Virus record (IMG/VR): IMGVR_UViG_3300045988_110999
Direction: 5' to 3' (one strand)
Source of the DNA: a virus
DNA: 64,000 bases
In this document: positions 1-64,000 of the stretch, one piece after another
How the letters are laid out: each line of letters starts with the position of its first letter
Numbering within the stretch: the stretch's first letter is position 1
The notes under the pieces: generated by a model
Database searches by the model: none
Told to the model about the DNA's origin: nothing
Seen by the model: the letters and a program-made list of their open reading frames with translations, nothing else
Program-made: the position numbers and the translations under genes

Positions 1-259
1 ACTTACCATCTTCGGTTTCTACCTTGTAGACCTTGTTCTTACCGGAGTAGAAAACATTAACGATGTCGTTTTTCTTGATTCTATCTCCAGTGATGGATAA
101 CGCCTTTCCGTATCCGTAAGTACGATATTTAGATGAGAGGTCTTTGTGACCATTTGCTTTAGCCCATCCTACATCGTTCTTCGTAAGGTACATTTCTCTG
201 ATAGTTAATGGTTTATATTCATTTGCGTCTCTCATAATTATCGTATCTCCTGACAAGCA
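1..259 (-). mobile_element. N-terminal part of an intein inserted in dnaE (rest lies beyond the window)
   Basis: Directly after ...FAAYGFNH the frame reads CLSGDTIIMRDANEYKPLTIREMYL...KVYKVETEDGK. CLSGDT is a canonical Hint block A with Cys1 (codon 259-257). It interrupts the YGFNKSH-type polymerase motif. Confidence 0.7.
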
Positions 260-2482
260 GTGGTTAAAACCATAGGCGGCAAAGGTAATAATGTTATCAG
301 TCAGTCTCTTCATCTGGGCTTCTGAGTATCCATTTTTTACCCCTCTCACAATCATATCATCGACAGCTGGTTTCATTTCGTCTACCACCTTACGACCAAT
401 GATTCGGCGGAGGTTATCGGCCTCCCCAAGGGAATAACCGCATATCTTCCGGGCAATCTGCATGATTTGTTCCTGATACAGGATGACGCCTTCTGTATCC
501 CGGAGTATAGGTTCTAATTCTGGGATATCGTATACAGTCGGTTCTTGATGGTTACGGCGGCGGAGGAAAGTCTCTGCCATTCCAGAATCCAACGGCCCAG
601 GTCTACCCAATGCTACAACAGCTGACATGTCTTCTACATTCTTGACATTCATCCTAATAATGATACCGGTCATGACATTTGATTCAATCTGGAAGCAACC
701 GCTTGTATCCCCCTTTCGTAGCATGGCCGCAGTTGTCTTGTCGTCTACGGGAATCTTGGCCACGTCGAGGTCAATGCCGGCACGGTGTTTAGTTTGCTCG
801 ATGATATCTAGAGTTTCAAGGCCGAGGATATCAAGCTTCAATAACCCCTGTGCTTCCAGCTGGTGGAAGTCGTGGCAGACAACCATGTTATCCCCTTGTT
901 TCTCTATAGCTGTCCAGTTACATACATCCTCCGGACTTACCAATACTGCCGAAGCATGGCATCCATAAGAAATGATGTGGCCACGGAATTTCATAGCCAA
1001 GGCCTTCCATTTCTTTTGTAAGGAAGTCTTCTCTGGCATATCTTCGACTATGTTAATATTTTTGCTCATCTTGGTATATTCAGCAGGTTTAATAAGCTCC
1101 TTGTTTCTACACTCTATAGAGGCATCGTGGTCAGCAAGGCGTTTATTTTCTTCCGCCTTCTTTCTGTACGAGTCTGTCTTTTTGTACTCACTAACCAAAT
1201 CCAGATAATGTTTTCCGTTTATCGCCTGTGCGGCTCTTTGTACGGCTGATTTATCTTGGACATAGCTGATAGTACGAACCTGATATACTTCCCCATATTT
1301 CTCTTTTACGTATTCGATAACGTCGTCTCTTCTAGGAGTAGACACATCAGTATCTATGTCCGGTGGGGTTACACGTTCCGGGTTGGCGAACCGTTCAAAT
1401 ACGAGGTTATACTTAATAGGGTCCAATTTCGTAATGCCCATGAGGTACGCAGTCAGGCTACCAACTACAGAGCCACGTCCTAAACCTGTTGGAATCCCAG
1501 CTTCCCTGCAATGTCGAATCATGTCATCAATGATACAGAAGTAATTGAGATAACCAAGGTCGCTCAGGATTTTGAATTCATGCCGTACCTGTTCGATGTA
1601 CTTAGCACGATCCGGGTAGTTGCTAATTCCCAAGGCTTTGAATCCTTCGTTACATTTCTGCTTTACGTAGGTAGCTGGGTCATCGCAGAATACCGGGTAG
1701 TGCTGACCACCAAACTCGATTTCTACATTACATTTATCGACGATTCCCTGTACGTTGTCAAGGTAAGGCCTTGCGTCAATGTTATAGCCTTTGAACCAGT
1801 CTAGTACCTCTTTCTCGCTCCGGAGGTAATAATCATCAGAAGCGTAATACTGAGAGTCGTCACCGAGTCCGAGCCATAACTTATGGGCCTGAATATCTTC
1901 CTCGTTAATGTAATGGCTATCTAAGGTAACGATAGTCTTTGTCCCGGGGAAATAGTCTTTCCACTTCTCATTATATTCAATCTGCTCTGGGAAATCATGT
2001 GGCTGAATCTCAATATACAAATCATCACCAAATATCTCTAATAAGTCATTGTAAAGGGAATCCGGTTCCGGAGAACTTAACGGCCCGGCAATGCAGGCTG
2101 TGGTGCAGATGAGGCCTTCATGATACTGTTTGAGGGCTTCGATTCCGATTCTCGGCTTCCGATAAAAATGTTCATGAGCGTAGGTATCTAGTTTCATCAT
2201 ATTCTTATACCCTACGTTATCTTTAGCCAGAATCAAGAGATGGTATGTCGGAGCTTCCTTTACGGTGATTTCATTGGTATAATAGAATTCACAACCGAGG
2301 ATAGGCTTGATACCCTGTTTCTTGCACTCTTCATAGAAGTCAATAAGCCCTGTCACGGTCCCATGGTCTGTGATAGCCAGTGCCGGATATCCAAGTTCTT
2401 TGGCTCTACTCACTAAATCAGGAATCTTGGCATATCCATCATGCAGACTATAGTCGGTATGAGTATGTAGATTACTAAACAT
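1..2482 (-). CDS. dnaE: DNA polymerase III alpha subunit (DnaE), 5' portion; runs off the left edge and is interrupted by an intein after residue 741
   Basis: The minus-strand frame is open from ATG 2482-2480 (GGAG 8 nt upstream) to base 1. My translation begins MFSNLHTHTDYSLHDGYAKIPDLVSRAKELGYPALAITDHGTV (PHP domain). Later it gives GRPGPLDSG and ITFAAYGFNH (Pol III alpha finger motif). It is missing from the ORF track only because no stop lies in the window. Confidence 0.85.
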   Translation of the reverse strand, partial: MFSNLHTHTDYSLHDGYAKIPDLVSRAKELGYPALAITDHGTVTGLIDFYEECKKQGIKPILGCEFYYTNEITVKEAPTYHLLILAKDNVGYKNMMKLDTYAHEHFYRKPRIGIEALKQYHEGLICTTACIAGPLSSPEPDSLYNDLLEIFGDDLYIEIQPHDFPEQIEYNEKWKDYFPGTKTIVTLDSHYINEEDIQAHKLWLGLGDDSQYYASDDYYLRSEKEVLDWFKGYNIDARPYLDNVQGIVDKCNVEIEFGGQHYPVFCDDPATYVKQKCNEGFKALGISNYPDRAKYIEQVRHEFKILSDLGYLNYFCIIDDMIRHCREAGIPTGLGRGSVVGSLTAYLMGITKLDPIKYNLVFERFANPERVTPPDIDTDVSTPRRDDVIEYVKEKYGEVYQVRTISYVQDKSAVQRAAQAINGKHYLDLVSEYKKTDSYRKKAEENKRLADHDASIECRNKELIKPAEYTKMSKNINIVEDMPEKTSLQKKWKALAMKFRGHIISYGCHASAVLVSPEDVCNWTAIEKQGDNMVVCHDFHQLEAQGLLKLDILGLETLDIIEQTKHRAGIDLDVAKIPVDDKTTAAMLRKGDTSGCFQIESNVMTGIIIRMNVKNVEDMSAVVALGRPGPLDSGMAETFLRRRNHQEPTVYDIPELEPILRDTEGVILYQEQIMQIARKICGYSLGEADNLRRIIGRKVVDEMKPAVDDMIVRGVKNGYSEAQMKRLTDNIITFAAYGFNHCLSGDTIIMRDANEYKPLTIREMYLTKNDVGWAKANGHKDLSSKYRTYGYGKALSITGDRIKKNDIVNVFYSGKNKVYKVETEDGK

Positions 2483-2525
2483 ATATACGACTCCTTTCCC
2501 TATGTCAAAATTACTATATATGAGT

Positions 2526-2554
2526 ATTTTAACACATAAAGTGAGTATTTTCAA
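2526..2554 (-). promoter_or_regulatory. Sigma70-type promoter upstream of dnaE carrying the ATACTCACTT spacer motif
   Basis: The minus strand reads TTGAAA-atactcactttatgtgt(17)-TAAAAT, about 40 nt upstream of the dnaE ATG. Confidence 0.6.
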
Positions 2555-2560
2555 CTGAGA

Positions 2561-2591
2561 CAAAAATAAGGCCACCCAAACGAGGGTGGCC
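2561..2591 (-). terminator. Intrinsic terminator after the lysis cassette
   Basis: Hairpin GGCCACCC/GGGTGGCC (2570-2591) followed on the minus strand by TTATTTTT. Confidence 0.7.
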
Positions 2592-2622
2592 ATAAGCATA
2601 AAATGCTGTTTTTTGTCATTTG

Positions 2623-2646
2623 AGGCCCTCTCAAGGGCCTTTTTTT
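2623..2646 (+). terminator. Plus-oriented intrinsic terminator (insulator against antisense read-through)
   Basis: AGGCCCT-ctca-AGGGCCT followed by TTTTTT on the plus strand. Confidence 0.5.
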
Positions 2647-2716
2647 ACATATAACAGGATGGGCAGGTATAATTTGTAATGAAAGATTTAGTGGCCCAAA
2701 ATTGGGCCACTCAGGG

Positions 2717-3163
2717 CTATTTTGAGGCAGCATACAGGATAGCTGTTCCCGCTACAATCCAAGCTATCTTATTCTGCCGGTTCTTGATTTCCAGTTTGTG
2801 TTTCAGTGATTCCGTTTGCTCGGTCAATGTCTGCAAATTCGTCTCTAATTTCTCCAAGGAGTCGCTGGCTGTCTTCGATGACTGTTCGGCTTTGCTCATT
2901 GCTGTCTTGCAGTCTTCCAGCTGTTTTTTCAGCGTCGTCAGCTCTTGCTTGTCCGTTTCGGAGTTCTGTTCTAGTGTTGTCAAGTTCAGTTCGAGCTGTG
3001 CTACTTTCATCTTTAATCTGCTGTATTGTTCGAGTGACATCTGCACCATCTGCGTCTGCGGAACTTCGGCTGTCGTGGAAGACGCAAAAGAGAACGACGC
3101 AAAGAACGGCAACAATGCCAAGCAAAACCCAACGGATAAGGTTTTTATTGGATTCCACATCAT
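2717..3163 (-). CDS. Lysis-cassette membrane protein: N-terminal signal/TM, long coiled coil, C-terminal TM (spanin-like candidate)
   Basis: 148-aa ORF immediately downstream of the endolysin. It has a hydrophobic N-terminus (LSVGFCLALLPFFASFSFA), E/K/Q/L heptad-like repeats and a C-terminal IAWIVAGTAILYAA. Its codon choices (ACG, CAG, GAA, CTG) match the capsid gene better than the overlapping alternative frame does. Confidence 0.6.
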   Translation of the reverse strand: MMWNPIKTLSVGFCLALLPFFASFSFASSTTAEVPQTQMVQMSLEQYSRLKMKVAQLELNLTTLEQNSETDKQELTTLKKQLEDCKTAMSKAEQSSKTASDSLEKLETNLQTLTEQTESLKHKLEIKNRQNKIAWIVAGTAILYAASK

Positions 3164-3675
3164 GCCTCCATATAAGAAATATTGGAATCTAACTGATTTG
3201 CCCCGTACTGTTCCGAATCACTGTACTGCCAGATGTCACATTCAAGGGACGGAGAACTGTCGTACTGAGCCAGCCAGATAGAATATTTCCCTTTCAAATA
3301 GTCGTAATCCAAGATATTAGTAAACCAATCGTAGTTAGCATAAACACCGGTATTAAGATTGAGAGCATCAGCAAAAGCATCGCACATAGCAGTGGCAGAA
3401 CAAGAATCCCAACTGTTATTTTCACGCCATCTGCTATATTCTTGGTCAAAGAAGACAGGAAGTTCGAGCAGACCTCCCCAATTCTCGATAATGTCACGGC
3501 AGTATTCACCTTCCTTTCGAGCTTGGTCTACGTCCAGCGCATAGCTGAACCAGTAAGCCCCTACTTTGAAGCCACGGTTAAGGGCTTCGGTAGCATAGTC
3601 CTTAAACTTAGAATCTTCGTGACCTTGCCCGTACCCAGCTCGGACGATAACGAACTCGACGCCAGCAGCCTGCAA
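3160..3675 (-). CDS. GH25 muramidase endolysin (the conserved N-terminus continues upstream to 3726 without a canonical start)
   Basis: VEFVIVRAGYG...GAYWFSY...PVFFDQE...IWLAQY...DIWQYS match the GH25 lysozyme pattern. The same frame upstream of the TTG at 3675 encodes IKGVDISENQSFIDWDAL, the GH25 N-terminal catalytic-Asp motif. Confidence 0.85.
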   Translation of the reverse strand: MQAAGVEFVIVRAGYGQGHEDSKFKDYATEALNRGFKVGAYWFSYALDVDQARKEGEYCRDIIENWGGLLELPVFFDQEYSRWRENNSWDSCSATAMCDAFADALNLNTGVYANYDWFTNILDYDYLKGKYSIWLAQYDSSPSLECDIWQYSDSEQYGANQLDSNISYMEA

Positions 3676-3713
3676 TGCGTCCCAATCAATGAAACTTTGG
3701 TTTTCAGAAATGT

Positions 3714-4046
3714 CTACACCTTTGATTCAACATCACTCCTATTCTTTGAACCGTCTACGGGCCGGGGAGGAATCGGATATTCACCGGAGGGACTGTTCTT
3801 CGTGGAATCTACCAACCATTTGAACAGACCAACCAAACCCATACCACAAGCAGAAATCCCTTGCCAGCATGAGTTAATCTCGAAATGAGTCCCCCACAGC
3901 CCATTAGACCAATAACCATATAACCAAGATAAAAGAACTACGAGAGCCGAAAAAAGCCCGAATGCCATACAGATGTACGACATATTGGACTTCATAGCTA
4001 CAAACATTTTATTTACTGTACGAGTCAACCCTTTTTTGAATATCAT
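3714..4046 (-). CDS. Holin candidate (two TM segments, several in-frame Met starts, charged C-terminus)
   Basis: 110 aa. TM segments are YICMAFGLFSALVVLLSWLYGYW and GISACGMGLVGLFKWLV. It lies directly upstream of the endolysin, and MIFKK/MFVAMK/MKSNM offer dual-start options. Confidence 0.65.
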   Translation of the reverse strand: MIFKKGLTRTVNKMFVAMKSNMSYICMAFGLFSALVVLLSWLYGYWSNGLWGTHFEINSCWQGISACGMGLVGLFKWLVDSTKNSPSGEYPIPPRPVDGSKNRSDVESKV

Positions 4047-4380
4047 CCAATCTCCGTTCTACAGACTCGAAACGTTCATGGAACCGGGCTTCGTCGAGGG
4101 CCAGCTGTTGCTGTTCAGCACCGATACGGTTCACTAAACTATTTAGATTGGATATACTCTGCACGAGCTGGTCGTACTTATCTCCGAGCATCTTGGCCCG
4201 TTCCCTCTGACGCTCTTCCCTTTCGTTCTCCCTTTCTTCAATCACTTGATCGTATTTCTCTCTCCATTCCCGTTCCTTGTCACGATGTGAAAAATACGGC
4301 TTGAGGATGGCCTCTCGGAAGCCACCCAATGCCGTACAAATCAAAATCAAAGCTTCTATAACTGTTGTGAAATTCTCCAT
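4009..4380 (-). CDS. N-terminally membrane-anchored coiled-coil protein (lysis-cassette associated)
   Basis: 123 aa. It has an N-terminal TM (VIEALILICTALGGF) followed by a highly charged R/E-rich helix. It sits between the giant protein gene and the holin. Confidence 0.6.
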   Translation of the reverse strand: MENFTTVIEALILICTALGGFREAILKPYFSHRDKEREWREKYDQVIEERENEREERQRERAKMLGDKYDQLVQSISNLNSLVNRIGAEQQQLALDEARFHERFESVERRLDDIQKRVDSYSK

Positions 4381-4390
4381 TCATACCCCC

Positions 4391-7300
4391 TTACTTCACG
4401 AATTCCTGAGCCGTCTTGGACAGGTCCCTGACTTCCTGTGCCGCCGGGCTCTTTGCTTTCTTCGGAACGGTCTTGACTGAGTTTTCCATAGCTGTTGTAT
4501 CTTTCGTTTTCAGTAATTTCGCAATATCTCTGTCACTCATACCGTAAATCTTTAATGCCTCGTAGTTATCCGTATTCGGATTCTTGATATATTCTTTCTT
4601 CGCTTGGGACTTACATTCGTTATATTTCTGGGTAGCCAGTTTCATGACGCGGGTAGCATCCGAAGAGTTCGTCTCTGCCATCGTCCGGAAACCGAAAACC
4701 TTAAGGAGCTGGTCGTAGGGGGTGTATTTCGCTGTGATTTGTCCGTATTTGTTTTCTTTCTTACCGGTTACAGCTTCTTCAAGAGCACCCAATCTCGGAG
4801 CCAGAGACCGAATGATTCCGTTTCCTTGTGCGATATTGGATACGGTCGATACAGTAGGCCCAAGGTCGAACTGGATAGCATCGCCAAGGCCAATATTACC
4901 GGAAAGGTTGATACCAGCCAATGACGGAGCCCCATACAGAGCTACGTTGACCAAGGCTTTCTTCGCAGAGGAGCCACCGGCCCAGTTAATCATACCTTTC
5001 TTCAAAGCCATGACAGGGCTGTGTCCCGTCGTCTTATCGAAGATGTCGTCTACTAGATTAGCACAAGGCATACCCAAAGCGCCAGCCATGATGAACATGG
5101 GAACGAGGAACCGGATATTCTCTTCTTTTGTATTGTGGAGTATAAAGTTCAACGTGAACAGTGGATATTTCTTGAATTGGAGGAGGAGTTTACCTGTTAC
5201 CCCGGCTTCGGTCATAGCTAACGGAGAGTCTGTTACCGAGTAGTTGAAGTTCGTTTCTGTAACCAAGTCTTTTGTTTTGTTGAATACAAATTCTTTCCGA
5301 ACACTTTCCGTTGTAGGCTTAGGGGCTTTAAAAGGATAATGGTTCTGTCTAGCTCGTTCTTTCTTCGTCTGCCATGAAGTAATAGCTTCGTTCAGCATCA
5401 TCTTCTTTTCGTCGTGAGTGAGGGCTTTGAAGTCATCCATGGCTTTCAGGTAGCCACCGATTGCCGTTGCTTTACGCGCCCACTTATCACCAACGTTAAA
5501 GAACCACATAGACTTGTCTGTAAAGTCTTTGGCCGATTTGCCGAATAGGATTTTCTTATCAAAGACACCCGTAGGACGACCGAGGATTTCCGAGTCGATA
5601 GCTACGCTTCTTTCGTTGATTCCGATATAGTCATAAAGCTCTTTCCATTTAGCATCGTTTTTCGATCCGGTTGCTTCTTTGAGACCCGTCCGGAAGTATT
5701 TAGACATACCGACGAACTTGTTACCACCGAGTTTTGCGTTGGCGTTCAAGACCTGAAAAGCCTGTACAGCCAGTGAAGCCGGTCGGAACAAACCAAGTTT
5801 CAAGAGGTTCTGTAAAGACAGCGTGTCTTTGGCAAGGCCCGTGTAAAGGTTATGACCGTACCGTCTGCGGAGCAGGGAACCTATACCTGTCGGGTCTTTT
5901 TCTGCGAGCAGATTCATGTAGTCGTTAATCATCCGGTCGAGGGCTGTAACGGAAGTCGGGCGGTGATTAGCTTCGATGTACGTCTTTAAGAATTTCTGTT
6001 CGTTCGTCGTGGCTTCTTCCCGGATGTCTTTGTGGTACTTGCTCGTGTAGTAGGCTGTAGCTTCTGCGTAGAACTTCGCTTTACTGATGAAGTTGCCGGA
6101 GGTGATGAGGTAACGATATACCGAGTCTGCTACGTTCTGGCTGTAACCGCTGGCTCCGGAACGCTTCTGGAAGAACGGGTTGAACTGTTGTTTCATATTG
6201 GCACTGTTAATGATATTATTCAGTTCATCTTGGGAGATGGTAGCGTCCTTCTTCATCTTCTGGAGCTTTTTGTACAGACCCGTTACCCGAATCTGGGACT
6301 GGAGCTTTTTGACATAATTGTCATGGGCGGCACTGCCTGTATTACTCTTGTACCGGTTTACCTTTTCGATATGGGCCATAACATCCTTGACAGCGACCGT
6401 ATGATGTTCCTTGAACAGGGAATTGAATACCCTTTTGAGCGTTTCGTTATAGTTACCTGTATCATTGTTCGATTCACTGACGGAGATTAACCCTTCATCG
6501 TTCAGCTGTTTAAGCTGGTCTTCCGTCATCCGGTCGACCTTAGCCAATCTATCTCCGTGAGCCATAGCGTTGATAGGATTGATTTCTGCCCAGTAAGCTT
6601 CCTGCCCAGCTCGATTCAGTTCTTTTACTTTCTTAGAGGCTTCGGAGGCGTTATAGAAGCTGGCAGTGCGGACAAAGGTCTTAGTATCTTTATCTTTTAT
6701 CCAGACGACATAAGGGAGGTGGATTTGCGGGAAATAACCGTTAAGCTTCTTCGGGAGCTTGTAGTTGGCCCCGGATTCTTTTGCGGCCTGTACAGACGTT
6801 TCGTAGACCTTATCCATCATATCCCGGTACTTCATAAAGGAATTCATGACGTTATCCACCTGGGATGACTTCATCGGCTTATCCGAAAGGGACCGAATCA
6901 TGGAAACATAAGCTTCTTTTTCGTGGACTTTTGCGTATTTCTGAGCAGCAGCCTCGGATTTGAAAGCGGCACTGCCTTTGGGAAGAGCGAATACCGTGAA
7001 TCCTTTGCCGAAACCAGCGTTTTCGTTTTCTTCCGATTCCTGAATCATCTTTGACAGACGATATTTACCGGAGTTGCGGATTTCCTGCATCTTCTTGAGG
7101 GCTTCGGGAGCGCTGTCGTAGTGTTCGATAAATGCGTCGTGACGGACCGCAAGGTGGATTCCATCGTCGAGGTTGATGACTTGCATCGGGTCTCGGTGCA
7201 TTTCATTGGCTTTGAGGACGAGGGAGTCGAATACTTTCCGTTCGTCTTTGTCGAGGCCTTTGAATACGTCTAAGAATTTCTGAGAGTAATCACCAACGAA

Positions 7301-10300
7301 CTTTTCCATCTTGCGGCGGGCTCCGTCTGCTAACCGGTAGATAGGCATACCATCGGGGAAGTATTTTTTAAAGATATGAAGGGGGTCTTCAAATTGGCGT
7401 TGAAGGATACTCATGCGCTCTTTGCCGGGCAGGACACCGGCGGCGTACAGGGCCGCTCTTTGAGCTGTTTCTTCGTGAGTTGGGATACCTACCTTGTGTA
7501 GTTGTTTGTCGATACGGTTTTTGAGAGATAAAGCGTCTGAGGAGGGGGTGTTCCTATTTTCAATAAAGTTGAGAAAAGCTTTAACAGCCTTATCTGTGAA
7601 AGTACCATTTGAGAATGGTTTTAGAACCTTCGCTTTTTCCAAGATAGAGGCTCTAGCAGAGCTCAATGTTCCAGCTCCGTCGATGGCTTTGTTTGCCATA
7701 TTGATAATTCTGCCTTCTACACCTTTTCGCTGCGATTTGTATTGAGGAGATTCTAAAGATAATTTAAGCTGGGATAAAGTTTTAGCTACAAAAAGTTCAT
7801 CATACAACTCTCTATCTTTTCTCAATGAATTTTGTAAAGTTTTGCTTCTTGATATTTTATCGCATACGTAGTCAATGAATTCCGGATTTATTATAGCATG
7901 GTCGTATACAAGCATTTTCCAACTATTAGTAAATCCATCACCGTCTCGAAGTTGTTTAATCAATTTATTTATATATTTAACTTCAAAATCTTTTAGCGTG
8001 TCATTCTCTTTATCGACGAAATTATTAGACGTGATATAATTCATCCCGTATTCTTTATCGCCTAATCCCCGTTCAATAGCGGCGTGGAGAGAGTGAATAG
8101 TTTCATGGAGTATAGTAGGTGTATTTTTATCCCCGGATAATGCGTCTTGGAAGATTCTAATTACGTTGTATTCGGAGTAAGTTCTGCCGAGAGCTCCAGT
8201 CTTTTCCTTTTGCCCATCATAAACAAACACGGTTGCCATATCGTCAAGAGCTTCCGCAATTTTCGACTGCAACCGTGGTGGTAAATCCTCGAAGGAATCA
8301 TTTATTAATTTGTTTAAAGTGGGGCCGTCAATATTTACCCCTTCTGGAGTGGCCAAATGGATGGCTTTCTTTAGTTTGTTGCCAAGCTTGGTTAATCTAT
8401 ATTCGGGTCCAAGCCCCCCACCGGCTTCATGTACTTGTCCAGAAATTTTCTGTCCCTTTTCCTGATTTTTTTGCCTACTTCTTCCTGCGTCATTCCTTTT
8501 GGGAGGGTAAGAATTCCGCTGCACCACATCCCCCTCCAAATGCTCGGGTCTGTTACCCCCTCTGGCATCGGAGGTAGCTTCGTCGGTCTGTACATTCCCA
8601 TCTTCTCCTTTCACTGTATGTCCATCCGCTAGGAATTGTTCCTGGTCTTCCTTACTAAGTCGGTTGAAAATATCCTGAGATGTATCATCCGGGAAGAAAG
8701 ACCGAGAAGCACCTGTAACATGGACTTCATTTTCCTTTGTAACCTTAATGTTATCTGGTTCTGTATCTATATTATAGTAGTCTGCGAGATAATCCGCAAT
8801 ATCCTGTTTATCGGCATCCTTTAATTTAACTTTATCCCCACCGAAGGTTTCAATTTCCCCTTTTGGAATTTTAACATCCATGTCAGAAACAGAAGAAGTT
8901 ACCATTTCATCTTTATATTTGTAAGACAGTTGATTTGGAGTAGCTATTCTTTCTTCTTTGGTGTTTACTATATATTTCCCTTGATTATTTACCGTTTCTC
9001 TATCTTTGCTCTCCGTTGCTTCGGCTTTGGTCTTTGCATTCTCTGTGTCTGCTTGCTTCTTGTATTTTTCGTATTCAGCCTTAGCCTTACTTACTTCTTC
9101 TTGGGTGTATTTGCCAGATTTGACGAGGTTCTGAAGAGCTTTGCCACCAGGGAAATTCACGGAATTAGCTACCTTGGTAGGACCGTCGTTAACCCAGCTA
9201 ATAATGTCAGGTACGAGATGCTCTTTGACATTCCCTCTCTGTACATACATACCTTTGTACTTATCCTTACTAAGGGTGGCGGCACGTTCCCCGTATTTCT
9301 TTTCTAGTTCTTCGTGATGAAGGAAATAGTGAATAGGGTCGTTATTAGCCAGGTGCTTACCACGGATTTCCTTAGCAAGAGCCTTACCGGCGGAATGAAC
9401 AGCTTTTATTTCCTCTTTTGTCCCTTTTGATTTAGCTTCGTTTATGGTAGTTCTTGTCTTTTTAGCCTTTGTAGCCGGGGAGAGTTCTTTAACAGGTTTC
9501 TCTTTTGGTTTGGATTCACTTTCTCCACCTTGAGCTTTCGACATGATATCCAACAAATCTTGAGAGCTACCTTCAACCGGCTTGAGTATTGTTCTTTGAG
9601 CTTCTTTTTTGTTTTCGTAGCTCCTCTTTGCCCGTTCTCTATTCTTTTCGTCGGATACCTGCTTTGCCTGTCTATCTACTTCGGCTATCTTCTGTTCGAT
9701 GTTCTGGATGTGGTCCAGAGGGTCATATTTATCCTGTGTACGGGCGTTGACGTAGGAGGTAACAGCTTCCTTGACGGATTCACGATACTTCTTAGGGAAC
9801 TTGGAGAGGAGTCGGTTCATACCGAGACCTTTCTTGTAGTTAAAGAAGTTTTCTACGAAGTTATGGAGCTCTGTGACAGCCTCCTTGTCCCTACCTTTGT
9901 TGGCATACTGGGACAGCTTTCGAGCGAACGGTGATTGAATCGTTATTTCGTGTGATTTATCGACACGCTGTTTTTCAAAACCACGGACGGCATCTACTTC
10001 AGCAATCTTATCCCGTTTGGCAATCTTGGCATTGGCCATCTCGATCTGATGGCTCTGTTCCTTAACGGACAGGCCTTCCATCTTCTTAGCATCGAGTGTA
10101 ACCCCCCTGTTTTTAGAGCTGGAGTTAATGTGCTGTACCGTATCCATGTGATTCTTTTTGCTGACGATAGCTTGTGTCTTATCCCTATTTTCGGTAAGAG
10201 CTTTCCCGGAGAGAGCTTTAATCTGATTACGGATTTTAGGGGGAACTTCCCCACCGGCGCTTTTAGTTATAACCTGTTTCACGTCGTTAGGAAGAGAATC

Positions 10301-12430
10301 GAAATTACCATCGGAGGTGTAATATTTAGAATGGACGCCATTCTTAGCAAAGTCGTCCTTGATAGTCTGTTCTGTTGCCTTTTGTTTCCCTTTCTTTTGG
10401 GTTTCGTAGGAACGTGTTGCGGCGGCAGAACTTGCTCTCAGGGTCTTAGAGATACCGGCGTCGTCCGGGGTAAGGCCTAATTTATTAAGCCGTGCTTTAC
10501 CAGCGTCAGAAATATCTCCACCCTTGGGTTTGTAGAAGTCGCTATGAGTCCCATTCTGTTTGATATCCTCTTGGATAGTGTTTACGGCGGTAGCTACGTT
10601 CTTCGTATGCTGTTCTTTATCAGCTTTACGGTTCGCTACTTCCTGTACGTGGATTTCCTTGCGCTGTGCCGGGAAGAAACCGGTGTTCGGAGAGATGCTA
10701 TTGGCATTATCTAATTCCTGTTGGGAAATAGGAAGGCCCAGTTCATTTTTCTTTTGGATGAGAGCTTGAGCCGTAGCCTGACGGTAACGGTCGTTATTTC
10801 GTTGTTGGAGGATAGCGGCTACTGGCTGTGCGCTCTTATTGTCGGAGATGATAGGGATATTCGGCGATTCTATCATAGCTTTAACGAGGTCATCCCGTTC
10901 CGGGCCCGTCATCATTGCTGTCCCATGTACTGGATTATAGCCAAGGACGCTCGCTTCCCCACTATCAATCAGGTTAGCAATCGCCTGATTAGCTGAATAC
11001 TGGTCGTCGCTCTTCCCGTAAGCTTCCTGTTCAGCTAAATCATACTCCGTTGGGTTATTCATCTTGTCCATGAGCTGTTGCGTGAATTCTTTAGGGCCTG
11101 TTGGTACAGAAGGTTCACTGACTGGTTGAGTAGCTGGGGCTTCCTGAGAGTTCATGGGGATGGCATCTAAATCCTGCTGAGTAAGTTCAGTTTCGTCAAC
11201 GGGGATATTTTCTGTAACCGGAGCTTCGTCTTGAATAGACTCTTCGACATTATGGGTATCATCCTGTGCGTGAACGGCATCATCAATCGGACTGGGAACA
11301 ACCTTTTCTTCACCAGTAGTGTCTACCCGTCTTGCTCTACGATGGCCGATACCACCAAGGAGGCCCATCGGAATCATGCCCATACCAGCCATAAACATCT
11401 GGTCCTTGGATTCATCACCCATTTCAATAGGATTGTAGTTGATATCTTCCCCGGTAAGAGCATTATTCTGGAATTCATTCTGTAAGCCTTCTGTATAGGA
11501 TTCCATAGCCATACCCGGGACACTATGAGTAAGGAGTCGAGTAGAATATCTCTTGTCCGCAAAGTCTGCTACCTTGCCCCCAAAGTCAGACAGGGAGCCG
11601 AGAAGTCCTTTCCCAGCTTCCTGTTCGGTTGATTCTGTCGCTCTACTAAGGAGTCTCTTAGGAGCGTTTGCGGCTCCTTTCAACATGCTCATAGATACGG
11701 CATTAGATGCTACCGACAATCCAATATTATCCATGAAGTCAGTATCCATAGCATTACGAGCTTCTTCTTGTGTAGCCCCGTTCTGAATAGCCTGATTATA
11801 TGTATCGCCTGCTTCTGATGCGGCATCTAAATAACCACCAGCGATGTCACCTGCGATTTTTGGAGCGGCACTGAAAGCTGTTCTAGCAATCCTTGCCCCC
11901 GTACCCAATTCTCCAACATCAGACCCTACGGCAATAGCCTTCTCTAAGGTGGAAGCTGTCTTTGCCAATCTTGCGGCTCTGGCCGCTTTTAAACCAGCTC
12001 CTACTACCGCACCACCAATACCGCCGGTAGCGGCGCCGACGAGAGCAGTGGCGGCCATGTCAGGGGCGGAAGAACCAACAAGATTGAAGGCGGTGTAAGC
12101 AAGGCCGTTTGGGTCTGTGATGAAATCAAAGAGACTATCGTTGCGGGTGAACTGCCGTCTTGCCTGTCTACCTTGGGCAAGAGCATCCCCAAAATCCTCG
12201 AGACCTTGTCCGAACCCGAATTCCTGATTCATATAAGTACCGATAGAACCGAGACTTGACCCCAAACCATTCATAGCGCCGTTAATGGCACTATCTAAGA
12301 ATCCACCATCACCGAATGAATCATAAGTCCCTCCATCATCCGGGGCAATGACACTATCGAGGTATTGGTCATTTGCGGCGGCTCTATCGTATAAGGCCTG
12401 AAGGTAATCTTCTGTAGTTCTTCCTGCCAT
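4391..12430 (-). CDS. Giant (2679 aa) virion-associated/ejection-type multidomain protein with an internal HExxH motif
   Basis: A single uninterrupted ORF. It has a Gly/Ala-rich hydrophobic N-terminus, a very long K/E-rich low-complexity middle, LHETIHSLH (HExxH, codons 8093-8107, aa 1442-1446), and a C-terminal part with hydrophobic segments. It lies next to the peptidoglycan hydrolase genes in the structural block. Confidence 0.75.
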   Translation of the reverse strand: MAGRTTEDYLQALYDRAAANDQYLDSVIAPDDGGTYDSFGDGGFLDSAINGAMNGLGSSLGSIGTYMNQEFGFGQGLEDFGDALAQGRQARRQFTRNDSLFDFITDPNGLAYTAFNLVGSSAPDMAATALVGAATGGIGGAVVGAGLKAARAARLAKTASTLEKAIAVGSDVGELGTGARIARTAFSAAPKIAGDIAGGYLDAASEAGDTYNQAIQNGATQEEARNAMDTDFMDNIGLSVASNAVSMSMLKGAANAPKRLLSRATESTEQEAGKGLLGSLSDFGGKVADFADKRYSTRLLTHSVPGMAMESYTEGLQNEFQNNALTGEDINYNPIEMGDESKDQMFMAGMGMIPMGLLGGIGHRRARRVDTTGEEKVVPSPIDDAVHAQDDTHNVEESIQDEAPVTENIPVDETELTQQDLDAIPMNSQEAPATQPVSEPSVPTGPKEFTQQLMDKMNNPTEYDLAEQEAYGKSDDQYSANQAIANLIDSGEASVLGYNPVHGTAMMTGPERDDLVKAMIESPNIPIISDNKSAQPVAAILQQRNNDRYRQATAQALIQKKNELGLPISQQELDNANSISPNTGFFPAQRKEIHVQEVANRKADKEQHTKNVATAVNTIQEDIKQNGTHSDFYKPKGGDISDAGKARLNKLGLTPDDAGISKTLRASSAAATRSYETQKKGKQKATEQTIKDDFAKNGVHSKYYTSDGNFDSLPNDVKQVITKSAGGEVPPKIRNQIKALSGKALTENRDKTQAIVSKKNHMDTVQHINSSSKNRGVTLDAKKMEGLSVKEQSHQIEMANAKIAKRDKIAEVDAVRGFEKQRVDKSHEITIQSPFARKLSQYANKGRDKEAVTELHNFVENFFNYKKGLGMNRLLSKFPKKYRESVKEAVTSYVNARTQDKYDPLDHIQNIEQKIAEVDRQAKQVSDEKNRERAKRSYENKKEAQRTILKPVEGSSQDLLDIMSKAQGGESESKPKEKPVKELSPATKAKKTRTTINEAKSKGTKEEIKAVHSAGKALAKEIRGKHLANNDPIHYFLHHEELEKKYGERAATLSKDKYKGMYVQRGNVKEHLVPDIISWVNDGPTKVANSVNFPGGKALQNLVKSGKYTQEEVSKAKAEYEKYKKQADTENAKTKAEATESKDRETVNNQGKYIVNTKEERIATPNQLSYKYKDEMVTSSVSDMDVKIPKGEIETFGGDKVKLKDADKQDIADYLADYYNIDTEPDNIKVTKENEVHVTGASRSFFPDDTSQDIFNRLSKEDQEQFLADGHTVKGEDGNVQTDEATSDARGGNRPEHLEGDVVQRNSYPPKRNDAGRSRQKNQEKGQKISGQVHEAGGGLGPEYRLTKLGNKLKKAIHLATPEGVNIDGPTLNKLINDSFEDLPPRLQSKIAEALDDMATVFVYDGQKEKTGALGRTYSEYNVIRIFQDALSGDKNTPTILHETIHSLHAAIERGLGDKEYGMNYITSNNFVDKENDTLKDFEVKYINKLIKQLRDGDGFTNSWKMLVYDHAIINPEFIDYVCDKISRSKTLQNSLRKDRELYDELFVAKTLSQLKLSLESPQYKSQRKGVEGRIINMANKAIDGAGTLSSARASILEKAKVLKPFSNGTFTDKAVKAFLNFIENRNTPSSDALSLKNRIDKQLHKVGIPTHEETAQRAALYAAGVLPGKERMSILQRQFEDPLHIFKKYFPDGMPIYRLADGARRKMEKFVGDYSQKFLDVFKGLDKDERKVFDSLVLKANEMHRDPMQVINLDDGIHLAVRHDAFIEHYDSAPEALKKMQEIRNSGKYRLSKMIQESEENENAGFGKGFTVFALPKGSAAFKSEAAAQKYAKVHEKEAYVSMIRSLSDKPMKSSQVDNVMNSFMKYRDMMDKVYETSVQAAKESGANYKLPKKLNGYFPQIHLPYVVWIKDKDTKTFVRTASFYNASEASKKVKELNRAGQEAYWAEINPINAMAHGDRLAKVDRMTEDQLKQLNDEGLISVSESNNDTGNYNETLKRVFNSLFKEHHTVAVKDVMAHIEKVNRYKSNTGSAAHDNYVKKLQSQIRVTGLYKKLQKMKKDATISQDELNNIINSANMKQQFNPFFQKRSGASGYSQNVADSVYRYLITSGNFISKAKFYAEATAYYTSKYHKDIREEATTNEQKFLKTYIEANHRPTSVTALDRMINDYMNLLAEKDPTGIGSLLRRRYGHNLYTGLAKDTLSLQNLLKLGLFRPASLAVQAFQVLNANAKLGGNKFVGMSKYFRTGLKEATGSKNDAKWKELYDYIGINERSVAIDSEILGRPTGVFDKKILFGKSAKDFTDKSMWFFNVGDKWARKATAIGGYLKAMDDFKALTHDEKKMMLNEAITSWQTKKERARQNHYPFKAPKPTTESVRKEFVFNKTKDLVTETNFNYSVTDSPLAMTEAGVTGKLLLQFKKYPLFTLNFILHNTKEENIRFLVPMFIMAGALGMPCANLVDDIFDKTTGHSPVMALKKGMINWAGGSSAKKALVNVALYGAPSLAGINLSGNIGLGDAIQFDLGPTVSTVSNIAQGNGIIRSLAPRLGALEEAVTGKKENKYGQITAKYTPYDQLLKVFGFRTMAETNSSDATRVMKLATQKYNECKSQAKKEYIKNPNTDNYEALKIYGMSDRDIAKLLKTKDTTAMENSVKTVPKKAKSPAAQEVRDLSKTAQEFVK

Positions 12431-12444
12431 TTAATCCCTCCTAA

Positions 12445-13800
12445 TTAATTGAACAAGCCCGAGAAAAATCTTGTAACTGGGTTATTCGTCCATGTATGGT
12501 CTTGGTCACTCAAGTCCTCCCCAAACTTATCCTTTAATTTGTTTACATAGTTGTCTTCTACTTCTTGTCCGTATGCACTTCCCGGACCACCATCAGGTTC
12601 AAGCATAGACAAAGTGTTAATATTTTCGTACTCAGCGTTTTTGAGAGCTTCTCTAATTTCATCCCCCGTCATACTACCATCGGCGGCGGCATCATATACT
12701 TGCTGGAACGGAGCGCTGAGAGTTTCCTTAATCTTTGCAACATCACCGATAGAATAGTGAGGCGCCTTCCCGGAGCCTCTGCCACCCCCACCTCTGGCCG
12801 CACTTCTAGCCATGGAGAGAGCAAGTTTCTGTTCGTCCAGTTGAGCTTGTCTATCAGCAATAGCCTTCTTGAGATCGAATTCCTTCTTCCAGTTGTCCTG
12901 AGCTTGTTTAGCTTGCTGTTGCTGGAAGTTGTAATTACGTTCAGCATTATTCATTTGTACCTGCGTCTTCAACAGGTCACTGCTATTAACGAACTGGTCA
13001 TCATTCGTCGGTAAGTTGATACCGAACATCTTACCAAGTGCCGCATAACCACGACGATTGTCTACACTGCCACTGCCATTGATAATCTGAGCTAACTGCA
13101 TAGATTGCTTCAACCGAGTCTGCTGATTTGCTTGGTCAATTTGGTCTTTTAAATCTGCGTCACGATTACTATTAAGTTGTTTAGCACTATCCTTCATCCA
13201 CCGGGAGACGTCTGGGTTTAAGAATAGAAGGTCGGTCTGATAATTGCGGTCTGTCAAGTAGTGGGTTCGTTTTTCGTGAGCGTATGACCGAGTCGGTTGG
13301 GATAGGATATCCATAACACTTTGTTGGTCGAACGGTTCATTCGGATTACTTGTTCTTATCTTAGCGGCCAAGTTAATGAACGGATTCCCATTAGCATCCT
13401 TAGCTTGGAAATTGAAACTTCCTCCCTGACCACCAGTCTTAATGATAGCCGTAGGTTGAAGCCCACCCATCTGAGTAGCGTCACTACCGTGTACTATTTG
13501 GTTCTGTGAGCTGGAATTACCGTAATAACCACCATTGCCGTCAGCTAGAACAACGTGGTCGTTGTCGCCGTACACAATTACATCATTAGGATTGTCTGTT
13601 CCTGCTTGGTAAGGTACTACCGGAATTCCCGCCTGTTGGGCATCGGATACCATACCGGGTACTGAATATTGCCCATTATTATATTCATTTGCAAGAAACT
13701 TACTATTACCTGCCCCCATGAGGCCAACGGCTTCCACACATCCATTACTCCCATTCTTCATTGTTTGGCCTAAAAAACCATCTGCGTAAGATATTATCAA
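12445..13800 (-). CDS. Virion-associated cell-wall hydrolase: Cys/His peptidase-like (CHAP/NlpC-like) head plus a shared C-terminal module
   Basis: TTG start is coupled to the upstream stop (TTGA). The N-terminus has NGCVEAVG ... GDNDHVVLADG (Cys...His pattern). The C-terminal 320 aa are paralogous to the C-terminus of 13797-14780 (GSFNFQAKDANGNPF... vs GTFNFQAKDAQSRPF...). Confidence 0.6.
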   Translation of the reverse strand: MIISYADGFLGQTMKNGSNGCVEAVGLMGAGNSKFLANEYNNGQYSVPGMVSDAQQAGIPVVPYQAGTDNPNDVIVYGDNDHVVLADGNGGYYGNSSSQNQIVHGSDATQMGGLQPTAIIKTGGQGGSFNFQAKDANGNPFINLAAKIRTSNPNEPFDQQSVMDILSQPTRSYAHEKRTHYLTDRNYQTDLLFLNPDVSRWMKDSAKQLNSNRDADLKDQIDQANQQTRLKQSMQLAQIINGSGSVDNRRGYAALGKMFGINLPTNDDQFVNSSDLLKTQVQMNNAERNYNFQQQQAKQAQDNWKKEFDLKKAIADRQAQLDEQKLALSMARSAARGGGGRGSGKAPHYSIGDVAKIKETLSAPFQQVYDAAADGSMTGDEIREALKNAEYENINTLSMLEPDGGPGSAYGQEVEDNYVNKLKDKFGEDLSDQDHTWTNNPVTRFFSGLFN

Positions 13801-14780
13801 GCACCTCCCATCATTGAGTACATCTTATTCATGTGATTCAGCTTATCTTGTAAAAGCCCTTGCTGGGCTGTTCTCTGTTGCTGTTCAAACTGAGCTTTCT
13901 GTACCTGCATATTATACTTACGTTCGTTATCTGCGTCCTGTATCATGCTATCGAGCATACCGCTACTGTCAGCATATTGGTCGACGTTGCTAGGAACATC
14001 AACGCCAATGGATTTCATTAACCCTGAATACATTCCTTTGTTATCTACATTATTACTCTTATTAATTAGATTGATTGCGCTAATTCCTTTTCGTAAATTA
14101 TTCTGGAGTATCTGCTGGCCAATATTATCCTTAATTTCGTCAAGCTTGTTCTGCATCAAAGTCTGAGACATTGGCTTGACCAGTTTGGCTACGTCCGGAC
14201 TCATGAAGTTTGTGTCATTAACATAATCACGACTCGTCAACTTCTGTGAATCCATAACGTTCTTAACATCTGGATTAGTTTGAGCCATGATTTCAGAAAT
14301 ACTCTTGTAATCGAAAGGTTCATCAGGGTCACTTGTCCTCAAGTGAGTTAGGATATTTAAGAAAGGACGACTCTGAGCATCCTTTGCTTGAAAGTTGAAT
14401 GTACCTTTCCCTGAACCACCGAGGTTATTATAGTTCTGCTGTACCTGGGCTAGGTACTGGTCAGCCATGGGGCCAGCGCCATTATAAGCTCTGACACCAG
14501 CCCATGTATCACCACCCTGTTCCTCAATCTTCTTCTTCAAGATGAGCATACCAGCTAGAGCATTTTGTTGCGGGTCTGTTGCCCAGTTTGGATATAATTC
14601 ATTGGCCCCATAGTCTGCGGCTGAACCATCGGTAATTTGCATTAGACCGCCACCATCGGCCATATTGATTGCGTTCACATCGTCACCGCCAGTTTCACGA
14701 GCGGCGATAGCAAGAGCAATGTTAGGGTCTATCCCGTATTGGTTTGCCGCATCTATAATGTAGCTTGCTAATTCTGCCAT
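13797..14780 (-). CDS. Virion-associated lytic transglycosylase (SLT domain) plus a shared C-terminal module
   Basis: ALAIAARETGGDD...GGGLMQITDGSAADYG is an SLT/goose-lysozyme-like catalytic motif. The C-terminal module is paralogous to 12445-13800. Confidence 0.8.
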   Translation of the reverse strand: MAELASYIIDAANQYGIDPNIALAIAARETGGDDVNAINMADGGGLMQITDGSAADYGANELYPNWATDPQQNALAGMLILKKKIEEQGGDTWAGVRAYNGAGPMADQYLAQVQQNYNNLGGSGKGTFNFQAKDAQSRPFLNILTHLRTSDPDEPFDYKSISEIMAQTNPDVKNVMDSQKLTSRDYVNDTNFMSPDVAKLVKPMSQTLMQNKLDEIKDNIGQQILQNNLRKGISAINLINKSNNVDNKGMYSGLMKSIGVDVPSNVDQYADSSGMLDSMIQDADNERKYNMQVQKAQFEQQQRTAQQGLLQDKLNHMNKMYSMMGGA

Positions 14781-14789
14781 TAGCCCCTC

Positions 14790-15554
14790 CTACTGACTGA
14801 CGTACTTCTGTAATCCACCAAAGTTGAAATAATTACCGAGAGGCTTTGCGTCCTGTAAAGCTAAGGTAGATGCACTCGGTGTATTCAGTTTTAGGTTTAA
14901 AGGCTGTGCCTGCGGAAGGTTCGCCTGTAAGGGGCCTTGGAGACCTGCATTATACGGGTTGGCACTATTATAATCAACGAACTTCTGATATTTTTTATCG
15001 CCCTTCCCGTTAATCGTTTTTCCTCTGTTCGATTCCTTAAAATTCTTCGTATAGTTGGCTCGGTTTAACCCCATGTTATAAGTTTCAGTCCCCCAATCAG
15101 AGGAGGAGAAATCTACATAAGGGTTGATAGCCTGTGCCGCACTCATTGCCGCCTGGCGATACGGTTGCAAAGCGGCAGACTGTCCACTCTTTGAATAATT
15201 AAGGGCATCCGTCATAGCCGTATCGTTAATTTCAGCTCCGGGATGGACTTTATGAACGTAGTTGACTAATGCCTGATAGTTCTCAGGAGTTGGGTTATCA
15301 TTGTAATTCTTTGCGGCTAACTGGCCTTCATCCTGTTCTCTCTGTTTAGCTTGAGCATATGTGTTGTAAGCCCCTTGGAGAGCTTGGTTCTGCTGGTTCT
15401 GAATATCATAAAGTTCTTGAGCTGTCTGGTTTTCTATCTGTTTTCCGGCTTCACGGCTTGTTCTTGCTTCATAAGCTTTCCCCAAAGCAAGCCCAGCAAT
15501 CTGACCAAGGTTGTACCAAGGGTCAGCTGTTTTATCATTTGGGATATATAACAT
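14790..15554 (-). CDS. Q/N/A-rich hypothetical virion protein
   Basis: 254-aa ORF with an SD, tightly packed in the structural operon. No motif recognised. Confidence 0.6.
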   Translation of the reverse strand: MLYIPNDKTADPWYNLGQIAGLALGKAYEARTSREAGKQIENQTAQELYDIQNQQNQALQGAYNTYAQAKQREQDEGQLAAKNYNDNPTPENYQALVNYVHKVHPGAEINDTAMTDALNYSKSGQSAALQPYRQAAMSAAQAINPYVDFSSSDWGTETYNMGLNRANYTKNFKESNRGKTINGKGDKKYQKFVDYNSANPYNAGLQGPLQANLPQAQPLNLKLNTPSASTLALQDAKPLGNYFNFGGLQKYVSQ

Positions 15555-15564
15555 TTGTTACCTC

Positions 15565-16257
15565 CTATCGTCTACCGCCGAAGAAACTACTACCCATGCC
15601 GACTAAACCTCCCAAGAAGTTGCCAAATCCACCGCCTGACTGAGTAACATAGCCACGGTTGTTATTATTATTACCAATAGCTGTGAGAGCGTCCGTATTC
15701 GATTTCTGAGTACCTGTAGCGGCGCTAAAGTAATCTGTAGCTTGTCTACGGCTCTGTTCTGCGGCCTGAGCTTGTGTATTGAATCCATTTTGTAACCAAT
15801 TTTCTCGTGTATTGAGAAGGTTATTGTAGAGATTTACATCGTTTGTGTAATCTTTACCCATCTGAGCTGACAAATTCTTTTGCCAGTCATTTGTCGCTGT
15901 ATTCAACCGGGAGCTACCAATAACTCCGTTCTTAGCCATCTGCTGAAGCCCCTGTCCCATAGTATTTTCATACAATCGATTATAGTAATTCTGCCTAGCT
16001 GTTTGCCATTGAGAAGGTAAATTACCATCGAGAAGATTCGACTGTCGGTTAAGGATGTCCTGAATGTTCGTGGAGTAGGTGTCAAACACCTTTCCCCAGT
16101 CGGGGTCATACGTTTTTTTAATATTAGACATCCCTTTAGCAATTAGAGCGTCAATACCGGGCTGGATGGTTTGCATATATTTAACTTGTTGTGCATAAAG
16201 CTGTCTTTCTTCCGGTGACAACGGTCTTTCGTGGTACTCGGTTTTACTTTTCCCCAT
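15565..16257 (-). CDS. Q/N-rich hypothetical virion protein with a Gly-rich C-terminus
   Basis: 230-aa ORF ending GGGFGNFLGGLVGMGSSFFGGRR. Operon context. Confidence 0.6.
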   Translation of the reverse strand: MGKSKTEYHERPLSPEERQLYAQQVKYMQTIQPGIDALIAKGMSNIKKTYDPDWGKVFDTYSTNIQDILNRQSNLLDGNLPSQWQTARQNYYNRLYENTMGQGLQQMAKNGVIGSSRLNTATNDWQKNLSAQMGKDYTNDVNLYNNLLNTRENWLQNGFNTQAQAAEQSRRQATDYFSAATGTQKSNTDALTAIGNNNNNRGYVTQSGGGFGNFLGGLVGMGSSFFGGRR

Positions 16258-16615
16258 TTATAACCTCCAATTCAAAAACATATTCTGTGGGCTGGCCATC
16301 TATCTTAATAGAGTCTACTAGGGTAGCACCGCTAAGTTTGGCATAAGCTACAGGGTTCCTTATTGTAAATGTTCTGATTTTCCCTATACCTACATGCTTT
16401 GCCATTCCTTCGTAGATAGATACTATCATTTTGAGATTTCCGCTGGTCGGCCCAACCTCTATAACATTTGGCTTAACTCCGTATGTAGAAAAACTCCCAT
16501 CTGGCATCAATAGCAAAAATGGGAATCTATTTAAATCCCAATCCTCAAAGAAATGAGATTTCAACTTCTTATCGTATTTTTCTATGTAGAACAATACATC
16601 TTTCGTATTAACCAT
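16244..16615 (-). CDS. Hypothetical protein
   Basis: 123-aa ORF overlapping its neighbours by a few codons (translational coupling). Confidence 0.55.
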   Translation of the reverse strand: MVNTKDVLFYIEKYDKKLKSHFFEDWDLNRFPFLLLMPDGSFSTYGVKPNVIEVGPTSGNLKMIVSIYEGMAKHVGIGKIRTFTIRNPVAYAKLSGATLVDSIKIDGQPTEYVFELEVINGEK

Positions 16616-18143
16616 AAGGACTCCCCTCTGAGTTACTTACAACTCCGTCAAATGTCCCTTGCCCCCATTTACTTCCGTGGCTCCAACCGCCACCTCCACC
16701 GGATGAGGTTCCTTCCGATGTCATCGCTACGTATTGCTGGACGATAATGGCGGCCCACAAATGCCATGCAATGATATCATCCGTTTCAAAGGTGAACGTC
16801 ATCTCATCGGCTCTTATTTGTGTCTTGAACTCTTCCTTTTGTTTCTCTTTTGTCCAGTTCCAATCCCAAGACACGTCATTAACCGTTAGTTTAGCTGTGC
16901 CTGCATCATCACTATCTATAATGAGGTGGGAGCGGTATAACGTCATGATATTCAAATCACCGAGGATAGCGGAAACGATTTTCTGATGAATCTTAGTTTC
17001 TTTACCACTTACTACATCGGTATGGTTGGAGAATGACAATTCAAAGAGTTCCTTCCCACATCCAACTAAGGTTTCTTCTTTACCTTCGGCTATCGTCTGA
17101 ATAGGGCTAGGGAAAATCCACTTTGTAAATGCTCCTAATTGGTAATGGTACACATATACTATAGGACCATTATTTGGATTGATAAATAATTGGTGTGTTC
17201 TTTGGCTTTTGAATAACCATGGCGACCCGGTGTCCTTCTTCATCTCTGGGTTCATAGCTTCCCCGATTTCTTGAGTTTTGAAGTTACCGTAAGTTTCCGT
17301 AGTCTGGAGGGAACGAAGTCCTTGCCGGGAGAAATAAACGACATCTTCCCCAAGGTTCGTCATGGCATCCCGGGAAATGAAGTCACTATCCGTACCTACC
17401 AAAGTTACATTCCAGTTTTCCGGTTCATTGGCTATTTTGTAGATACGACCATTAGCTTTGAAGGCGATCAACTCGGAAGCCAGAGGGTAAATCCCAGTCA
17501 CAGCCGAAACGTCGCCTACATCCAAATCCTTCATAGCAGATGGGTCGTTGCTGTTCTCTGTCCAGTTTGTCGGGTCAAGGACGCCTGAATATTTAATATT
17601 GTTCGTGCTGGAGTGCGTAACCAGCAAACGGCTGAATCGTTCCATTACCGTATCACATACCGGGTACTTATCAGATGTATTTATGCTTGTTCCACTGTAT
17701 TCGTAACTTTGTAAAGTGCTGCCACTCGCAATTAGCAATTTTGTCCCGTTGGAATTCGTGAACCGTGCTAATTGAGGCTTGTGGGTCACGTCTCCGTTGA
17801 TAGTGCCTATGAACGTTGGGATCTTTCCGAATTCGTAAGTGTACACACTTTTGTTCTTGAGGAAGATGAGGTAGTTATTCAGTCCATAATCATACCAGAT
17901 ATAAAGAATATCAGCCGGGAAGGTATAGATAGGGGAACCTAATCCTCGGCGGGAGATGAGGCGTTCCCCTTCTGAATCGAATTCCATATTCTCGATAACC
18001 TGAGCTCGGTTTTCTTTGGAATGAAGGAGCCAAGGGTCAGTGGCTACATCCATCCCTCCTACCAGAGAACCGATATCAAACTCCTTGACCCTTTTTGATT
18101 TTCCTACTTGTTTAGCTATTTTCTTCGCCCCCCATATACACAA
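16608..18143 (-). CDS. Hypothetical structural protein (beta-rich, likely tail/adaptor component); start uncertain
   Basis: 511-aa ORF following a terminator. The TTG start at 18143 has no clear SD. Function is assigned by position only. Confidence 0.6.
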   Translation of the reverse strand: MCIWGAKKIAKQVGKSKRVKEFDIGSLVGGMDVATDPWLLHSKENRAQVIENMEFDSEGERLISRRGLGSPIYTFPADILYIWYDYGLNNYLIFLKNKSVYTYEFGKIPTFIGTINGDVTHKPQLARFTNSNGTKLLIASGSTLQSYEYSGTSINTSDKYPVCDTVMERFSRLLVTHSSTNNIKYSGVLDPTNWTENSNDPSAMKDLDVGDVSAVTGIYPLASELIAFKANGRIYKIANEPENWNVTLVGTDSDFISRDAMTNLGEDVVYFSRQGLRSLQTTETYGNFKTQEIGEAMNPEMKKDTGSPWLFKSQRTHQLFINPNNGPIVYVYHYQLGAFTKWIFPSPIQTIAEGKEETLVGCGKELFELSFSNHTDVVSGKETKIHQKIVSAILGDLNIMTLYRSHLIIDSDDAGTAKLTVNDVSWDWNWTKEKQKEEFKTQIRADEMTFTFETDDIIAWHLWAAIIVQQYVAMTSEGTSSGGGGGWSHGSKWGQGTFDGVVSNSEGSPYG

Positions 18144-18176
18144 AAATAGGCCGTTACTGTTTATCAGTAACGGCCT
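18141..18176 (-). terminator. Intrinsic terminator
   Basis: 11-bp stem AGGCCGTTACT/AGTAACGGCCT (18148-18176) followed on the minus strand by ATTTTTG. Confidence 0.75.
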
Positions 18177-18182
18177 AAAAGG

Positions 18183-18635
18183 TTAGATTTCGTGTGTGGC
18201 TAGATATGTCCTAATAACTTTGTCGTCCGGGGCGTCAGGGTCTTCAATATATGCTTTAGCTAATCCAACATACATCGCAATATTATCGCCAATAACTTCA
18301 AAATAATCGCTTCTAACCATGTTTAACACGTACCACCAGTCATATTCATTAGCGTTACAGCCGTACTGGTTACGCACTGCTAACGCACTCTCAAATGACC
18401 AAAACCCGCCGTGGCTTCCATCTACATTTGTCATTTCTTCCACGGCTTTCTTTGCAAGACATTCACAAAAATGATTCCCGTACACTTCTTTGTGAAGCTT
18501 TAAATACATATCTTTGTATTCTTCGGGACAACATCTTTTAATTGACTTCTCAAAATGTTCCAAAACCTCAAAGATTATATCTTGCTTTTTGGGGTCATTC
18601 GCTACTTTTTTATAAAGCTTTGAAATTTCTCCCAT
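18183..18635 (-). CDS. Hypothetical protein
   Basis: 150-aa ORF with an SD. No confident family assignment. Confidence 0.6.
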   Translation of the reverse strand: MGEISKLYKKVANDPKKQDIIFEVLEHFEKSIKRCCPEEYKDMYLKLHKEVYGNHFCECLAKKAVEEMTNVDGSHGGFWSFESALAVRNQYGCNANEYDWWYVLNMVRSDYFEVIGDNIAMYVGLAKAYIEDPDAPDDKVIRTYLATHEI

Positions 18636-18645
18636 AGGCTCCTCC

Positions 18646-19287
18646 TTACGTTGTAGCGGTTGTTGTCGCTGTTGCGAACGGGCTTGCTACAATATACGCA
18701 GGAACCGGGGCTTTAGGTGTTAAGGAATTAATAATTTGAGAAGACATAACCTGACGGTCACGTTCCGCAAGTCTATCTCTCAAATCCTGAATTTGCATTG
18801 CTGTCTGTACGGCTCTGGTTGCCTGTCCGTCAGCCTGAATTGCAGATGTGATTGCACAAGTGTTCTTGTAGTTTTCAGCCTGTAGAGCGGCAATAGCTTT
18901 CTGTGTTTCGCAACAACATTGCTGTGCTTGGAAAGCGTTCTGAGCCAACTGCATCTGTAAATCCTTGGTGTTATTCTGAGTAATAAAACCATTACGTGCT
19001 AATTCCATCTGCATACTCTGGCTCTGTTGCCAACCATCTTTTTGGGAAGCAAACTGTTGGCTAATCAGCTGTCCGAAGTCGTTATCCAACTTGCCACTCA
19101 AGTTTGTGTAGAGGAAATCATTGGTGACTTGATTAAGTCCTGAATTGTTACCACCAAAGAATCCGTTTCCGCCCCACATCATCATTGCGAAAATTAGGAA
19201 CACCCAAATAAAACTACCGTTTCCCCAACCGTTGTTGCCAGCGTTGACATCGTAGGTTACGGGAATACCTGTTTCCATCATGCCCAT
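18646..19287 (-). CDS. Membrane-associated Q-rich hypothetical protein
   Basis: 213 aa. It has a TM-like FIWVFLIFAMMMWGG, a Q-rich coiled region, a CCC motif and a C-terminal ATATTTATT. Confidence 0.6.
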   Translation of the reverse strand: MGMMETGIPVTYDVNAGNNGWGNGSFIWVFLIFAMMMWGGNGFFGGNNSGLNQVTNDFLYTNLSGKLDNDFGQLISQQFASQKDGWQQSQSMQMELARNGFITQNNTKDLQMQLAQNAFQAQQCCCETQKAIAALQAENYKNTCAITSAIQADGQATRAVQTAMQIQDLRDRLAERDRQVMSSQIINSLTPKAPVPAYIVASPFATATTTATT

Positions 19288-19325
19288 AAATGACCTCCTT
19301 TGGAATATATAAACATAAACCCAAC

Positions 19326-19556
19326 TTAGGGCTTATAACCGAACATCCCAAGGATTTGATTGATGTCTATTCCTCTTTCTTTATACATATTTCTACAGAT
19401 TGTTTCCAACTGTTGGGGAGTATTACCTTGTACCATCTGCCCAAACATTTTAGCTTGAGGATTGTTCCCCATCATTCCCAACATTCCCTGTACTGGGTTC
19501 TGACTGTGAGTTAGTTGGTTGAATACCTGCATCATCTGTTGTATTCCTTGTACCAT
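19326..19556 (-). CDS. Small Q/M/G-rich hypothetical protein
   Basis: Strong SD (AAGGAGG, 7 nt, ATG). It overlaps the 3' end of the upstream ORF in another frame. Confidence 0.6.
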   Translation of the reverse strand: MVQGIQQMMQVFNQLTHSQNPVQGMLGMMGNNPQAKMFGQMVQGNTPQQLETICRNMYKERGIDINQILGMFGYKP

Positions 19557-19860
19557 CTAATCGACCTCCTTGTAAAAATTTTTCTATACGGCTAACCCTA
19601 GATTCGAGGTCATTATCTAAATTTTTAACTTCTTTTTTGTATACACCTATTTCACTTAACCCCGTAGCTGGATTAAACCGCTTTGAATAAATGATGTCTT
19701 CTCTGGGATTATAAAAATAAAAGGTTTCTACCAAAGATGTAACTGGCAACGCTTTAACTTCGTCTATACCAGACACAATCTTAACCGTGGACCGGGTATC
19801 CATAGTTGGTTCCCAAGGATTACCATACATCTGTGGCGGAGTCCAGTACATAAACATCAT
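19450..19860 (-). CDS. Hypothetical protein (the last 35 codons overlap the next gene)
   Basis: 136-aa ORF. The C-terminal tail is low-complexity where it overlaps 19326-19556. Confidence 0.55.
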   Translation of the reverse strand: MMFMYWTPPQMYGNPWEPTMDTRSTVKIVSGIDEVKALPVTSLVETFYFYNPREDIIYSKRFNPATGLSEIGVYKKEVKNLDNDLESRVSRIEKFLQGGRLDGTRNTTDDAGIQPTNSQSEPSTGNVGNDGEQSSS

Positions 19861-20016
19861 CCTTTCTATAAATAAAAACTCCCAAATAGGAGCTAGTGCT
19901 TAACATACGAAATATTTCTTCGATTCAAACATTCGAGATTTCCCTCTTTACTAGATTAGTAGTAATAAGTAGTTTTACACATGCAGGCGTGGCAAAATGA
20001 CAAACGAGTGGTAGTT

Positions 20017-20469
20017 TTATTCAATAATATACCAATCCTCAGAAAGTAAATCAGCCTGTGACGCAAGCCACCCAAGCTGCACACCAGATGTACCAACAAA
20101 AGCTATAGCTTTATTTCCCATGGATTCATGATTCACATTTACTATCTCTCCATTAGAATTAATGTAACTTACATTGTTAGCTAGTTCGATATATTGACCT
20201 TTGCCATTCCAGCATTTTCTTGCACATTTTTTACCCTGTTTAATAGCTTCAATAGCTTGGCCAATAGTCATTTCATCACTTTTAGCCGACTCATATGTTT
20301 TTTCGAAAATATCCGGTTTGCATGGATACTGTTCTCCATTTACACCAGTGATAATATAATCACCAATACTGGCTTTCATATCACCCTCAAGTGTGTGAAT
20401 AATTTTTTCTTCTTTCGTCTGATATGCTTCAATTACAACCGGTTTCTTTCTAAATTTCATAGTTATCAC
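20017..20469 (-). CDS. Two-domain protein: [10 protein letters not shown]...GDYIITG...[17 protein letters not shown]-domain fused to a DUF2829 (Tad2-like) C-domain
   Basis: The C-terminal [30 protein letters not shown]...[18 protein letters not shown] matches the DUF2829 signature (GxxxxRxxW...DLLAEDW). Confidence 0.7.
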
Positions 20470-20490
20470 GCTCCTACCTTTTTTATTAAA

Positions 20491-21096
20491 TTATTGTTTT
20501 GCAATATCGACTTTTATCACATACTTCTTCCCGACGTTACTAGCCGAGAAAAAATCACGTAAATTGCCGCTATAGAGTGACTGTTCGCCAACAAATGCAT
20601 TCCTGTAGCTCTGATAATACATGCCACTAAAATATATACTTCCTTTTTTATCCGTGTCGGTGTCTATTAGCGTGACATTAGCATTATAAGTTCCACTTGT
20701 TTCGCCGTCGATTTGCATAGCAAAATCGACATACTGGTTATAAAACTCAAAAGTTAGGACGGTAACTGTTTTGCTGTTGTATGTAAATGTGCCGCTGATT
20801 GCTCCGAATTTTAAAGAACCGATATTGGAAAATCCGTACAGATCTGTGTACTTACCCATCGTTAAGTAGACAGGTGGTATAATATTTGGTTGCCTTATAA
20901 AATATTTTTTTACACCGTTTTGCTTTATCCACAAGTCTGATGCATTAGCATCAGAACTTTCTCCGAGCATCGCATATCGAGTCACACCATCGGAGCATAA
21001 AACTGGGAACCAATCATACCCATATTCTTTTGTATCTACAAGTTTAATGTATTGTAAACTACCATCCGCTTTCGTTACACTAATACATTTTGTCAT
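20491..21096 (-). CDS. Hypothetical tail-associated protein
   Basis: 201-aa beta-rich ORF immediately downstream of the fibre gene. Confidence 0.55.
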   Translation of the reverse strand: MTKCISVTKADGSLQYIKLVDTKEYGYDWFPVLCSDGVTRYAMLGESSDANASDLWIKQNGVKKYFIRQPNIIPPVYLTMGKYTDLYGFSNIGSLKFGAISGTFTYNSKTVTVLTFEFYNQYVDFAMQIDGETSGTYNANVTLIDTDTDKKGSIYFSGMYYQSYRNAFVGEQSLYSGNLRDFFSASNVGKKYVIKVDIAKQ

Positions 21097-21098
21097 TT

Positions 21099-22964
21099 TT
21101 AATCAACCCCAATCGTAACACTCCCGAACGAAATTGTATTCCCTGATACTGTAATAGCAGGGACATCTGTCTTTTTAGCATACTGTGATAAAGTTGCACT
21201 AACATCAGAGCTAGTCACGTAGTTGGATAATTCTGCTTTAATAACTTTATTCTGAACAGGATTTTCGGAGGTTGTGGACAATCTTGCGTCAACTTTAGGT
21301 ATCTTTCCTTCTATTTCAGTCTTGGCTGTACTAACAGCAGTATTGACTTGTGCTTTGGTGTAGTAATTGCTGAAGTCTACTGTTTTTTCGTCAATCGCCT
21401 TTCTGACGCCATCCGATGTAACCGGGTTGGTACTACCGGCAGTAGGAATCTTATCAAATGTAAGTTTGTCCTGTTTAGAGTTTATCTGGTTTTGGAATGA
21501 TTGATGGATAGTAGAAGCGTCTGCTTTCTTATAGTACGTATCCGCAATAACATTACCTTCGCCGTCTTGGTCTGCCTGTATAGCGTGCGAAGTATCTCCA
21601 ATCGTAGCTGTGGACTTTGTTCCATCTTTGTGAATAAAAGTAATTGTACCTCCAGAGTAGGTCGTATCAACTATTGCTTTTGCTACATCACTGTTCGTAG
21701 GGTAATTAGATAAATCAACGAAACCAGATAAGTTATCCCAAGTCTTGCCATTCCAGATAACATTGTCCCCAGCTTTAATCTGATGGGCAACGTCGGCGTT
21801 TACGATATTCCAAACATCACCAGTGTTCATTCCCGTTAAAGGAAGGTCACTATAGTTATCAACAGAACCGGAATATTTAGCAAACCCAGTGACTTTAGTT
21901 AATGCTGATTCTACTTCTTTCTGTATTTTCTTTGATTCTGTTAGAGCTTGTTTTGCATTTGTTTCACTAGTGGCTGCATGACCTTCTGATATGCCTGCGT
22001 TTGTTGCAGATGTGCTTGCAGACGTTGCCGATACAGAGGCGGAGTTCATACTTGCTTTTGCGTTTATTTCTGATTTAGCCGCATTTCTTTCGGAAGTTGC
22101 AGAAGCGGTTTTGCTTTCAAGGGCGGAGTCTTTATATTGCAATGCATTAGACTCTGAATTTGCGGCATTGGTTTCGGAGGTCTTAGCCTTCTCTGCCGAG
22201 GTAGAAGCATTACTTGCGGAGGTAGAGGCTTCTGCGGCAAGTTTGCTTACTTCCTTAAAGCTATTACTTGCAGAAGTAGCCTGCGCCGTTGCAATACTGG
22301 CACTAGAACTAGCTCTTTGTGCGCTGTCTTTAGAGTTCAATGCCCACGACCGAGAACTCTGTGCCTGTCCGGTTGGGCTACTTGCATCGGTAATATTATC
22401 AGGTGATGTTGTGGACGATGCCCACGCTTCCGCAAGACTAGCAGAAACAAGGGAAAACCGTTCACTGTCACTAGCGTTTGTTTCAGATGTCTTTGCATTA
22501 CTTGCACTCGTAGCAGAGGCGCTGGCACTAGCTTTGGCATTTGTTTCACTTACCTTGGCGGCTACTTTGGACTCATTTGCATTATTCGCATAAGTGGAGG
22601 CATTGGCTTCCGATGTTCTTGCATTTGTTTCAGAGGAAAGTGCTTTATCAGCATAATCCTTGGCATTGGCCTCTGAAATAGCCGCTTTCTTTGCTGATAC
22701 AGACGCATTAGCAACGTAAGTAAGTTTAGTAACCTTTGTATTACCGTCATCAAAAGTAGTTACAGCGTTACCATCATCGTCCAAGGTAAAATCAGTGATA
22801 GATACGCCACGCCCCCCTTTTAGGCCGGTATTCAGTACAACCAGTTCTTTCTCTTTTGGAAGAATAACTTCAACCGTTTCTATTTGTCTCACCTCACCTA
22901 TTCGATACAGACGGAGAAACATATAAGTACCCGCAAAGGATTCTTTTTTCGAGTCCATCTGCAT
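21099..22964 (-). CDS. Tail fibre protein with an Ala/Ser/Thr/Asn/Glu-rich repeat shaft; true start probably downstream of 22964
   Basis: 621 aa with many (K)TSETNA-like repeats followed by a globular C-terminus. The 5' end overlaps 22894-23283. An ATG at 22922, or a GTG just after the upstream stop, is the more likely start. Confidence 0.7.
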   Translation of the reverse strand: MQMDSKKESFAGTYMFLRLYRIGEVRQIETVEVILPKEKELVVLNTGLKGGRGVSITDFTLDDDGNAVTTFDDGNTKVTKLTYVANASVSAKKAAISEANAKDYADKALSSETNARTSEANASTYANNANESKVAAKVSETNAKASASASATSASNAKTSETNASDSERFSLVSASLAEAWASSTTSPDNITDASSPTGQAQSSRSWALNSKDSAQRASSSASIATAQATSASNSFKEVSKLAAEASTSASNASTSAEKAKTSETNAANSESNALQYKDSALESKTASATSERNAAKSEINAKASMNSASVSATSASTSATNAGISEGHAATSETNAKQALTESKKIQKEVESALTKVTGFAKYSGSVDNYSDLPLTGMNTGDVWNIVNADVAHQIKAGDNVIWNGKTWDNLSGFVDLSNYPTNSDVAKAIVDTTYSGGTITFIHKDGTKSTATIGDTSHAIQADQDGEGNVIADTYYKKADASTIHQSFQNQINSKQDKLTFDKIPTAGSTNPVTSDGVRKAIDEKTVDFSNYYTKAQVNTAVSTAKTEIEGKIPKVDARLSTTSENPVQNKVIKAELSNYVTSSDVSATLSQYAKKTDVPAITVSGNTISFGSVTIGVD

Positions 22965-23283
22965 CTACTTCAAATACGTCATACGTGTACTTTGATAATT
23001 CCCCGTAATAAGCACCATCTAATTCTAAACTATCACTGTCATCTGATTTGAAATGGATTTCCACGATGCCGTTTACATTATCCATAATACGACAATCTGC
23101 TGTCATAGCCGGCGAATCATCGCCAGCTTCTTCTCTCACTTCACACCGGAACTTATACCCCGTTATGTTAATTGGCTGTTTATTAGCGTCGGTCCCGGTA
23201 TATAATTTGAGCTGGAAAATAAAATCCTCACCCTGTGGAAGCACAAAATCATGGGTGGGGGTGGTTTGTTTTGCTTTCGCCAT
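22894..23283 (-). CDS. Hypothetical tail/baseplate-associated protein
   Basis: 129-aa beta-rich ORF with an SD in the fibre cluster. Confidence 0.55.
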   Translation of the reverse strand: MAKAKQTTPTHDFVLPQGEDFIFQLKLYTGTDANKQPINITGYKFRCEVREEAGDDSPAMTADCRIMDNVNGIVEIHFKSDDSDSLELDGAYYGELSKYTYDVFEVDADGLEKRILCGYLYVSPSVSNR

Positions 23284-23414
23284 TATTCCTCCTTAACATA
23301 TCCACGTTCTTTTAATATGGCGTCAATTCTATCCTTGTATTTGGGGAAGCGGGAAATAACTTCGTTATATGTTAATTTGCCAAGAATAATTTGAAATGCT
23401 AAATATCTAGCCAC
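23283..23414 (-). CDS. Small (43 aa) phage protein of the kind found next to tail-fibre genes
   Basis: A GTG at 23414 lies 1 nt after the upstream stop, preceded by GGAGG. The translation is MARYLAFQIILGKLTYNEVISRFPKYKDRIDAILKERGYVKEE. It falls below the ORF-track size cut-off. Confidence 0.5.
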   Translation of the reverse strand: MARYLAFQIILGKLTYNEVISRFPKYKDRIDAILKERGYVKEE

Positions 23415-23415
23415 A

Positions 23416-23631
23416 CTATTCACCTCCCATAAGGATAGAGTTAACGGCATCATTTAATGCCGAAATTTGTTCCTGAGGGCTTGGGGTAGCATCTTCATAT
23501 GGGTCTTTGTAGGTAATTAAATACCTGTCATCCGGGTGTTCGTCACGAGCCTGTTTAATTAAATTATCTGCGTTAGCCCCTTCGTAAGAAGTAATTTTTA
23601 CATTATCCGGATTGTAGACTACTAGAATCAT
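23416..23631 (-). CDS. Hypothetical protein
   Basis: 71-aa ORF with an SD, packed between the fibre genes. Confidence 0.55.
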   Translation of the reverse strand: MILVVYNPDNVKITSYEGANADNLIKQARDEHPDDRYLITYKDPYEDATPSPQEQISALNDAVNSILMGGE

Positions 23632-23640
23632 AAAAACCTC

Positions 23641-25857
23641 CTAACTAACTGTGTAATTTTGCGAAGCATTGTCGGTGACAAGGAACAAGGCTGTGCCATT
23701 TGCATCCAATACCTGCTCACTAGAGACGTTAACCGTAGCTGAGACTAAATCACAACTTATATAAATTCTCCCTCTCCCCTCCTTTGCCTCTCCAAGAGAG
23801 TCGTATGTAGATTCTACTTTAATAGCATCATTAGGGGAAAAATTAAAAATTTGTGTAAATTCCGCAGAAGTAGACAGCACCCCTACTATGAATCCAGACT
23901 CGTCAACGGATGAATTGATTAGTGAACCATTATCATATATCTTCGTTCTTATTCTTACACTTGTTGTTCCCATATACTTGGAGCTTCTTGAATTTATCCT
24001 GTATCTTACCGTCATCCTATTCCCATTTGCTGGCGCCGTGAATGATGTTGAACCTACCGGATTTTTTATTACATCTACATTGGCATACCGAACTTGAAAT
24101 TCCCCATTATAATAGGTTCTGTTATATGATAATAGCCCTTGCCCACCTTGGATACCACTATAACACCTTACATAAAACCCTTCTTCCGTTACTTGGTCTG
24201 CATATGAATGTAAGGTAATTACAGATTGAGAGAAACTCTGACTACTAATAACCATAGATAGTGGCGACACGATAACACTTGGAACGGTCGGCCATCTAGA
24301 CCCAAACTTCACATACTGTCCATTTTTAGCAGTACCCATGATTGAACGAGTTACTACGTTGTAGCTAACCCCAGTAGAGTCAATAAAGACCATTCCGTTA
24401 CCGTTGAATATGGTTTTGCCATCAGAACTATTAACGGAAAGTCCATTTTCGTCTAGTGTTACATTTCCCCCGACAATCTTTAAGGCACCAGCCATATCTA
24501 TTTCATTAGCGGCTAATTTCTCTGCGGTAACGGCTCCAGATGTCAGTTTATCAGCAGTAATAGCCCCTGCTCTAATAGTTTCAGCAGTAACAGCTCCAGA
24601 CGCTATCCGGTCGGTAGTAATAGCTCCAGCTTCGATTTTATCCGTGGTAACAGAGTTGGAAGCTAATTCATTAGCAGTAACACATCCTGCGGCCAAGTTT
24701 TCGGTAGTAATCGTCCCGTCTTTAATTTTGGTACCGACAACCTCATGGTCTCCGATATACTTACCTACGATAACTCCATCGTCGAATACCGTCTGTTCGG
24801 TAATATGAACAGCATCCGGAGGAATCTCTTCCAGAGTGCCGATGGTCTTTTCAGATGTCCATACGCCTTCACCAAAGCAGTCATAAAAACAGGCCTTGTA
24901 GGTATAGAAACCTGTTGAGCAGTAGTAATTAAACTTATCGTCCTTCGTGTAATGTTTCTTCCCATTAATAGAGATGCAGATGCCTTGGCAGTCCTCTGGA
25001 ATCTGGGAATAGGTAAACTGCAACCCTTGGTAGGTGGATGTAGCAGTGATGCTCTGCGGGGCTGAGGGAACTGGTTTAGACCAAGGTTTAGATAATGGAG
25101 TAGAATACTTGCTCCCATACCCTTTGTTATACAGATAGGCTGTACCTTCACGAGTAGGGGGCATAACCGTCGATTTTGTATCCTGCGTGACTTCCAGAAG
25201 CCCTACCTTACTCCCTACATTGGTATCGGTACGAAGTTCGGCGTAAGCAGCATCCAGATTCACCGGCTGTTTCCAAGTCCATAAGACACCATCTTTGTTG
25301 AAATAGACGTTGAACTCCAAGGGAGGGTCTGGGGAGTTGTTCATAGCACTGACTTCGTACTGCAAAACCGGACATCCGCTCTTGCGTGACACGCTCCCAA
25401 AGGTATTCTTGGCCTGAAAAGTTATCTGATAGATATAACCGGCATTGATACCATCTACGGTTACGGTATCAGTCTTGGTCGTTCGTATCGTCCGCGACAC
25501 CTCTACCTCGTCCCAGCTCTTGTGGTTAGCAATATTCCCTTTCGTCTCTTTAATATAGATTTCGGCAGAGTCATAATTTTTTACGTTTGAGTAGTCCCAC
25601 GTAAGGACAAAGGAAATATTAGTTCCTACCCGTACTTCCTGTATCTTGCAGTTTTGTAGCTGTTCGTCTATTTCTTCGGGAGCGTCCGTAACTGAGCTAG
25701 AAATTTTACTGATTTCCTCGAATTTGCTATCCAATTCTTCTTTCAAGTCGCCCAAAATGGTTTTTAGAAGGAAGATGAAATTCTGGCCGTTACCGTTAAG
25801 AGAGTTAGGGAGCTTTTTCCACGATTCCGCTAGTTTTTCAGATATCTTGTTTGCCAT
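23641..25857 (-). CDS. Tail fibre / receptor-binding protein
   Basis: 738 aa with the repeat run ITTENLAAGCVTANELASNSVTTDKIEAGAITTDRIASGAVTAETIRAGAITADKLTSGAVTAEKLAANEI, typical of phage fibre repeats, followed by a beta-rich C-terminal domain. Confidence 0.7.
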   Translation of the reverse strand: MANKISEKLAESWKKLPNSLNGNGQNFIFLLKTILGDLKEELDSKFEEISKISSSVTDAPEEIDEQLQNCKIQEVRVGTNISFVLTWDYSNVKNYDSAEIYIKETKGNIANHKSWDEVEVSRTIRTTKTDTVTVDGINAGYIYQITFQAKNTFGSVSRKSGCPVLQYEVSAMNNSPDPPLEFNVYFNKDGVLWTWKQPVNLDAAYAELRTDTNVGSKVGLLEVTQDTKSTVMPPTREGTAYLYNKGYGSKYSTPLSKPWSKPVPSAPQSITATSTYQGLQFTYSQIPEDCQGICISINGKKHYTKDDKFNYYCSTGFYTYKACFYDCFGEGVWTSEKTIGTLEEIPPDAVHITEQTVFDDGVIVGKYIGDHEVVGTKIKDGTITTENLAAGCVTANELASNSVTTDKIEAGAITTDRIASGAVTAETIRAGAITADKLTSGAVTAEKLAANEIDMAGALKIVGGNVTLDENGLSVNSSDGKTIFNGNGMVFIDSTGVSYNVVTRSIMGTAKNGQYVKFGSRWPTVPSVIVSPLSMVISSQSFSQSVITLHSYADQVTEEGFYVRCYSGIQGGQGLLSYNRTYYNGEFQVRYANVDVIKNPVGSTSFTAPANGNRMTVRYRINSRSSKYMGTTSVRIRTKIYDNGSLINSSVDESGFIVGVLSTSAEFTQIFNFSPNDAIKVESTYDSLGEAKEGRGRIYISCDLVSATVNVSSEQVLDANGTALFLVTDNASQNYTVS

Positions 25858-25866
25858 CTACCCCTC

Positions 25867-26328
25867 CTATTTGATAAGTTGTACAATAGCTTGAGCAAAG
25901 TCTGATTCTGTTTGCATATCGAAACCGTGATTACTCATTGCAAGCACAATCATAATCTGAGTAGCTAAGTCAAGCAACCCCCAATTTTCAAGAGGAATAT
26001 TACTGTTTTCATTCTCTAAAAGAGGTGGTTCTTTATAGTACCGAAGGGTCTGTGGTAAAGAGCCATAACATTTTAACTTCTTATCTTGAATGATGACCGG
26101 GGCCTGATTAGTTATTTTATACAGGTCATCAGGTATAGGAGTCTCTGCCGCCGTTAAGGTGATGTCTCCTAGCACTTCGTAATACTTGTGAGCAATGAGT
26201 ACGTGCCAGACAAAGTTCACGGCGTCGTTCAGATAGGCCACCAGCTCATCCATGTTATAGCCGGTCTCTAAGCTGTCACTGAGACGTTCTTGCACCGCCG
26301 CCTGACTGAGTAGTTCTTTGACTGTCAT
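25867..26328 (-). CDS. Head-tail adaptor/neck family paralog 3
   Basis: Start moved to the Met at 26328 (SD AAAGGGGG). It shares the N-terminal helix plus ...P(I/L)PDD(L/F)... pattern with the two upstream genes. Confidence 0.55.
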   Translation of the reverse strand: MTVKELLSQAAVQERLSDSLETGYNMDELVAYLNDAVNFVWHVLIAHKYYEVLGDITLTAAETPIPDDLYKITNQAPVIIQDKKLKCYGSLPQTLRYYKEPPLLENENSNIPLENWGLLDLATQIMIVLAMSNHGFDMQTESDFAQAIVQLIK

Positions 26329-26758
26329 CAGAATTGCCCCCTTTGATTTGCTGTACACACTTTCTCATTAAGTTCTGCTGTTGAAGTAATGTACGGAATG
26401 GAATCGTATCTTTCAATGTTGTGAAATGAGTTTTATTTGCATAGTATTTCAGCTTCGGGGAATCACCGTCCCAGTTAGGCCCCATAAGGGATACCTGTGT
26501 TTTATTATTCTCGTCGGTGGCATAGTCCAACGGATACTGCCCTTGCCAAGAAATGAAGTCATCTGGGAGCGTGAAAGGTTCTGTTTCGGAAACTGTGATT
26601 TCCTTCAAGATTTCCGGTGAGTTCTGCTCTGCCAGCTCTTCACAAAGTTCATCCATTGCGTTATTCAGGCAATAAAGCAATTCTGCGTCACTAAACGTAA
26701 TTTTCTGCATATCCCCTAAACGCTGACGGACGAGTACCAGCATATCATTTACGGTCAT
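26276..26758 (-). CDS. Head-tail adaptor/neck family paralog 2
   Basis: 160 aa, MTVNDMLVLVRQRLGD...FTLPDDFISW. Similar layout to its neighbours. Confidence 0.55.
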   Translation of the reverse strand: MTVNDMLVLVRQRLGDMQKITFSDAELLYCLNNAMDELCEELAEQNSPEILKEITVSETEPFTLPDDFISWQGQYPLDYATDENNKTQVSLMGPNWDGDSPKLKYYANKTHFTTLKDTIPFRTLLQQQNLMRKCVQQIKGGNSDDSQRTTQSGGGARTSQ

Positions 26759-26824
26759 GTACTTACCTCCTTTGGAAGTGTTTTAAAAACACTTTACAAA
26801 GCTAAAGCATTTATAATGCTTTCC

Positions 26825-27412
26825 TTATACATAGAATTGCATCGGACGTTCGATAACCGGGTAGTTATCTGCCGAGCTTAGTTTGTCCACTTCATCAGAA
26901 ATCAAACCGTCTAAAGCTGTCTTCCCAAAGGTTCCGTCGATAAGGCCTGTTGCATACCGAATGAATAACTGTAGGAAGATACTCGGAAGGTCAATCTCAT
27001 CTTCCATCGTAGACACTTCCGGGATGACATAGAAGTAATCCATAGTCCCCGATTCATCTATATAGATAACATCTTTTACAATGCGATATTCACCGTCATA
27101 GGCCTTAGTCTCCCCTTCCTTGGTTACATAGATGGCTTTCATCTTAGCGAAATCGTCAGGAAGGGTAGCCTTCCCATTCCGTTCCCGAAGCTTCGTTTCT
27201 TTTACAACCCAGTTAGAATCACGATTAATCAGAATCATATTTAGGACTCTCAGCACCGAGTTAATGGCTTCAATTAATTCTGGATCGCTATGTTTTCTGG
27301 CATACATTTCGTCGAGATTAAATAGGACAGCGATAGCTACTTGTTTAACCTCAATCATTCGCTTCTGCCCCCAGGGTTGCACGTCCGAAATTCGGGATGC
27401 TTCCAGAGCCAT
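26825..27412 (-). CDS. Head-tail adaptor/neck family paralog 1
   Basis: 195 aa containing ...ATLPDDFAKMKAIY.... It lies downstream of the capsid gene. Confidence 0.55.
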   Translation of the reverse strand: MALEASRISDVQPWGQKRMIEVKQVAIAVLFNLDEMYARKHSDPELIEAINSVLRVLNMILINRDSNWVVKETKLRERNGKATLPDDFAKMKAIYVTKEGETKAYDGEYRIVKDVIYIDESGTMDYFYVIPEVSTMEDEIDLPSIFLQLFIRYATGLIDGTFGKTALDGLISDEVDKLSSADNYPVIERPMQFYV

Positions 27413-27669
27413 TGGTCCAGAATCCGGTTTGCCTCGATATTATCTTTGCCACGGAGCTGTAAGTACCGGCGAAGCTCAATGTCGGTCGTGAAATAAATTC
27501 TAGGGATAGAGGCAATACGTTTAGCTTTCTTCCCTTCAATCCAGCCTTCTTTGCCACTCATACGGGATTCATAGCACTCACGGAGGCAATCTCCTTCATC
27601 CCACGTATGTTTGATTCTGAATTCGTGAGTGTCCTTATCTACTTCTACATCACTATGGATAATCGGCAT
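27355..27669 (-). CDS. Hypothetical protein
   Basis: 104-aa ORF with SD GAGGTGA. First gene after the capsid terminator. Confidence 0.55.
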   Translation of the reverse strand: MPIIHSDVEVDKDTHEFRIKHTWDEGDCLRECYESRMSGKEGWIEGKKAKRIASIPRIYFTTDIELRRYLQLRGKDNIEANRILDQWLWKHPEFRTCNPGGRSE

Positions 27670-27685
27670 ATACTCACCTCGTTAT

Positions 27686-27720
27686 AAAAAAAATAAGGGG
27701 CTATTCCGAAGAACAGCCCC
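27686..27720 (-). terminator. Intrinsic terminator after the major capsid gene
   Basis: GGGGCT/AGCCCC stem (27697-27720) followed on the minus strand by TTATTTTTTTT. Confidence 0.75.
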
Positions 27721-27782
27721 AAAGAAAAGCGCAGAAAGTACTTTAGCTCCGTAAAACGTATTAAAATATGTTCTAGAGAGAC

Positions 27783-28949
27783 CTATTTAGAGATATTTTT
27801 GATACGAGCAGATGCAATCGGAGCTGTACATTCCAGAGTTACAGAACCAGTAATTACTTTCTGTTTGTAAGTACCAGTACGGGGCGGATTTTCCGTGTGG
27901 AACGGAATAAGATAACCAAGTTTCCAATACTGGAATTCCATAAGGTCTACGACATCGTCTGTGTACATACGATGAGCGTTGACATCAACACGACCGAAGT
28001 CCGTTTCTATGACATCAATTACCTCTGTGATGTTTCGTTTGTCAGCATCACGGGTTTTAGTTGTGTTCGGAGTCCACCCGGAAATCTTACGTTTGTTTTT
28101 ACCAGAGCAAACGATAGTGTCGGGGGAACCGCCACGTTTCCATTCGAGTTGCATAGTGTCGTTAAGAAGGTCAAAGGTAAATTCACCTTTTGAAGCCGTA
28201 GCGGCATCAACAACGTTCTGATTGGAAACAACCATTTTACCAGTAGTTACCGCACCAGACGGCTTAATAGCTGTGTCCGAAGTATTAGACATCATAGTTG
28301 CCTGCGGAGTATCATGTACCGTAAAGGTATTAGCGTCGATAACATGGACGTAATACGGGGTATTTGCTTTATAGCCACTATCCAGCGTACCACCAGCAGC
28401 CGCAGAGAAGATGACCGGGTCGCCATTAAAGAATTCATGCCCGTTTACCGTAATAACACCTTTCGTGTCGATACCAGCTACGGGTTTCGTAGCTTCGAGG
28501 AAGAAGGACACACCACCAAAGCGAGCGGCTTCTGTATCCTCCGGTTTAGCTACTTTGTTATTTACGATAGCATATTCAAGGTCACGAGCTGTTTCTTTAC
28601 CGCATTTCGTAAACTGGTACGCGAGTTCATCACGGACACCATATTTCTTAATGGCCTGTGTGGTATCAGTAACAGAATAGCCGTTCATAAACTGCTGAAC
28701 ATAGTTTGCGGAACGGGTACGGGGACGGGCTTTCTGTACGTCGAAGTCAGTAGCTTCCATCGTAGCGTTGTCACGAGCAGGACGAAGGTTATCGTTCAGC
28801 CATTCATGTTTCGTACTTGTAACGGAAGTGCGACCGAACCGATTAGTATAAAAAGTTTCGTCAGGGTCGAGGGCGGTGATGAAATCCGTAATGTCTTCGA
28901 CCTTACCTACAACAGTACCAGATTTAACTGTTTTATCAATGATTGCCAA
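27783..28949 (-). CDS. Major capsid protein
   Basis: 388 aa between the scaffold gene and a strong terminator, with highly biased (CGT, GGT, ACT) codon use typical of a highly expressed gene. The position is canonical after portal and scaffold. Confidence 0.75.
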   Translation of the reverse strand: MAIIDKTVKSGTVVGKVEDITDFITALDPDETFYTNRFGRTSVTSTKHEWLNDNLRPARDNATMEATDFDVQKARPRTRSANYVQQFMNGYSVTDTTQAIKKYGVRDELAYQFTKCGKETARDLEYAIVNNKVAKPEDTEAARFGGVSFFLEATKPVAGIDTKGVITVNGHEFFNGDPVIFSAAAGGTLDSGYKANTPYYVHVIDANTFTVHDTPQATMMSNTSDTAIKPSGAVTTGKMVVSNQNVVDAATASKGEFTFDLLNDTMQLEWKRGGSPDTIVCSGKNKRKISGWTPNTTKTRDADKRNITEVIDVIETDFGRVDVNAHRMYTDDVVDLMEFQYWKLGYLIPFHTENPPRTGTYKQKVITGSVTLECTAPIASARIKNISK

Positions 28950-28961
28950 TTATTTTCCTCC

Positions 28962-30035
28962 TTAACCGAGACCGAGCTTACTGGCTAATTGAGCCTGCTG
29001 GTCTAACGTCAATTTACCCAGCTTCGAGTAGTCGATATTTTTCTGATTCGGCTGGGGTGTATTCTTGACGGCTCCTGTTGATTCCGCAAAGGGAGGTTTC
29101 TGTTTCGGTACGGGTTTTGCAGGTGTCGCAACCGGCTTATTCTGAGGAACCTGTTGTTCACCAGCCGGTACATAACCTCTCGCTCTATAGAATTCGTCCC
29201 GTACTGCTCCCATGTATGCGTCAATTACACGAGCGTCATTGTTTCTAAGTGCCTGCTGAATCTGTACAGCCTGCTGATACGGCAACTGCTGTAACCGCTG
29301 TGCGGCATACTGGTCAATCGCCTGAATATTGGGGTCTTGAGCGTACTTGTTGTACACCTTCTGAATTTCCTGCTGGCGAATGTTACGTTCATACATAGTA
29401 GCTTTAATGGTAGAAATTTCGTCTGCCAAAGCCGCCTGATGAACAGGGTTATATTCGTCGAAATCTTCCCCTAAATTTTCCGAAACCCTCTTAATCGCAT
29501 AGTCGGAAAGAGTCTTGTAATACTCCTTAGGGTCAACCTGAGTCTGCTGTGTCTGAGGCTGGGCCGGTTGCTGAGGCGGTACAGATTGTCCCTGTTGCAT
29601 ATTCTGCTGGGGATTCTGCTGACTATGCTGGGCATACATGGCTTCCATGCGTCGTTTTTCTTCCGCAAGGGCCTGCGTCTTTGCCGTGTAGTCAGAGTGC
29701 ATCATATAACCATTCCGAAGCTCATCCAAAGTGACTTCATGTTCTACACCATTGACCTTAACCTTGTATTTCTCCGGTTCGGGAGGAAGTTGTTCGTCTG
29801 CTGGTCCTTCTTCACCATCTTCGGAATCTTCATCGTCGAACATATGAGGATTTAAAGTAACATCCCCACTTTCCGGATCAATTTTCCAGTCAAAGTCCTC
29901 TTCACCCCCGTTCTGCTCATTCGAGCCTTCGGGGTTTGCACCGGAGTCCTCTACAGGTTGTTCCAATGCTGTATTATCAGCTGTCGGTTCTTCACCTTCA
30001 GCAAATAATTGTAAATCAAATTTCAAATCTTCCAT
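28962..30035 (-). CDS. Scaffolding protein
   Basis: The N-terminus MEDLKFDLQLFAEGEE has the LQLFA motif common at phage head-protein N-termini. It is acidic, then Q-rich and helical. It lies immediately upstream of the capsid gene. Start placed at ATG 30035 (GGAG plus 5 nt). Confidence 0.7.
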   Translation of the reverse strand: MEDLKFDLQLFAEGEEPTADNTALEQPVEDSGANPEGSNEQNGGEEDFDWKIDPESGDVTLNPHMFDDEDSEDGEEGPADEQLPPEPEKYKVKVNGVEHEVTLDELRNGYMMHSDYTAKTQALAEEKRRMEAMYAQHSQQNPQQNMQQGQSVPPQQPAQPQTQQTQVDPKEYYKTLSDYAIKRVSENLGEDFDEYNPVHQAALADEISTIKATMYERNIRQQEIQKVYNKYAQDPNIQAIDQYAAQRLQQLPYQQAVQIQQALRNNDARVIDAYMGAVRDEFYRARGYVPAGEQQVPQNKPVATPAKPVPKQKPPFAESTGAVKNTPQPNQKNIDYSKLGKLTLDQQAQLASKLGLG

Positions 30036-30079
30036 GTTTTCTCCTTTCACTCCCAGTAAGGGTTGGTGAGAGTCTAAAT

Positions 30080-31114
30080 TTAACTAAACCAACGAGAATT
30101 TATAGAACGAATAATGTCCCCAACACTGGCGTCGCCCCACTCGTAGGGATTAGGAGTATTATCTGGAGTGCCTACGGTAGCGGCATTTGCTCTGGCGTCC
30201 GATTCAGACGGGGTGTAATTGTAGGCGTCTGAGTCGTTACCTCCGCCCCCGTTATCGTCTCCTCCATACCCGGAACCGCCGCCATCTCCTCCACCGTAGG
30301 AAGAACCATCATCGGAATAACCAGAGTCATCACCGCTGTAATCTGCTTGAGCGGCCTGTGCCGCTGCTGCGGCGGCTTCGGCCTCTGCCTGACGCTGAAG
30401 TTCTGCCTGCCATGCAAGGTAGTTCGTCCAGTCTTTAGAAGCCTGTGTCGGCTCCCAAACACCAGAATTCGTCAAGGCCTGGGCTGACTGCCAGTTGAAA
30501 TTCTGGTTCATGTAATTATAAAGCGTGTTTGCATCCCAATCAGGATGGAGTTCTTTCAACTTATTTAAATTCCATAGCATAGCCAATTCAGGATTTTTGC
30601 TCGGGTTCTGTAACTGTGAGCCATCCTTTAAGTCCTGGGTCTGATACTGCATCGCGGCATTGGGTACATACTGTTCAAGCTGGGCTTCTGGTCGTTCACC
30701 GTTCAGAATTTTATAAACTCTTTCTTTGAAACCGGGTCTAAGTGAACTCTTGGAGTCCCAGTCACGGGCCGCTTGAAGACCTTTATCATACTGGTTTAGT
30801 GCGTCCTGATTGTATACCGTAGGCTTCCACGTATTACCATACTGACCTTTGTACTGATAAGTTTCCGGACTAACCGGATTAGAAGGAGCCGCTTTGTCTG
30901 CAAAGTTACCCAACAGACTATTTTTCAAAGCCTGACTTGCCATTGCCTGACCTACTGGGCCAGCAGTAACAGAATTTTTCTGAGCCTGACCAGTGGTAAC
31001 TTCCTTAGCAGGGGTAGCACTAGCTGGGGCATTTGCCATAACATCCTGTGGTGAATATGTTGGGTTATACGCAAAATGCCCATCTGTAAACTGAATCCTA
31101 TTAGTCTTTGCCAT
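30080..31114 (-). CDS. Hypothetical head-associated protein with a Gly/Asp/Ser-rich C-terminal region
   Basis: 344-aa ORF between the portal and scaffold genes. It contains AEAEAAAAAAQAAQADYSGDDSGYSDDGSSYGGGDGGGSGYGGDD. Confidence 0.6.
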   Translation of the reverse strand: MAKTNRIQFTDGHFAYNPTYSPQDVMANAPASATPAKEVTTGQAQKNSVTAGPVGQAMASQALKNSLLGNFADKAAPSNPVSPETYQYKGQYGNTWKPTVYNQDALNQYDKGLQAARDWDSKSSLRPGFKERVYKILNGERPEAQLEQYVPNAAMQYQTQDLKDGSQLQNPSKNPELAMLWNLNKLKELHPDWDANTLYNYMNQNFNWQSAQALTNSGVWEPTQASKDWTNYLAWQAELQRQAEAEAAAAAAQAAQADYSGDDSGYSDDGSSYGGGDGGGSGYGGDDNGGGGNDSDAYNYTPSESDARANAATVGTPDNTPNPYEWGDASVGDIIRSINSRWFS

Positions 31115-31122
31115 CAAACCTC

Positions 31123-31389
31123 CTATAATCTGCTATACCAATCTTCTGAGTTGGCATAACTAACTTTCTTTTCCTCTAACTCTTCCAGCTCGCTCTTGGC
31201 AATCTTACCGTTATTTACCTTAGCTACGAGCCAGTCTCTAAAATCCTCCGACGCCACCAGCTTGTTTCGGAGGTCCATTACCTCTTTCACGGGGCACGTT
31301 TTGAGGTTGCCGATTATCAGTTCTTGATAATCCTCCAACCATTCCGCTATTAGGGTTTCCACCAGCTGCGCCTGTTCCGCTTTGTCCAT
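31123..31389 (-). CDS. Small acidic helical protein, overlapping the portal 3' end in another frame
   Basis: 88 aa, MDKAEQAQLVETLIAEWLEDYQELIIGNLK.... It overlaps the Gly-rich tail of the portal ORF by 152 nt. Confidence 0.55.
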   Translation of the reverse strand: MDKAEQAQLVETLIAEWLEDYQELIIGNLKTCPVKEVMDLRNKLVASEDFRDWLVAKVNNGKIAKSELEELEEKKVSYANSEDWYSRL

Positions 31390-33391
31390 AGCCTGCGCCA
31401 GTTGTTTCTTGTACTCCAGCTCCGTTTTGTCCAGTTCCTACACCTCCCCACATAGTTCTAGTAGCCGAACCGGAATCAAACAGCGCTTGGATTTCCGGGG
31501 GCAGTGACACTAAGATATCAGGCGGTAAAACACCTGTCTGCATGTAAAGCTGGGCCGCTTGAGGCGGTAACGAAGCTAATACTTGCATCTTCAACTGATA
31601 TTCAGTAGCCATCCTCTGTTGTACAACAGCCGGATCGGTAATATAATCTGCGTAATTCTTAAAGCCAGCGGCTTCAATCCACTTCTTGAACAGATTATAG
31701 ATATTATCCGGAGTAACAATAGGAATACCAGCATTTCTCACCTGCATCAGGGCTGTAAGCATGGATTGGAGCATCAACTGAGTGCTTTCCTTCGAGGCAA
31801 TACTGATACCAGCATTGACAACCAAATCAAAATTACCTTGTAAATCGTCTGGGCTGATAGCCAGTTCCTTATTTGTAAGACGGATAACTGTATTCTGGTC
31901 AATGAATTTCTGGTTAAGACCAATCATGAACCGGAATAGTTCATAGACACCCGTTTCAGCGAACATCCGAGCAATCAGTTCAAGGCGCTGGGTGCTAGCT
32001 CCCATAATCTGAGAGATACCGGTAGCTGTCTTATTGAGGGTATTCGCATCAAGACCTTGGTTATACCGTGTAATACCCGTTCGGTTTTCCTTCTGAGACT
32101 CGATATATTCAAGGAACTGGTATGTATACGGACTCAACTGATTGACCGGCATCGACATAGCCACATCCTGCATTGGATGATTGGCTTTCTTTCGGATAAC
32201 AGCACGACCTTTGACATAATCGTCGATATTGATAGCATCCTCAGCCAGAATCATCTTTGGGTCATTCGTCAAAGCAATATTCTGTACAATCTGACGGGTG
32301 AGAGCGACTTTTAAGTCCTGCAATTCACCAATCAGCTCTGCGTAAGACCGTTTCACCCAGATTCGGTGAGGGTCTTTCGTCGGACTGATAGCAAAGAACG
32401 GATGTCGACCCATATAGTTCGGTTCTACTCGTAAAACGACGTCATCTACGATGGTAATAATCATATCTTCAAGAACACCATCGTTATTCCAGTCCAGCTT
32501 CGTATAACATTCATATAATGTTACCTCGGCTCTGGCGTCATCAGCTTCCTGGCTGCTTCCTTGGTAGTTATCTCCGATTACCTGCTCTACTTGGTCATCG
32601 CTCATAATTCCTGACTTAGGTTTCGGGGTAATCTGGTCTACGTTTGCGTAGATGCCCTGCTGTTCCCGTTCTCGGAGGTAGCTCATCGTCACTTTCTTCT
32701 TATGGGCAACGAAATTTGCCTCGTCCAAAGACTTTGCATCGGAGGAATATAACAGCTCAGACACCAGAATATTCTCGATGACCGGGGCGTTTTTTACGTA
32801 ATACGGGGATAAATACTGTACACGCACGATACCGAACATGTCAGGGCCCTCTACAGACTGGATTTCAACGTTCTGCTGGGTAAGTTCTTGGAAAGCTCTC
32901 ATATTCATGGACTGTTCAAGCAGTTGGTAATCCTCTTTCCGGTCCCAATAGCATTTAATGATGCCCATGCCCGTAATCAAGGCGTCTTTCATCCAGTTGT
33001 AAAGGATTGGAAAGAACCGGTTCTGCCGCTGGAGCTGATAAACAAGGAGCTGTTGCATGATTTCCGCGTTACGATCATCTTCTTCCGAGGACCCTTGTAC
33101 CGTAACGACTTCATCACCGCCCGTAAAGACTTTAATTAGAGACGGCAACGCCCATTCAATCGTATCTGTGACATCGGTAGATACTAAAGACGATACTTTC
33201 GACAGTCTAGGGAGCTTCCTTGCATAGTAATCCTTGTCTGCATAGTAGATTTCATATCGTTCCTTTACAGTAGGGAGGATAACCGTATCCTGATAGTTCT
33301 CTGCGTCGGAAATATCCCTCTGCAAGGCAGTCACAAGGCTTTTATCAATGTCATCCAGTGTCGGATTTTCCTTATTTTGGATGAAGCTCAA
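31238..33391 (-). CDS. Portal protein
   Basis: 717 aa located between the terL/tRNA region and the scaffold/capsid genes. Size and central helical core are typical. The C-terminal Gly-rich tail is of uncertain reality. Confidence 0.8.
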   Translation of the reverse strand: MSFIQNKENPTLDDIDKSLVTALQRDISDAENYQDTVILPTVKERYEIYYADKDYYARKLPRLSKVSSLVSTDVTDTIEWALPSLIKVFTGGDEVVTVQGSSEEDDRNAEIMQQLLVYQLQRQNRFFPILYNWMKDALITGMGIIKCYWDRKEDYQLLEQSMNMRAFQELTQQNVEIQSVEGPDMFGIVRVQYLSPYYVKNAPVIENILVSELLYSSDAKSLDEANFVAHKKKVTMSYLREREQQGIYANVDQITPKPKSGIMSDDQVEQVIGDNYQGSSQEADDARAEVTLYECYTKLDWNNDGVLEDMIITIVDDVVLRVEPNYMGRHPFFAISPTKDPHRIWVKRSYAELIGELQDLKVALTRQIVQNIALTNDPKMILAEDAINIDDYVKGRAVIRKKANHPMQDVAMSMPVNQLSPYTYQFLEYIESQKENRTGITRYNQGLDANTLNKTATGISQIMGASTQRLELIARMFAETGVYELFRFMIGLNQKFIDQNTVIRLTNKELAISPDDLQGNFDLVVNAGISIASKESTQLMLQSMLTALMQVRNAGIPIVTPDNIYNLFKKWIEAAGFKNYADYITDPAVVQQRMATEYQLKMQVLASLPPQAAQLYMQTGVLPPDILVSLPPEIQALFDSGSATRTMWGGVGTGQNGAGVQETTGAGYGQSGTGAAGGNPNSGMVGGLSRTDNRQPQNVPRERGNGPPKQAGGVGGF

Positions 33392-33455
33392 TCTATCACC
33401 TCCTTCGGAAACGACTTTAGTCGTTTCACGATGCTAAAGCAAGTCTTACTTTCCA

Positions 33456-33731
33456 TTAGAGCTGTCGATTTATGATGGTATCGGGTTTAAAAGCCGACCC
33501 GATGATTTCTCCGTTATCCAAAAGGATAAGGGAACGCTTTGCCCGGCCTCTGGTTGCGTCAAAAAACATACCAGCATCCCGGCGTCTCTTATATAATCGT
33601 TCTACCATATTCCCGATAAACGGCATGATACAGGTGACTCGGGCCGTATTCACTACGAAACCGAAGCCGATATCCATGAACACACCGTTTTCAGGGTTGA
33701 TTTTCACTCTTTCTGTTGTTGCTGACTTCAT
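33456..33731 (-). CDS. RemA/DUF370-like small DNA-binding protein
   Basis: MDIGFGFVVNTARVTCIMPFIGNMVERLYKRRRDAGMFFDATRGRAKRSLILLDNGEIIGSAFKPDTIINRQL aligns with the RemA pattern (INIGFGN.V...R...I.....P.KR......G.LIDAT.GR..R.......H..LSA..P.T...R). Confidence 0.65.
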   Translation of the reverse strand: MKSATTERVKINPENGVFMDIGFGFVVNTARVTCIMPFIGNMVERLYKRRRDAGMFFDATRGRAKRSLILLDNGEIIGSAFKPDTIINRQL

Positions 33732-33739
33732 ATATACCC

Positions 33740-33880
33740 CTAACTATAAAATTTAGGAGCTTCGCCCTCTTCGGTATCATTCTCATAAGTGGCGATACCC
33801 ATAAGGACGAACAACTCCTGTAATTCTGAAACTTGTTCTTCAAGGAGTTCTATACGCTTTTCTAACTCTTCTTTGCTCAT
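33740..33880 (-). CDS. Small (46 aa) acidic coiled-coil protein
   Basis: ATG at 33880 with SD AAGGAGGG. The translation is MSKEELEKRIELLEEQVSELQELFVLMGIATYENDTEEGEAPKFYS. It falls below the ORF-track cut-off. Confidence 0.5.
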   Translation of the reverse strand: MSKEELEKRIELLEEQVSELQELFVLMGIATYENDTEEGEAPKFYS

Positions 33881-33899
33881 ATACCCTCCTTATAGATTA

Positions 33900-33974
33900 T
33901 GGCGGCGGTACTTAGAATCGAACTAAGACTAGCAGAGTCAAAGTCTGCTGTACTGACCGTTATACGATACCGCT
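33900..33974 (-). tRNA. tRNA-Gln (anticodon UUG), CCA encoded
   Basis: Hand-folded cloverleaf. Anticodon stem GCAGA/TCTGC, loop CTTTGAC. T-arm CTTAG-TTCGATT-CTAAG. Acceptor AGCGGTA/TACCGCC with an A1xC72 mismatch. Confidence 0.75.
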
Positions 33975-33977
33975 ATG

Positions 33978-34051
33978 TGGCATGGGTACAAGGACTCGAA
34001 CCAAGATTGACGGTTTTGGAGACCGTAGTCTTTCCATTAGACGATACCCAC
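33978..34051 (-). tRNA. tRNA-Trp (anticodon CCA), CCA encoded; T-stem has two U-U mismatches
   Basis: Acceptor GTGGGTA/TACCCAT. Anticodon stem ACGGT/ACCGT, loop CTCCAAA. T-arm CTTGG-TTCGAGT-CCTTG is imperfect. Confidence 0.6.
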
Positions 34052-34052
34052 A

Positions 34053-34140
34053 TGGCAGAGGAGGTGGGATTTGAACCCACGGTGCTGCTACGCACAGCTG
34101 TTTTCAGGACAGCCACCTTAATCCACTCGGACACTCCTCT
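34053..34140 (-). tRNA. tRNA-Ser (anticodon UGA), long variable arm, CCA encoded
   Basis: Acceptor AGAGGAG/CTCCTCT. Anticodon stem GCTGT/ACAGC, loop CCTGAAA. T-arm GTGGG-TTCAAAT-CCCAC. 88 nt, type II. Confidence 0.75.
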
Positions 34141-34144
34141 AATC

Positions 34145-34218
34145 TGGTTGCGGGGGATAGAGTCGAACTATCGTAACTGGGGAATGAGCCCAGCGTCCTA
34201 CCTTTAGACGACCCCGCC
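34145..34218 (-). tRNA. tRNA-Met (anticodon CAU) with initiator-like features
   Basis: Acceptor GGCGGGG...CCCCGCAACCA with a 1x72 mismatch. GGG/CCC closes the anticodon stem, loop CTCATTC. T-arm GATAG-TTCGACT-CTATC. Confidence 0.7.
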
Positions 34219-34896
34219 ATGCATCGGTTCTTTTCTCTCTTCGTGGAGCATCTCACTTCAAGAACCGGAAAGCGGTCGCCCTCGCAAGGGCGTGTACATC
34301 AAAAACCAGCGTCGATATCCACACCGTAGGACGATGCACGTGGTCCTTCCTAATATCCTACAAAACTAAGCCAGGCACAGTCGAAGCTATCTAGAATCGT
34401 CTCCGCTGTGTACCCGGTATCCAAACATCGGATACTCGGAAACGCTTTTTTCAAAGCGTTTAGCAAAGCTAAAGCATTTAGAGTGCTCTCCATATGTTTC
34501 AATTCCTACTCACTAACCGGGAATTAGGCATATTCTTTTGGGAGCCTGCCTAGGCTACCGACCAACACCCAGAGCGTGTTGAAGTCTTTTCACGCGCCGT
34601 TACGAAACCCTCTATACATAGGGAACTTCACGGTATGGTTTTTCCGGTGATTTCTGACCGGGCCAGCATCAAAATAGTCTTTCCAGTATTAACAGGCCGA
34701 CACTGTACCTGCCCCGGAGTTTAACGTCCTCCTGAGCGACGAGATATGGATGTTTAACGTCCTCCCGGACATCACCCCCTTTAGGTCATTTATGGCAACC
34801 TTTCTTTTTCAGAGGGCCTCACCTCCATCCTGAAACGTTTCAAAGAAACGTTTTGCGGTGCTGAAACACTTCGTGTTTCCCACTCGGAGTTATTTT
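34219..34896 (-). ncRNA. Candidate large structured ncRNA between the terL stop and the tRNA array (family unassigned; strand inferred)
   Basis: 678 nt with no plausible ORF but many perfect hairpins: 34225-34267, 34277-34292, 34440-34461 (9 bp), 34644-34661 and 34863-34879. Loops are A-rich when read on the minus strand. It is co-oriented with, and contiguous to, the tRNAs. Confidence 0.5.
34719..34765. repeat. Two copies of GTTTAACGTCCTCC spaced 33 nt apart inside the structured segment
   Basis: Exact 14-mers at 34719-34732 and 34752-34765. Confidence 0.8.
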
Positions 34897-37353
34897 TTAC
34901 ATAGAACCGGCCAACGGGATTTCGTCTGTGACGACCTTCTCGTAAGAAGCGACCGGAGCAAAATAAATCTGGTCCTGATAGGCAAGTGCGTCAATCAGGT
35001 CATCATGCAAGGACTTCGGGAAAGCAAGGAATTCGCTTTCCAATTCCCCAAGAAAGGACGCTCCCATCGGGAACCATACGGTGCCAGCTTTGAACCGGGG
35101 CTGTACGGCTTTGATACGCTCTTCTTTCTTTTCCTTGGCTTCCAAATCCTTGACCGTGAACCAGATATTCCTCTTTGGCATTTCCTTTTCTATGAAGTGG
35201 GATAACGCCGCTTGGTAAGCGACCTTTTCCATACCCACATAGACAGGATGGTATCGAGTGACCGCCTCGAAGATAGCGTCTATCGTCTGGGTCGGATCGA
35301 ACCTCCCATACTTTATATCCAATACGAACCAATGGTTTTCACTATTGACCCCCACAGTGCAGACTACGGTATAGTCCGCGGTTTCTTTCTGGGAAATAGC
35401 TAGGTCTACCGTAGTGAAGATGTTCATATCCTTCACATCAAGCTCTTCTTGCTTGTAGTATTTGAAGTATTCTTTCTTGAACAGCTGGGTTTCCGGGGAA
35501 ATAGCAATACACATCTTTTCCCGTTCCCATACATCCAGATTCCCGATTCGTCTAAAAGCTTCCCTTTCCGCTTTTATCTCTTCGGAGCTCCATCTTTCGG
35601 GCCATACACTGTTTCCTTCTGCGTCTAGGATAGGGATACGGACACCGGTAAACTTCAAATCTTTCTGGTTCTCTATGACTCGTTCTATCAGGCATTTTTC
35701 ACCCAGATTGTTCCCGATCATGAAGATTCTCGTCTTCTTCCCTAAGAACAATACGTCGGACAGGAACCATTCCCAGTCCCCTTCCTGTACGGTATCTGAC
35801 TTCGCATCTTCCAAGTCTTGTGGGTCGTCAATCAGGACAATAGACGGTCGGGCATCGTGAACGTTCAAACCACGGATAGCAGCCCCTTTGCCGTAAGCTT
35901 CAAAACGGACCCACATCTCTTCGTCATCTTTATCTTTTACGATGACCTCGAAACCGTTCTGGGACTGTTCTACGATACGTACCAGGTTCATGGATAGTAG
36001 CTCATTATTGAGCCATTCATCCTCAATTTCCTTTAACCGCTTACTGGCAGCTCTCTGCGTAGCCATGATAAAGACTACGTACTGCCTATCCTTGGAAGGA
36101 TATGTCAGGCAGTGCATCGGGAAGGCTCTTAGTACGACGCCGCTATTATGGGTAACGATGCAGCCAGTACCACATAAAAACAGCCCCGTAGGGCTGTCTA
36201 CCTTGATACACATGGTGGGGACGGACTCACATTTAGAGACTTTCTTGACACTCCTCATCAGAGTGCGTTTATCCTGAGTATCACAAATCAAATCCCTCTT
36301 CCTTTTTAACTGAGGGAATTTAACTGTGGTCTTGAACGACACATCATAATGTGGCTTACATTCTTTGCCGTAGAGCTTAGATGGTTTCTTTATAATAGTA
36401 GCCTTAATACCTAAGCTTCTGACTAAATATAAAGTCCCCATAGCCAATCTTTCATTGGTGTTTGTGAAAGTAACCGTCCCAGCCTTGCTACCAGCCTTGG
36501 CAATCGTACCGTCACTATCAATGAGACCGGCCAATAATTGCCACCTGTTTTCCTCGCTGTCGTAGTAATACTCTTCCGGGATGTGCTTGTCGTATATCAA
36601 CCCAAGGGATTTAAGCTCTTTCAAGAACCCTCCTTGGAACTTTATCGTCATTGCCGTTTTATCTTTGCGGCATGTCTTGGTTCCCCAGTCGATGTTCAGG
36701 AATGTCTCTTCAAAATCTTCCCCACCGCAAGTGATTTCGGCTGCTTTTGAATGACCATCTCCAAGCCATAACCCCAAATCATACGGAGAAATGATATGTT
36801 CTTTCCGAGGGTATTGTAAGGGCATAGCTAATGGTATACGGTATGCCTTTTCTTGATATCCTTTTTTAGGTTTTCCCAAATCCTGCTTTGCGTACATCTC
36901 CAGTGTGGTTACGATATTCCATCTACGTTTGTGCTTGTCCCATACGCTCCACAGATGTTCTGCATCAGCAGTGATTTCCTCCCCGTCGTCAAATTCGACT
37001 TTGAAGCAAGGATGATCGTAAAAAATCTCGGAGGTGCTACCAACTAACACTGGGTTCCCATTCTCATCAAATACGTAGTCCCCCGGCTTGATTTCCCCCA
37101 TCAGCTTATATCCACTAGGGGTCGGGATAGGGGTGAAAATCGAGATTGCTTTTCCTGACTCACGAAAGCCCTCTACAGCGTAGTGGTGCTTGCCTTTTAA
37201 CAGTATCTTTCCCCATTCCTCTTGGAATGAAGGGGTCTTTACTTCATCTTCGACGGGGAGGAATACTCTTCTGAATAACATAAGGTCATCTTTGGCGTCA
37301 CGGAACAGCTTCGCCATCATTACTTTCTTGTCCATATCTCTCTCCCCTTTCAT
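34897..37353 (-). CDS. terL: Terminase large subunit, interrupted by an intein
   Basis: Extein motifs are Walker A GFRESGK|S (split by the intein), Walker B SIVLIDDPQD, and nuclease-domain TTVDLAISQKETADYT and DDLIDALAY. Without the 335-aa insert the protein is 483 aa. Confidence 0.85.
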   Translation of the reverse strand: MKGERDMDKKVMMAKLFRDAKDDLMLFRRVFLPVEDEVKTPSFQEEWGKILLKGKHHYAVEGFRESGKAISIFTPIPTPSGYKLMGEIKPGDYVFDENGNPVLVGSTSEIFYDHPCFKVEFDDGEEITADAEHLWSVWDKHKRRWNIVTTLEMYAKQDLGKPKKGYQEKAYRIPLAMPLQYPRKEHIISPYDLGLWLGDGHSKAAEITCGGEDFEETFLNIDWGTKTCRKDKTAMTIKFQGGFLKELKSLGLIYDKHIPEEYYYDSEENRWQLLAGLIDSDGTIAKAGSKAGTVTFTNTNERLAMGTLYLVRSLGIKATIIKKPSKLYGKECKPHYDVSFKTTVKFPQLKRKRDLICDTQDKRTLMRSVKKVSKCESVPTMCIKVDSPTGLFLCGTGCIVTHNSGVVLRAFPMHCLTYPSKDRQYVVFIMATQRAASKRLKEIEDEWLNNELLSMNLVRIVEQSQNGFEVIVKDKDDEEMWVRFEAYGKGAAIRGLNVHDARPSIVLIDDPQDLEDAKSDTVQEGDWEWFLSDVLFLGKKTRIFMIGNNLGEKCLIERVIENQKDLKFTGVRIPILDAEGNSVWPERWSSEEIKAEREAFRRIGNLDVWEREKMCIAISPETQLFKKEYFKYYKQEELDVKDMNIFTTVDLAISQKETADYTVVCTVGVNSENHWFVLDIKYGRFDPTQTIDAIFEAVTRYHPVYVGMEKVAYQAALSHFIEKEMPKRNIWFTVKDLEAKEKKEERIKAVQPRFKAGTVWFPMGASFLGELESEFLAFPKSLHDDLIDALAYQDQIYFAPVASYEKVVTDEIPLAGSM
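36145..37149 (-). mobile_element. Class-3-type intein with a LAGLIDADG homing endonuclease, inserted in the terL P-loop
   Basis: aa 69-403. It starts with Ala directly after GK. Block B is ADAEHLW (Trp at B12). LAGLIDADG motifs are LGLWLGDGHS and LLAGLIDSDGTI. Block F is VPTMCIKV (Cys at F4). Block G is CIVTHN followed by Ser+1 (Thr at G5). Confidence 0.8.
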
Positions 37354-37474
37354 CCTATTCGGTTTCGTTTCTTCATTTGCTTTTCTACCTTTGTCAAATT
37401 GTCAAAATACCTCTTGATTTTTCAAAATTTTTTTCGTTTTCCTATTTTACGGTTATAGTACCCCCTTTTATTTT

Positions 37475-37503
37475 TTATTAATACTCACTTATATGAATAA
37501 ATC
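37475..37503 (+). promoter_or_regulatory. Plus-oriented member of the ATACTCACTT promoter family (weak hexamers)
   Basis: TTATTA-atactcacttatatgaa(17)-TAAATC. It has the same spacer motif and geometry as the strong promoters at 62583-62611 and 57457-57485. Confidence 0.4.
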
Positions 37504-37509
37504 TATCAT

Positions 37510-38340
37510 ACAAAGCCGTATTTGAACCATTAAAAGCGAATAAAACTAACAAAAAGGTCAAAAAAATGACGTACAAGAGAGGGGTAACTTCCCTAATTTC
37601 CGCCCGGCCAGCCAAGTACCCGAAAAAGCGAAGCCCCACCCTCTAGATCTATGTACACTGCACGAGAACCATTAGAATCCGTGGGAAAGGCCAGACGATG
37701 CCGATAAATGGCTCAACCATGCGGTTTTAAGGCCATCCAACGGCTATGCTATGATACAGTTGTCCCAAGGGAAAGGGCCAAGGGGAAAGCTCATAAGTGA
37801 GTCGATTACTCGGGTTCTAACCTTAGACCCCTAGCACGGGTCGCGGGACATCAGAACTTTGACAACTGCATATAGTAGGGCCGTGCGGCACGGCCGCCCC
37901 CTATAGTCCTCATTAGAAGGACGATAAGGAAGTCGATTGAGGGGACGACGACAGTGCCGCACGGTAGCACGAGGCAAGGGCCTATTGGCAAGGCCCGATA
38001 TGCCCGATAAAAACGGGCCAGCCTTAATTGCTCTGCCTAGGAACACCTCGAAAATGATATTGAGAGGTGGGCATGTGGCGACGTCGATGTACAGGCGGAC
38101 GTGAAGAGCGTCCACGTAATGCCGGTGTGAAGACGAGAAGCGGCCTAAAGCCCTACCCTAGCCGGTAGGTGCTTCACAAGGTGGTTAGAGCGGTTAAAAT
38201 CCTCCGCACCCATATGGGGAAAGAGGCAATACGTGCGTACCTGCTATGGGACGAAAATCCCATGACGTGAATCCTTGAATCGGCTGAAACAATGCCGATT
38301 CCTATAACGTCGAAAAGGGGCTTTCAGGCCCCTATACAAG
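37510..38340 (+). ncRNA. Candidate large structured ncRNA or very long structured leader (family unassigned; strand inferred)
   Basis: About 830 nt, visibly more GC-rich than its flanks, with no credible ORF. It has dense perfect hairpins: 37879-37895, 37978-37996, 38002-38018, 38097-38113, 38152-38169, 38246-38263, 38277-38301 and 38316-38333. Loops are A-rich on the plus strand, and there is an 11-nt long-range complement (37881-37891 vs 37954-37964). Confidence 0.5.
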
Positions 38341-38392
38341 GGAAGGAAGTTAGTTTTTACCCTCTAAAGGGGATTGCATGGAGGTATGCTGC

Positions 38393-38662
38393 ATGTACAA
38401 ATTGGTTAAAAAGTTCAAGAGTATTAGTGGAGAAATCCACATCAAAGAAAAGACTTATGAAGTTAATCGCAAGACCATTCTAAAAGTCGTCCGACAGGCG
38501 GCTAAAAAATACCGCCGTGATGAGGGCTGGGAAAATCTCCTGGCCGTTCCTAGGAAACAAGGGCGTGCTAAGGTATCGGGCCATTGTGAAATGAACCGCA
38601 CCTATATTGCTCGTCAATGCGCCGGTATCGGGCGCATTGATATCTATGTAGTAGAGTTATAA
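38393..38662 (+). CDS. Hypothetical early protein
   Basis: ATG at 38393, 8 nt after GGAGG. 89 aa, basic. Confidence 0.55.
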   Translation: MYKLVKKFKSISGEIHIKEKTYEVNRKTILKVVRQAAKKYRRDEGWENLLAVPRKQGRAKVSGHCEMNRTYIARQCAGIGRIDIYVVEL

Positions 38663-38734
38663 TTTATTCAACTTCCTTCCTTTATATAAGGGCCTGAATA
38701 TCCCTATAGGGGGATTGAAGACTAGAATGTTCAA

Positions 38735-38750
38735 CATTTCCCCGCTCACG
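38735..38750 (+). promoter_or_regulatory. Conserved leader element CATTTCCCCGCTCACG (copy 1)
   Basis: Repeated at 39112-39128. Both copies are followed about 30 nt later by AGAAAGAAGGTATAT(T/C)ATG. Confidence 0.35.
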
Positions 38751-38780
38751 GTTTTGATTTTCAAAGAAAGAAGGTATATT

Positions 38781-39053
38781 ATGCTTACGTCAAAGAACAA
38801 CTATAAAATTCCCGGTGTTATGATCCAAGGTCTTATCTTGCGTCAAATGCGCATGGCGGCCCTTGATACTCGTGAATGGTATAAAGCCATGAATAACGGA
38901 GACGAAAACGGGGATTATACATACTGTAAGTTAAAGAACTATGAACAAGCTGAAATATGGCCTTTGTTAGAGGTTCAAGGTATTGAAAGAGACTCTAAAG
39001 AGTTTGATATGGTTATGGAATATATCGTCGACATGATTGAATACATGGACTAA
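38781..39053 (+). CDS. Hypothetical early protein
   Basis: ATG at 38781 after GAAGG. 90 aa. Confidence 0.55.
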   Translation: MLTSKNNYKIPGVMIQGLILRQMRMAALDTREWYKAMNNGDENGDYTYCKLKNYEQAEIWPLLEVQGIERDSKEFDMVMEYIVDMIEYMD

Positions 39054-39111
39054 GTGTTTGTTTTGTCCTACTCCATGACATTAAACTGGAGTCCATAATT
39101 GGAACGTGTAG

Positions 39112-39128
39112 CATTTCCCCCGCTCACG
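39112..39128 (+). promoter_or_regulatory. Conserved leader element CATTTCCCCCGCTCACG (copy 2)
   Basis: See 38735-38750. Here it is embedded in the inverted repeat GAACGTG...CACGTTC. Confidence 0.35.
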
Positions 39129-39166
39129 TTCTTTTATTTTGGGGAATTTTAGAAAGAAGGTATATC

Positions 39167-39487
39167 ATGGCTAAAGTCGGACAAGAAATTAATGTCAGCA
39201 CGGTACAGACTATCAACCGTTCTAAGGGGACGTTCTCCGCTATGTCGGGGATTACTGTACATGATGAGGGCGGCTTCCATAACTTTTATTTAGGGGTCTA
39301 TGGTTCGTTGAAAAACGGGTACGTAAACCTTAACGATTGTGGTACTATGTACTGCCTAAATCGTTCTAGGGGACATATTATGGCCTTATTAGACCTGTTG
39401 GGACACACATCCTATAGGGTTATTAAGAGTGAGAAGGAAGTTAATGAGTTTATCGACTTTCTCGTAAACTTCCGGCATGACTTCTAA
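39167..39487 (+). CDS. Hypothetical early protein
   Basis: 106-aa ORF with the same SD context as the previous gene. Confidence 0.6.
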   Translation: MAKVGQEINVSTVQTINRSKGTFSAMSGITVHDEGGFHNFYLGVYGSLKNGYVNLNDCGTMYCLNRSRGHIMALLDLLGHTSYRVIKSEKEVNEFIDFLVNFRHDF

Positions 39488-39587
39488 ATGTTTGTGGTTT
39501 GGTCACGGCCACGTAAAAAGTAGCGCGACTGCCAGCGGAAACGTCAAAGACGTTTAGCGATGTATAAGAACTTTGTTCTTCACATAT

Positions 39588-39616
39588 GACCTAACTTATC
39601 TGTTAGGTCTTTTTTT
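39588..39616 (+). terminator. Intrinsic terminator
   Basis: GACCTAAC-ttatctg-TTAGGTC followed by TTTTTTT. Confidence 0.7.
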
Positions 39617-39640
39617 AGTGCAAGAAAAGAGGTGTATACC

Positions 39641-39907
39641 ATGCGTAAAGAAAGGTATATCATTGACGGGATTACCTATACCCGTGTTACAAAAGCGACC
39701 GCAAGGAAGCTTTTCGACGATGGGGAATGTGTTGGCATTTGCCCCGTCAAGATTGACCCGTCTTCTATTTGGGGCGGCATGGCTGAATTTCAGAAAGGCC
39801 ATAAATGCGAAAATTGGTCTTTCGACGATTTTGTAAACTGCTTCATTTATTACAACTGTCAGCTAAACGAAACTGGCAAGTATCCGAAATTCTTTAGAAA
39901 GGGGTGA
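39641..39907 (+). CDS. Hypothetical protein
   Basis: ATG at 39641 after AAGAGG. 88 aa. Confidence 0.55.
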   Translation: MRKERYIIDGITYTRVTKATARKLFDDGECVGICPVKIDPSSIWGGMAEFQKGHKCENWSFDDFVNCFIYYNCQLNETGKYPKFFRKG

Positions 39908-39911
39908 TTGT

Positions 39912-40028
39912 ATGCCTTACAAAGACTGGGAAGAGGATAAAAAGTTTCTCAAGGAAGCGTTACCTGTTATCCTCGCTATTCCTCTCATCTATATTATTCT
40001 CGTAATTCTGTTTTCATTCGCTGATTAG
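39912..40028 (+). CDS. Small (38 aa) single-TM protein
   Basis: ATG at 39912 after AGGGGTGA. The translation is MPYKDWEEDKKFLKEALPVILAIPLIYIILVILFSFAD. It falls below the ORF-track cut-off. Confidence 0.45.
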   Translation: MPYKDWEEDKKFLKEALPVILAIPLIYIILVILFSFAD

Positions 40029-40041
40029 GTGGTGATCCAGG

Positions 40042-40269
40042 ATGAGGATATTGTTTAAAAAGGCAAATACGCTCTATTGGCGTAAATGCCTCAGACTTAC
40101 AAGAGAATTAAGAGTCCATGGTTTGGTTGCCGAAAACAAAGGCAACCATTTTTTAGTGCGGAGAATTAACGGCGGCCATGAAGTAAAATTCTTGACTGCC
40201 GAAAAACTTTACAGATATCTTCTGAGCCGTTCTAAGAATTTCGATGAACTGACTTATCATTTAATGTAA
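40042..40269 (+). CDS. Hypothetical basic protein
   Basis: 75-aa ORF with SD GGTGGTGA. Confidence 0.5.
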   Translation: MRILFKKANTLYWRKCLRLTRELRVHGLVAENKGNHFLVRRINGGHEVKFLTAEKLYRYLLSRSKNFDELTYHLM

Positions 40270-40289
40270 TTTGAAAGGGGTTCTGCTTT

Positions 40290-41597
40290 ATGGGTAAACG
40301 TATTATTTGCATCGACAGTAAGGACAATAAGGTATGTTTCTATGATAAGAACGACAATCTTTTTGTTCTGGATATTGGCAACGAAATGCTTATGGGAAAG
40401 ACTTTCCCCTGCCCTCATTGTGGGAAAGAACACGAGGTAAAGGATTTTGTACAGATCGGGGATGAGCTACTATGCTCTGATTGCTATGACCCTAGCTTCT
40501 ATGATAAATGCTCAGAATGTGGGGAATACTTTAAGAAGGATGAGCTGTTTGACATAGACGGTAAACGGCTCTGCAAGTCCTGTTTCAACAATAATTATTT
40601 TACCTGTGATAATTGCGGAGCGGTTTATCCAAAATCAGAAGCCGTCTATGTTGGATATGACAGATTTTGCCAGGATTGTGTCGACCAGCTTCTAGACGAA
40701 GGAGAACTCATCCAGTGCGTCTGCTGTGATGAAATCTTGCGGGCTGAGGATGCTTATGAGCTGGATGGAAATTTCTACTGCTCGTCCTGCTATGACCAGG
40801 AACGTGAAGAAGAATATGGAGACTCCATCGTAGGATACCACTGTAACCGTCCATTCCGGTTCAAGAGTTTGGCCAGCGATGTAGATTACCCGAAAAAAGG
40901 TAATCTTTACCTAGGTTTAGAACATGAACTGTCTAACGCCGGGGAAGATAACTACAAGCTGGCAAAAGAGCTTGTAGATGATTATGACCGTGTTTGCGAA
41001 CACGACTCGTCAATCAGTGATGGGTTTGAAGTCATCTCAGACGCATTGACATTTGATTATTGGAGAAAGAAGGAAGATTTGCAGGCTTATATGAATACCA
41101 TTAACAGATTGTCGGATTTCGATCCGGACGACTCTAGCGGTATCCATGTCCATATTTCTAGAGGCCCTCTCTCCGACAATGCTGTCATTGAAATGGCGTG
41201 GTTCGTCATGCAACATTACGACGACTGCATTAAATTTGGTCGTCGCGACCCCGACGAATGTGAGTATTGTGAACGGGTCACGAGAGGCGACAAGGAAGAC
41301 TTATGGGATTATGCTACGGGTCATGGTGTAGCCGTCAACCTCGAACATGAATCGAACCTCGAATTGCGGTTCTTTAAGACGACCGACGATGTCGACCACA
41401 TGTGGGCCATCTTAGAATTTAGCTACGCATTGGCTATGGTAGCGAAAGGGGGTGTCATTGATATTGAATGGGCGGATATCCGTAAATTCTGTGAAGAAGA
41501 TGGGAAAGAAGAACATTTCCTCGCCGAATTGAACGAAGGATTCGATTGCGAAGAGAATGAGGATTATGAATATAACCTCACCGAATACTTTGCTTGA
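40290..41597 (+). CDS. Repeated CxxC zinc-ribbon N-terminal region fused to an amidoligase-like (COOH-NH2 ligase) C-terminal domain
   Basis: Six or more CxxC...CxxC units (CPHCGKEH..CSDCYD..CSECGEYF..CKSCFN..CDNCGAVY..CQDCVD..CVCCDE..CSSCYD) are followed by LYLGLEHELSN...CEHDSSISDGFEVISD...SGIHVHISR...LELRFFK. I recognise the latter as the putative amidoligase fold pattern. Confidence 0.55.
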   Translation: MGKRIICIDSKDNKVCFYDKNDNLFVLDIGNEMLMGKTFPCPHCGKEHEVKDFVQIGDELLCSDCYDPSFYDKCSECGEYFKKDELFDIDGKRLCKSCFNNNYFTCDNCGAVYPKSEAVYVGYDRFCQDCVDQLLDEGELIQCVCCDEILRAEDAYELDGNFYCSSCYDQEREEEYGDSIVGYHCNRPFRFKSLASDVDYPKKGNLYLGLEHELSNAGEDNYKLAKELVDDYDRVCEHDSSISDGFEVISDALTFDYWRKKEDLQAYMNTINRLSDFDPDDSSGIHVHISRGPLSDNAVIEMAWFVMQHYDDCIKFGRRDPDECEYCERVTRGDKEDLWDYATGHGVAVNLEHESNLELRFFKTTDDVDHMWAILEFSYALAMVAKGGVIDIEWADIRKFCEEDGKEEHFLAELNEGFDCEENEDYEYNLTEYFA

Positions 41598-41650
41598 TTT
41601 TTAACCAAAATTACTTACTTTACATTGTCTTTATTACAGGAGGTATATAT

Positions 41651-42541
41651 ATGTGTGTTATCGCTGTCTATGAAAAAGGTTTGGTTTTGAACGAAAATGA
41701 ATTAAAGAACTGCTTTACAGGCAATTCCAACGGGGCTGGACTCATGTATCAGAAAGACGGCAAAGTCCATATTGAAAAAGGCTTCATGAAATGGGATACA
41801 TTCTGGGAGGCGGCTAAACATCTCCCCTCTGATGTAGATAGGGTCTTTCATTTCCGGATTGCTACTAGTGGTAAAATCAGTGCCGCTTGTTGTCATCCCT
41901 TCCCTATCTGTGATGACTATAAGAAAATGAGCTTGGCTAGTTGTGATACCCCCATGGGATTCGCCCATAACGGGGTTCTTGGCGATTTCGAGCCGAAGAA
42001 AGGAATGAAGTCCACTTATTCAGATTCTATGAAGTTCGGTAAAGAAGTCCTGTTCCATTTAGGTAATCTCTTAAATGAACGTAGTGTACGGGATTTGATT
42101 GAATTGTACACAACTTCCCGGTTTGCCATTATGACTCCCAAGAATACCTATATGATTGGCTCATGGGAACAGTCAAGAGAGTCGGGAGCGTTTTATAGTA
42201 ACACGTCCTATGAAGGATACCGTTATTTAAATTGTTTCGACGATTCGTTCGTCAGAAGTTATTATTCCGACTTTGTTTATGGTGGATATACACAAGATGA
42301 TTATACGGAAGGTATTCTCATTGAAAGATTCCCAAACAACGAAAAAATAGAAAATGAAATTGCCGAAGCTATCGAGGAACAGTTGGGCGTGTTCATCTAC
42401 GATACCGACGACTCCAATGTAGGAAAATTCAAAGATACCACATTCTTCATTGAAAGGGAATTAGGCAAACGACTGCCAGAGAGTGGAATTATTAAAGTTG
42501 GCAAGCGTGATGTCAAATGGAGAAGAATCAGTTTAAAATAA
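41651..42541 (+). CDS. Class-II (Ntn) glutamine amidotransferase-like protein
   Basis: Start MCVIAVYEKG... places a Cys directly after the initiator Met (Ntn nucleophile). NSNGAGLMY...HFRIATSG...HPF...AHNG is the GATase-2 pattern. Strong SD AGGAGG. Confidence 0.65.
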   Translation: MCVIAVYEKGLVLNENELKNCFTGNSNGAGLMYQKDGKVHIEKGFMKWDTFWEAAKHLPSDVDRVFHFRIATSGKISAACCHPFPICDDYKKMSLASCDTPMGFAHNGVLGDFEPKKGMKSTYSDSMKFGKEVLFHLGNLLNERSVRDLIELYTTSRFAIMTPKNTYMIGSWEQSRESGAFYSNTSYEGYRYLNCFDDSFVRSYYSDFVYGGYTQDDYTEGILIERFPNNEKIENEIAEAIEEQLGVFIYDTDDSNVGKFKDTTFFIERELGKRLPESGIIKVGKRDVKWRRISLK

Positions 42542-42552
42542 TAATAAAGTTA

Positions 42553-42581
42553 AAGGGCCTGCTTAGACAGGCCCTTTTCTT
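42553..42581 (+). terminator. Hairpin/terminator after the amidotransferase gene
   Basis: AAGGGCCTG-cttaga-CAGGCCCTT followed by TTCTT (weak U-tract). Confidence 0.5.
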
Positions 42582-42606
42582 ATCCCAAAAAGAGGTGATG
42601 TTGCTT

Positions 42607-42843
42607 ATGACAAGGTTAGAGATGTATTTGACAGAAGCTACGAGGATGTATGCATTTTATCCTTTATGGGATCGTAATGACACTCCGAGTGTAATAAGAA
42701 GGTTTATCGAGGATAGAACGAGATGTTTCGACAGGCCATACCCCCTTTTATTCGATTGTCCGAAAGTTTTGTCTTGTTACGACGATTGCGAGGCTTGCTG
42801 GAATCGTTTCTTTAAGAACTTTAGTGAGGTGCCTGCCTTATGA
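42607..42843 (+). CDS. CxxCW small Cys-rich protein, paralog 1 of 5
   Basis: 78 aa, ...FDCPKVLSCYDDCEACWNRFFKNF.... SD AAGAGGTGA. Confidence 0.6.
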   Translation: MTRLEMYLTEATRMYAFYPLWDRNDTPSVIRRFIEDRTRCFDRPYPLLFDCPKVLSCYDDCEACWNRFFKNFSEVPAL

Positions 42844-43085
42844 ATGAAGAGGAAAGGATTTTAACAATAAGAGTAAGGAACGTCTGTAAAGATATGGGCG
42901 CAGATAATTTAAGTGTTTTCGCATCTGGATTGATAGAGTATGCGTTGGAACATGGTGGTACAGATACCATATCAGGACTACCTCGAATCTGTTCCGGTTC
43001 TAACTGTATCGTTGGCAAGACTTGTAAAAGATGCTGGGGAAAGGAATTCGATAAGCTACAGGAAGGTGGTGAACCATTATTATGA
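42840..43085 (+). CDS. CxxCW small Cys-rich protein, paralog 2 of 5
   Basis: 81 aa, MNEEERILTIRVRNV...ICSGSNCIVGKTCKRCWGKEFDKL. ATGA overlap with paralog 1. Confidence 0.65.
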   Translation: MNEEERILTIRVRNVCKDMGADNLSVFASGLIEYALEHGGTDTISGLPRICSGSNCIVGKTCKRCWGKEFDKLQEGGEPLL

Positions 43086-43339
43086 ACAGAGAAGAATTAG
43101 TATTGACCTTACGGATTAGATATGTAATGAGTATACGCAACGGGGCCAATATCACACTTGTCATAGATGACATGAGGAGATGTTGCGAAAAGCTTAATTA
43201 TCAGAAGGCTTATGGATTTTCCCTTTTTTGCGCATGTCCGTGCTCCTGTACTAGGAATTGTTCCTGCTCAGAATGTTGGGAAGAAGCAATAACCAAATTC
43301 CTTATCCTTAGCAGCGGAGATGTTGATATTTCTTTGTAA
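43082..43339 (+). CDS. CxxCW small Cys-rich protein, paralog 3 of 5
   Basis: 85 aa, MNREELVLTLRIRYV...FCACPCSCTRNCSCSECWEEAITKF. ATGA overlap with paralog 2. Confidence 0.65.
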   Translation: MNREELVLTLRIRYVMSIRNGANITLVIDDMRRCCEKLNYQKAYGFSLFCACPCSCTRNCSCSECWEEAITKFLILSSGDVDISL

Positions 43340-43350
43340 CGGAGGCGAAA

Positions 43351-43599
43351 ATGATGAATAACGACGAAATGGTATTGACGATGAATATTAGGTATCTACT
43401 CACGATGAATGCAAAAGAAACGGCCCTTTTGGGGGTCATTAAAAATCGTGTTAATGTCATCAACAACCGGAGAGAGAATAATTGCGAACCCTATGCCGGT
43501 TGTCCTTGTGACTGCCCCATAAACATAACTTGCACACAATGTTGGTCCAGGGCAATAGCCAGGTTTGTGTGTATAGAAGACAATGCGCCCGTTTTATGA
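43351..43599 (+). CDS. CxxCW small Cys-rich protein, paralog 4 of 5
   Basis: 82 aa, MMNNDEMVLTMNIRYL...YAGCPCDCPINITCTQCWSRAIARF. Confidence 0.65.
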   Translation: MMNNDEMVLTMNIRYLLTMNAKETALLGVIKNRVNVINNRRENNCEPYAGCPCDCPINITCTQCWSRAIARFVCIEDNAPVL

Positions 43600-43610
43600 G
43601 AGGTGATACT

Positions 43611-43862
43611 ATGATAGAATGTGAAATCTATATGACACTGGCAATGAGAAATGTTTACGATAACGACTTCGTAAGGCCTTTAAAAATCAAGGACAGGGTT
43701 AAATACTTTGCCTCAGCGTACAAAGAAAGAAAGGCTACTAAAAGCTGGGTATATTGCGGGCATCCGGTTACACTATCATTTTGCCACTTTTCGTGCCCTG
43801 ATTGTTGGAGACATTGGACAAAAGAATTTACAGACAATAAACAAGACCATTGCGATTTATAA
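43611..43862 (+). CDS. CxxCW small Cys-rich protein, paralog 5 of 5 (most diverged)
   Basis: 83 aa, MIECEIYMTLAMRNVY...YCGHPVTLSFCHFSCPDCWRHWTKEF. SD GAGAGGTGA. Confidence 0.6.
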   Translation: MIECEIYMTLAMRNVYDNDFVRPLKIKDRVKYFASAYKERKATKSWVYCGHPVTLSFCHFSCPDCWRHWTKEFTDNKQDHCDL

Positions 43863-43876
43863 GGAGGAAACTGCCT

Positions 43877-44281
43877 ATGAAGCAAATCAACAGTTTTGCA
43901 AAGAAGATGGTAAACCGATTAAAGAAAGAAGGTTTTACGATTCAATACTACCATGCCCGAAGTACGAACAGTGTGTATCTTAAATTAGATTATGGTATGG
44001 GGCATAGTATCCGTATCAGCGACCACAAAGGGAAACACCATTTAAAGTATCGGTACAACATGGTTATGTATGGAACCAAACCTAGGAAGTGTATCTCTAA
44101 ATTCGGCCCCCGCTATTTTGCCCCATTCAAGAACATGGAGTATATGGTGGGGATTATTAAAAAGGAGAAAGTAGGCTTAATTAATCGAATTGGAACTGAT
44201 AAGTATGAAGAGGGTATGAAACTTAACTTCCTGATTAACGATGGCAAGCCTGGGTTTTGGGCGAATTATAAATTAGTATAG
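43877..44281 (+). CDS. Hypothetical basic protein
   Basis: ATG at 43877 after AAGGAGGA. 134 aa, contains GHSIRISDHKGKHH. Confidence 0.6.
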   Translation: MKQINSFAKKMVNRLKKEGFTIQYYHARSTNSVYLKLDYGMGHSIRISDHKGKHHLKYRYNMVMYGTKPRKCISKFGPRYFAPFKNMEYMVGIIKKEKVGLINRIGTDKYEEGMKLNFLINDGKPGFWANYKLV

Positions 44282-44293
44282 GAGGTGTATCCA

Positions 44294-44590
44294 ATGACGT
44301 TCTATATGCTGGTAGAAAAGAATGATGCTTTGAATACGTCCGAGGTTGCCGTATATAGGGATTTCTCAAAGGCAGATGAAGCATTTAAAAGAAGACTCTC
44401 CTCCTGTTGGGATGCTTATTTAGGGAAGTATACCAAGACAGAGTTTTTCCGCGGCTTACCCTATACCGACAGTGGCGGACGTTCTTACAAGGAGTGTATG
44501 AAAGACCACATCTTTGTCGCCTCTAGGAAAGAAGGTACTTTTTCTTATGAAATGGCTGTAGTTGACGAAGGGTCTAGTTTCCAATTCTAA
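44294..44590 (+). CDS. Hypothetical protein
   Basis: ATG at 44294, 8 nt after GGAGG. 98 aa. Confidence 0.55.
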   Translation: MTFYMLVEKNDALNTSEVAVYRDFSKADEAFKRRLSSCWDAYLGKYTKTEFFRGLPYTDSGGRSYKECMKDHIFVASRKEGTFSYEMAVVDEGSSFQF

Positions 44591-44603
44591 GGAGGTATGA
44601 TTT

Positions 44604-45359
44604 ATGGAATTAGTAAAAGTCGTAAACAATCAGTTAGTAACGGATAGCAGGCAGGTAGCAGGAGCTTTTGGGAAACGACATGACAATGTTATAGCTACTG
44701 TTAGGGGTCTCCTTAAAAATAAGGATACCCAACAGATGTTCTATGAAACGACTTACCATAACGAACAGAACGGGCAAGACTACAAGATGTACCTCATGAA
44801 CCGTGACGGGTTCTCTCTCCTTGTTATGGGGTTTACAGGGCCAGAGGCTTTAGAGTGGAAGATTAAGTATATCAATGCTTTCAATGAGATGGAAAAGAAG
44901 TTACAGGAATCTTCCTCCCCCGCCCTCCCCGACTTCAGCGATCCGGTTATCGCTGCTCGTGCATGGGCCGACCAGTACGAGGCAAGAAGGAAAGCAGAAA
45001 AGGCTATTGAGGAAAATAAACCAAAAGTCATTCTTGCTGAATCCATCGAGGTAAGCGATACAGATATCTCAATCGGTGCGCTGGCAAAGATTTTAAAACA
45101 GAATGGTGTAGATATTGGTAGGAATCGTCTGTATAGCTGGATGAGAGAAAATGGCTACCTCATCAAGACAGCTAAGAGTTGGAACCAGCCTAAACAGATT
45201 TATATGGACGCTGGCTATTTCCGGATTACAGAGACAGTCCATGACAGCGGTTACGGTTATACTCCCAAGATTTATGTCACCACCTACGTAACAGGCAAAG
45301 GACAGAAATATTTCATCAATAAGTTCTTAGCTAGCAAAGATTTGAAACCAGTTGGTTAA
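44604..45359 (+). CDS. Rha-family regulator fused to a KilAC antirepressor domain
   Basis: The N-terminus LVTDSRQVAGAFGKRHDNVIATVRGLL is the Rha motif. The C-terminus AARAWADQYE...IGALAKILKQNGVDIGRNRLYSWMRENGYLI is the KilAC/Ant pattern. Confidence 0.8.
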   Translation: MELVKVVNNQLVTDSRQVAGAFGKRHDNVIATVRGLLKNKDTQQMFYETTYHNEQNGQDYKMYLMNRDGFSLLVMGFTGPEALEWKIKYINAFNEMEKKLQESSSPALPDFSDPVIAARAWADQYEARRKAEKAIEENKPKVILAESIEVSDTDISIGALAKILKQNGVDIGRNRLYSWMRENGYLIKTAKSWNQPKQIYMDAGYFRITETVHDSGYGYTPKIYVTTYVTGKGQKYFINKFLASKDLKPVG

Positions 45360-45377
45360 AAAGGAGGAGGAGTAAGT

Positions 45378-45635
45378 ATGAAGCAAGTCAAACAAAGTAA
45401 ACAGAAAACGACTCAAGAAGTTGTAGCCTATATGCGTCGGCAATCAAGGATAGACGCCCGTTACATGAACATGGAATACGAGGATTACCGGTTCCGTTGG
45501 AGGAACTGGCTCAAGGAAAAGGATAAGAGGCAGGCTGGATACATGTCTGCCTTCCTGTCCGATAGCCCGAACCTTGATAACCTCTATGTTTGCGAGGCTA
45601 TTTACTCGTACAAGAAAAGCGGGTTCATGCAATAA
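45378..45635 (+). CDS. Hypothetical protein
   Basis: 85-aa ORF with SD AAGGAGGAGG. Confidence 0.55.
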   Translation: MKQVKQSKQKTTQEVVAYMRRQSRIDARYMNMEYEDYRFRWRNWLKEKDKRQAGYMSAFLSDSPNLDNLYVCEAIYSYKKSGFMQ

Positions 45636-45676
45636 GGTTGCTTTGATATTTATACAATGATATGGGAGGTATTGTT

Positions 45677-45934
45677 ATGAGTAGTTATTCAGAAAAATAT
45701 AAATATATATACAAAACATTCAAAAAGGCTCATTTAAAGAGGTCTTTGGGGGATGAGTACCTAGACAGCATTGGAGAAACCACAAGGCTTCACTCCCCTA
45801 TGGTATACGAGGCAGAATATGGTATACTATACTTACGAGATGACGCAGTATTTGATTTATTGAACTATATAGAGGAGTTGAAAGCTAATGCAACTAAAAC
45901 CGTACCAGCAGGTAGCCGCCGACAGGATTTCTAA
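45677..45934 (+). CDS. Hypothetical protein
   Basis: ATG at 45677, 7 nt after GGAGG. 85 aa. Its end overlaps the helicase start. Confidence 0.5.
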   Translation: MSSYSEKYKYIYKTFKKAHLKRSLGDEYLDSIGETTRLHSPMVYEAEYGILYLRDDAVFDLLNYIEELKANATKTVPAGSRRQDF

Positions 45935-47069
45935 ATCTTATCAGCTTATCCTTGCCGATGAAATGGGGCTTGGGAAGACAGCAGAGTTATTGAGAGGATT
46001 GTGGCCGACATTCGTTAGCTATCGGACAAGGAAGATACTCGTAGTCTGCCCGGCCTCATTGAAATGGAACTGGGTACGGGAAATAAAACGGTGGTTCGGG
46101 CCATTCATAGCCAAACCGGATGACATGCGGCTCCGTATCGTCGTCACGAACTACGAACGGTTAAAGAACTACGTAGATTATGCGAGGAAGGGCCTTTTCG
46201 GAACAGTAGTATTCGATGAGGCCCATTACCTCAAAAATCCCAAATCACAACGGTTCTACTATGCGAATGTCATTGCCACTTACGCCGAAAAACGTTTCCT
46301 CCTCACGGGTACGCCCATGGTGTCCGGCCCTTGTGACTTAGCTCCCTTACTGGACATCTTAGGTCTGCTCCCCCTCTTTGGAGGATATGAAGGCTTCTAC
46401 AAACGATACTGTAATCCGATCTGGAATGGTTATGGCTGGGACTACTCCGGTTCCTCCAATAAGGACGAGTTGAAAGAAAAGTTAAAAGAGTATATGATAA
46501 GAAGGACAAAGAAAGAATGTGGTATCAAACTTCCCCCGAAAAAGATAGTTGATGTACCTGTCATAGAGTGCAAGCAGAGTTTCGCTGAATCCCTACAGGA
46601 AATCGAGGAACAGACACAGGTAGTCAATAGACTTAAATTCCCCTATTCTATCAAGTTCATAGATGACTTATTGGCTAAAGGGAAACGACCTGTCGTATTC
46701 GTTCACCACCGGGACTTAATGAGGAAGCTAGCAAAACACTACGGAAAGAAGGCGGTAAAGATAACCGGAGGCCAATCCATGGAGAATAGGCAGAAAGCAA
46801 TAGACGCATTTCAGGACGAGGATGTTCCTTTGATTTTCTGTTCCCTCCAAGCTTCTGCTACAGGGATTACCTTGACCAGTAGTGATACAGCTGTATTCCT
46901 CGAATACTTGTGGTCTCCGTCCGTATCTCAGCAGGCACAGGATAGGATTCACCGGTTATCACAGACGAAACCTGTTACGATTTATAATCTGTATTGTCCT
47001 AAGTCAATCGAAATGCAGAAAGGCATGAGGTCTTATGCAAAAGAGCTGGACATGAAAGGTATTTTGTAA
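45888..47069 (+). CDS. Compact SNF2-family helicase/ATPase
   Basis: LILADEMGLGKT (motif I), VVFDEAHYLKN (motif II), LLTGTP (motif III), GITLTSSDTAVFLE...QAQDRIHRLSQ (motifs V/VI). Confidence 0.85.
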   Translation: MQLKPYQQVAADRISKSYQLILADEMGLGKTAELLRGLWPTFVSYRTRKILVVCPASLKWNWVREIKRWFGPFIAKPDDMRLRIVVTNYERLKNYVDYARKGLFGTVVFDEAHYLKNPKSQRFYYANVIATYAEKRFLLTGTPMVSGPCDLAPLLDILGLLPLFGGYEGFYKRYCNPIWNGYGWDYSGSSNKDELKEKLKEYMIRRTKKECGIKLPPKKIVDVPVIECKQSFAESLQEIEEQTQVVNRLKFPYSIKFIDDLLAKGKRPVVFVHHRDLMRKLAKHYGKKAVKITGGQSMENRQKAIDAFQDEDVPLIFCSLQASATGITLTSSDTAVFLEYLWSPSVSQQAQDRIHRLSQTKPVTIYNLYCPKSIEMQKGMRSYAKELDMKGIL

Positions 47070-47083
47070 AAGGAGGATTTATT

Positions 47084-47284
47084 ATGAAAAAAATCGCTAT
47101 GGTATTGCTGTTAATGTTGACTTTAGGTATGGCAAGCATATCCGCATACGGTGGTAATCCTAGAAATGAATGTCCATATTGTGGTGCCCCCTCTCACTTC
47201 ACTGGACAACGAGGCTATTACTATAGTAACTCGTGGGATGTGTACGAATGCTCGAATGGCCACAGATACGACGTTCCCGACTAG
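47084..47284 (+). CDS. Small secreted Cys-containing protein
   Basis: 66 aa. It has a signal-like MKKIAMVLLLMLTLGMASISAYG followed by CPYCG...CSNGH. Confidence 0.55.
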   Translation: MKKIAMVLLLMLTLGMASISAYGGNPRNECPYCGAPSHFTGQRGYYYSNSWDVYECSNGHRYDVPD

Positions 47285-47288
47285 GTAC

Positions 47289-47330
47289 AAAAAAAGAGCC
47301 GGGGTTATTCTTCCCCGGCTTCTTTATTTT
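47289..47330. terminator. Bidirectional intrinsic terminator between convergent operons
   Basis: AGCCGGGG-ttattctt-CCCCGGCT flanked by an A-run (5') and a T-rich run (3'). Confidence 0.75.
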
Positions 47331-47763
47331 CCAGTTCCTTTTCATATCGTTCCAAAGCACCTCTTGATACTCTGGATTCGATAGATACGTACTTGGCAGA
47401 TTCGGTCTGGTTCTTGTTGATAGGATTCAGACCAGCACGGTCAAGCATATCTTTCGTAGCTTGGAAGCGGACCGACTCCGAGTCTGCATTCCTAGCTAAG
47501 TCCAGCATATTCTCTTTCATTTCTTCGGCATTATCCATAAAACGTTTCATCATTTCTTTTTGACGTTCTGCTAAGGCGTCTTTAACGACTTGTAATTTCT
47601 CTGGCTGGCTACTAGGACTATAACCAGCTACTTCAAGTGCTTTCTTTTTACTGCCTGTCGTCATTAGGGTATCTACGAATTTAGCCTGCTTTTCGGTGGC
47701 AGTCTTCTTTCTTTTTCTCCCCGGCTTCCTCCGGCAGTCGTGCTGAGGTTTATTATTTGCCAT
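47305..47763 (-). CDS. Terminase small subunit-like HTH protein
   Basis: ATG at 47763 after GAGAGGAGG. TEKQAKFVDTLMTTGSKKKALEVAGYSPSSQ resembles the Terminase_2-type N-terminal HTH, followed by a coiled-coil C-terminus. Confidence 0.55.
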   Translation of the reverse strand: MANNKPQHDCRRKPGRKRKKTATEKQAKFVDTLMTTGSKKKALEVAGYSPSSQPEKLQVVKDALAERQKEMMKRFMDNAEEMKENMLDLARNADSESVRFQATKDMLDRAGLNPINKNQTESAKYVSIESRVSRGALERYEKELENKEAGEE

Positions 47764-47813
47764 TTTACCTCCTCTCAAGGCCGTTTTTCGACCTTTGTAT
47801 TTCCACAGGATAA

Positions 47814-47827
47814 ATTGCACGTGCAAT
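47814..47827. promoter_or_regulatory. Perfect 14-bp palindrome ATTGCACGTGCAAT upstream of the terS-like gene
   Basis: Seen directly, about 50 nt upstream of ATG 47763. Candidate operator. Confidence 0.3.
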
Positions 47828-47851
47828 GGTTGTTATACCCGTCAGAGGCCC

Positions 47852-48058
47852 TCACAAGGGCTTCTTTTTAGATTTTTGGGCAAGATATGTAGCTGGCATC
47901 ACCCCGAATCGGTATGGGTGAAGAGAGCATTTCCTTAAAGGACATTCCTCTACCATTTTACTTGTCCCGTCTCCACAGGCTAGGCAGTGTTTCCGGATGG
48001 CTTTTAAGGGGGACGGATTCTTGGGAACGTCTACAGATGGGAGTTTCTTTCTCGGCAT
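47852..48058 (-). CDS. Small zinc-ribbon protein
   Basis: 68 aa, HCLACGDG...ECPLRKCSLHPYRFG (4-Cys pattern). Downstream of the sigma-like gene. Confidence 0.55.
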   Translation of the reverse strand: MPRKKLPSVDVPKNPSPLKAIRKHCLACGDGTSKMVEECPLRKCSLHPYRFGVMPATYLAQKSKKKPL

Positions 48059-48062
48059 GGAA

Positions 48063-48506
48063 TCACCCTTTCAAATATTCATACAAATCACCGAACTGTT
48101 CTGTATAATAAGGGATAGCCTGTTTAATCTTATGATGGATGACAGATAAGCGGCGGTACAATTCGTTACGGGAGATGCCGGCATCTTCGGCCATTTTTGT
48201 TGCCGTACCTGTTCTCAAGGTGTATTTGCTGAAGATTTCCCATTCCCTCTCGGTAAGGATAGAGCGTATCCAATCAATGAAATGAAGTATCTTTTCCGAT
48301 TCTTCCCAGCCAATCACAATATCTTCTGGGGATTTCCCCAGCTTCACGTACTGGTATTTATTCGTAAGCTTTTCTTTTTTCCGGTTTTCGTTTACGTCGT
48401 TGATGTATTCTTCTCGTTTTGTAAGTCTGGTGATGTTATCGCAGACATCTTCTCCGCTAATCAAGCCCTGTTCATAGCGGTCGATCAAGTCATCTAAGTA
48501 TCCCAT
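48063..48506 (-). CDS. Sigma-70 region-4-like transcription factor (candidate late-gene sigma/activator)
   Basis: LTEREWEIFSKYTLRTGTATKMAEDAGISRNELYRRLSVIHHKIKQAI is a region 4.2-type HTH. Confidence 0.6.
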   Translation of the reverse strand: MGYLDDLIDRYEQGLISGEDVCDNITRLTKREEYINDVNENRKKEKLTNKYQYVKLGKSPEDIVIGWEESEKILHFIDWIRSILTEREWEIFSKYTLRTGTATKMAEDAGISRNELYRRLSVIHHKIKQAIPYYTEQFGDLYEYLKG

Positions 48507-48760
48507 CAGGCTAAATGATGCCTCCGGTCTACTTCCAATCCTCTAGGGAGTTTGCTTCCGTAATAGTTATATTGACGGAGAACTCCACAGGGGATTTTTT
48601 TATTGACAAATCGCTTCACGGTCTCGATACCTTTATATCGGACCTCACGGGAAATACCTTCCAAGTAAGTTTGGGCTTCTTCCTTACTATCGGCAGAGAT
48701 AGCTGCTTTATAATATTCCCCGGCTGTATCTATGTAGAAAACATATACCTCCGTTTTACG
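48506..48760 (-). CDS. Protein-like 84-codon open frame with no in-frame canonical start at its 5' end; coupled (TGATG) to the sigma-like gene
   Basis: The frame reads ...VYVFYIDTAGEYYKAAISADSKEEAQTYLEGISREVRYKGIETVKRFVNKK.... A GGAGG-tat-ATG at 48744 sits in a different frame from the long ORF and closes after 4 codons. The first in-frame canonical start is the TTG at 48661. Confidence 0.4.
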   Translation of the reverse strand, partial: RKTEVYVFYIDTAGEYYKAAISADSKEEAQTYLEGISREVRYKGIETVKRFVNKKIPCGVLRQYNYYGSKLPRGLEVDRRHHLA

Positions 48761-48770
48761 TCACCTCTTA

Positions 48771-49085
48771 TCATTCTTCAACCTCCAGCTCCATGTATTG
48801 AACTCCAAAATCTATGGCAGAATCATAATCATTGAACACAATGTCGATATGGTTATCACTACCTTCTCCTATCCTATCCCCTACTACATACCTCTGGCCG
48901 TTCAAGTAAATAACCGTACCCAGAGGAAGGAAGTCACAAGCTACGTAACCTTCTTGTATCTCCATCCCGTTCGCCATGACCGGGCCGCTCTCGTAGGCAG
49001 TGTAAGCAGTACACATGACCTGCCAAGCGGATACCGGCATAGCAAAGGAAACTAGCAGGAGGAGGATTGCCAATAACTTCGGCAT
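48771..49085 (-). CDS. Secreted 3D-domain (RlpA/MltA-like double-psi barrel) protein
   Basis: Signal peptide MPKLLAILLLLVSFAMPVSA followed by CTAYTAYESG...ANG...VACD.LPLGT.IYL...YVVGDRIG...IDI, which is the 3D-domain pattern. Confidence 0.65.
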   Translation of the reverse strand: MPKLLAILLLLVSFAMPVSAWQVMCTAYTAYESGPVMANGMEIQEGYVACDFLPLGTVIYLNGQRYVVGDRIGEGSDNHIDIVFNDYDSAIDFGVQYMELEVEE

Positions 49086-49112
49086 CTAACGCCTCCCATC
49101 GTCATTCACGAA

Positions 49113-49298
49113 TTACATAACATTAAGCAGAAAACCGATTAACATAACCATAATCCCCCAGAACATGACACCCACGGTAGCACCGGCGTAAGAGGATATA
49201 TAGATAGACATGCTACTACCGAATATGAAGGCCCCTAGAAAAAAGATGGCCCAGCTGATTTCCGGTGTAGAGAAAAAAGCTTTAATCTTTTCGAGCAT
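49113..49298 (-). CDS. Small two-TM membrane protein
   Basis: ATG at 49298 after GGAGGTGA. The translation is MLEKIKAFFSTPEISWAIFFLGAFIFGSS...VMFWGIMVMLIGFLLNVM. Confidence 0.55.
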   Translation of the reverse strand: MLEKIKAFFSTPEISWAIFFLGAFIFGSSMSIYISSYAGATVGVMFWGIMVMLIGFLLNVM

Positions 49299-49884
49299 CG
49301 AATTCACCTCCGGTACACCATTCCTTGAAATGAGGAAGTTCCAGCATTTCGTCCCGGAACCACTTCCATTCCGGCAAAGGATGCTTGTCACGCTGCTTGT
49401 AAATATTCTTGAGCTGTAAATAGTTCGTCGTGATACGAGCCGTGAGAATCAATCCAGATGGGTAACTGTAAATCATACGGAGCCAGTTATCATGGGACGG
49501 GTCGTGGTTGAAATCTTTCACAACATCCTCAAAGGCTTTGATTACCTTCTTATCGGTGTACTTGATATACTCGGTGGTCATCTTGGGGATCATATGGACC
49601 GTACTCATAGAGGATACGAAATCAGCAAACGTGTACCGCTGGAACTGAGGCCATACCTTTTCTGTAATGGTTAAGTCGAACTGTACGACTATCCCTTTTA
49701 AGAAACAATCATGACCGGAAGCTGGAGGTGTGTTTGCTAAATTCCTCGCCCGCTTCCAATCGTTCTTGGTGGGACTGCTTTCCATCAATTCGGGATTGTA
49801 TGACTTTCTCATTGGATAGCCAGAGGCTATAACGGACTCATCGAGTCCGTATACCCTGACGTTGTGCATTACTTTATTTTCCAT
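49282..49884 (-). CDS. Divergent ThyX-like (flavin thymidylate synthase fold) protein lacking the canonical RHRxxS motif
   Basis: SGHDCFLKGIVVQFDLTITEKVWPQFQRYTFADFVSSMST parallels the ThyX pattern sGHxSxxEHxxxtFxIxxxSRxxxxQxxRHRxxSxxxxSxRY, and ARITTNYLQLKNIYKQR parallels the NxRxLxxxxxxR helix. However, RHR is replaced by QRY. Confidence 0.5.
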   Translation of the reverse strand: MENKVMHNVRVYGLDESVIASGYPMRKSYNPELMESSPTKNDWKRARNLANTPPASGHDCFLKGIVVQFDLTITEKVWPQFQRYTFADFVSSMSTVHMIPKMTTEYIKYTDKKVIKAFEDVVKDFNHDPSHDNWLRMIYSYPSGLILTARITTNYLQLKNIYKQRDKHPLPEWKWFRDEMLELPHFKEWCTGGEFDARKD

Positions 49885-49893
49885 GGCTTCCTC

Positions 49894-51096
49894 CTATTTT
49901 ACATAAAAGCGTCTTGCGGCTTCCGACTGACGTTCTTTGGAATACGAGCTGATACGTTTCAAGTAGCCGATAACTCGTGTACCATAATCAACGTCATGAG
50001 AACCACATTCCGTGCAATGGTCTTCTGTGTTTACGTTGATATAACCACAATCATTGCAAATGGTAACTAAGCAATTATATGTCCAGTAATTTACTCCTAA
50101 TCTCCCGGCCACACAAATTAAATCATATGCCTGATTCTTGCTGAACAGCTGGGCGATGTTAAGATGACATGCGCTACCACCATCGAGGTACTTAGTGGTT
50201 TCTTTCCCATGAAGGAACAACTTATCGAGAATGGTTAAAGAATCGTTTTCAACTGGGAAGAAATAAGAGTTATAGCAGTCACGGGGTACGGACAACCCAT
50301 CATGCTTATCCCACTGAGCATTTTTAACGCCAAGGCCCTCCGCAGGCACATATTCGGTGTTAAATCGGAACCCATATACAGCCCTATCTGCCTTATTGAG
50401 GTCGTAAATAACTTTCAAGTACTTGGATACTTCTTTCTGATATGCTTCTTTATCAACTACGGGGGAGAATCCTTTATATTCCATAGCTTCAAGCATACCG
50501 TTGATACCAATAGTACCAAACTGAGTATCGAAGTTAATAAACTGAGCTGTGTAAGCCGGTAACATACCAAGCTCGATGTAATGTTTGATAACGGCTCTGT
50601 GAGCGGCAAGGTATTTATGAATACGAGAAATCAAGTCACCGAACGGTAACTTACCTTCATACTGCTGTACGTACCGGTTCATGTTGATGGTAATTACTCG
50701 GAAAGAGCCAGTTGATACACCGCCAGCCCCCAACGTGTAAGAGAAGGTATTGTCAGCCAGTTCGTTGCGGAGCCGGCAACACGATGCGAGAGAGTCAGCA
50801 CTACGAGACTCATAGATGAAGAAGGACAGGCCCTTAGACATTTCTTCGGCAAGGAACCATGCAAAGTCCTTATCTTTCGGTTTCTTATCCTCGTCCAGCA
50901 ACACGGCGGCGGTAAGTACCGGATAGGTAAGGAGTTCTTTTTTGCGCTCCATGCGGAACCATTCCATAAAGAATTCCTGTAACCGACTCAGACTCTTGTA
51001 ATCTGGTTCGGTGCCATCAGGGAAACGGAAACCGCCAAAGATACCATCAAAGTAGTATTTATCGAATACAGAGATATTCCAAAACACGGATTGATT
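49894..51096 (-). CDS. nrdD: Anaerobic ribonucleoside-triphosphate reductase, exon 2
   Basis: After splicing it begins NQSVFWNISVFDKYYFD. It ends with the Zn-ribbon CNDCGYINVNTEDHCTECGSHD and the glycyl-radical motif RVIGYLKR. Confidence 0.85.
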   Translation of the reverse strand, partial: NQSVFWNISVFDKYYFDGIFGGFRFPDGTEPDYKSLSRLQEFFMEWFRMERKKELLTYPVLTAAVLLDEDKKPKDKDFAWFLAEEMSKGLSFFIYESRSADSLASCCRLRNELADNTFSYTLGAGGVSTGSFRVITINMNRYVQQYEGKLPFGDLISRIHKYLAAHRAVIKHYIELGMLPAYTAQFINFDTQFGTIGINGMLEAMEYKGFSPVVDKEAYQKEVSKYLKVIYDLNKADRAVYGFRFNTEYVPAEGLGVKNAQWDKHDGLSVPRDCYNSYFFPVENDSLTILDKLFLHGKETTKYLDGGSACHLNIAQLFSKNQAYDLICVAGRLGVNYWTYNCLVTICNDCGYINVNTEDHCTECGSHDVDYGTRVIGYLKRISSYSKERQSEAARRFYVK

Positions 51097-51405
51097 CGAG
51101 CGCCCTATGCTTTCACATAGGCTCTGACTATCTCTTACTAACGAATGTTAGCACACCATTTCGAGGAACGTATCAATAGTTCCCCTACTCCCCCACAATA
51201 GGGGATAGTCGATACACCTTCTAAACTGTAATGTTGGCATAACTTATACCTGCCTTTATATTATATATCGTATGGTAGGTAACTCCATAAAGTTTAGCTT
51301 GGCTCGGGATTGGCATACCTGAATGGCTTTAGCTTTCCCCGACAGCCGTTGAATAATCAACGACCTCGCTGATAAACGATTAGATGTGTAGTGGCAATAT
51401 TACTT
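51097..51405 (-). ncRNA. Group I self-splicing intron (309 nt, no internal ORF) interrupting nrdD
   Basis: P1: exon GUGGU (51410-51406) pairs with intron GCCAC (51395-51391), giving U-G at the splice site. P7: GACUAUC (51210-51204) pairs with GAUAGUC (51132-51126), the latter within AAGAGAUAGUCAG, which resembles the group I S element. P8 hairpin 51151-51138. P9 hairpin 51122-51103. The terminal G is at 51097. A 3-bp P10 is possible. Confidence 0.8.
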
Positions 51406-52020
51406 ACCACGTGCCGCGGCTGGCTGGTTGAGGGCATAAACAACGCCCTGTAATTCCTGTGCGATACGGTCTTTAGCTACAGAGAGGTAATTATTCCCAT
51501 ACTGTTTACGAGCAAAATAGTCGAAGTACATAAGGAACTCTACGGTTGCCGTTGCCCCGGCCCAATTCGTAGCCAGTTGGTATACGAGATTCACAAAGGA
51601 ACCGCAGAAGGACTGGAGATTCTTAGGAGCTTTACTCGTGCCCCCTAAACACTTTGTACCATTCAGCAAAAACGGGTACATAGTAACAGAGGCGCAGTAA
51701 GGAAGAAAAGCAGCTAATGTTTCGTCATGGCAATACAGAAGATGACTTTCAATATCTTCCTCGTACTGGTCGGCTAAATCCTCTCCAAACATTTCCGTGA
51801 TTTTGTCTTTGACGATTTTACGGCTGACCTGGATGTTCTCGAACTTGTACATCTCTTCCTTGAGTGTGCCCATGTTCTTTTCGGAAACATTGGAGTTAGG
51901 GTCTACTAAGGAAGCCGAGGCGTTATTGGTGGCCCCGATATAAAAATTAATGAAATCTACCTTTTTCTGAATCTGTTCCGGTGTAAGATAGTTAAAGAAC
52001 GATTTCTTATTTGTCATCAA
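51406..52020 (-). CDS. nrdD: Anaerobic ribonucleoside-triphosphate reductase, exon 1
   Basis: 205 codons ending ...VVYALNQPAAARG at the proposed 5' splice site. The unspliced frame stops 2 codons later. Confidence 0.85.
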
Positions 52021-52280
52021 AGAGCCTCCTCAACAAAATCTTTTAATACTTCCGGAGGGATAACCCCTTCAATCCGGCTAATCTCTTTGTCGTCATCATA
52101 GACAACAACTGTAGGGTAAATGTGCAGATTGTATTTTTTCTCCATTAGGGAGGATTCTACCCTTTTATTCTCAAAATCAATCTCATTTTTATACTTTTCA
52201 GCCAGCTCTTTAAATGTGCCACTGATTCGATTGCAATGGAAGCAGTTGTCGATATAGAACTTACAGATTTTCTTACTCAT
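52017..52280 (-). CDS. Thioredoxin/glutaredoxin-like redoxin (CxxC)
   Basis: ATG at 52280. KFYIDNCFHCNRI...YPTVVVYD shows a thioredoxin fold with an active-site CFHC. It lies between nrdG and nrdD. Confidence 0.7.
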   Translation of the reverse strand: MSKKICKFYIDNCFHCNRISGTFKELAEKYKNEIDFENKRVESSLMEKKYNLHIYPTVVVYDDDKEISRIEGVIPPEVLKDFVEEAL

Positions 52281-52791
52281 CGCTATCACCCCTTTGGAAA
52301 TACTCTTTAGTCTTGTCTTCCCACGTCTGGTAAACAGGGTTAAATTCGTAGAACCGCTGATTGGTCGTCGGAGAATCAAGACCACCTTTATCTCTTTCGT
52401 ATCTGCCAGCCTTTATCCATTTAATCGGTAGCCTAGGGAGGACTCCCAAACCATCATCGCCAACATAAATACCAACCTGGAACATACACGATAGGTCCAA
52501 TAAAAGAAGTTCTAATGCAGTTCTAGATACCCCTTCATTATTCCAGCCACCCATAATGACGACGGCGTTTGCCCCAAGCTTATATTGCTCATGAACATAA
52601 TCAATCATTTCTTGGGCTGTCATATTCGGCCGGGTGTGGTTTGTATCCCAAAGCTCCGGACTGTGACATCCTTCGCAATGGCAGGTACAGTTACCTATTT
52701 CAAAAAACACAGAGATACGATTAGGTATCTCTATAAGGGTAATTCCTTTATTTACAACGGGAAATTTATCATCATATTCTAAATCAGCCAT
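52273..52791 (-). CDS. nrdG: Anaerobic RNR activating enzyme (radical SAM)
   Basis: ATG at 52791 after GGAGG. It has the Cys cluster GNCTCHCEGCHSPELW and lies adjacent to nrdD. Confidence 0.7.
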   Translation of the reverse strand: MADLEYDDKFPVVNKGITLIEIPNRISVFFEIGNCTCHCEGCHSPELWDTNHTRPNMTAQEMIDYVHEQYKLGANAVVIMGGWNNEGVSRTALELLLLDLSCMFQVGIYVGDDGLGVLPRLPIKWIKAGRYERDKGGLDSPTTNQRFYEFNPVYQTWEDKTKEYFQRGDSDE

Positions 52792-53257
52792 TGAAAAACT
52801 CCTCCATTTTCTTTTTATTTTCAACATACTTGTTACATTCTTTTCGGAAAGCTTTGTATTGTTCGATGAGTTTTTTCTTGCCTTTACGGGCCTCTTCACG
52901 AGTCCGGAAGAAGTTACTGCTTAGGCTTTGTTTAAAGCTTTGGACACTACCAAAGATAGCACTCTCTTCCGTGTGGTTAGGAAGAGGAATGTACCAATAT
53001 CGTTCCCCGACCCGAGGTTTGAATGTTTCCTTCTTCGCTTCCGGTTCGGTATCTTTGTCGATATAATATTCGCCATCCAGCAGTTTCAACAGTACATTTT
53101 TAGAGACATCGTTATTAGAGGCATTTCGCAGACCCTTATCAGGGTCGAAAAAGAAGAATCCCACGAGGTCGTTTCCGTTATTAAAATGACGGACAGCAAA
53201 CGGTTTATTGAATTCCATATCGAAAATTCGTGCAATATCAGGAGCATACAACATCAT
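52784..53257 (-). CDS. Hypothetical protein
   Basis: 157-aa ORF in operon context. Confidence 0.55.
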   Translation of the reverse strand: MMLYAPDIARIFDMEFNKPFAVRHFNNGNDLVGFFFFDPDKGLRNASNNDVSKNVLLKLLDGEYYIDKDTEPEAKKETFKPRVGERYWYIPLPNHTEESAIFGSVQSFKQSLSSNFFRTREEARKGKKKLIEQYKAFRKECNKYVENKKKMEEFFNG

Positions 53258-53264
53258 ATATTAT

Positions 53265-53534
53265 CTAGTCCTTTCTGGGGTCTATTTTCTTCCCTTCACA
53301 ATGGTCTACGAGCCATTCGGCATACCGAAGAATCTTTTTGGCATCCTTGATAGGCTCATCTTTCTTACCGAACCGGGTTGCATATTTAATGATATTGAAC
53401 AGGATACCCCCGGTGAACTCTTCGGCATCGAACTGCGCCTGCATAAGCTCGATAGGCTGAATATCACCCTCATAATGTTCCCCGTACCATTCCGGCTTCG
53501 GAGTTCCTTCTGCTAAATCAACCTGTCGTTTCAT
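53265..53534 (-). CDS. DUF3310-family phage protein
   Basis: ATG at 53534 after AAGGAGGAAG. EHYEGDIQPIELM...GGILFNIIKYATRFGKKDEPIKDAKKILRYAEWL matches the DUF3310 signature. Confidence 0.7.
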   Translation of the reverse strand: MKRQVDLAEGTPKPEWYGEHYEGDIQPIELMQAQFDAEEFTGGILFNIIKYATRFGKKDEPIKDAKKILRYAEWLVDHCEGKKIDPRKD

Positions 53535-53761
53535 TCTTCCTCCTTGTTGTGCTTGTAATAGAAGCACTTGTCTTTCCGACTCCATCTCCAATTAACGCCG
53601 AACAGCTTGGCAATCAAAGCAGCTGAGAGCAACCCCAAAATGCTGAGTACAGCTAAAGCAATGGTCGGGGTAAAGATAACCGGCCAGCTCCAAACAAGAA
53701 TCCCTACAGCCTTCAGGATAATGAACACAATCTGTACCGTTAAGATAGCGGTAGTTACCAT
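53531..53761 (-). CDS. Small two-TM membrane protein
   Basis: 76 aa containing TAILTVQIVFIILKAVGILVWSWPVIF and ALAVLSILGLLSAALIA. Confidence 0.55.
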   Translation of the reverse strand: MVTTAILTVQIVFIILKAVGILVWSWPVIFTPTIALAVLSILGLLSAALIAKLFGVNWRWSRKDKCFYYKHNKEEE

Positions 53762-53768
53762 GTTTTAA

Positions 53769-53870
53769 TCACTTCTTTCTGTTAGCTATTTCTATAACGA
53801 GGTCGCATATCATAACACCAACCCACATTCCGACTAATACGCCTGTGACATATTCTTCTAAGGTAAACAT
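53769..53870 (-). CDS. Small (33 aa) single-TM protein
   Basis: ATG at 53870 after AAAGGAG. The translation is MFTLEEYVTGVLVGMWVGVMICDLVIEIANRKK. The longer ORF-track version overlaps the upstream gene. Confidence 0.45.
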   Translation of the reverse strand: MFTLEEYVTGVLVGMWVGVMICDLVIEIANRKK

Positions 53871-53883
53871 ATCCCTACTCCTT

Positions 53884-54120
53884 TTAGATAGCTTCGTTAA
53901 GAGGGGTTTGCCATTCCGGAATGATTTCCCAATCATCAGCGGCACAGTTAGAAAGGGTGTAGAGAATATCCTTTGTATTACGAATATCTTGTTCCTTGCC
54001 GTCGTGCATACGCATGACAACAGTCTTTTTATCCTTATCGTAATACCAGTAACCAGTCCAATGGTGACGTTTAACTTTATGTCCTCTCATAAGAGCAAAT
54101 ACAGCACATGCAAAACTCAT
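53884..54120 (-). CDS. DUF2829 (Tad2-like) small protein
   Basis: MSFACAVFALMRGHKVKRHHWTGYWYYDKDKK...LSNCAADDWEII has the DUF2829 layout (AxxAxxxGxKVxRxxW ... DWEI). Confidence 0.6.
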   Translation of the reverse strand: MSFACAVFALMRGHKVKRHHWTGYWYYDKDKKTVVMRMHDGKEQDIRNTKDILYTLSNCAADDWEIIPEWQTPLNEAI

Positions 54121-54123
54121 AAT

Positions 54124-54234
54124 TTATTTCCCCTGACTATTAGAAGTTTTTACTTTTACAGCGGCATCTGAAATTTTATCAACGAGCTCTGTCTGATATG
54201 CTTCGATAATAACTGGCTTCTTTTTATACTTCAT
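54124..54234 (-). CDS. Small (36 aa) ORF homologous to the N-terminus of 20017-20469
   Basis: MKYKKKPVIIEAYQTELVDK... compared with [19 protein letters not shown]... of the fused protein. It sits directly upstream of the free-standing DUF2829 gene. Confidence 0.4.
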   Translation of the reverse strand: MKYKKKPVIIEAYQTELVDKISDAAVKVKTSNSQGK

Positions 54235-54263
54235 AATATATTCACCCCTATTTATGTACGACT

Positions 54264-54710
54264 TTATTTACCTGTACTGCCAATGCCTCCGACTCGTTCA
54301 CCTTCAGCGCAATCATCGTCGCAAGTCAAATACTTCATAAAAATACCTTGAGCGATACGGTCTCCCTTCTTAATAGATACCGGTTTATCACTGGTGTTGT
54401 ATAAGCCAACCATAATATGGCCTTCATTATCAGGATTGTTATAGTAATCACTGTCAATAATCCCTGTGTTGTTGGCCAGCATAAGACCATCCTTGAAAGC
54501 CAAACTAGAACGGATAAAAATAGACAGATATTCGTCATCCATCATATAAGCATTGAGTCCCGTAGTAACAGCCCTCACTTCGTGAGGCCAAACAGTAGCG
54601 TCCTCAGCGGCCTCTAAATCATACCCCGAACTGCCAGAGGTCTTACGTTCTGGGATATGGATGCCTTTACCTATATAAGCCGAAACTACTTCAAATCCTC
54701 TCTTTCTCAT
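54264..54710 (-). CDS. dut: dUTP diphosphatase (trimeric dUTPase)
   Basis: Motifs GSSGYDL, NNTGIIDSDY, GDRIAQ and RVGGIGSTG. Confidence 0.9.
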   Translation of the reverse strand: MRKRGFEVVSAYIGKGIHIPERKTSGSSGYDLEAAEDATVWPHEVRAVTTGLNAYMMDDEYLSIFIRSSLAFKDGLMLANNTGIIDSDYYNNPDNEGHIMVGLYNTSDKPVSIKKGDRIAQGIFMKYLTCDDDCAEGERVGGIGSTGK

Positions 54711-54715
54711 ATTGC

Positions 54716-55180
54716 TTAGGTCCTCCCTACGATTCTGTCGTTACCAACCGGGGGCCGTTCCTTCCGGTAGCAATTCTCGACAATCATCTTCGCATCAAAA
54801 TATACCCGGCTCAAGAATCTGGCGTTGGCCTCTACGTATTTCTGCCTCGTGACGCTTTCTACGTAGTCCTGCCATGCCTTGATTACCTCTTCATTGGAAG
54901 CCGCTCTCCTTGCCCCATCCGTAGGCTTATTGGAAAGTTCGAGGCTCTTCCTCGCTTCCGTTGCCTTTGCATTACGTTCGAGCAATGCTGACATTTTATA
55001 GGCGTCTGCGGCTAGCGTGTCATAACTGGCCAAGAGAGAGGAGGAATCTCTCATCAGAGAGAAAGCCTCCAGCACATCGGTATCGTTCAAATCTTCATAC
55101 CGTAGCCTCACCTCGTCGAACATGGTCAGTATTTCATCATAAGTTGTTGATGATATCGACCCCATGGAAAGCATCTCCAA
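54716..55180 (-). CDS. Hypothetical protein
   Basis: 154-aa helical ORF. The exact start is uncertain (several Met codons). Confidence 0.55.
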   Translation of the reverse strand: MEMLSMGSISSTTYDEILTMFDEVRLRYEDLNDTDVLEAFSLMRDSSSLLASYDTLAADAYKMSALLERNAKATEARKSLELSNKPTDGARRAASNEEVIKAWQDYVESVTRQKYVEANARFLSRVYFDAKMIVENCYRKERPPVGNDRIVGRT

Positions 55181-55382
55181 TCCGGCTAAGGACTTCCTGT
55201 GCGTCTTTCAAGCTATCTTCCCCGATGAAGGTTCTCAGGACTGCCGGGCGGGGGCTTGTTTCACAGGAACCTAAGATACGGTAGCCGTCAATCAGGTTCT
55301 TGTCTTCCTTGTTCTTGATTTCAGAAATGAAGATGGATTTGGCATCAATCAAAACTTTGCCATTTTCACTAAGTACGATCAT
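55137..55382 (-). CDS. Hypothetical protein
   Basis: ATG at 55382, 7 nt after GGAGGG. 81 aa. Confidence 0.5.
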   Translation of the reverse strand: MIVLSENGKVLIDAKSIFISEIKNKEDKNLIDGYRILGSCETSPRPAVLRTFIGEDSLKDAQEVLSRIGDAFHGVDIINNL

Positions 55383-55383
55383 G

Positions 55384-56028
55384 TTATTTCCCTCCAAATA
55401 ATTTGTATGTATCTTCTTTCAAAAAGAATAATGGTTCATGGTAAGGTCTTGTTACGACTACCATATCCGAGTTATCTTGGTCAAAATACTTATGAAGTAA
55501 TTTGAACCTACTATCTGGAATATCATGGACTTCCCCGTCGAGAAGCCCATTTACCAGATATCCAAAAAGGTCTTTCCGAAGTCCGTAGCAGAATCCTTCG
55601 ATATGAACAATCCCGGTGTCCAACAGGTTGTACCAGCGGTCACTCCTTATGTTCCTTTTACACTCTACGATAAGCTCTTTTCCTTTGAACTGAATCCGAA
55701 TATCACCGGACACGTGGTCTTTGAGCTGAGGAATCAAATGGGCTGCTTTTAATGCCCCCGACATCGGGGTTCTTTGAGCATCCAGCCCCATATCCTTCAA
55801 GAGGTTCTCAATGTCTCGTTCTGCTTTTCTTCCATTCCTTCGGTTTGCCTTACCTCTCTTTGAGGCGTTGCTTAATTTCTTGACCTTTCTTTCCTTTTTC
55901 TTCTCCTCTTTCTTGGCTAACTGTCTGGGAGATTTAATGGACCGGTCGACCGGGACGTACTCGTCGTAATCCCGGCACCAGTCACAATCATACCTTCGGA
56001 GGCAGTTATCCCTTACTTCACATTTCAT
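55384..56028 (-). CDS. PD-(D/E)XK nuclease, Holliday-junction-resolvase-like, with an N-terminal Cys cluster and a basic linker
   Basis: GRKAERDIENLLKDMG...SGDIRI...LIVECKRN gives an E...D...ExK arrangement. The N-terminus is CEVRDNCLRRYDCDWC. Confidence 0.55.
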   Translation of the reverse strand: MKCEVRDNCLRRYDCDWCRDYDEYVPVDRSIKSPRQLAKKEEKKKERKVKKLSNASKRGKANRRNGRKAERDIENLLKDMGLDAQRTPMSGALKAAHLIPQLKDHVSGDIRIQFKGKELIVECKRNIRSDRWYNLLDTGIVHIEGFCYGLRKDLFGYLVNGLLDGEVHDIPDSRFKLLHKYFDQDNSDMVVVTRPYHEPLFFLKEDTYKLFGGK

Positions 56029-56434
56029 CTTTAAATGATACTTCGTCTTTAAGGGCTTTTGCGATGAGTTTTGCCAGTTCTTCAATCTCTTCGTCCTCAT
56101 CGTCGTCTTCCTTGTCATCAGACACCTGTTTTACTTCGATACCGAGGTCTTTCAATGTTTCCCGAAGTTCTTCCGGTACTTCATCTTCGCAATCAGGCTC
56201 TTTGAGCTTCGGCACGTTATCTGCCAGAACATCAATCAAATCAATGGCATCAACATTAATGAGCTGTGCCAAACTAGAAATGATAGCGAGGCCAATCAGA
56301 GAACGGTCGTTTACCGAACCTTTGATAGAGCAGGCTACCTGACCGCCGCCGATTTTCTTCATCGACAACGATACTTCAAGACCTTCCGTAATAGCTTTTT
56401 CAAATTTCCCAAAAGCGGCTTCAAAATTTTCCAT
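56018..56434 (-). CDS. Acidic hypothetical protein
   Basis: ATG at 56434, 8 nt after GGAGG. The C-terminus is DDKEDDDEDEEIEE. Confidence 0.55.
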   Translation of the reverse strand: MENFEAAFGKFEKAITEGLEVSLSMKKIGGGQVACSIKGSVNDRSLIGLAIISSLAQLINVDAIDLIDVLADNVPKLKEPDCEDEVPEELRETLKDLGIEVKQVSDDKEDDDEDEEIEELAKLIAKALKDEVSFKDEM

Positions 56435-56460
56435 ATTATTTACCTCCGTTAATACATAAC

Positions 56461-57345
56461 CTACTTGCAAGTATAAGCATCACACCATTTATTTACTGGG
56501 CAGAATTTTTCGCATTTATTACCTCCCCAACACTCATGGCTTTTACATGGTGGAGGAACCGTTTTGCTGTCCAGAGCTTTTACCAAAGACTCCGACTTCT
56601 TTTTCATATATCTCTCCATCCACCAATCTGAAATCTTGCCTACCTCTATAAGATATGCTCTTTCTGTTACCCCTCGGCTCGTTGCCATATATGTACCGCC
56701 ATCCCTGACGATCATCTCACATACCATATGACTTACCGGGAGCTTTAAGCATTTCTCAATCTTCATCCGGTAATCATTCATTTGAACCGCTAAATCAAAG
56801 TCCAAACGAGCATTGCCTTGGGTATATACGGTTTTATATCTGGGCTTACCATTCTTGTAATGCCCGACTAAAACCTTGTGCGATTTAATTCCAAGATATT
56901 TCCCGACTACGTAGGATGAGTACGTTTTATAATCGAACAGCGTCCCCCCATTTTCTGGAGAGTAGAAGTCGAAGGCTCCTGTGGAAACCCCGTCATCTAA
57001 TCTCTGTTCTCCCAAGTCATCATCATCCATGCCATGTTCTAGGTTGGCGTGGGTTTGGGTGCCAAGGAGAGCGAACATCATGCTCTTAGGGTCTATGGCG
57101 TAATTATGGGTCAGCATTAGATACGCCTCCCGGGTCCCTCGAAGACATTGTGTTGTAGAAGGTTTTCCCGTCCATTCCCTTTGTTCAGCTATCTTCCGTA
57201 ACGTAGGGGCTGACAAGCATCTGCCACACGGTACATAGGGCATCCCAGTCACGGGATTCATCTTCCCGACTAGCCTACACTGCTTCAGGCAATCTTCAAT
57301 TTTGATAACGCCCCCATCGGGGCATTTGTAAGAATCGTAGGGCAT
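56461..57345 (-). CDS. Cas4/RecB-like PD-(D/E)XK exonuclease with Fe-S-type cysteines
   Basis: LFDYKT (DxK), VCEMIVRD, N-terminal cysteines and a C-terminal cluster CKSHECWGGNKCEKFCPVNKWC. Confidence 0.6.
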   Translation of the reverse strand: MPYDSYKCPDGGVIKIEDCLKQCRLVGKMNPVTGMPYVPCGRCLSAPTLRKIAEQREWTGKPSTTQCLRGTREAYLMLTHNYAIDPKSMMFALLGTQTHANLEHGMDDDDLGEQRLDDGVSTGAFDFYSPENGGTLFDYKTYSSYVVGKYLGIKSHKVLVGHYKNGKPRYKTVYTQGNARLDFDLAVQMNDYRMKIEKCLKLPVSHMVCEMIVRDGGTYMATSRGVTERAYLIEVGKISDWWMERYMKKKSESLVKALDSKTVPPPCKSHECWGGNKCEKFCPVNKWCDAYTCK

Positions 57346-57456
57346 TTTATCTCTCCTTTGTTTTTTATTACTTTAAGTGAGTATTGTAAGATAAAATTTT
57401 TGGGAGCCTCCTCGGAGCTGTTGTTCGGAAACTCCCTTGCCTCACCTTACGTATTT

Positions 57457-57485
57457 ATTATAACTCTAAGTAAGTATTTTGTCAA
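57457..57485 (-). promoter_or_regulatory. Consensus sigma70 promoter with the ATACT(T/C)ACTT spacer; a second, weaker copy lies at about 57362-57389
   Basis: The minus strand reads TTGACA-aaatacttacttagagt(17)-TATAAT. Downstream there is TTACAA-tactcacttaaagtaa-TAAAAA. Confidence 0.7.
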
Positions 57486-57488
57486 GTG

Positions 57489-59468
57489 CTACTCCAGATA
57501 TTTCTCTTCCAAACGGGACGTAGACTTATTGTAGTAATACTCAGATACCGGATTCCCGTACATGCCGTCACGGGTTTTGTCAATCTTGATACGGGTTACG
57601 TTCTCTAACTGGTCTTTCTCTTCAAGGGATAAGTTGGGGTCTTTCCCCGGTCTCCATAAGAGCATGATAACATCTGCCGAAGCTTCTAAGTCGCCAGTCA
57701 GTTTTAACTGTTGCATGTTCGGTTCGCCATAAGGATTACCACCTCGGTTCAGCTGGCTCAACATAACAAAGATGAGGTCGTTCTCCTTAGCTACGGCTTT
57801 CATCTTTGTAGCCGCCGCAGAAGCCCCCTCGAACTCAGAAGTTCCTTTCATATACCCGAAGTAGTCGACGAACACCATGTCAACAGGGCCACCCAAGACA
57901 TTCTTCGTGTTGACAAGTTCTATACGCTTTTGGATATCCCCCATGGAGTAATCATTACCATCGAATACGACAAGGCGGTTCTGGAGTTTCGTAATGACCT
58001 TCTGTACGGCTATATCATTGCTGGCGATGTATCCCTCTACTTCCGGAGTAGAACATTTGATGAGTTTCGCCAAACAACGTTCGATGAGCTTCCCTTTCGG
58101 CATCTCTAAGGAGAAAAACGCTACCCTCATATTATCCTGACAAATGGCCCGTAGCATATACTCAATAGCGAAATCGGTTTTGCCAACCCCACTATAAGCC
58201 CCTATGACGACAACCTGTTTCTTCTCTATTTTGCGGATACAGTTGTCAATCTGCTGGAAGTGTGTCTTGTATCCCCCGATAGAGTAAATCTTCCGGAGGT
58301 CATTGATACAGCCAGTAATGTCAGAGGCCTCACTCAGGATGTCGTTGCTGTCTTCCCCTACTGTATTGAAATACTTCTTGAGGTCTTCTACATCCTTGTT
58401 CCAGCGTTCTGCGAGATACTTAATGATATCGAGGCGAATCATCTCCGACTTGACAGTCTTCAAATATTCCTCAGCCCTCTGATATTCTTCCTCAATGGTC
58501 TTACAAGCCCCGATAATGAGTCGTGCGACATATTTGTCGATGTGCTCTGTAGGAAGCGTCTGAGCGTCGATACCGGCCAATAACAGGTCGTTCATATCCT
58601 TGTAGCCGTCAGGCATAAGGACGACTCGTACCTGACGGGAAGGAGAAATAGCTTTGAAGTAATCACGGACCCTCGGAATCCGTTTCTTACCAGCTTCATC
58701 ATTGTCCGGGCAGATGACAACCGTCGTATCCCTGCGGAGGTAACTGTTCAGCATCCGGATCTGGTCACGGTGAAGCTCATTGGAGCAATAGGCTACCGTA
58801 GGAATACCCATCTGATAGCCGCTGATTGCGTCCATATAGCCTTCTACGACGTAGACGGCATTCTTTATAAGGCGACGTGCCTTATCGAGGCCAAAGAGGA
58901 ACTCAGACTTATCATAGAGGATATTGTTACGGCTGTTCATGTACTTCGGCTTGGCGTCGAACTGCCGTACTGCCATGCCTACCGTCCGACCATTGGCATC
59001 CAGCAACGGGATTGTCATTTTACCGTCCCACATACCCAGCTCGAACGTCTGGATGGTTCCCTCGGTGAGCCCTCTCTTCTCCGTCAAATACTGCTTTACA
59101 TTATCTACCCCAGCCAATCCTCTCTTCTTATAACCGTTGAATTTATCCTCCAACCGTTTCTGGTCCTGGTACTCGGCGTCGTCTTTAAGGTTGATATTCA
59201 GCATGGAGGCAAGACGTTCTGTGGCGGCACTGTAACTGATATGCTCGTAATCAGAAAGGAAGTTGATGACATTCCCTCCCGAGTTGCAGGCGAAGCAGTA
59301 GTAACCGCCACGGTCGTCAACGTACATAGCCTCTGGATTGACAGAGTTCTCATGGATGGGGCATTTACAACGCCAGCCATTCCCTTTGCGTACAAGTTCC
59401 ACATGAGCGTAATCTTTAATGAACTGTGGTAAATCTATTTTCTGGATGATGATATTTTGAATGTCCAT
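57489..59468 (-). CDS. Bifunctional DNA primase-helicase (CHC2 zinc finger, Toprim, DnaB-like P-loop)
   Basis: CKCPIHENSVNPEAMYVDDRGGYYCFACNSGGN (zinc finger), VYVVEGYMDAIS (Toprim), VIGAYSGVGKTDFA (Walker A), MVFVDYFGY (Walker B). Confidence 0.85.
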   Translation of the reverse strand: MDIQNIIIQKIDLPQFIKDYAHVELVRKGNGWRCKCPIHENSVNPEAMYVDDRGGYYCFACNSGGNVINFLSDYEHISYSAATERLASMLNINLKDDAEYQDQKRLEDKFNGYKKRGLAGVDNVKQYLTEKRGLTEGTIQTFELGMWDGKMTIPLLDANGRTVGMAVRQFDAKPKYMNSRNNILYDKSEFLFGLDKARRLIKNAVYVVEGYMDAISGYQMGIPTVAYCSNELHRDQIRMLNSYLRRDTTVVICPDNDEAGKKRIPRVRDYFKAISPSRQVRVVLMPDGYKDMNDLLLAGIDAQTLPTEHIDKYVARLIIGACKTIEEEYQRAEEYLKTVKSEMIRLDIIKYLAERWNKDVEDLKKYFNTVGEDSNDILSEASDITGCINDLRKIYSIGGYKTHFQQIDNCIRKIEKKQVVVIGAYSGVGKTDFAIEYMLRAICQDNMRVAFFSLEMPKGKLIERCLAKLIKCSTPEVEGYIASNDIAVQKVITKLQNRLVVFDGNDYSMGDIQKRIELVNTKNVLGGPVDMVFVDYFGYMKGTSEFEGASAAATKMKAVAKENDLIFVMLSQLNRGGNPYGEPNMQQLKLTGDLEASADVIMLLWRPGKDPNLSLEEKDQLENVTRIKIDKTRDGMYGNPVSEYYYNKSTSRLEEKYLE

Positions 59469-59484
59469 GTGTGCCTCCTGAATA

Positions 59485-59697
59485 TCAGTCTCTCAACCCC
59501 GGGAACTGGATGATGTTGTCATTCTTCTTTTCCAGTAAATCTAACAAGCTATCCTTCCGTTTCCGGATGAGCCCCTTGAGGATGACGAGTTCACCCTTCT
59601 CAGCTCCAGCATCTTCCCGTTCAAAGTATTTATCGACTTGCATCAATAACATGACCAATCCTTTGAAAATCTTATCCTGTCTTTCCTGTTCTGTCAT
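59485..59697 (-). CDS. Hypothetical protein
   Basis: 70-aa ORF in operon context. Confidence 0.5.
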   Translation of the reverse strand: MTEQERQDKIFKGLVMLLMQVDKYFEREDAGAEKGELVILKGLIRKRKDSLLDLLEKKNDNIIQFPGLRD

Positions 59698-59701
59698 AAT
59701 A

Positions 59702-60010
59702 TTACCCCCTTAATTTCATCAGCATGTCGATGGAGTAAGCCACCTCGTCAGTCAGCTTGGGACGAGGCTGTTCCTTGTAGTAATCGAAAGCTCTCCACGA
59801 GGAAGCTTTATGATACAGTTCCCGTAGAGGCGTCCCTAGAGGCATCACATGGGTCTGTAGATAGTTTATCATATTCGTGATGTCCCCGTCAGGACTCTTG
59901 TCGAAAGCTTCCATCACATTCTCGTAGTTCTGGTATCCCCAACATTCTTTCCCAACCGTCTGGTCGAGGTAGAGTTGAGCTAACCGGCCCTGTTCAGTGT
60001 CTCTGTTCAT
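59702..60010 (-). CDS. Hypothetical protein
   Basis: 102-aa ORF with SD GGAGG. First gene after the ori-like gap. Confidence 0.55.
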   Translation of the reverse strand: MNRDTEQGRLAQLYLDQTVGKECWGYQNYENVMEAFDKSPDGDITNMINYLQTHVMPLGTPLRELYHKASSWRAFDYYKEQPRPKLTDEVAYSIDMLMKLRG

Positions 60011-60028
60011 TTACTACCTCCTATATTA

Positions 60029-60450
60029 ATTACTTGGTATGATTCATTCACGGGCGGTAGAACGAACCATACCAACTCATCTAATGATGAGTAAAACATT
60101 AACCGGAAGAAAATGAGGAGATTAAAAACATTCATTTAATTAATATCTATCCCCCGCCCGTGGTTGGGGATACATCTTCTTTAACTAATCTTTTAACCGG
60201 TTAAGAATTTCTCTATTCAACATCTAACATATACAAGATATTACTTGGTATGGTTCATTCTTCTGTGAGGAACGAATCATTCCAACTAATATATTTAATT
60301 AATTAAGATAACTCATTCGCCTGTGGTGAACGAGCTATTATAAGATTGTAATTCTAGAGTTAAGATGAAACTTTAGAATTTCAATTAATTGATTAACTAG
60401 TATGTAATACTAGAGAGATGAGAGAACGAAAGTGAACGAATCTCTTAAAC
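60029..60450. repeat. Origin-like region: two ~50-bp imperfect palindromic units, extra GAACGA boxes, AT-rich tracts and small palindromes
   Basis: Unit 1 arms are 60034-60048 and 60059-60073. Unit 2 arms are 60245-60259 and 60269-60283 (TGGTATGrTTCATTC ... GAACGAAyCATwCCA). GAACGA boxes occur at 60327, 60423 and 60433. TTAACCGGTTAA is at 60192-60203, and TATCCCC/GGGGATA at 60146-60171. Confidence 0.5.
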
Positions 60451-60657
60451 TAAAAGATTAATATGGCTCCCCCGCTCTATCTTTGGTTATACACAATATT
60501 CTGAGTCGGGAGAGCTTTACCATCTCGTATACTAAAGACACTATAAACACTAATAGTGGGTAACTACTCCCTACACACCAATCACTTTTCGTTCCATCCT
60601 GTAGGAATTATGTTCTCTTGCATAAATTTACTTGGCCTAGACTATAATATTGGGGAG

Positions 60658-61128
60658 TTATTCCCCTTCGTCATTTGTATATTTAATCACTTCTGCTGGG
60701 ATATTTCCGGAGACTGTCATTCTACTGTTTTCCGGAAGGCTCCAACCTTTGTAATCGTTGATAAAGTATTGGTAAGAGGCGTGCTTCCCAGTGTAAATCT
60801 TTAATTCTGTGATTATATTATTGTCTTCTAATTCTTTCAGGGCTTTTCTGGCAGTCTTATTCGCACACCCATACATTTTTGCGATTGATGTCTGGCCATA
60901 TAGACATACCCTTGTCGGCAAAAATCTATTGAACAGAATGAACGAAAATATTCCCTTAGCCGCACTTGATAAGCCGGATTCATACAAGTTTCTTATCATT
61001 CCACAATCATACTTAAATTCGTCTTTGGGTGCATCTACAGAGATATACCAAGAAAATTTCTCTCCACCTCCATTGGTTACCCAAAGATCAACCCATTTAT
61101 CTTTTTTGTAAACCTTGATTTCGCTCAT
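60658..61128 (-). CDS. Winged-helix DNA-binding protein (candidate replication initiator/organiser)
   Basis: ATG at 61128 overlaps the upstream stop (ATGA). QTSIAKMYGCANKTARKALKELEDNNII is a wHTH. It is adjacent to the iteron region. Confidence 0.5.
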   Translation of the reverse strand: MSEIKVYKKDKWVDLWVTNGGGEKFSWYISVDAPKDEFKYDCGMIRNLYESGLSSAAKGIFSFILFNRFLPTRVCLYGQTSIAKMYGCANKTARKALKELEDNNIITELKIYTGKHASYQYFINDYKGWSLPENSRMTVSGNIPAEVIKYTNDEGE

Positions 61129-61385
61129 AAAGCTCTCCTCCATTTCGTTGTTCCTACGAATGTCCTATTCTCTACCAGCCCTTTTGCTTCGAGCCGGTCC
61201 AATGCTCTTGTTATCGTCCTTGCCGAAAGGAACGGTATCTTACGGTTAATATCTCCAATGGACATGCGAGCGAACCGGTGCCCCTCGAAAGGGACACCTT
61301 TCACTTCGCACTGCTTACGAATGACCGAATGGACAATAGCCGCGCTTACGCCTACTTTCTGGCAAAGTCTTACGTCTAACTCCAT
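61125..61385 (-). CDS. Small winged-helix DNA-binding protein
   Basis: MSIGDINRKIPFLSARTITRALDRLEAKGLVE is a MarR/DnaD-like wHTH. Confidence 0.55.
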   Translation of the reverse strand: MELDVRLCQKVGVSAAIVHSVIRKQCEVKGVPFEGHRFARMSIGDINRKIPFLSARTITRALDRLEAKGLVENRTFVGTTKWRRAL

Positions 61386-61395
61386 AGGCTACCTC

Positions 61396-62145
61396 CTAAG
61401 CCGGTTCATCATACATAGCCGCCTGCTGGTCAGCCAGCACTTTCGCTGCGGCGTTCTTGACTTCTTCCGAGAATCTGGACTTATTGACTACCCAAGTCAG
61501 ATAACCGAAGTCCGTGACCGAAGACACCGGTTTGCCTGCGTACTTCGTGTTCGGCGGCATCATGACTTCCCCATTCGAGGAGGCCTGCGGCCGAGGTTCT
61601 TCATAAGAAGCTTCCCGATGGTACGACTGTCTCGGTTCCGGTTCGTCCTGAACGGTGCCTTCCGGTAAAGCCCAGTTCGGGAGTTTCGGACGTTCTGTGA
61701 AGTTACCCCACTGGTCGATAGGGACCCACTGGCGAGGCAGGTTGTACAAGTAACGGCCAATACCGAAAGCAGAAGCGACACGACGCATAGCTCCGGTGAT
61801 ACCACCTTTGAACGGGCTGAAGTCTGTGCAGTTAGCCCCATCCATTCTCGATACATCACCATCCGGTAAGTGCAACGTCATCTTGGCCAAGAAACCTTTG
61901 ATGATATAGGTCTCTTCCCCTTTATACGTCGTCCGGGTCGCTGTACCCATATCAGCTGGGATGTATTCGACTTCCCATTTATCGGGGCCTACTACTTCAT
62001 CAAGACGTTCCATGACCGCCCGGGAGCTGATGTAAGCCATGGCTTCGGCTTTGCTCTTGTCCTTGCTCTTGCGTCCGATAACCCACATAACTTCTTCCGG
62101 TTTGAACGGAGCTTTCAATGCTTCCATAATTTCTGTGTTTGTCAT
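61396..62145 (-). CDS. Rad52/Sak-family single-strand annealing protein
   Basis: FKPEEVMWV...AYISSRAVMERLDEVVGPDKWEVEY...KGGITGAMRRVASAFGIGRYLY is the Rad52_Rad22 signature. Confidence 0.8.
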   Translation of the reverse strand: MTNTEIMEALKAPFKPEEVMWVIGRKSKDKSKAEAMAYISSRAVMERLDEVVGPDKWEVEYIPADMGTATRTTYKGEETYIIKGFLAKMTLHLPDGDVSRMDGANCTDFSPFKGGITGAMRRVASAFGIGRYLYNLPRQWVPIDQWGNFTERPKLPNWALPEGTVQDEPEPRQSYHREASYEEPRPQASSNGEVMMPPNTKYAGKPVSSVTDFGYLTWVVNKSRFSEEVKNAAAKVLADQQAAMYDEPA

Positions 62146-62203
62146 AATGATTCCTCCTGTTAAAAATCACCTTAAGTGAGTATTCAAGGGTAAATGAAGT
62201 CCC

Positions 62204-62386
62204 TCAGTGGGACTTATAGTCGAAGTGGTGAGCTTTCGAGATTTTACCCTCCCATTTGTCGCCCCAGCCTTCGGCTTCTTCAATCAACTCGTCTAAGAGC
62301 TGATATGCCTCTTTCCGGGTGTCCACGGTATAGTGTTCCGGGAAAGTCTTTCCCGACATTCTGAACTCCACAATGTATTGGTCCAT
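62204..62386 (-). CDS. Hypothetical protein
   Basis: 60-aa ORF coupled (TAATG) to the upstream HTH gene. Confidence 0.5.
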   Translation of the reverse strand: MDQYIVEFRMSGKTFPEHYTVDTRKEAYQLLDELIEEAEGWGDKWEGKISKAHHFDYKSH

Positions 62387-62559
62387 TATATTTCCCTCCC
62401 TGAGATGAATTCTTCAACGTCTTCCTTCCTGAACCGAAGGACCCTTTGGGAGATTCTAATACACGGAAGTTCCTTCTTGTCCACCAGCCGCCTTACCTGC
62501 TGGTCTGAAATATTGAGGTACTCAGCGACCTCTTTCGTCTTGAGAAGTATGGGGCTCAC
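62386..62559 (-). CDS. Excisionase-type (MerR-like) HTH protein
   Basis: GTG at 62559. MSPILLKTKEVAEYLNISDQQVRRLVDKKELPCIRISQRVLRFRKEDVEEFISGREI matches the excisionase-family HTH pattern. 57 aa, below the ORF-track cut-off. Confidence 0.65.
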   Translation of the reverse strand: MSPILLKTKEVAEYLNISDQQVRRLVDKKELPCIRISQRVLRFRKEDVEEFISGREI

Positions 62560-62582
62560 CTCCTAACTCACTTCCTGTGATT

Positions 62583-62611
62583 ATTATACTACATGTAAGT
62601 GAGTATGTCAA
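62583..62611 (-). promoter_or_regulatory. Consensus sigma70 promoter with the TACTCACTT spacer driving the xis-like/replication operon
   Basis: The minus strand reads TTGACA-tactcacttacatgtag(17)-TATAAT. Confidence 0.75.
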
Positions 62612-62660
62612 ATTGACTATACTAACTTTTTGTGATTTTCTCCCTGTTGTTTTCATTATA

Positions 62661-62678
62661 ATAGAACGCATGTTCTAT
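62661..62678. promoter_or_regulatory. Inverted repeat ATAGAAC-gcat-GTTCTAT between the divergent promoters (candidate operator)
   Basis: Seen directly. It lies between the minus-strand promoter and the integrase promoter. Confidence 0.35.
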
Positions 62679-62689
62679 GTCAAGCCATT

Positions 62690-62718
62690 TTGTCATCTAC
62701 CGCGTCATTGCATATAAT
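62690..62718 (+). promoter_or_regulatory. Sigma70-type promoter for the integrase gene
   Basis: TTGTCA-tctaccgcgtcattgca(17)-TATAAT, 30 nt upstream of the int ATG. Confidence 0.65.
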
Positions 62719-62747
62719 GTTATAATAAACACAAGAGGTGAGTATGA

Positions 62748-63866
62748 ATGGCACGAAAGAGAAGCAACGGAGAAGGAACCGTATATGTAAGGAAAGATGG
62801 GACTTATTGCGCCCAAGAGACGATAGACAAGAAACGAATCACCGCCTATGGAAAGAACAAGACCGAGGCATTAGCCAAGCTCAAGAAGAAGATAAAGGAT
62901 AAAATGACCGCTGGCGAAGTTATCTCCTCCAACAAGGATATAACAGTAGCCCAATATCTACCTTATTATGTAAGTGGAATTCCACTCACTAACAAAAGCA
63001 CTAAGGAAAATTATGGTTCTATTCAACGCAGAATCGCGTCACTAACTGGAGAATTAAAATTATCAAAAGTCACGAACTCCACTCTAAATAGTTTCGCAGT
63101 CAATATGAAAAGCCTAGAATATGCAGACAGCACAATCCACTCAACCGTAAAATTCTATATGAGAGCTTTAAAACAGGCTCAGAGAGAAGGTTACATAAGT
63201 CAGAACATAAACCTTGATTACATCGCCCATCGCAAACAGAAACCATACATACTCCCTAAAGTCAATGATGTTATAAAGTCTTTGAAAGAGATTCGCCCCA
63301 TTGGTATGAGATACTTAGGTTTATTTTGCTTATATACAGGCCTTAGACGGGGAGAGTTGATCGGATTAAAATGGAAAGACATTGATGAAGAGAAGGGAAT
63401 TATTACGGTTAAAAGAAATTACACCTGTGAGGTATCATCCCACCGGCTATACATAAAGTCTCCAAAGAATGGATTGGCTGGGCAGATAGTACAAATACCT
63501 GACGATGGAATGAAGTTGCTTACGTTCCTCAAAGAGGAGTATAAGAAAGCAAACATTCATAGTGAATTTGTTTTCTGTGACAAAAACGGGAGACACCTTC
63601 GTCCGGATAGTGTAACAGCTACACTCCACCGGGCCATGTTACGGGTGTCTCCCAAGGGGTCGGTTCATATATTAAGGCATCTTCATGCCACGATTTTAGC
63701 AAAAGAAGGGGTTCCTTTACGGACTATTTCAAAGCAGCTAAGGCACTCGTCTATCGTTACAACGTCTATCTACATTAACGCTATGGAAAACGAAGTCTAC
63801 GACGAAATTAAAGGGGTCTCTTTACCCGGTTGCAGTAGTGTTGCAGTAGACCATAAAGAAAAATGA
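62748..63866 (+). CDS. int: Tyrosine recombinase (phage integrase)
   Basis: SAM-like N-domain plus catalytic-domain motifs: LYTGLRRGELIGLKW (Arg I), HILRHLHATILAKEG (HxxR), LRHSSIVTTSIYIN (His/Tyr). Confidence 0.9.
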   Translation: MARKRSNGEGTVYVRKDGTYCAQETIDKKRITAYGKNKTEALAKLKKKIKDKMTAGEVISSNKDITVAQYLPYYVSGIPLTNKSTKENYGSIQRRIASLTGELKLSKVTNSTLNSFAVNMKSLEYADSTIHSTVKFYMRALKQAQREGYISQNINLDYIAHRKQKPYILPKVNDVIKSLKEIRPIGMRYLGLFCLYTGLRRGELIGLKWKDIDEEKGIITVKRNYTCEVSSHRLYIKSPKNGLAGQIVQIPDDGMKLLTFLKEEYKKANIHSEFVFCDKNGRHLRPDSVTATLHRAMLRVSPKGSVHILRHLHATILAKEGVPLRTISKQLRHSSIVTTSIYINAMENEVYDEIKGVSLPGCSSVAVDHKEK

Positions 63867-64000
63867 GGTATGGAGCGGGTTTTCAGTGCTTTATTGCAAT
63901 AATTGCAATATTACGAATATCTTTGCGTTCCATCTAATGTCCTCTCTCTCATTAACAAATATTAGGTTATAACTAGGTTATTTTACCACATTAGCATCAT

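Follow-up and report, generated by a model that had tools for sequence, protein, structure and literature searches.

What do five short, cysteine-rich genes standing head to tail in the genome of an uncultured phage encode, and what might their products do for the phage? The genes lie within a 64,000-nt stretch of viral DNA (IMG/VR record IMGVR_UViG_3300045988_110999), to which we refer as the window.

Five paralogous genes in tandem

ORF calls place five co-oriented genes head to tail on the + strand at positions 42607-43862, with products of 78-85 aa (Table 1). ATGA overlaps join p1 to p2 and p2 to p3, while gaps of 11-14 nt separate p3 from p4 and p4 from p5. Across the window and related loci, 4-nt overlaps make up the majority of array junctions. 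All five starts are preceded, at 4-9 nt, by a strong Shine-Dalgarno sequence of the GAGGTG/GGAGG type; that of p1 is AGAGGTGA, 8 nt 5' of the start. The ORF coordinates and the Shine-Dalgarno sequence at every start bear out an earlier note on this DNA, which had described a tandem array of five genes for 78-85 aa proteins with two ATGA overlaps. All five motifs listed in that note (CEACWNRFF, CKRCWGKEF, CSECWEEAI, CTQCWSRAI and CPDCWRHWT) were found. We found no additional family copies elsewhere in the window.

Table 1. The array genes and the features that flank them
Feature	Position	Strand	Description
Amidoligase-like gene	40290-41597	+	LIM-like zinc-finger N-terminus, amidoligase-like C-terminal half
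Amidotransferase-like gene	41651-42541	+	Begins MCVIA; looks like Ntn/class-II amidotransferase
Conserved stem-loop	42552-42578	+	Stem GGGCCTG, loop CTTAGA, stem CAGGCCC, then TTTT
p1	42607-42843	+	78 aa; first array member; ligands DCP...SC-YDD-CEACW; tail ...EVPAL
p2	42840-43085	+	81 aa; ligands LPRIC-SGSNC-IVGKT-CKRCW (first ligand displaced); tail EGGEPLL
p3	43082-43339	+	85 aa; ligand region FCACPCSCTRNCSCSECW; tail GDVDISL
p4	43354-43599	+	81 aa; ligands GCPCDCPINITCTQCW; tail DNAPVL
p5	43611-43862	+	83 aa; last array member; GHP...FC-HFS-CPDCW; tail DHCDL
134-aa gene	43877-44281	+	Directly downstream of array in all related loci; highly conserved

A stem-loop follows the stop codon of the amidotransferase-like gene (42541) and precedes the ribosome-binding site of p1. 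Five related loci share it; in one of them (L005) a C:G pair has become A:T through a compensatory change. The same hairpin was also reported on the - strand. Its sequence has the look of an intrinsic terminator; alternatively, the array transcript could carry it as a 5' stem-loop. Other gene callers start p1 at 42517 (108 aa). We prefer the start at 42607 because the longer form runs through this hairpin and its extension is not conserved in L005, where the hairpin carries the compensatory change. An alternative ATG at 43351 would give p4 a length of 82 aa.

Pairwise identity among the five copies is just 20-34%. The p3-p4 pair is significant unaided (56 bits), and profiles built from single orthologue groups connect p2, p3, p4 and p5 at E values of 1e-3 to 1e-14. 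Family profiles from which one type had been left out recovered all five copies from the 451 ORFs of the window, at E values of 2e-10 to 5e-16 (own type left out: p1, 2e-10; p2, 8e-11; p3, 2e-15), with the best unrelated ORF at E ≥ 0.25. Profile comparison at the sequence level confirms the five genes as homologous, true paralogues.

Conserved positions and the predicted metal site

We assessed conservation in 37 representatives that are less than 60% identical to each other. M1, E5, T9 and the C-x2-C-W motif do not vary in this set, and few exceptions occur at R13, at a [C/H]-P ligand, at a third Cys or at the C-terminal Leu/Ile. The window copies all end in Leu-stop (5/5) and are identical at E5, T9 and R13. 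The [C/H]-P column stands before the Cys cluster, giving the family ligand pattern [C/H]P-x(2-7)-C-x(3-6)-C-x2-C-W. Spacing within the cluster is 3-6 residues: C-x3-C-x2-C in p1, p5 and most relatives, x5 in p2 and p4. The first ligand is Cys in 29 representatives and His in six, p5 being a copy with His in place of Cys, and the p2 type has a displaced Cys. The richest in Cys among the five copies is p3 (9 Cys). In all relatives CxxCW begins between residues 55 and 69, with 13-19 residues after it, so the impression of low identity with length and motif spacing kept is sustained. The earlier note had named homologues without a conserved Cys pattern as evidence against its reading; the pattern is kept in all homologues, and this objection fails.

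Variation is concentrated elsewhere. Entropy exceeds 3 bits at residues 14-50 and is ~0 at the motif positions, and variation within a type falls mostly at residues ~14-30 and 36-50. The parts that differ between copies are the end of helix 1, the next loop and helix 2. Net charge runs from -8 to +6 and pI from 4.6 to 9.4 across copies; because this range is wide, the copies are neither uniformly basic nor uniformly acidic.

AlphaFold2 models of p4 (pLDDT 78; helices 4-18, 23-42 and 61-75) and p5 (pLDDT 85, pTM 0.74; helices 3-18, 26-42 and 62-75) share one topology: three helices, the third of which begins with CxxC, and a tail modelled at low confidence. C61 and C64 of p4 stand at the start of helix 61-75, and C62 and C65 of p5 at the start of helix 62-75. 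The models and conserved columns place the remaining predicted ligands in the loop at residues 43-60. As modelled, this is an arrangement of the treble-clef or zinc-knuckle type, a term that denotes a structural class and not a homologous family. Four ligands ([Cys/His]-Pro, then Cys, then Cys-x2-Cys-Trp) would form a metal site that ties the loop between helices 2 and 3 to the opening turn of helix 3.

Known families do not account for this protein. The five copies and 35 diverse members had no match at curated threshold in Pfam-A, PHROGs v4, NCBIfam 20 or PADLOC 2. The best library matches were to single members (E 0.004-0.9), no family matching more than one of the 35; examples are Fer4_12 (E 0.86) and Tad6 (E 0.12, chance level), each against one member. 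A profile search of PDB sequences returned a sole, non-significant match, the radical-SAM cluster motif of CteB (E 0.85). For structural matches we required Foldseek E ≤ 0.001 or TM > 0.5. Searches with the p4 and p5 models against PDB, and with p4 against BFVD, gave best E values of 2.3-8.8 and TM ≤ 0.39 among the matches listed. The check on AlphaFold models proposed earlier has thus been run and matched no known fold, and the family that the earlier note did not recognise is likewise unrecognised by Pfam, PHROGs, NCBIfam, PADLOC, PDB and Foldseek. Nothing relevant to such a family was found in the literature. Judged from the models, it is a previously undescribed ~80-residue three-helix protein with a predicted Cys/His metal site.

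On sequence grounds, the bound metal is probably zinc. Replacement of a Cys ligand by His is more usual in zinc sites, and here it extends to an entire subtype at ligand 1. An Fe-S cluster is possible, given that C-x3-C-x2-C is the commonest spacing and that phage NrdD and thioredoxin indicate an anaerobic host. The proteins would then be redox- or O2/NO-sensitive modulators functionally like WhiB-like (Wbl) proteins, an alternative to which the CteB match and a fourth ligand followed by Pro, as in ferredoxin motifs, also lend something. Wbl proteins, including those encoded by actinophages, are small and helical with four Cys; encoded by phages as host modulators, they bind a host sigma factor. 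However, Wbl proteins have a different Cys order and spacing (C-Xn-C-X2-C-X5-C) and a G[VI]WGG turn that the family lacks. They bind [4Fe-4S] and are known from Actinobacteria only, whereas the relatives of the array lineage are in Veillonella and Lachnospiraceae. An hhalign comparison with WhiB1 gave a probability of 0.3%, there is no likeness to Fe-S Pfam families, and the spacing of 3-6 residues is variable. Together with the His subtype, these observations make an Fe-S cluster unlikely.

The alternation of Cys and His at ligand 1 is in itself indirect support for a Zn2+ site. The choice between zinc and Fe-S concerns the cofactor, and an Fe-S cluster would be compatible with the protein-binding role discussed below.

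Distribution and turnover of the family

HMMER, run over all 1.84 billion representatives, identified 28 clusters only, all of 76-108 aa and none fused to another domain. The earlier note had suggested a census of this kind. All copies examined occupy the same locus in one phage lineage, and the family is restricted to this small lineage of uncultured phages. GenBank phages show no DNA-level likeness to the region outside the antirepressor gene.

Related phages carry 5, 7, 8, 9, 9 or 8+1 pseudogene copies at one syntenic locus, with a p1-type copy first and a p5-type copy last in every case. Each window copy has its own orthologue in sister phages (62-92% identity), and the duplications are therefore older than the clade. 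The intervening content changes. The p2 gene is disrupted in L001. One copy, P0019, is chimeric, with an N-terminal part of p5 type and a C-terminal part identical to that of L007_7535; two further chimeric copies, P0023 and P0050, have one C-terminal part in common. Gain, loss and recombination at the conserved CxxCW may reshuffle array content among related phages in this way.

Pairwise dN/dS between orthologues is 0.19-0.54, compared with 0.02-0.11 in neighbour genes (5-10x), on the basis of three genomes with ~45-50 synonymous sites per gene. The array evolves faster than its neighbours, yet it is under purifying selection (dN/dS <1). These values imply relaxed or partly adaptive evolution together with copy-number turnover, and no positive selection is demonstrated. 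Because the ratios are below 1 and come from three genomes with so few synonymous sites, an arms race is not demonstrated either. The "diversifying duplication" of the earlier note holds as to paralogy and divergence; it is overstated in that the duplications predate the clade and the dN/dS analysis, which the note had also proposed, gave ratios above those of the neighbours but below 1.

Anti-CRISPR and anti-defence islands resemble the array in several respects: small genes at a fixed position, with content that varies among close relatives and evolves faster than the flanks. Such islands usually hold unrelated genes, however, whereas the array consists of 5-9 paralogues of one family. No aca-like HTH regulator was detected after the array.

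We also considered recent horizontal acquisition of the array; its GC content (40%) resembles that of the operon (42%).

Neighbouring genes and candidate functions

Two putative enzyme genes lie directly 5' of the array in every array-bearing phage, and all arrays come from one syntenic lineage. The same two-gene module, an Amidoligase_2 (PF12224) gene with a class-II amidotransferase-like gene, is found in LUZ24-like phages (PMC3890496), Mycobacterium phage Marvin-like phages and others (MEP402, MW202733 and a Christensenellales phage). Unlike the array lineage, these phages have no Cys-family member beside the pair, and the ligase of the array lineage has an added LIM-like N-terminal region. 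More distant relatives in a Veillonella genome contig and in Lachnospiraceae also have the pair without the array. No Cys-rich small genes were found beside the pair in other phages, and the amidotransferase-like protein had no close relative in IMG/VR. We treat the pair as context and not as a demonstrated part of the array.

Could the array products be partners or substrates of these enzymes? They might serve as interchangeable adaptors that lead the ligase to different targets, or as carrier or tag proteins processed and ligated via the C-terminal Leu carboxylate or Glu5; the second enzyme would be an Ntn-type thiol hydrolase. The array is immediately 3' of the pair in every array-bearing locus, the terminal Leu/Ile sits on a flexible tail (often after GG-x-P), Glu5 is invariant, and the ligase has unusual N-terminal LIM-like fingers of a protein-interaction kind. 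Amidoligase_2 proteins are reportedly predicted to take part in the modification of peptides or proteins together with amidotransferase-like thiol peptidases. Several observations weigh against this explanation. First, the pair occurs without any family member in all the groups named above. Second, between the pair and the array stands the conserved terminator-like hairpin. Third, the amidoligase match is below the Pfam cut-off (16.7 vs 22 bits). Finally, the GG motif is missing in p1, p3, p4 and p5. Adjacency of pair and array moreover counts as one evolutionary observation, because it comes from a single lineage with fixed synteny. We consider a role as enzyme partners or substrates improbable. 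A stronger form, for which the odds are poorer, would make the array the variable part of a phage protein-modification system, its products acting either as interchangeable adaptors or as ligatable tags, processed at the P-x-Leu tail or joined by it, and each directing covalent modification of a different host target. If true, the phage would possess its own counterpart of ubiquitin- or Pup-like conjugation, equipped with an inbuilt library of specificities.

The adjoining putative ATP-dependent ligase and peptidase-like enzyme also recall RiPP biosynthesis, in which the copies would be precursor peptides whose N-terminal leader is conserved and whose Cys-rich core varies. The tandem arrangement of short, diverged ORFs, their conserved N-terminal 13-mer and their Cys-rich C-terminal half agree with this. 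In the family, however, the most conserved elements are the two termini and the Cys motif rather than a leader by itself, and it is the middle that varies. The models are confidently helical domains (pLDDT 78-85), and the operon lacks a radical-SAM enzyme, lanthipeptide synthetase, cyclodehydratase, YcaO, ATP-grasp maturase or exporter. RiPP precursors are accordingly a very remote prospect.

Downstream of the array, the 134-aa gene has a dN/dS of 0.03-0.11, and library scans of its product gave no HTH or other match. This protein has no close relatives in GTDB genomes and, in JGI metagenomes, has them on only two short contigs. Two genes further on is a Rha/KilAC antirepressor, the nearest regulator; the non-structural operon of the array also encodes an SNF2 helicase. 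We infer early expression of the array from its position in this operon alone.

Sharing an operon with an antirepressor is among the observations consistent with small transcription factors, each copy binding DNA or RNA polymerase and switching a different promoter set or sigma factor. P2 Ogr, P4 Delta and TraR/DksA-like C4 fingers, which act on RNA polymerase, and lambda Ea8.5, a homeodomain/zinc-finger hybrid, are zinc-stabilised proteins of ~70-90 aa with helices and a Cys4 site, as predicted for the family. ZAS domains of zinc anti-sigma factors (RsrA, ChrR, RslA; zf-HC2) are likewise helical and of ~80-90 residues, and their H-x3-C-x2-C ([H/C]-x3-C-x2-C across the group), with CxxC at a helix start, resembles the C-x3-C-x2-C of p1, p5 and most relatives, though not the x5 of p2 and p4. 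ZAS domains act by binding another protein, as is proposed here for the family. Contacts to nucleic acid could in addition come from the invariant Thr and Arg, which share one helix face.

Detailed comparison nonetheless separates the family from these proteins. Its first ligand is 5-10 residues upstream, as opposed to ~25-30 in ZAS domains, and its spacing to CxxC is 3-6. We found no match to zf-HC2 (PF13490), DksA/TraR or Ogr_Delta in Pfam and no anti-sigma or other structure with Foldseek, and hhalign against RsrA gave a probability of 0.2%. Ogr, Delta, TraR/DksA-like proteins and Ea8.5 are encoded by single-copy genes, in contrast to the array, and show no Pfam, PDB sequence or structural match to it. 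Many copies are acidic, no helix-turn-helix is predicted, and 5-9 regulators in one operon would be unusual. A role in transcription is thus doubtful.

The explanation we favour, with a probability of roughly 40%, is that the array encodes lineage-restricted, small cytoplasmic metal-site proteins whose variable faces bind different, most plausibly host, proteins. The metal, most likely Zn2+, would stabilise a fold whose small size would otherwise leave it unstable. The constant part comprises the E5-T9-R13 stripe of helix 1, the Trp that follows the knuckle, the hydrophobic positions of helix 3 and a flexible tail ending in P/C-x-Leu-COOH; the constant face would be either structural or a docking surface for one partner shared by all copies. 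With its variable face, each copy would address a different target, most plausibly a host protein. Translationally coupled and packed in the non-structural operon, with the conserved stem-loop between them and the upstream enzyme genes, the copies may constitute a set of small binders or inhibitors that serve host takeover or counter-defence. Such a role, also raised in the earlier note, is compatible with the sequence evidence. PADLOC, anti-defence Pfam models and a Foldseek search of BFVD revealed no similarity to known anti-defence or takeover proteins.

One feature sits uneasily with protein binders. Constancy of Glu5, Thr9, Arg13, Trp66 and the terminal Leu in copies so divergent is unusual for simple inhibitors and points to a biochemical step that the copies have in common. 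The constant E-T-R stripe and C-terminal Leu would agree at least as well with a common enzymatic or recognition role, and a binder model leaves them unexplained.

If the family does bind metal and host proteins, it would add a new small fold to the host-modulating proteins of phages and provide a natural case in which a single operon holds 5-9 specificities derived from one scaffold. It would then be useful for finding host targets and defence systems in anaerobic Bacillota (Veillonella, Lachnospiraceae) and as a compact binder scaffold, with a reach limited by confinement of the family to a rare, uncultured phage lineage. The portal protein of this phage is 30% identical to LUZ24-type portals.

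The tandem array and its paralogs

We identified five consecutive, translationally coupled genes of ~80 aa, all on the plus strand (p1–p5; see the table), as the earlier note had described. ATGA overlaps join p1 to p2 and p2 to p3, the p3/p4 and p4/p5 spacings are 11–14 nt, and a ribosome-binding site of the GAGGTG/GGAGG type lies upstream of all five starts. Public automatic gene calls begin p1 at an ATG at 42517, yielding a 108-aa product. We rejected this start in favor of 42607 because the extension crosses a conserved GC-rich hairpin, which is kept in five related phages. In the most divergent of the five, a C:G pair of the hairpin is replaced by A:T, a compensatory change, and the sequence upstream is not conserved. 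We interpret the hairpin, which parts the array from the upstream gene, as a terminator-like element or a 5′ stem-loop. Just 5′ of the hairpin, two weak sigma-70-like promoter matches (9/12 positions) lie across the end of the amidotransferase-like gene; should either be active, the array transcript would have the hairpin at its 5′ end, and the hairpin would not be a terminator.

Coordinates of the array, its neighbors and other features in the window and in compared related loci (L numbers)
Feature	Sequence	Position	Strand	Details
Array (p1–p5)	window	42607-43862	+	
p1	window	42607-42843	+	78 aa
p2	window	42840-43085	+	81 aa
p3	window	43082-43339	+	85 aa
p4	window	43354-43599	+	81 aa; one extra Met if ATG at 43351 used
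p5	window	43611-43862	+	83 aa
GC-rich hairpin	window	42552-42578		stem GGGCCTG, loop CTTAGA, stem CAGGCCC, then TTTT
Promoter matches	window	42510-42545		
LIM-finger/amidoligase-like gene	window	40290-41597		
Amidotransferase-like gene	window	41651-42541		
134-aa gene	window	43877-44281	+	
2679-aa ORF	window	4391-12430	-	structural module
tRNA cluster	window	33900-34218	-	Gln-TTG, Trp-CCA, Ser-TGA, Met-CAT
Large terminase subunit	window	34897-37353	-	818 aa
NrdD ORFs	window	49894-51087 and 51400-52020	-	~310 nt between
Integrase	window	62748-63866		
Destroyed p2-type gene	L001	8365-8649		also in L002
RAGATH-18 match	L001	8520-8587		
Split family member	L015-L017	11169-11414		
Amidotransferase-like-to-SNF2 slot	L013	782-1677		Veillonella sp. 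VA139, NZ_RQVL01000001

Pairwise identity among p1–p5 is merely 20–34%. The five genes are nevertheless real paralogs, related far beyond chance: p3 aligns with p4 at 56 bits, profiles each built from one copy's orthologues link p2, p3, p4 and p5 (E 1e-3 to 1e-14), and profiles excluding a copy's own type still detect each of the five among 451 window ORFs (E 2e-10 to 5e-16; top unrelated ORF, E ≥ 0.25). No additional family copy was found elsewhere in the window.

Conserved positions, predicted fold and distribution

Among 37 representatives that are mutually <60% identical, M1, E5, T9 and C62-x2-C65-W66 (p5 numbering) are invariant and R13 is present in 36. A nearly fixed Pro is preceded by Cys (29 representatives) or His (6). 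In the remaining two, both p2-type copies (orthologues of p2), the Cys is displaced three residues later. The third Cys lies 3–6 residues, mostly 3, upstream of CxxC. The C-terminal residue is Leu in 34 representatives and Ile in 3, and position -3 is usually Pro or Cys. Low identity is accompanied by kept length and motif spacing, as first noticed in the window: CxxCW starts at residue 55–69 and is followed by 13–19 residues in all copies. Residues 14–50 are highly variable (entropy >3 bits) except for a hydrophobic periodicity, and variation within types likewise clusters there. Across copies, net charge spans -8 to +6 and pI spans 4.6–9.4.

AlphaFold2 models of p4 (pLDDT 78, pTM 0.63) and p5 (pLDDT 85, pTM 0.74) share one topology: helix 1 (~3–18), helix 2 (~23–42), a Cys-rich loop, helix 3 (~61–75), which CxxC opens, and a low-confidence tail. 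Members combine a constant, predicted metal-knuckle scaffold with a variable helix 1–2 region. A structural metal site, most likely for zinc, is suggested by three features: the four ligands are conserved, one of them alternates between Cys and His, and CxxC is predicted to lie within the first turn of helix 3. Because C-x3-C-x2-C spacing is common and the host anaerobic, an Fe–S cluster is possible instead; we consider this cofactor improbable, and it would be compatible with the binder function proposed below.

The earlier note did not recognize the family, and neither do the databases. The five copies and 35 diverse members have no significant match in Pfam, PHROGs, NCBIfam or PADLOC. A sequence profile search of the PDB gave at best a non-significant radical-SAM motif (E 0.85), and Foldseek searches (p4 and p5 models against PDB, p4 against BFVD) gave at best E 2.3, with TM ≤0.39 among the top-ranked matches listed. 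Comparisons by hhalign with the zinc anti-sigma factor RsrA and with WhiB1, using manually entered sequences of both, returned probabilities of 0.2–0.3%. Members might act as regulators by binding DNA, RNA polymerase or a sigma factor, which we find doubtful.

Scanning all 1.84 billion cluster representatives with HMMER identified 28 clusters at E ≤ 1e-3, every one of them 76–98 aa long, or 108 aa if called from the upstream ATG. A broader profile retrieved 55 proteins of 76–87 aa, none with a Pfam or fused domain. All copies with readable context sit at one position of a single phage lineage. One strand encodes an SU10-type portal and terminase. The opposite strand encodes small ORFs, the LIM-finger/amidoligase-like protein and the amidotransferase-like protein before the array, and a 134–143-aa protein, a Rha/KilAC antirepressor, an SNF2 helicase and DUF805 after it; NrdD and thioredoxin lie farther along. 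The protein family is undescribed, and apparently so is the fold. As a general kind, variable clusters of small phage accessory genes that evolve fast and have a structural metal site are familiar. The family is an orphan with clean, clear limits; its invariant positions are unusual and the enzymes encoded next to it are suggestive, but its reach is limited by confinement to a rare uncultured phage lineage.

Turnover, recombination and selection

Array copy number is 5 in the window, 7 in L003, 8 plus a disrupted p2 in L001, 9 in L005 and in L007, and 8 plus one frameshifted copy in L015–L017. The p1-type copy is always first and the p5-type always last. Each window copy has an orthologue in sister phages (62–92% identity), and the duplications therefore predate the clade. 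Member P0019 is chimeric: its N-terminal part is of the p5 type and its C-terminal part is identical to one found in another type. Members P0023 and P0050 have one C-terminal part in common. These chimeras suggest that copies recombine at the conserved CxxCW.

Among three phages, pairwise Nei-Gojobori estimates of dN/dS were 0.19–0.54 for array genes versus 0.02–0.11 for six flanking genes, rough values given the short genes (~45–50 synonymous sites). By these estimates the array is far less constrained than its neighbors, yet under net purifying selection. The proposal of diversifying duplication goes further than these data, which show faster evolution than the flanks and copy-number turnover under net purifying selection, with duplications older than the clade. 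Array GC content (40%) is in line with that of the operon (42%).

Synonymous divergence from L001 and L003 is mosaic across window positions 40290-44281: ~1 or saturated in the amidoligase-like and amidotransferase-like genes, 0.19–0.88 in the array and merely ~0.12 in the adjoining 134-aa gene. This pattern implies recombination breakpoints around the array.

The destroyed p2-type gene of L001 retains its first 23 and last ~11 codons; the middle ~140 nt are swapped for ~187 nt of unrelated, GC-richer sequence whose ends pair as a ~20-bp stem. The insert may be a small mobile structured-RNA element. Its match to RAGATH-18 (28.8 bits and E 0.0017 in Rfam E-value mode) falls short of the gathering score of 44.9, and its fold z-score is just -1.6. 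The L015–L017 member is a pseudogene within the array, since a frameshift or stop splits it into 26-aa N-terminal and 50-aa C-terminal pieces. L015 derives from a 365-kb scaffold, in which the phage may be integrated or mis-joined. The window itself encodes an integrase.

Upstream enzyme pair, proposed function and other features

The pair of genes upstream forms a module widespread among phages and is found in Marvin-like mycobacteriophages, MEP402 and a Christensenellales phage. It also occurs in LUZ24-like phages (PMC3890496), and the window portal is ~30% identical to LUZ24-type portals. No Cys-family gene was found beside the pair in any of these phages. Two more distant relatives of the window phage, on contigs of Veillonella sp. 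VA139 and a Lachnospiraceae MAG, with portals 59–67% identical, keep the pair and lack the family; these two matches are the sole host-range clues. In Veillonella, the slot between the amidotransferase-like and SNF2 genes holds two ~147-aa acidic paralogues, unrelated to the Cys family, and a 69-aa ORF. The array site thus behaves as a variable accessory slot.

Family members could partner with the LIM-amidoligase/Ntn-hydrolase pair or serve as its substrates; this pair lies upstream of every array, and all arrays stem from one syntenic lineage. This seems unlikely to us, and the pair can do without the array, as its occurrence without the family in other phages and distant relatives shows. 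RiPP-like precursors are very improbable indeed.

The array genes form a real multigene family that looks expressed, is translationally coupled and occupies a fixed non-structural locus. We tentatively propose, at a probability of about 0.4, a set of small binders or inhibitors serving host takeover or counter-defense. The metal, probably Zn, would stabilize the small fold, and the variable face would direct each copy to a separate protein target, most plausibly of the host. The constancy of E5, T9, R13, W66 and the terminal Leu, which this binder model leaves unexplained, suggests that the copies have a partner or a chemical step in common.

The unusual N-terminal ~180 residues of the amidoligase-like protein contain repeated CxxC pairs and match LIM (E 5.5e-8), a mainly eukaryotic protein-interaction module. 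Its C-terminal half matches Amidoligase_2 below threshold (16.7 bits versus 22); phrog_16683 and tblastn matches to annotated phage amidoligases back the assignment.

The large terminase subunit contains an inserted Hom_end/LAGLIDADG homing-endonuclease region that looks like an intein; the terminases of L005, L007 and L015–L017 (472–477 aa) lack it. The window's anaerobic ribonucleotide reductase, NrdD, is split into two ORFs covering Pfam NRDD model positions 7–154 and 185–560. A GIY-YIG endonuclease gene interrupts NrdD in L003, and NrdD is intact (604 aa) in L001, which suggests an intron or homing site; no intron model was found at the Rfam gathering threshold. At E ≤ 1e-4, the 2679-aa ORF matches nothing in Pfam. 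Four tRNA genes cluster between portal and terminase.

Follow-up and report, generated by a model that had tools for sequence, protein, structure and literature searches.

The nrdD gene of the phage studied here is very probably interrupted by a group I intron that lies between the codons for Gly204 and Asn205 and that derives, by deletion, from a mobile intron carrying a GIY-YIG endonuclease. The window, a stretch of 64,000 nucleotides from a phage contig of ~66 kb, contains nrdD as two exons on the minus strand (51406–52017 and 49894–51096) interrupted by a gap of 309 nt (51405–51097). The original prediction, made from the letters of the window, identified this gap as a group I intron, and that identification is supported by covariation across a family of related introns, by matches to profiles built without any member from this site, and by alleles in which the site is empty. 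What is new is modest: the remnant of an endonuclease gene that explains the compact size of the intron, an insertion site unlike that of phage T4, and two hairpins after P3 that are poorly handled by Rfam.

An nrdD gene in two pieces

The two ORFs were placed correctly from the start, 309 nt apart, with the ATG of exon 1 at 52017. The gene and its gap are organized as follows.

51406..52017, minus strand: nrdD exon 1; 204 codons from ATG 52017; Pfam NRDD profile positions 7–154, E 1.3e-30
51097..51405, minus strand: probable IA-type group I intron; 309 nt, phase 0; based on empty-site alleles, a focused RF00028 scan and leave-out profiles
51400..51402, minus strand: in-frame UAA stop, the second intron codon; from the sequence and its translation
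49894..51096, minus strand: nrdD exon 2; 400 codons and a stop; Pfam NRDD profile positions 156–560, E 3.9e-55

Exon 1 ends with the codons GCA CGT GGT and exon 2 begins with AAT CAA TCC. Translation that reads past exon 1 meets AAG and then TAA, two codons into the gap as had been claimed, and ends ahead of the ribozyme core. The ORF of exon 2 sits in a register other than that of exon 1. Stop codons occur in all three frames of the gap, so a reading of it as an intein was rejected. Exact removal of the gap gives an in-frame NrdD of 604 amino acids, with 93%–95% identity and 100% coverage to 13 uninterrupted 604-aa homologues, which bears out the claim that excision restores a conserved segment of the protein. 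The residues expected at the junction (NQPA.ARG/NQSVFWNISV, the slash marking the splice site here and below) show no variation across a 12-sequence alignment. The sequence of the Thermotoga maritima NrdD crystal structure also aligns continuously across the junction. The insertion is in phase 0, and the predicted spliced junction is ...GCACGTGGT joined to AATCAATCCGTG. At the other end of exon 1, the nrdD start codon overlaps the stop codon of an upstream thioredoxin gene (ATGA).

A megablast search with the nrdD region as query gave no match among GenBank phages, and the exon-2 product (P0026) has no contigs on record. The exon-1 product belongs to a cluster of 23 sequences at 90% identity, from many contigs. 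One member is a RefSeq protein of Megasphaera elsdenii (WP_014016880.1), a 205-aa “anaerobic ribonucleoside-triphosphate reductase” encoded on a 2.48-Mb contig.

Four intron-less loci (L004–L007) have DNA that is 86% identical to the window on both flanks (85.7% for exon 1 and 86.1% for exon 2 in L004) and that is missing exactly the 309 nt; L169 is a further empty-site allele. Their site reads ...GCACGGGGCAATCAGAGC... Because of a 2-nt AA overlap, alignment of the DNA alone leaves the intron boundary ambiguous among three positions, and the boundary at 51405/51097 is singled out only by the rule that a group I intron is preceded by U(−1) and ends in G. All three intron-bearing alleles (the window, L098 and L039) have GGT at the 5′ splice site, and the intron-less alleles L004–L007 and L169 have GGC at the same position. 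This difference fits either selection for the U.G pair at the splice site or empty sites that resist the endonuclease. The phage with the empty site in L169 (P0137) was considered as an isogenic intron-less phage and rejected, because it is only 78%–86% identical; it is usable as an empty site.

Family membership and predicted fold

Of the checks proposed for the intron, an Rfam cmsearch is insufficient by itself. Across the whole window, the search at the gathering threshold found only four tRNAs and no group I match, and in E-value mode the interval was not listed. A focused scan of 701 nt aligned the full length of RF00028 at 30.1 bits (E 1e-5), below the gathering score of 50; that score is a cut-off for detection rather than a criterion of biology. 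The intron of one relative, in L003, likewise reaches only 31.5 bits, and the family lies ~20 bits under the threshold of the general model and is mis-paired by it. In the window, the RF00028 alignment deletes P8 and places the 3′ strand of P3 within it. The stretch that Rfam assigns to P3 (CAUUCGUUA) belongs to the hairpin of P8, which covaries; the true P3 is CACAUC/GGUGUG. The practical consequence is that nrdD is called as two truncated ORFs, with the intron left unflagged by a standard Rfam scan.

Sequence comparison is more informative. Distant blastn matches to the interval fall in stretches that lack annotation, in AM1 and related Lactococcus phages and in the Enterococcus phages EF1, EF5 and VRE9_3, each directly downstream of an endonuclease-sized ORF within a split gene. 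A four-way alignment reveals an invariant core, UGUAUCGACUAUC .. GAGUA .. CUAUUGAUACG .. GAAAUGG .. AAGAGAUAGUCAG, between whose blocks the hairpins vary in sequence and retain their pairing. A motif scan for the DNA form of this core (TGTATCGACTATC..GAGTA..TATTGATACG) found it in at least 120 IMG/VR contigs and in 39 stretches of GTDB genomes, most of them on MAG contigs from gut and rumen; a 25-mer of the intron has no exact match among the GTDB representative genomes. Among the matches listed, 125 occurrences of the motif include ~100 with a recognizable 5′ half upstream; ~18 of the introns are compact, and ~80 carry an insert of 0.7–1.1 kb. Profiles for nhmmer were built from 58 family members, none of them from the nrdD site of the window. 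Each gave one match in the 64 kb, at 51410–51292 (E 3.3e-11) and 51216–51113 (E 1.2e-23), and the core motif likewise occurs there once. By homology, then, the 309-nt interval can be placed in a large family of phage introns.

The predicted fold consists of the following elements.

51391..51410, minus strand: P1; exon GUGGU and intron AA pair with the internal guide UUGCCAC, with a U51406.G wobble at the 5′ splice site
51383..51388, minus strand: P3 5′ strand, CACAUC; pairs with 51152–51157
51366..51379, minus strand: P3.1 (provisional name), an extra hairpin, UCGUU-UAUC-AGCGA
51344..51365, minus strand: P3.2 (provisional name), an extra hairpin, GGUCGUUGA-UUAU-UCAACGGCU
51304..51342, minus strand: P4, UCGGGG/UCCCGA; encloses P5/P5a
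51217..51302, minus strand: P6 and P6a; P6 is CC 51301–51302 with GG 51217–51218; encloses the endonuclease remnant
51221..51297, minus strand: P6a; CUAAAC 51292–51297 with GUUUAG 51221–51226
51205..51210, minus strand: P7 5′ strand, GACUAU; pairs with 51126–51131 and forms a pseudoknot with P3
51191..51204, minus strand: P7.1 hairpin, CCCC-UAUUGU-GGGG
51163..51185, minus strand: P7.2 hairpin with an invariant loop, GGGGAAC-UAUUGAUAC-GUUCCUC
51152..51157, minus strand: P3 3′ strand, GGUGUG; covaries with 51383–51388
51138..51151, minus strand: P8 hairpin, CUAAC-AUUC-GUUAG; compensatory changes in AM1, EF1, VRE9_3 and L039
51126..51137, minus strand: J8/7 and P7 3′ strand, UAAGAG-AUAGUC; invariant AUAGUC within an S-like element, AAGAGAUAGUCAG
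51097..51124, minus strand: P9.0, P9 and terminal G; P9.0 is GAG 51122–51124 with CUC 51098–51100, and the G is 51097
51104..51121, minus strand: P9 hairpin, CCUAUGU-GAAA-GCAUAGG, with a GAAA loop

Two tests of covariation support these helices; taken together, twelve helices pair and covary beyond all the shuffled and slid controls. For the first, 60 distinct “mini-introns” (introns with the interior of P6a removed) were aligned by plain MAFFT, the helices of the window were projected onto the alignment, and 200 shuffles and slid-partner controls were run. By this measure, six predicted helices are paired in 90%–100% of cases, above every shuffle: P3 (0.90, with 25 pair types; shuffle maximum 0.68), P3.1 (0.93; 0.79), P3.2 (0.96; 0.74), P4 (0.98; 0.93), P6 (1.00; 0.86) and P7.2 (0.98, with 29 pair types; 0.71). 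Sliding the 3′ partners by one or two columns mostly gave values of 0.2–0.6, with P6 at 0.90 at +1. P4 shows a switch from G-C to A-U in 25 of the 60 introns. The second test used a reference-based alignment of 17 compact introns at full length and a structure of 64 pairs that includes the P7 pseudoknot. Here 78.4% of cells were paired, against 64.8 ± 0.9% in shuffled alignments (0/500 as high), and covariation was 0.414, against 0.174 (again 0/500); with partners slid, 38%–45% were paired. P3.1 was paired in 84.7% of these cells, with both sides changed in four of its five pairs, P3.2 in 91.5%, P4 in 100%, P7.2 in 96.6% (both sides changed in six of seven pairs) and P9.0 in 90.2%. On a plain MAFFT alignment of the same 17 introns, P1, P7.1, P8 and P9 reached only 44%–66%, because their lengths vary and MAFFT loses the register. 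A single-sequence minimum free energy fold recovers P1, P3, P3.1, P3.2, P4, P7.2, P8 and P9 (z = −2.8).

The elements closest to the reaction center are as the original prediction described them, with one amendment. The pairing of GUGGU with GCCAC, with U.G at the splice site, is present in the sequence; across the 60 introns P1 has a paired fraction of 0.76 (shuffle maximum 0.69), and the U.G is kept at the aligned position in 53. The P8 and P9 hairpins and the final G of the intron are all there as well. P7, the presumed guanosine-binding helix, had been drawn with seven pairs (GACUAUC/GAUAGUC). Six of these, GACUAU/AUAGUC inside AAGAGAUAGUCAG, show no variation in any of the 60 relatives and so carry no covariation information; the seventh, a C-G pair, is kept in only 20 of the 60. 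A closing hairpin can be drawn at P7.1 in every one of the 60 relatives, with a mean of −5.6 kcal/mol, against −1.6 when shuffled. For P9.0, the three bases after AUAGUCA are complementary to a triplet followed by G in 29 of the 60 relatives, where 6.4 were expected, and nine triplet types occur: GAG/CUC in the window, and GUG/CAC and GUA/UAC elsewhere. The interval therefore combines a P1 with U.G and an internal guide, a terminal G with P9.0, and core helices in canonical order.

How would such an intron be removed? Transcription of nrdD would run through the intron, and ribosomes arriving from exon 1 would halt at the UAA two codons in. The RNA would fold into P1, P3 and the two extra hairpins that follow it, P4–P6, P7 with P7.1 and P7.2, P8, and P9.0/P9. 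An external guanosine held in P7 would attack after U51406, which the internal guide GCCAC engages in a U.G pair. G51097, the last base of the intron, placed by P9.0 (GAG/CUC) and by a weak P10 of only 3 bp, would then take over from the guanosine, and exon 1 would attack the 3′ splice site to give ...CGU GGU/AAU CAA... and a 604-aa NrdD. Catalysis and splicing in vivo are what we infer from the sequence.

The core has one departure from the canonical arrangement, in which optional hairpins (P2 and P2.1) precede P3. Here the 5′ strand of P3 directly follows P1, and two hairpins (51366–51379 and 51344–51365) come between it and J3/4 and P4. The remainder follows subgroup IA, whose hallmark is P7.1 and P7.2 between P7 and the 3′ strand of P3; both hairpins occupy that position in the window. 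P3.1 is among the recognized optional pairings (PMC3873408). A literature search for a P3.1 and P3.2 arrangement gave this single mention, with no such pair described, and the names used here are provisional for that reason.

The sequence of J3/4 is also unusual. It is CUAAC in 57 of 60 family members, CUGUC in the window and CCAUC in L039. The P6 pairs are flipped to C-G/C-G in the nrdD lineage of the window, against G-C/G-C in most relatives. The deviant J3/4 could weaken the core, and it accompanies the flipped P6 in the same lineage; both L039 and L098 have the same J3/4 and P6 state, which makes it a feature of the lineage and not a fresh lesion. In the account of Michel and colleagues from 1990, J3/4 is said to form base triples with P6, and the joint change, seen in one lineage, is suggestive for this reason.

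It is possible, although somewhat doubtful, that the family is a structurally distinct and so far unmodeled branch of phage IA introns. The features of such a branch may be the two covarying hairpins between the 5′ strand of P3 and J3/4, the invariant P7.2 loop UAUUGAUAC, and an ORF located in P6a. Were this true, introns of the branch would be systematically missed in the annotation of phages and prophages, and the paired change in J3/4 and P6 could serve as a natural test of the J3/4–P6 base triples.

Endonuclease loss and alternative readings

The gap had been described as free of any homing-endonuclease ORF. It is true that no intact gene is present, but the end of one survives inside P6a.

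51224..51298, minus strand: remnant of a GIY-YIG homing endonuclease; the last 25 codons and the stop, identified by tblastn
51221..51316, minus strand: 31-aa mini-ORF that contains the remnant and ends in AKLYGVTYHTIYNIKAGISYANITV

The source is apparent from L039, an IMG/VR contig with an intron of 906 nt at the identical nrdD site (...GCACGTGGT/AAGTAATATTGCCAC ... CTCG/AATCA). Its first 121 nt are 92% identical to the intron of the window, and its last 203 nt (704–906) are 86% identical to nt 107–309 of the window intron. The P6a loop of the L039 intron contains an ORF of 216 aa with a GIY-YIG domain (PF01541, 33.1 bits, cut-off 22.6) and a C-terminal helix-turn-helix. In a tblastn search with this endonuclease, the only significant match in the 64-kb window was the remnant, with 23 of 25 residues identical (E 6e-9), and no other copy was found there. 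About 65 extra nt in P6 of the window align with the end of the L039 ORF. A short repeat with imperfect copies, AAACUNUAYGG, found in the 5′ strand of P6a and near the end of the ORF, contains the endpoints of the deletion. Because the last 25 endonuclease codons are retained, the intron of the window can be read as one that arose by deletion from a mobile intron with a GIY-YIG endonuclease in P6a. The loss amounts to ~0.6 kb of the endonuclease gene, leaving an intron that is unable to home by itself. ORF-less introns can be mobilized by endonucleases acting in trans (PMC3984707).

A third state is found in L098, where the intron is trimmed further, to ~252 nt, and a short loop closes P6a. 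Exon 1 of the L098 NrdD is 98% identical to that of the window, and the NrdD of L039 is only 58% identical. One intron at one site is thus represented at three stages in the life cycle of a homing endonuclease, with the endonuclease intact (L039), reduced to a remnant of 25 codons (the window) and fully trimmed away (L098).

Does the intron still splice? One alternative is that the core was damaged alongside the loss of the endonuclease, leaving a relic that is dead for splicing in an nrdD that is decaying or a pseudogene. The endonuclease gene has clearly degenerated, J3/4 is off the family consensus and the Rfam score is sub-threshold, all of which count in its favor, yet we consider this reading improbable. 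First, both exons are under strong purifying selection relative to the intron-less allele L004, with a dN/dS of 0.015 for exon 1, 0.059 for exon 2 and 0.04 for the two together. Second, every core block that is invariant in the family is intact in the window. Third, the split allele recurs, as the 23 members of the exon-1 cluster on many contigs attest. Fourth, the state of J3/4 and P6 is common to L039 and L098.

A second alternative dispenses with RNA splicing: the two ORFs would be translated separately, and their products would assemble into an active NrdD. Split RNR genes that are not spliced do exist in phages (PMC3653736); in Aeromonas phage Aeh1, a case cited in that paper, nrdA is split by mobE and the separate products are reported to assemble into an active enzyme. 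A possible GTG start codon at 51087, three codons into exon 2, would allow something similar here. Nevertheless, no Shine-Dalgarno-like sequence precedes this GTG, the split interrupts an invariant block that every homologue has unbroken, and the gap contains a ribozyme fold that is conserved and covaries, together with exact features of splice sites, making separate translation very unlikely. Together, the low dN/dS, the intact core, the GGT of the intron-bearing alleles and the 23-member cluster argue against both a dead relic and separate translation.

The last alternative is an insertion of another type, be it a miniature transposon, a group II intron or an artefact of assembly, whose length is a multiple of 3 by chance. 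It has only the sub-threshold Rfam score in its favor and is effectively refuted by the alignment, covariation and leave-out profile results. It is also opposed by the independent contigs L098 and L039, which have this element at an identical site, and by a locus (L129) that is 100% identical to the window. The intron boundaries, where inspected, show neither terminal repeats of the transposon type nor a duplicated target, and the core has homologues among introns of cultured Lactococcus and Enterococcus phages, in gyrase and in other genes.

Comparison with known introns

With the group I intron as the preferred reading, how does it compare with introns already described? The nearest is that of L039, which has the same kind of unusual J3/4 and the flipped P6, and in which P8 is kept by compensatory changes. 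It differs from the intron of the window in its length of 906 nt and its intact ORF, of which the window lacks ~0.6 kb. More distant members of the same sequence family are the introns of Lactococcus phages AM1, P1048 and LW81, in a gene annotated as DNA gyrase, and of Enterococcus phages EF1, EF5 and VRE9_3. Like the intron of the window, these have the P7/P7.1/P7.2 block, GAAAUGG, AAGAGAUAGUCAG, P3, two hairpins before P4, and P4–P6, and their ORFs are positioned in P6a. They differ in their host genes, in having ORFs of ~0.7 kb, and in that their 75%–80% identity to the window is limited to the 3′ core.

The original prediction drew an analogy with the intron of phage T4 nrdD (sunY). The analogy holds for the gene and the general architecture: the T4 intron is annotated as group IA, is associated with a GIY-YIG-class endonuclease, I-TevII, and shares with the window the IA layout of P7, P7.1, AGUA, P7.2, GAAA, P3′, P8 and AAGAUAUAGUC. 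It fails for the insertion site, the position of the ORF and the endonuclease. The T4 junction (...AFQAYE/YEVNTL..., a 100% match to PDB 1H78) is in phase 1 of codon Tyr180, at ~143/144 of the Pfam profile, whereas the site in the window is at 154/155, equivalent to T4 Gly190/Gln191. The two sites lie in the same conserved segment, with that of the window ~10 codons downstream. The T4 intron is 1033 nt long with its I-TevII ORF downstream of P9, unlike the P6a location in the family of the window, and it lacks any hairpin from P3 to J3/4. Family profiles searched against the T4 sunY region (nhmmer, E up to 10) gave no match, and BLASTP detected no similarity between the L039 endonuclease and I-TevII. 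Thus, neither a shared site nor homology places the intron of the window in the sunY lineage.

Introns are a recurrent feature of phage nrdD. Among the loci fetched, the family interrupts nrdD at at least five places (~154, 204, ~320–325, ~402 and ~510 in the numbering of the window). The site at residue 204 is exact in L039 and L098, and L115, L020 and L027, whose NrdDs are 27%–29% identical, have an intron at the same codon or an adjacent one. In P0014, a relative with 95% identity, an intein lies at the Cys-Cys motif instead. IA2 is the dominant subtype among viral introns (PMC11835236). nrdD is the RNR gene most often split in phages, and the nrdD intron of Lactococcus phage 949 is non-coding (PMC3653736). 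Among the Jug phages, jumbo phages of the gut, 95 of 104 genomes have an nrdD fragmented by introns of ~206 nt, and metatranscriptome reads support splicing there (PMC12880540). By their published descriptions, the introns of the Jug phages and phage 949 resemble that of the window in being short, ORF-less group I introns of phage nrdD from gut or dairy settings, although the Jug phages have genomes of 360–400 kb, against ~66 kb for the contig here. Phage nrdD is therefore already documented as a site of small group I introns without coding capacity, and the intron described here adds a further example to nrdD as a hotspot for introns and inteins, leaving current understanding unchanged.

Introns and an intein in related nrdD genes

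Group I introns that share a core with the window intron occupy at least four further positions in phage nrdD genes, at approximately residues 154, 320-325, 402 and 510 in the numbering of the window protein (loci L008, L009, L012, L020, L021, L024, L027, L033, L042, L045, L080, L106 and L115). Single nrdD genes can carry at least two copies of this intron family, as in L021, L027 and L009. A different kind of intervening element is found in P0014, a 931-aa NrdD protein encoded on another contig, which is 95% identical to the window protein and contains an intein recognized by the Pfam domains LAGLIDADG_3 and Intein_splicing. The intein lies between the two cysteines of ...SLASC/CRLRNE, which correspond to Cys310/Cys311 of the window NrdD (~50776-50781, minus strand). 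Therefore, the intervening element in one NrdD gene lineage is an intron or an intein, depending on the genome.

Upstream genes and likely host

Two genes lie upstream of nrdD:
Within 52017-52899, minus strand: thioredoxin gene directly upstream of nrdD, its stop codon overlapping the nrdD start (ATGA)
Within 52017-52899, minus strand: radical-SAM-like ORF with a Fer4_12 domain, upstream of the thioredoxin gene

The Fer4_12 ORF probably encodes the NrdG activase. The order Fer4_12 ORF, thioredoxin, nrdD is identical in intron-less relatives.

The protein cluster of the exon 1 product includes a 205-aa RefSeq protein from Megasphaera elsdenii (WP_014016880.1), annotated as “anaerobic ribonucleoside-triphosphate reductase”. 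Its location on a 2.48-Mb contig suggests a related prophage in M. elsdenii, pointing to a likely host of the window phage, and its annotation suggests that a split nrdD has been recorded there as a truncated protein. The GTDB representative genomes contained no exact match to a 25-mer from the window intron.

Other RNA elements

Rfam searches of the window returned the following:
33903-34218, minus strand: four clustered tRNA genes (47.8-56.9 bits; gathering score 29)
20280-20344, minus strand: full-length, sub-threshold match to the DUF805 RNA motif, RF03081 (37.1 bits; gathering score 51.1; E 0.004)

A DUF805 protein is encoded near the helicase gene in L169, a related, intron-less contig. 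Enterococcus phage VRE9_3 (L003) carries an intron-family member that was located by similarity. About 0.7 kb downstream of it is another, distinct group I intron candidate (3774-4018; 31.5 bits with the general model RF00028), which overlaps an annotated HNH endonuclease gene.

Variation in the intron core

J3/4 (window 51343-51347) reads CUGUC in the lineage at the window's nrdD site, or CCAUC in L039, the contig whose 906-nt intron contains a GIY-YIG ORF, and CUAAC in the intron family. P6 (51301-51302/51217-51218) is C-G/C-G in the same lineage, flipped from G-C/G-C. The J3/4-P6 triples may have changed in a coupled way, as judged from a single lineage. Between its P3 5' strand and J3/4, the window intron has two hairpins that covary (51344-51379, minus strand), an arrangement for which a literature search found no published account. 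This position is empty in T4 sunY and in canonical group I maps.
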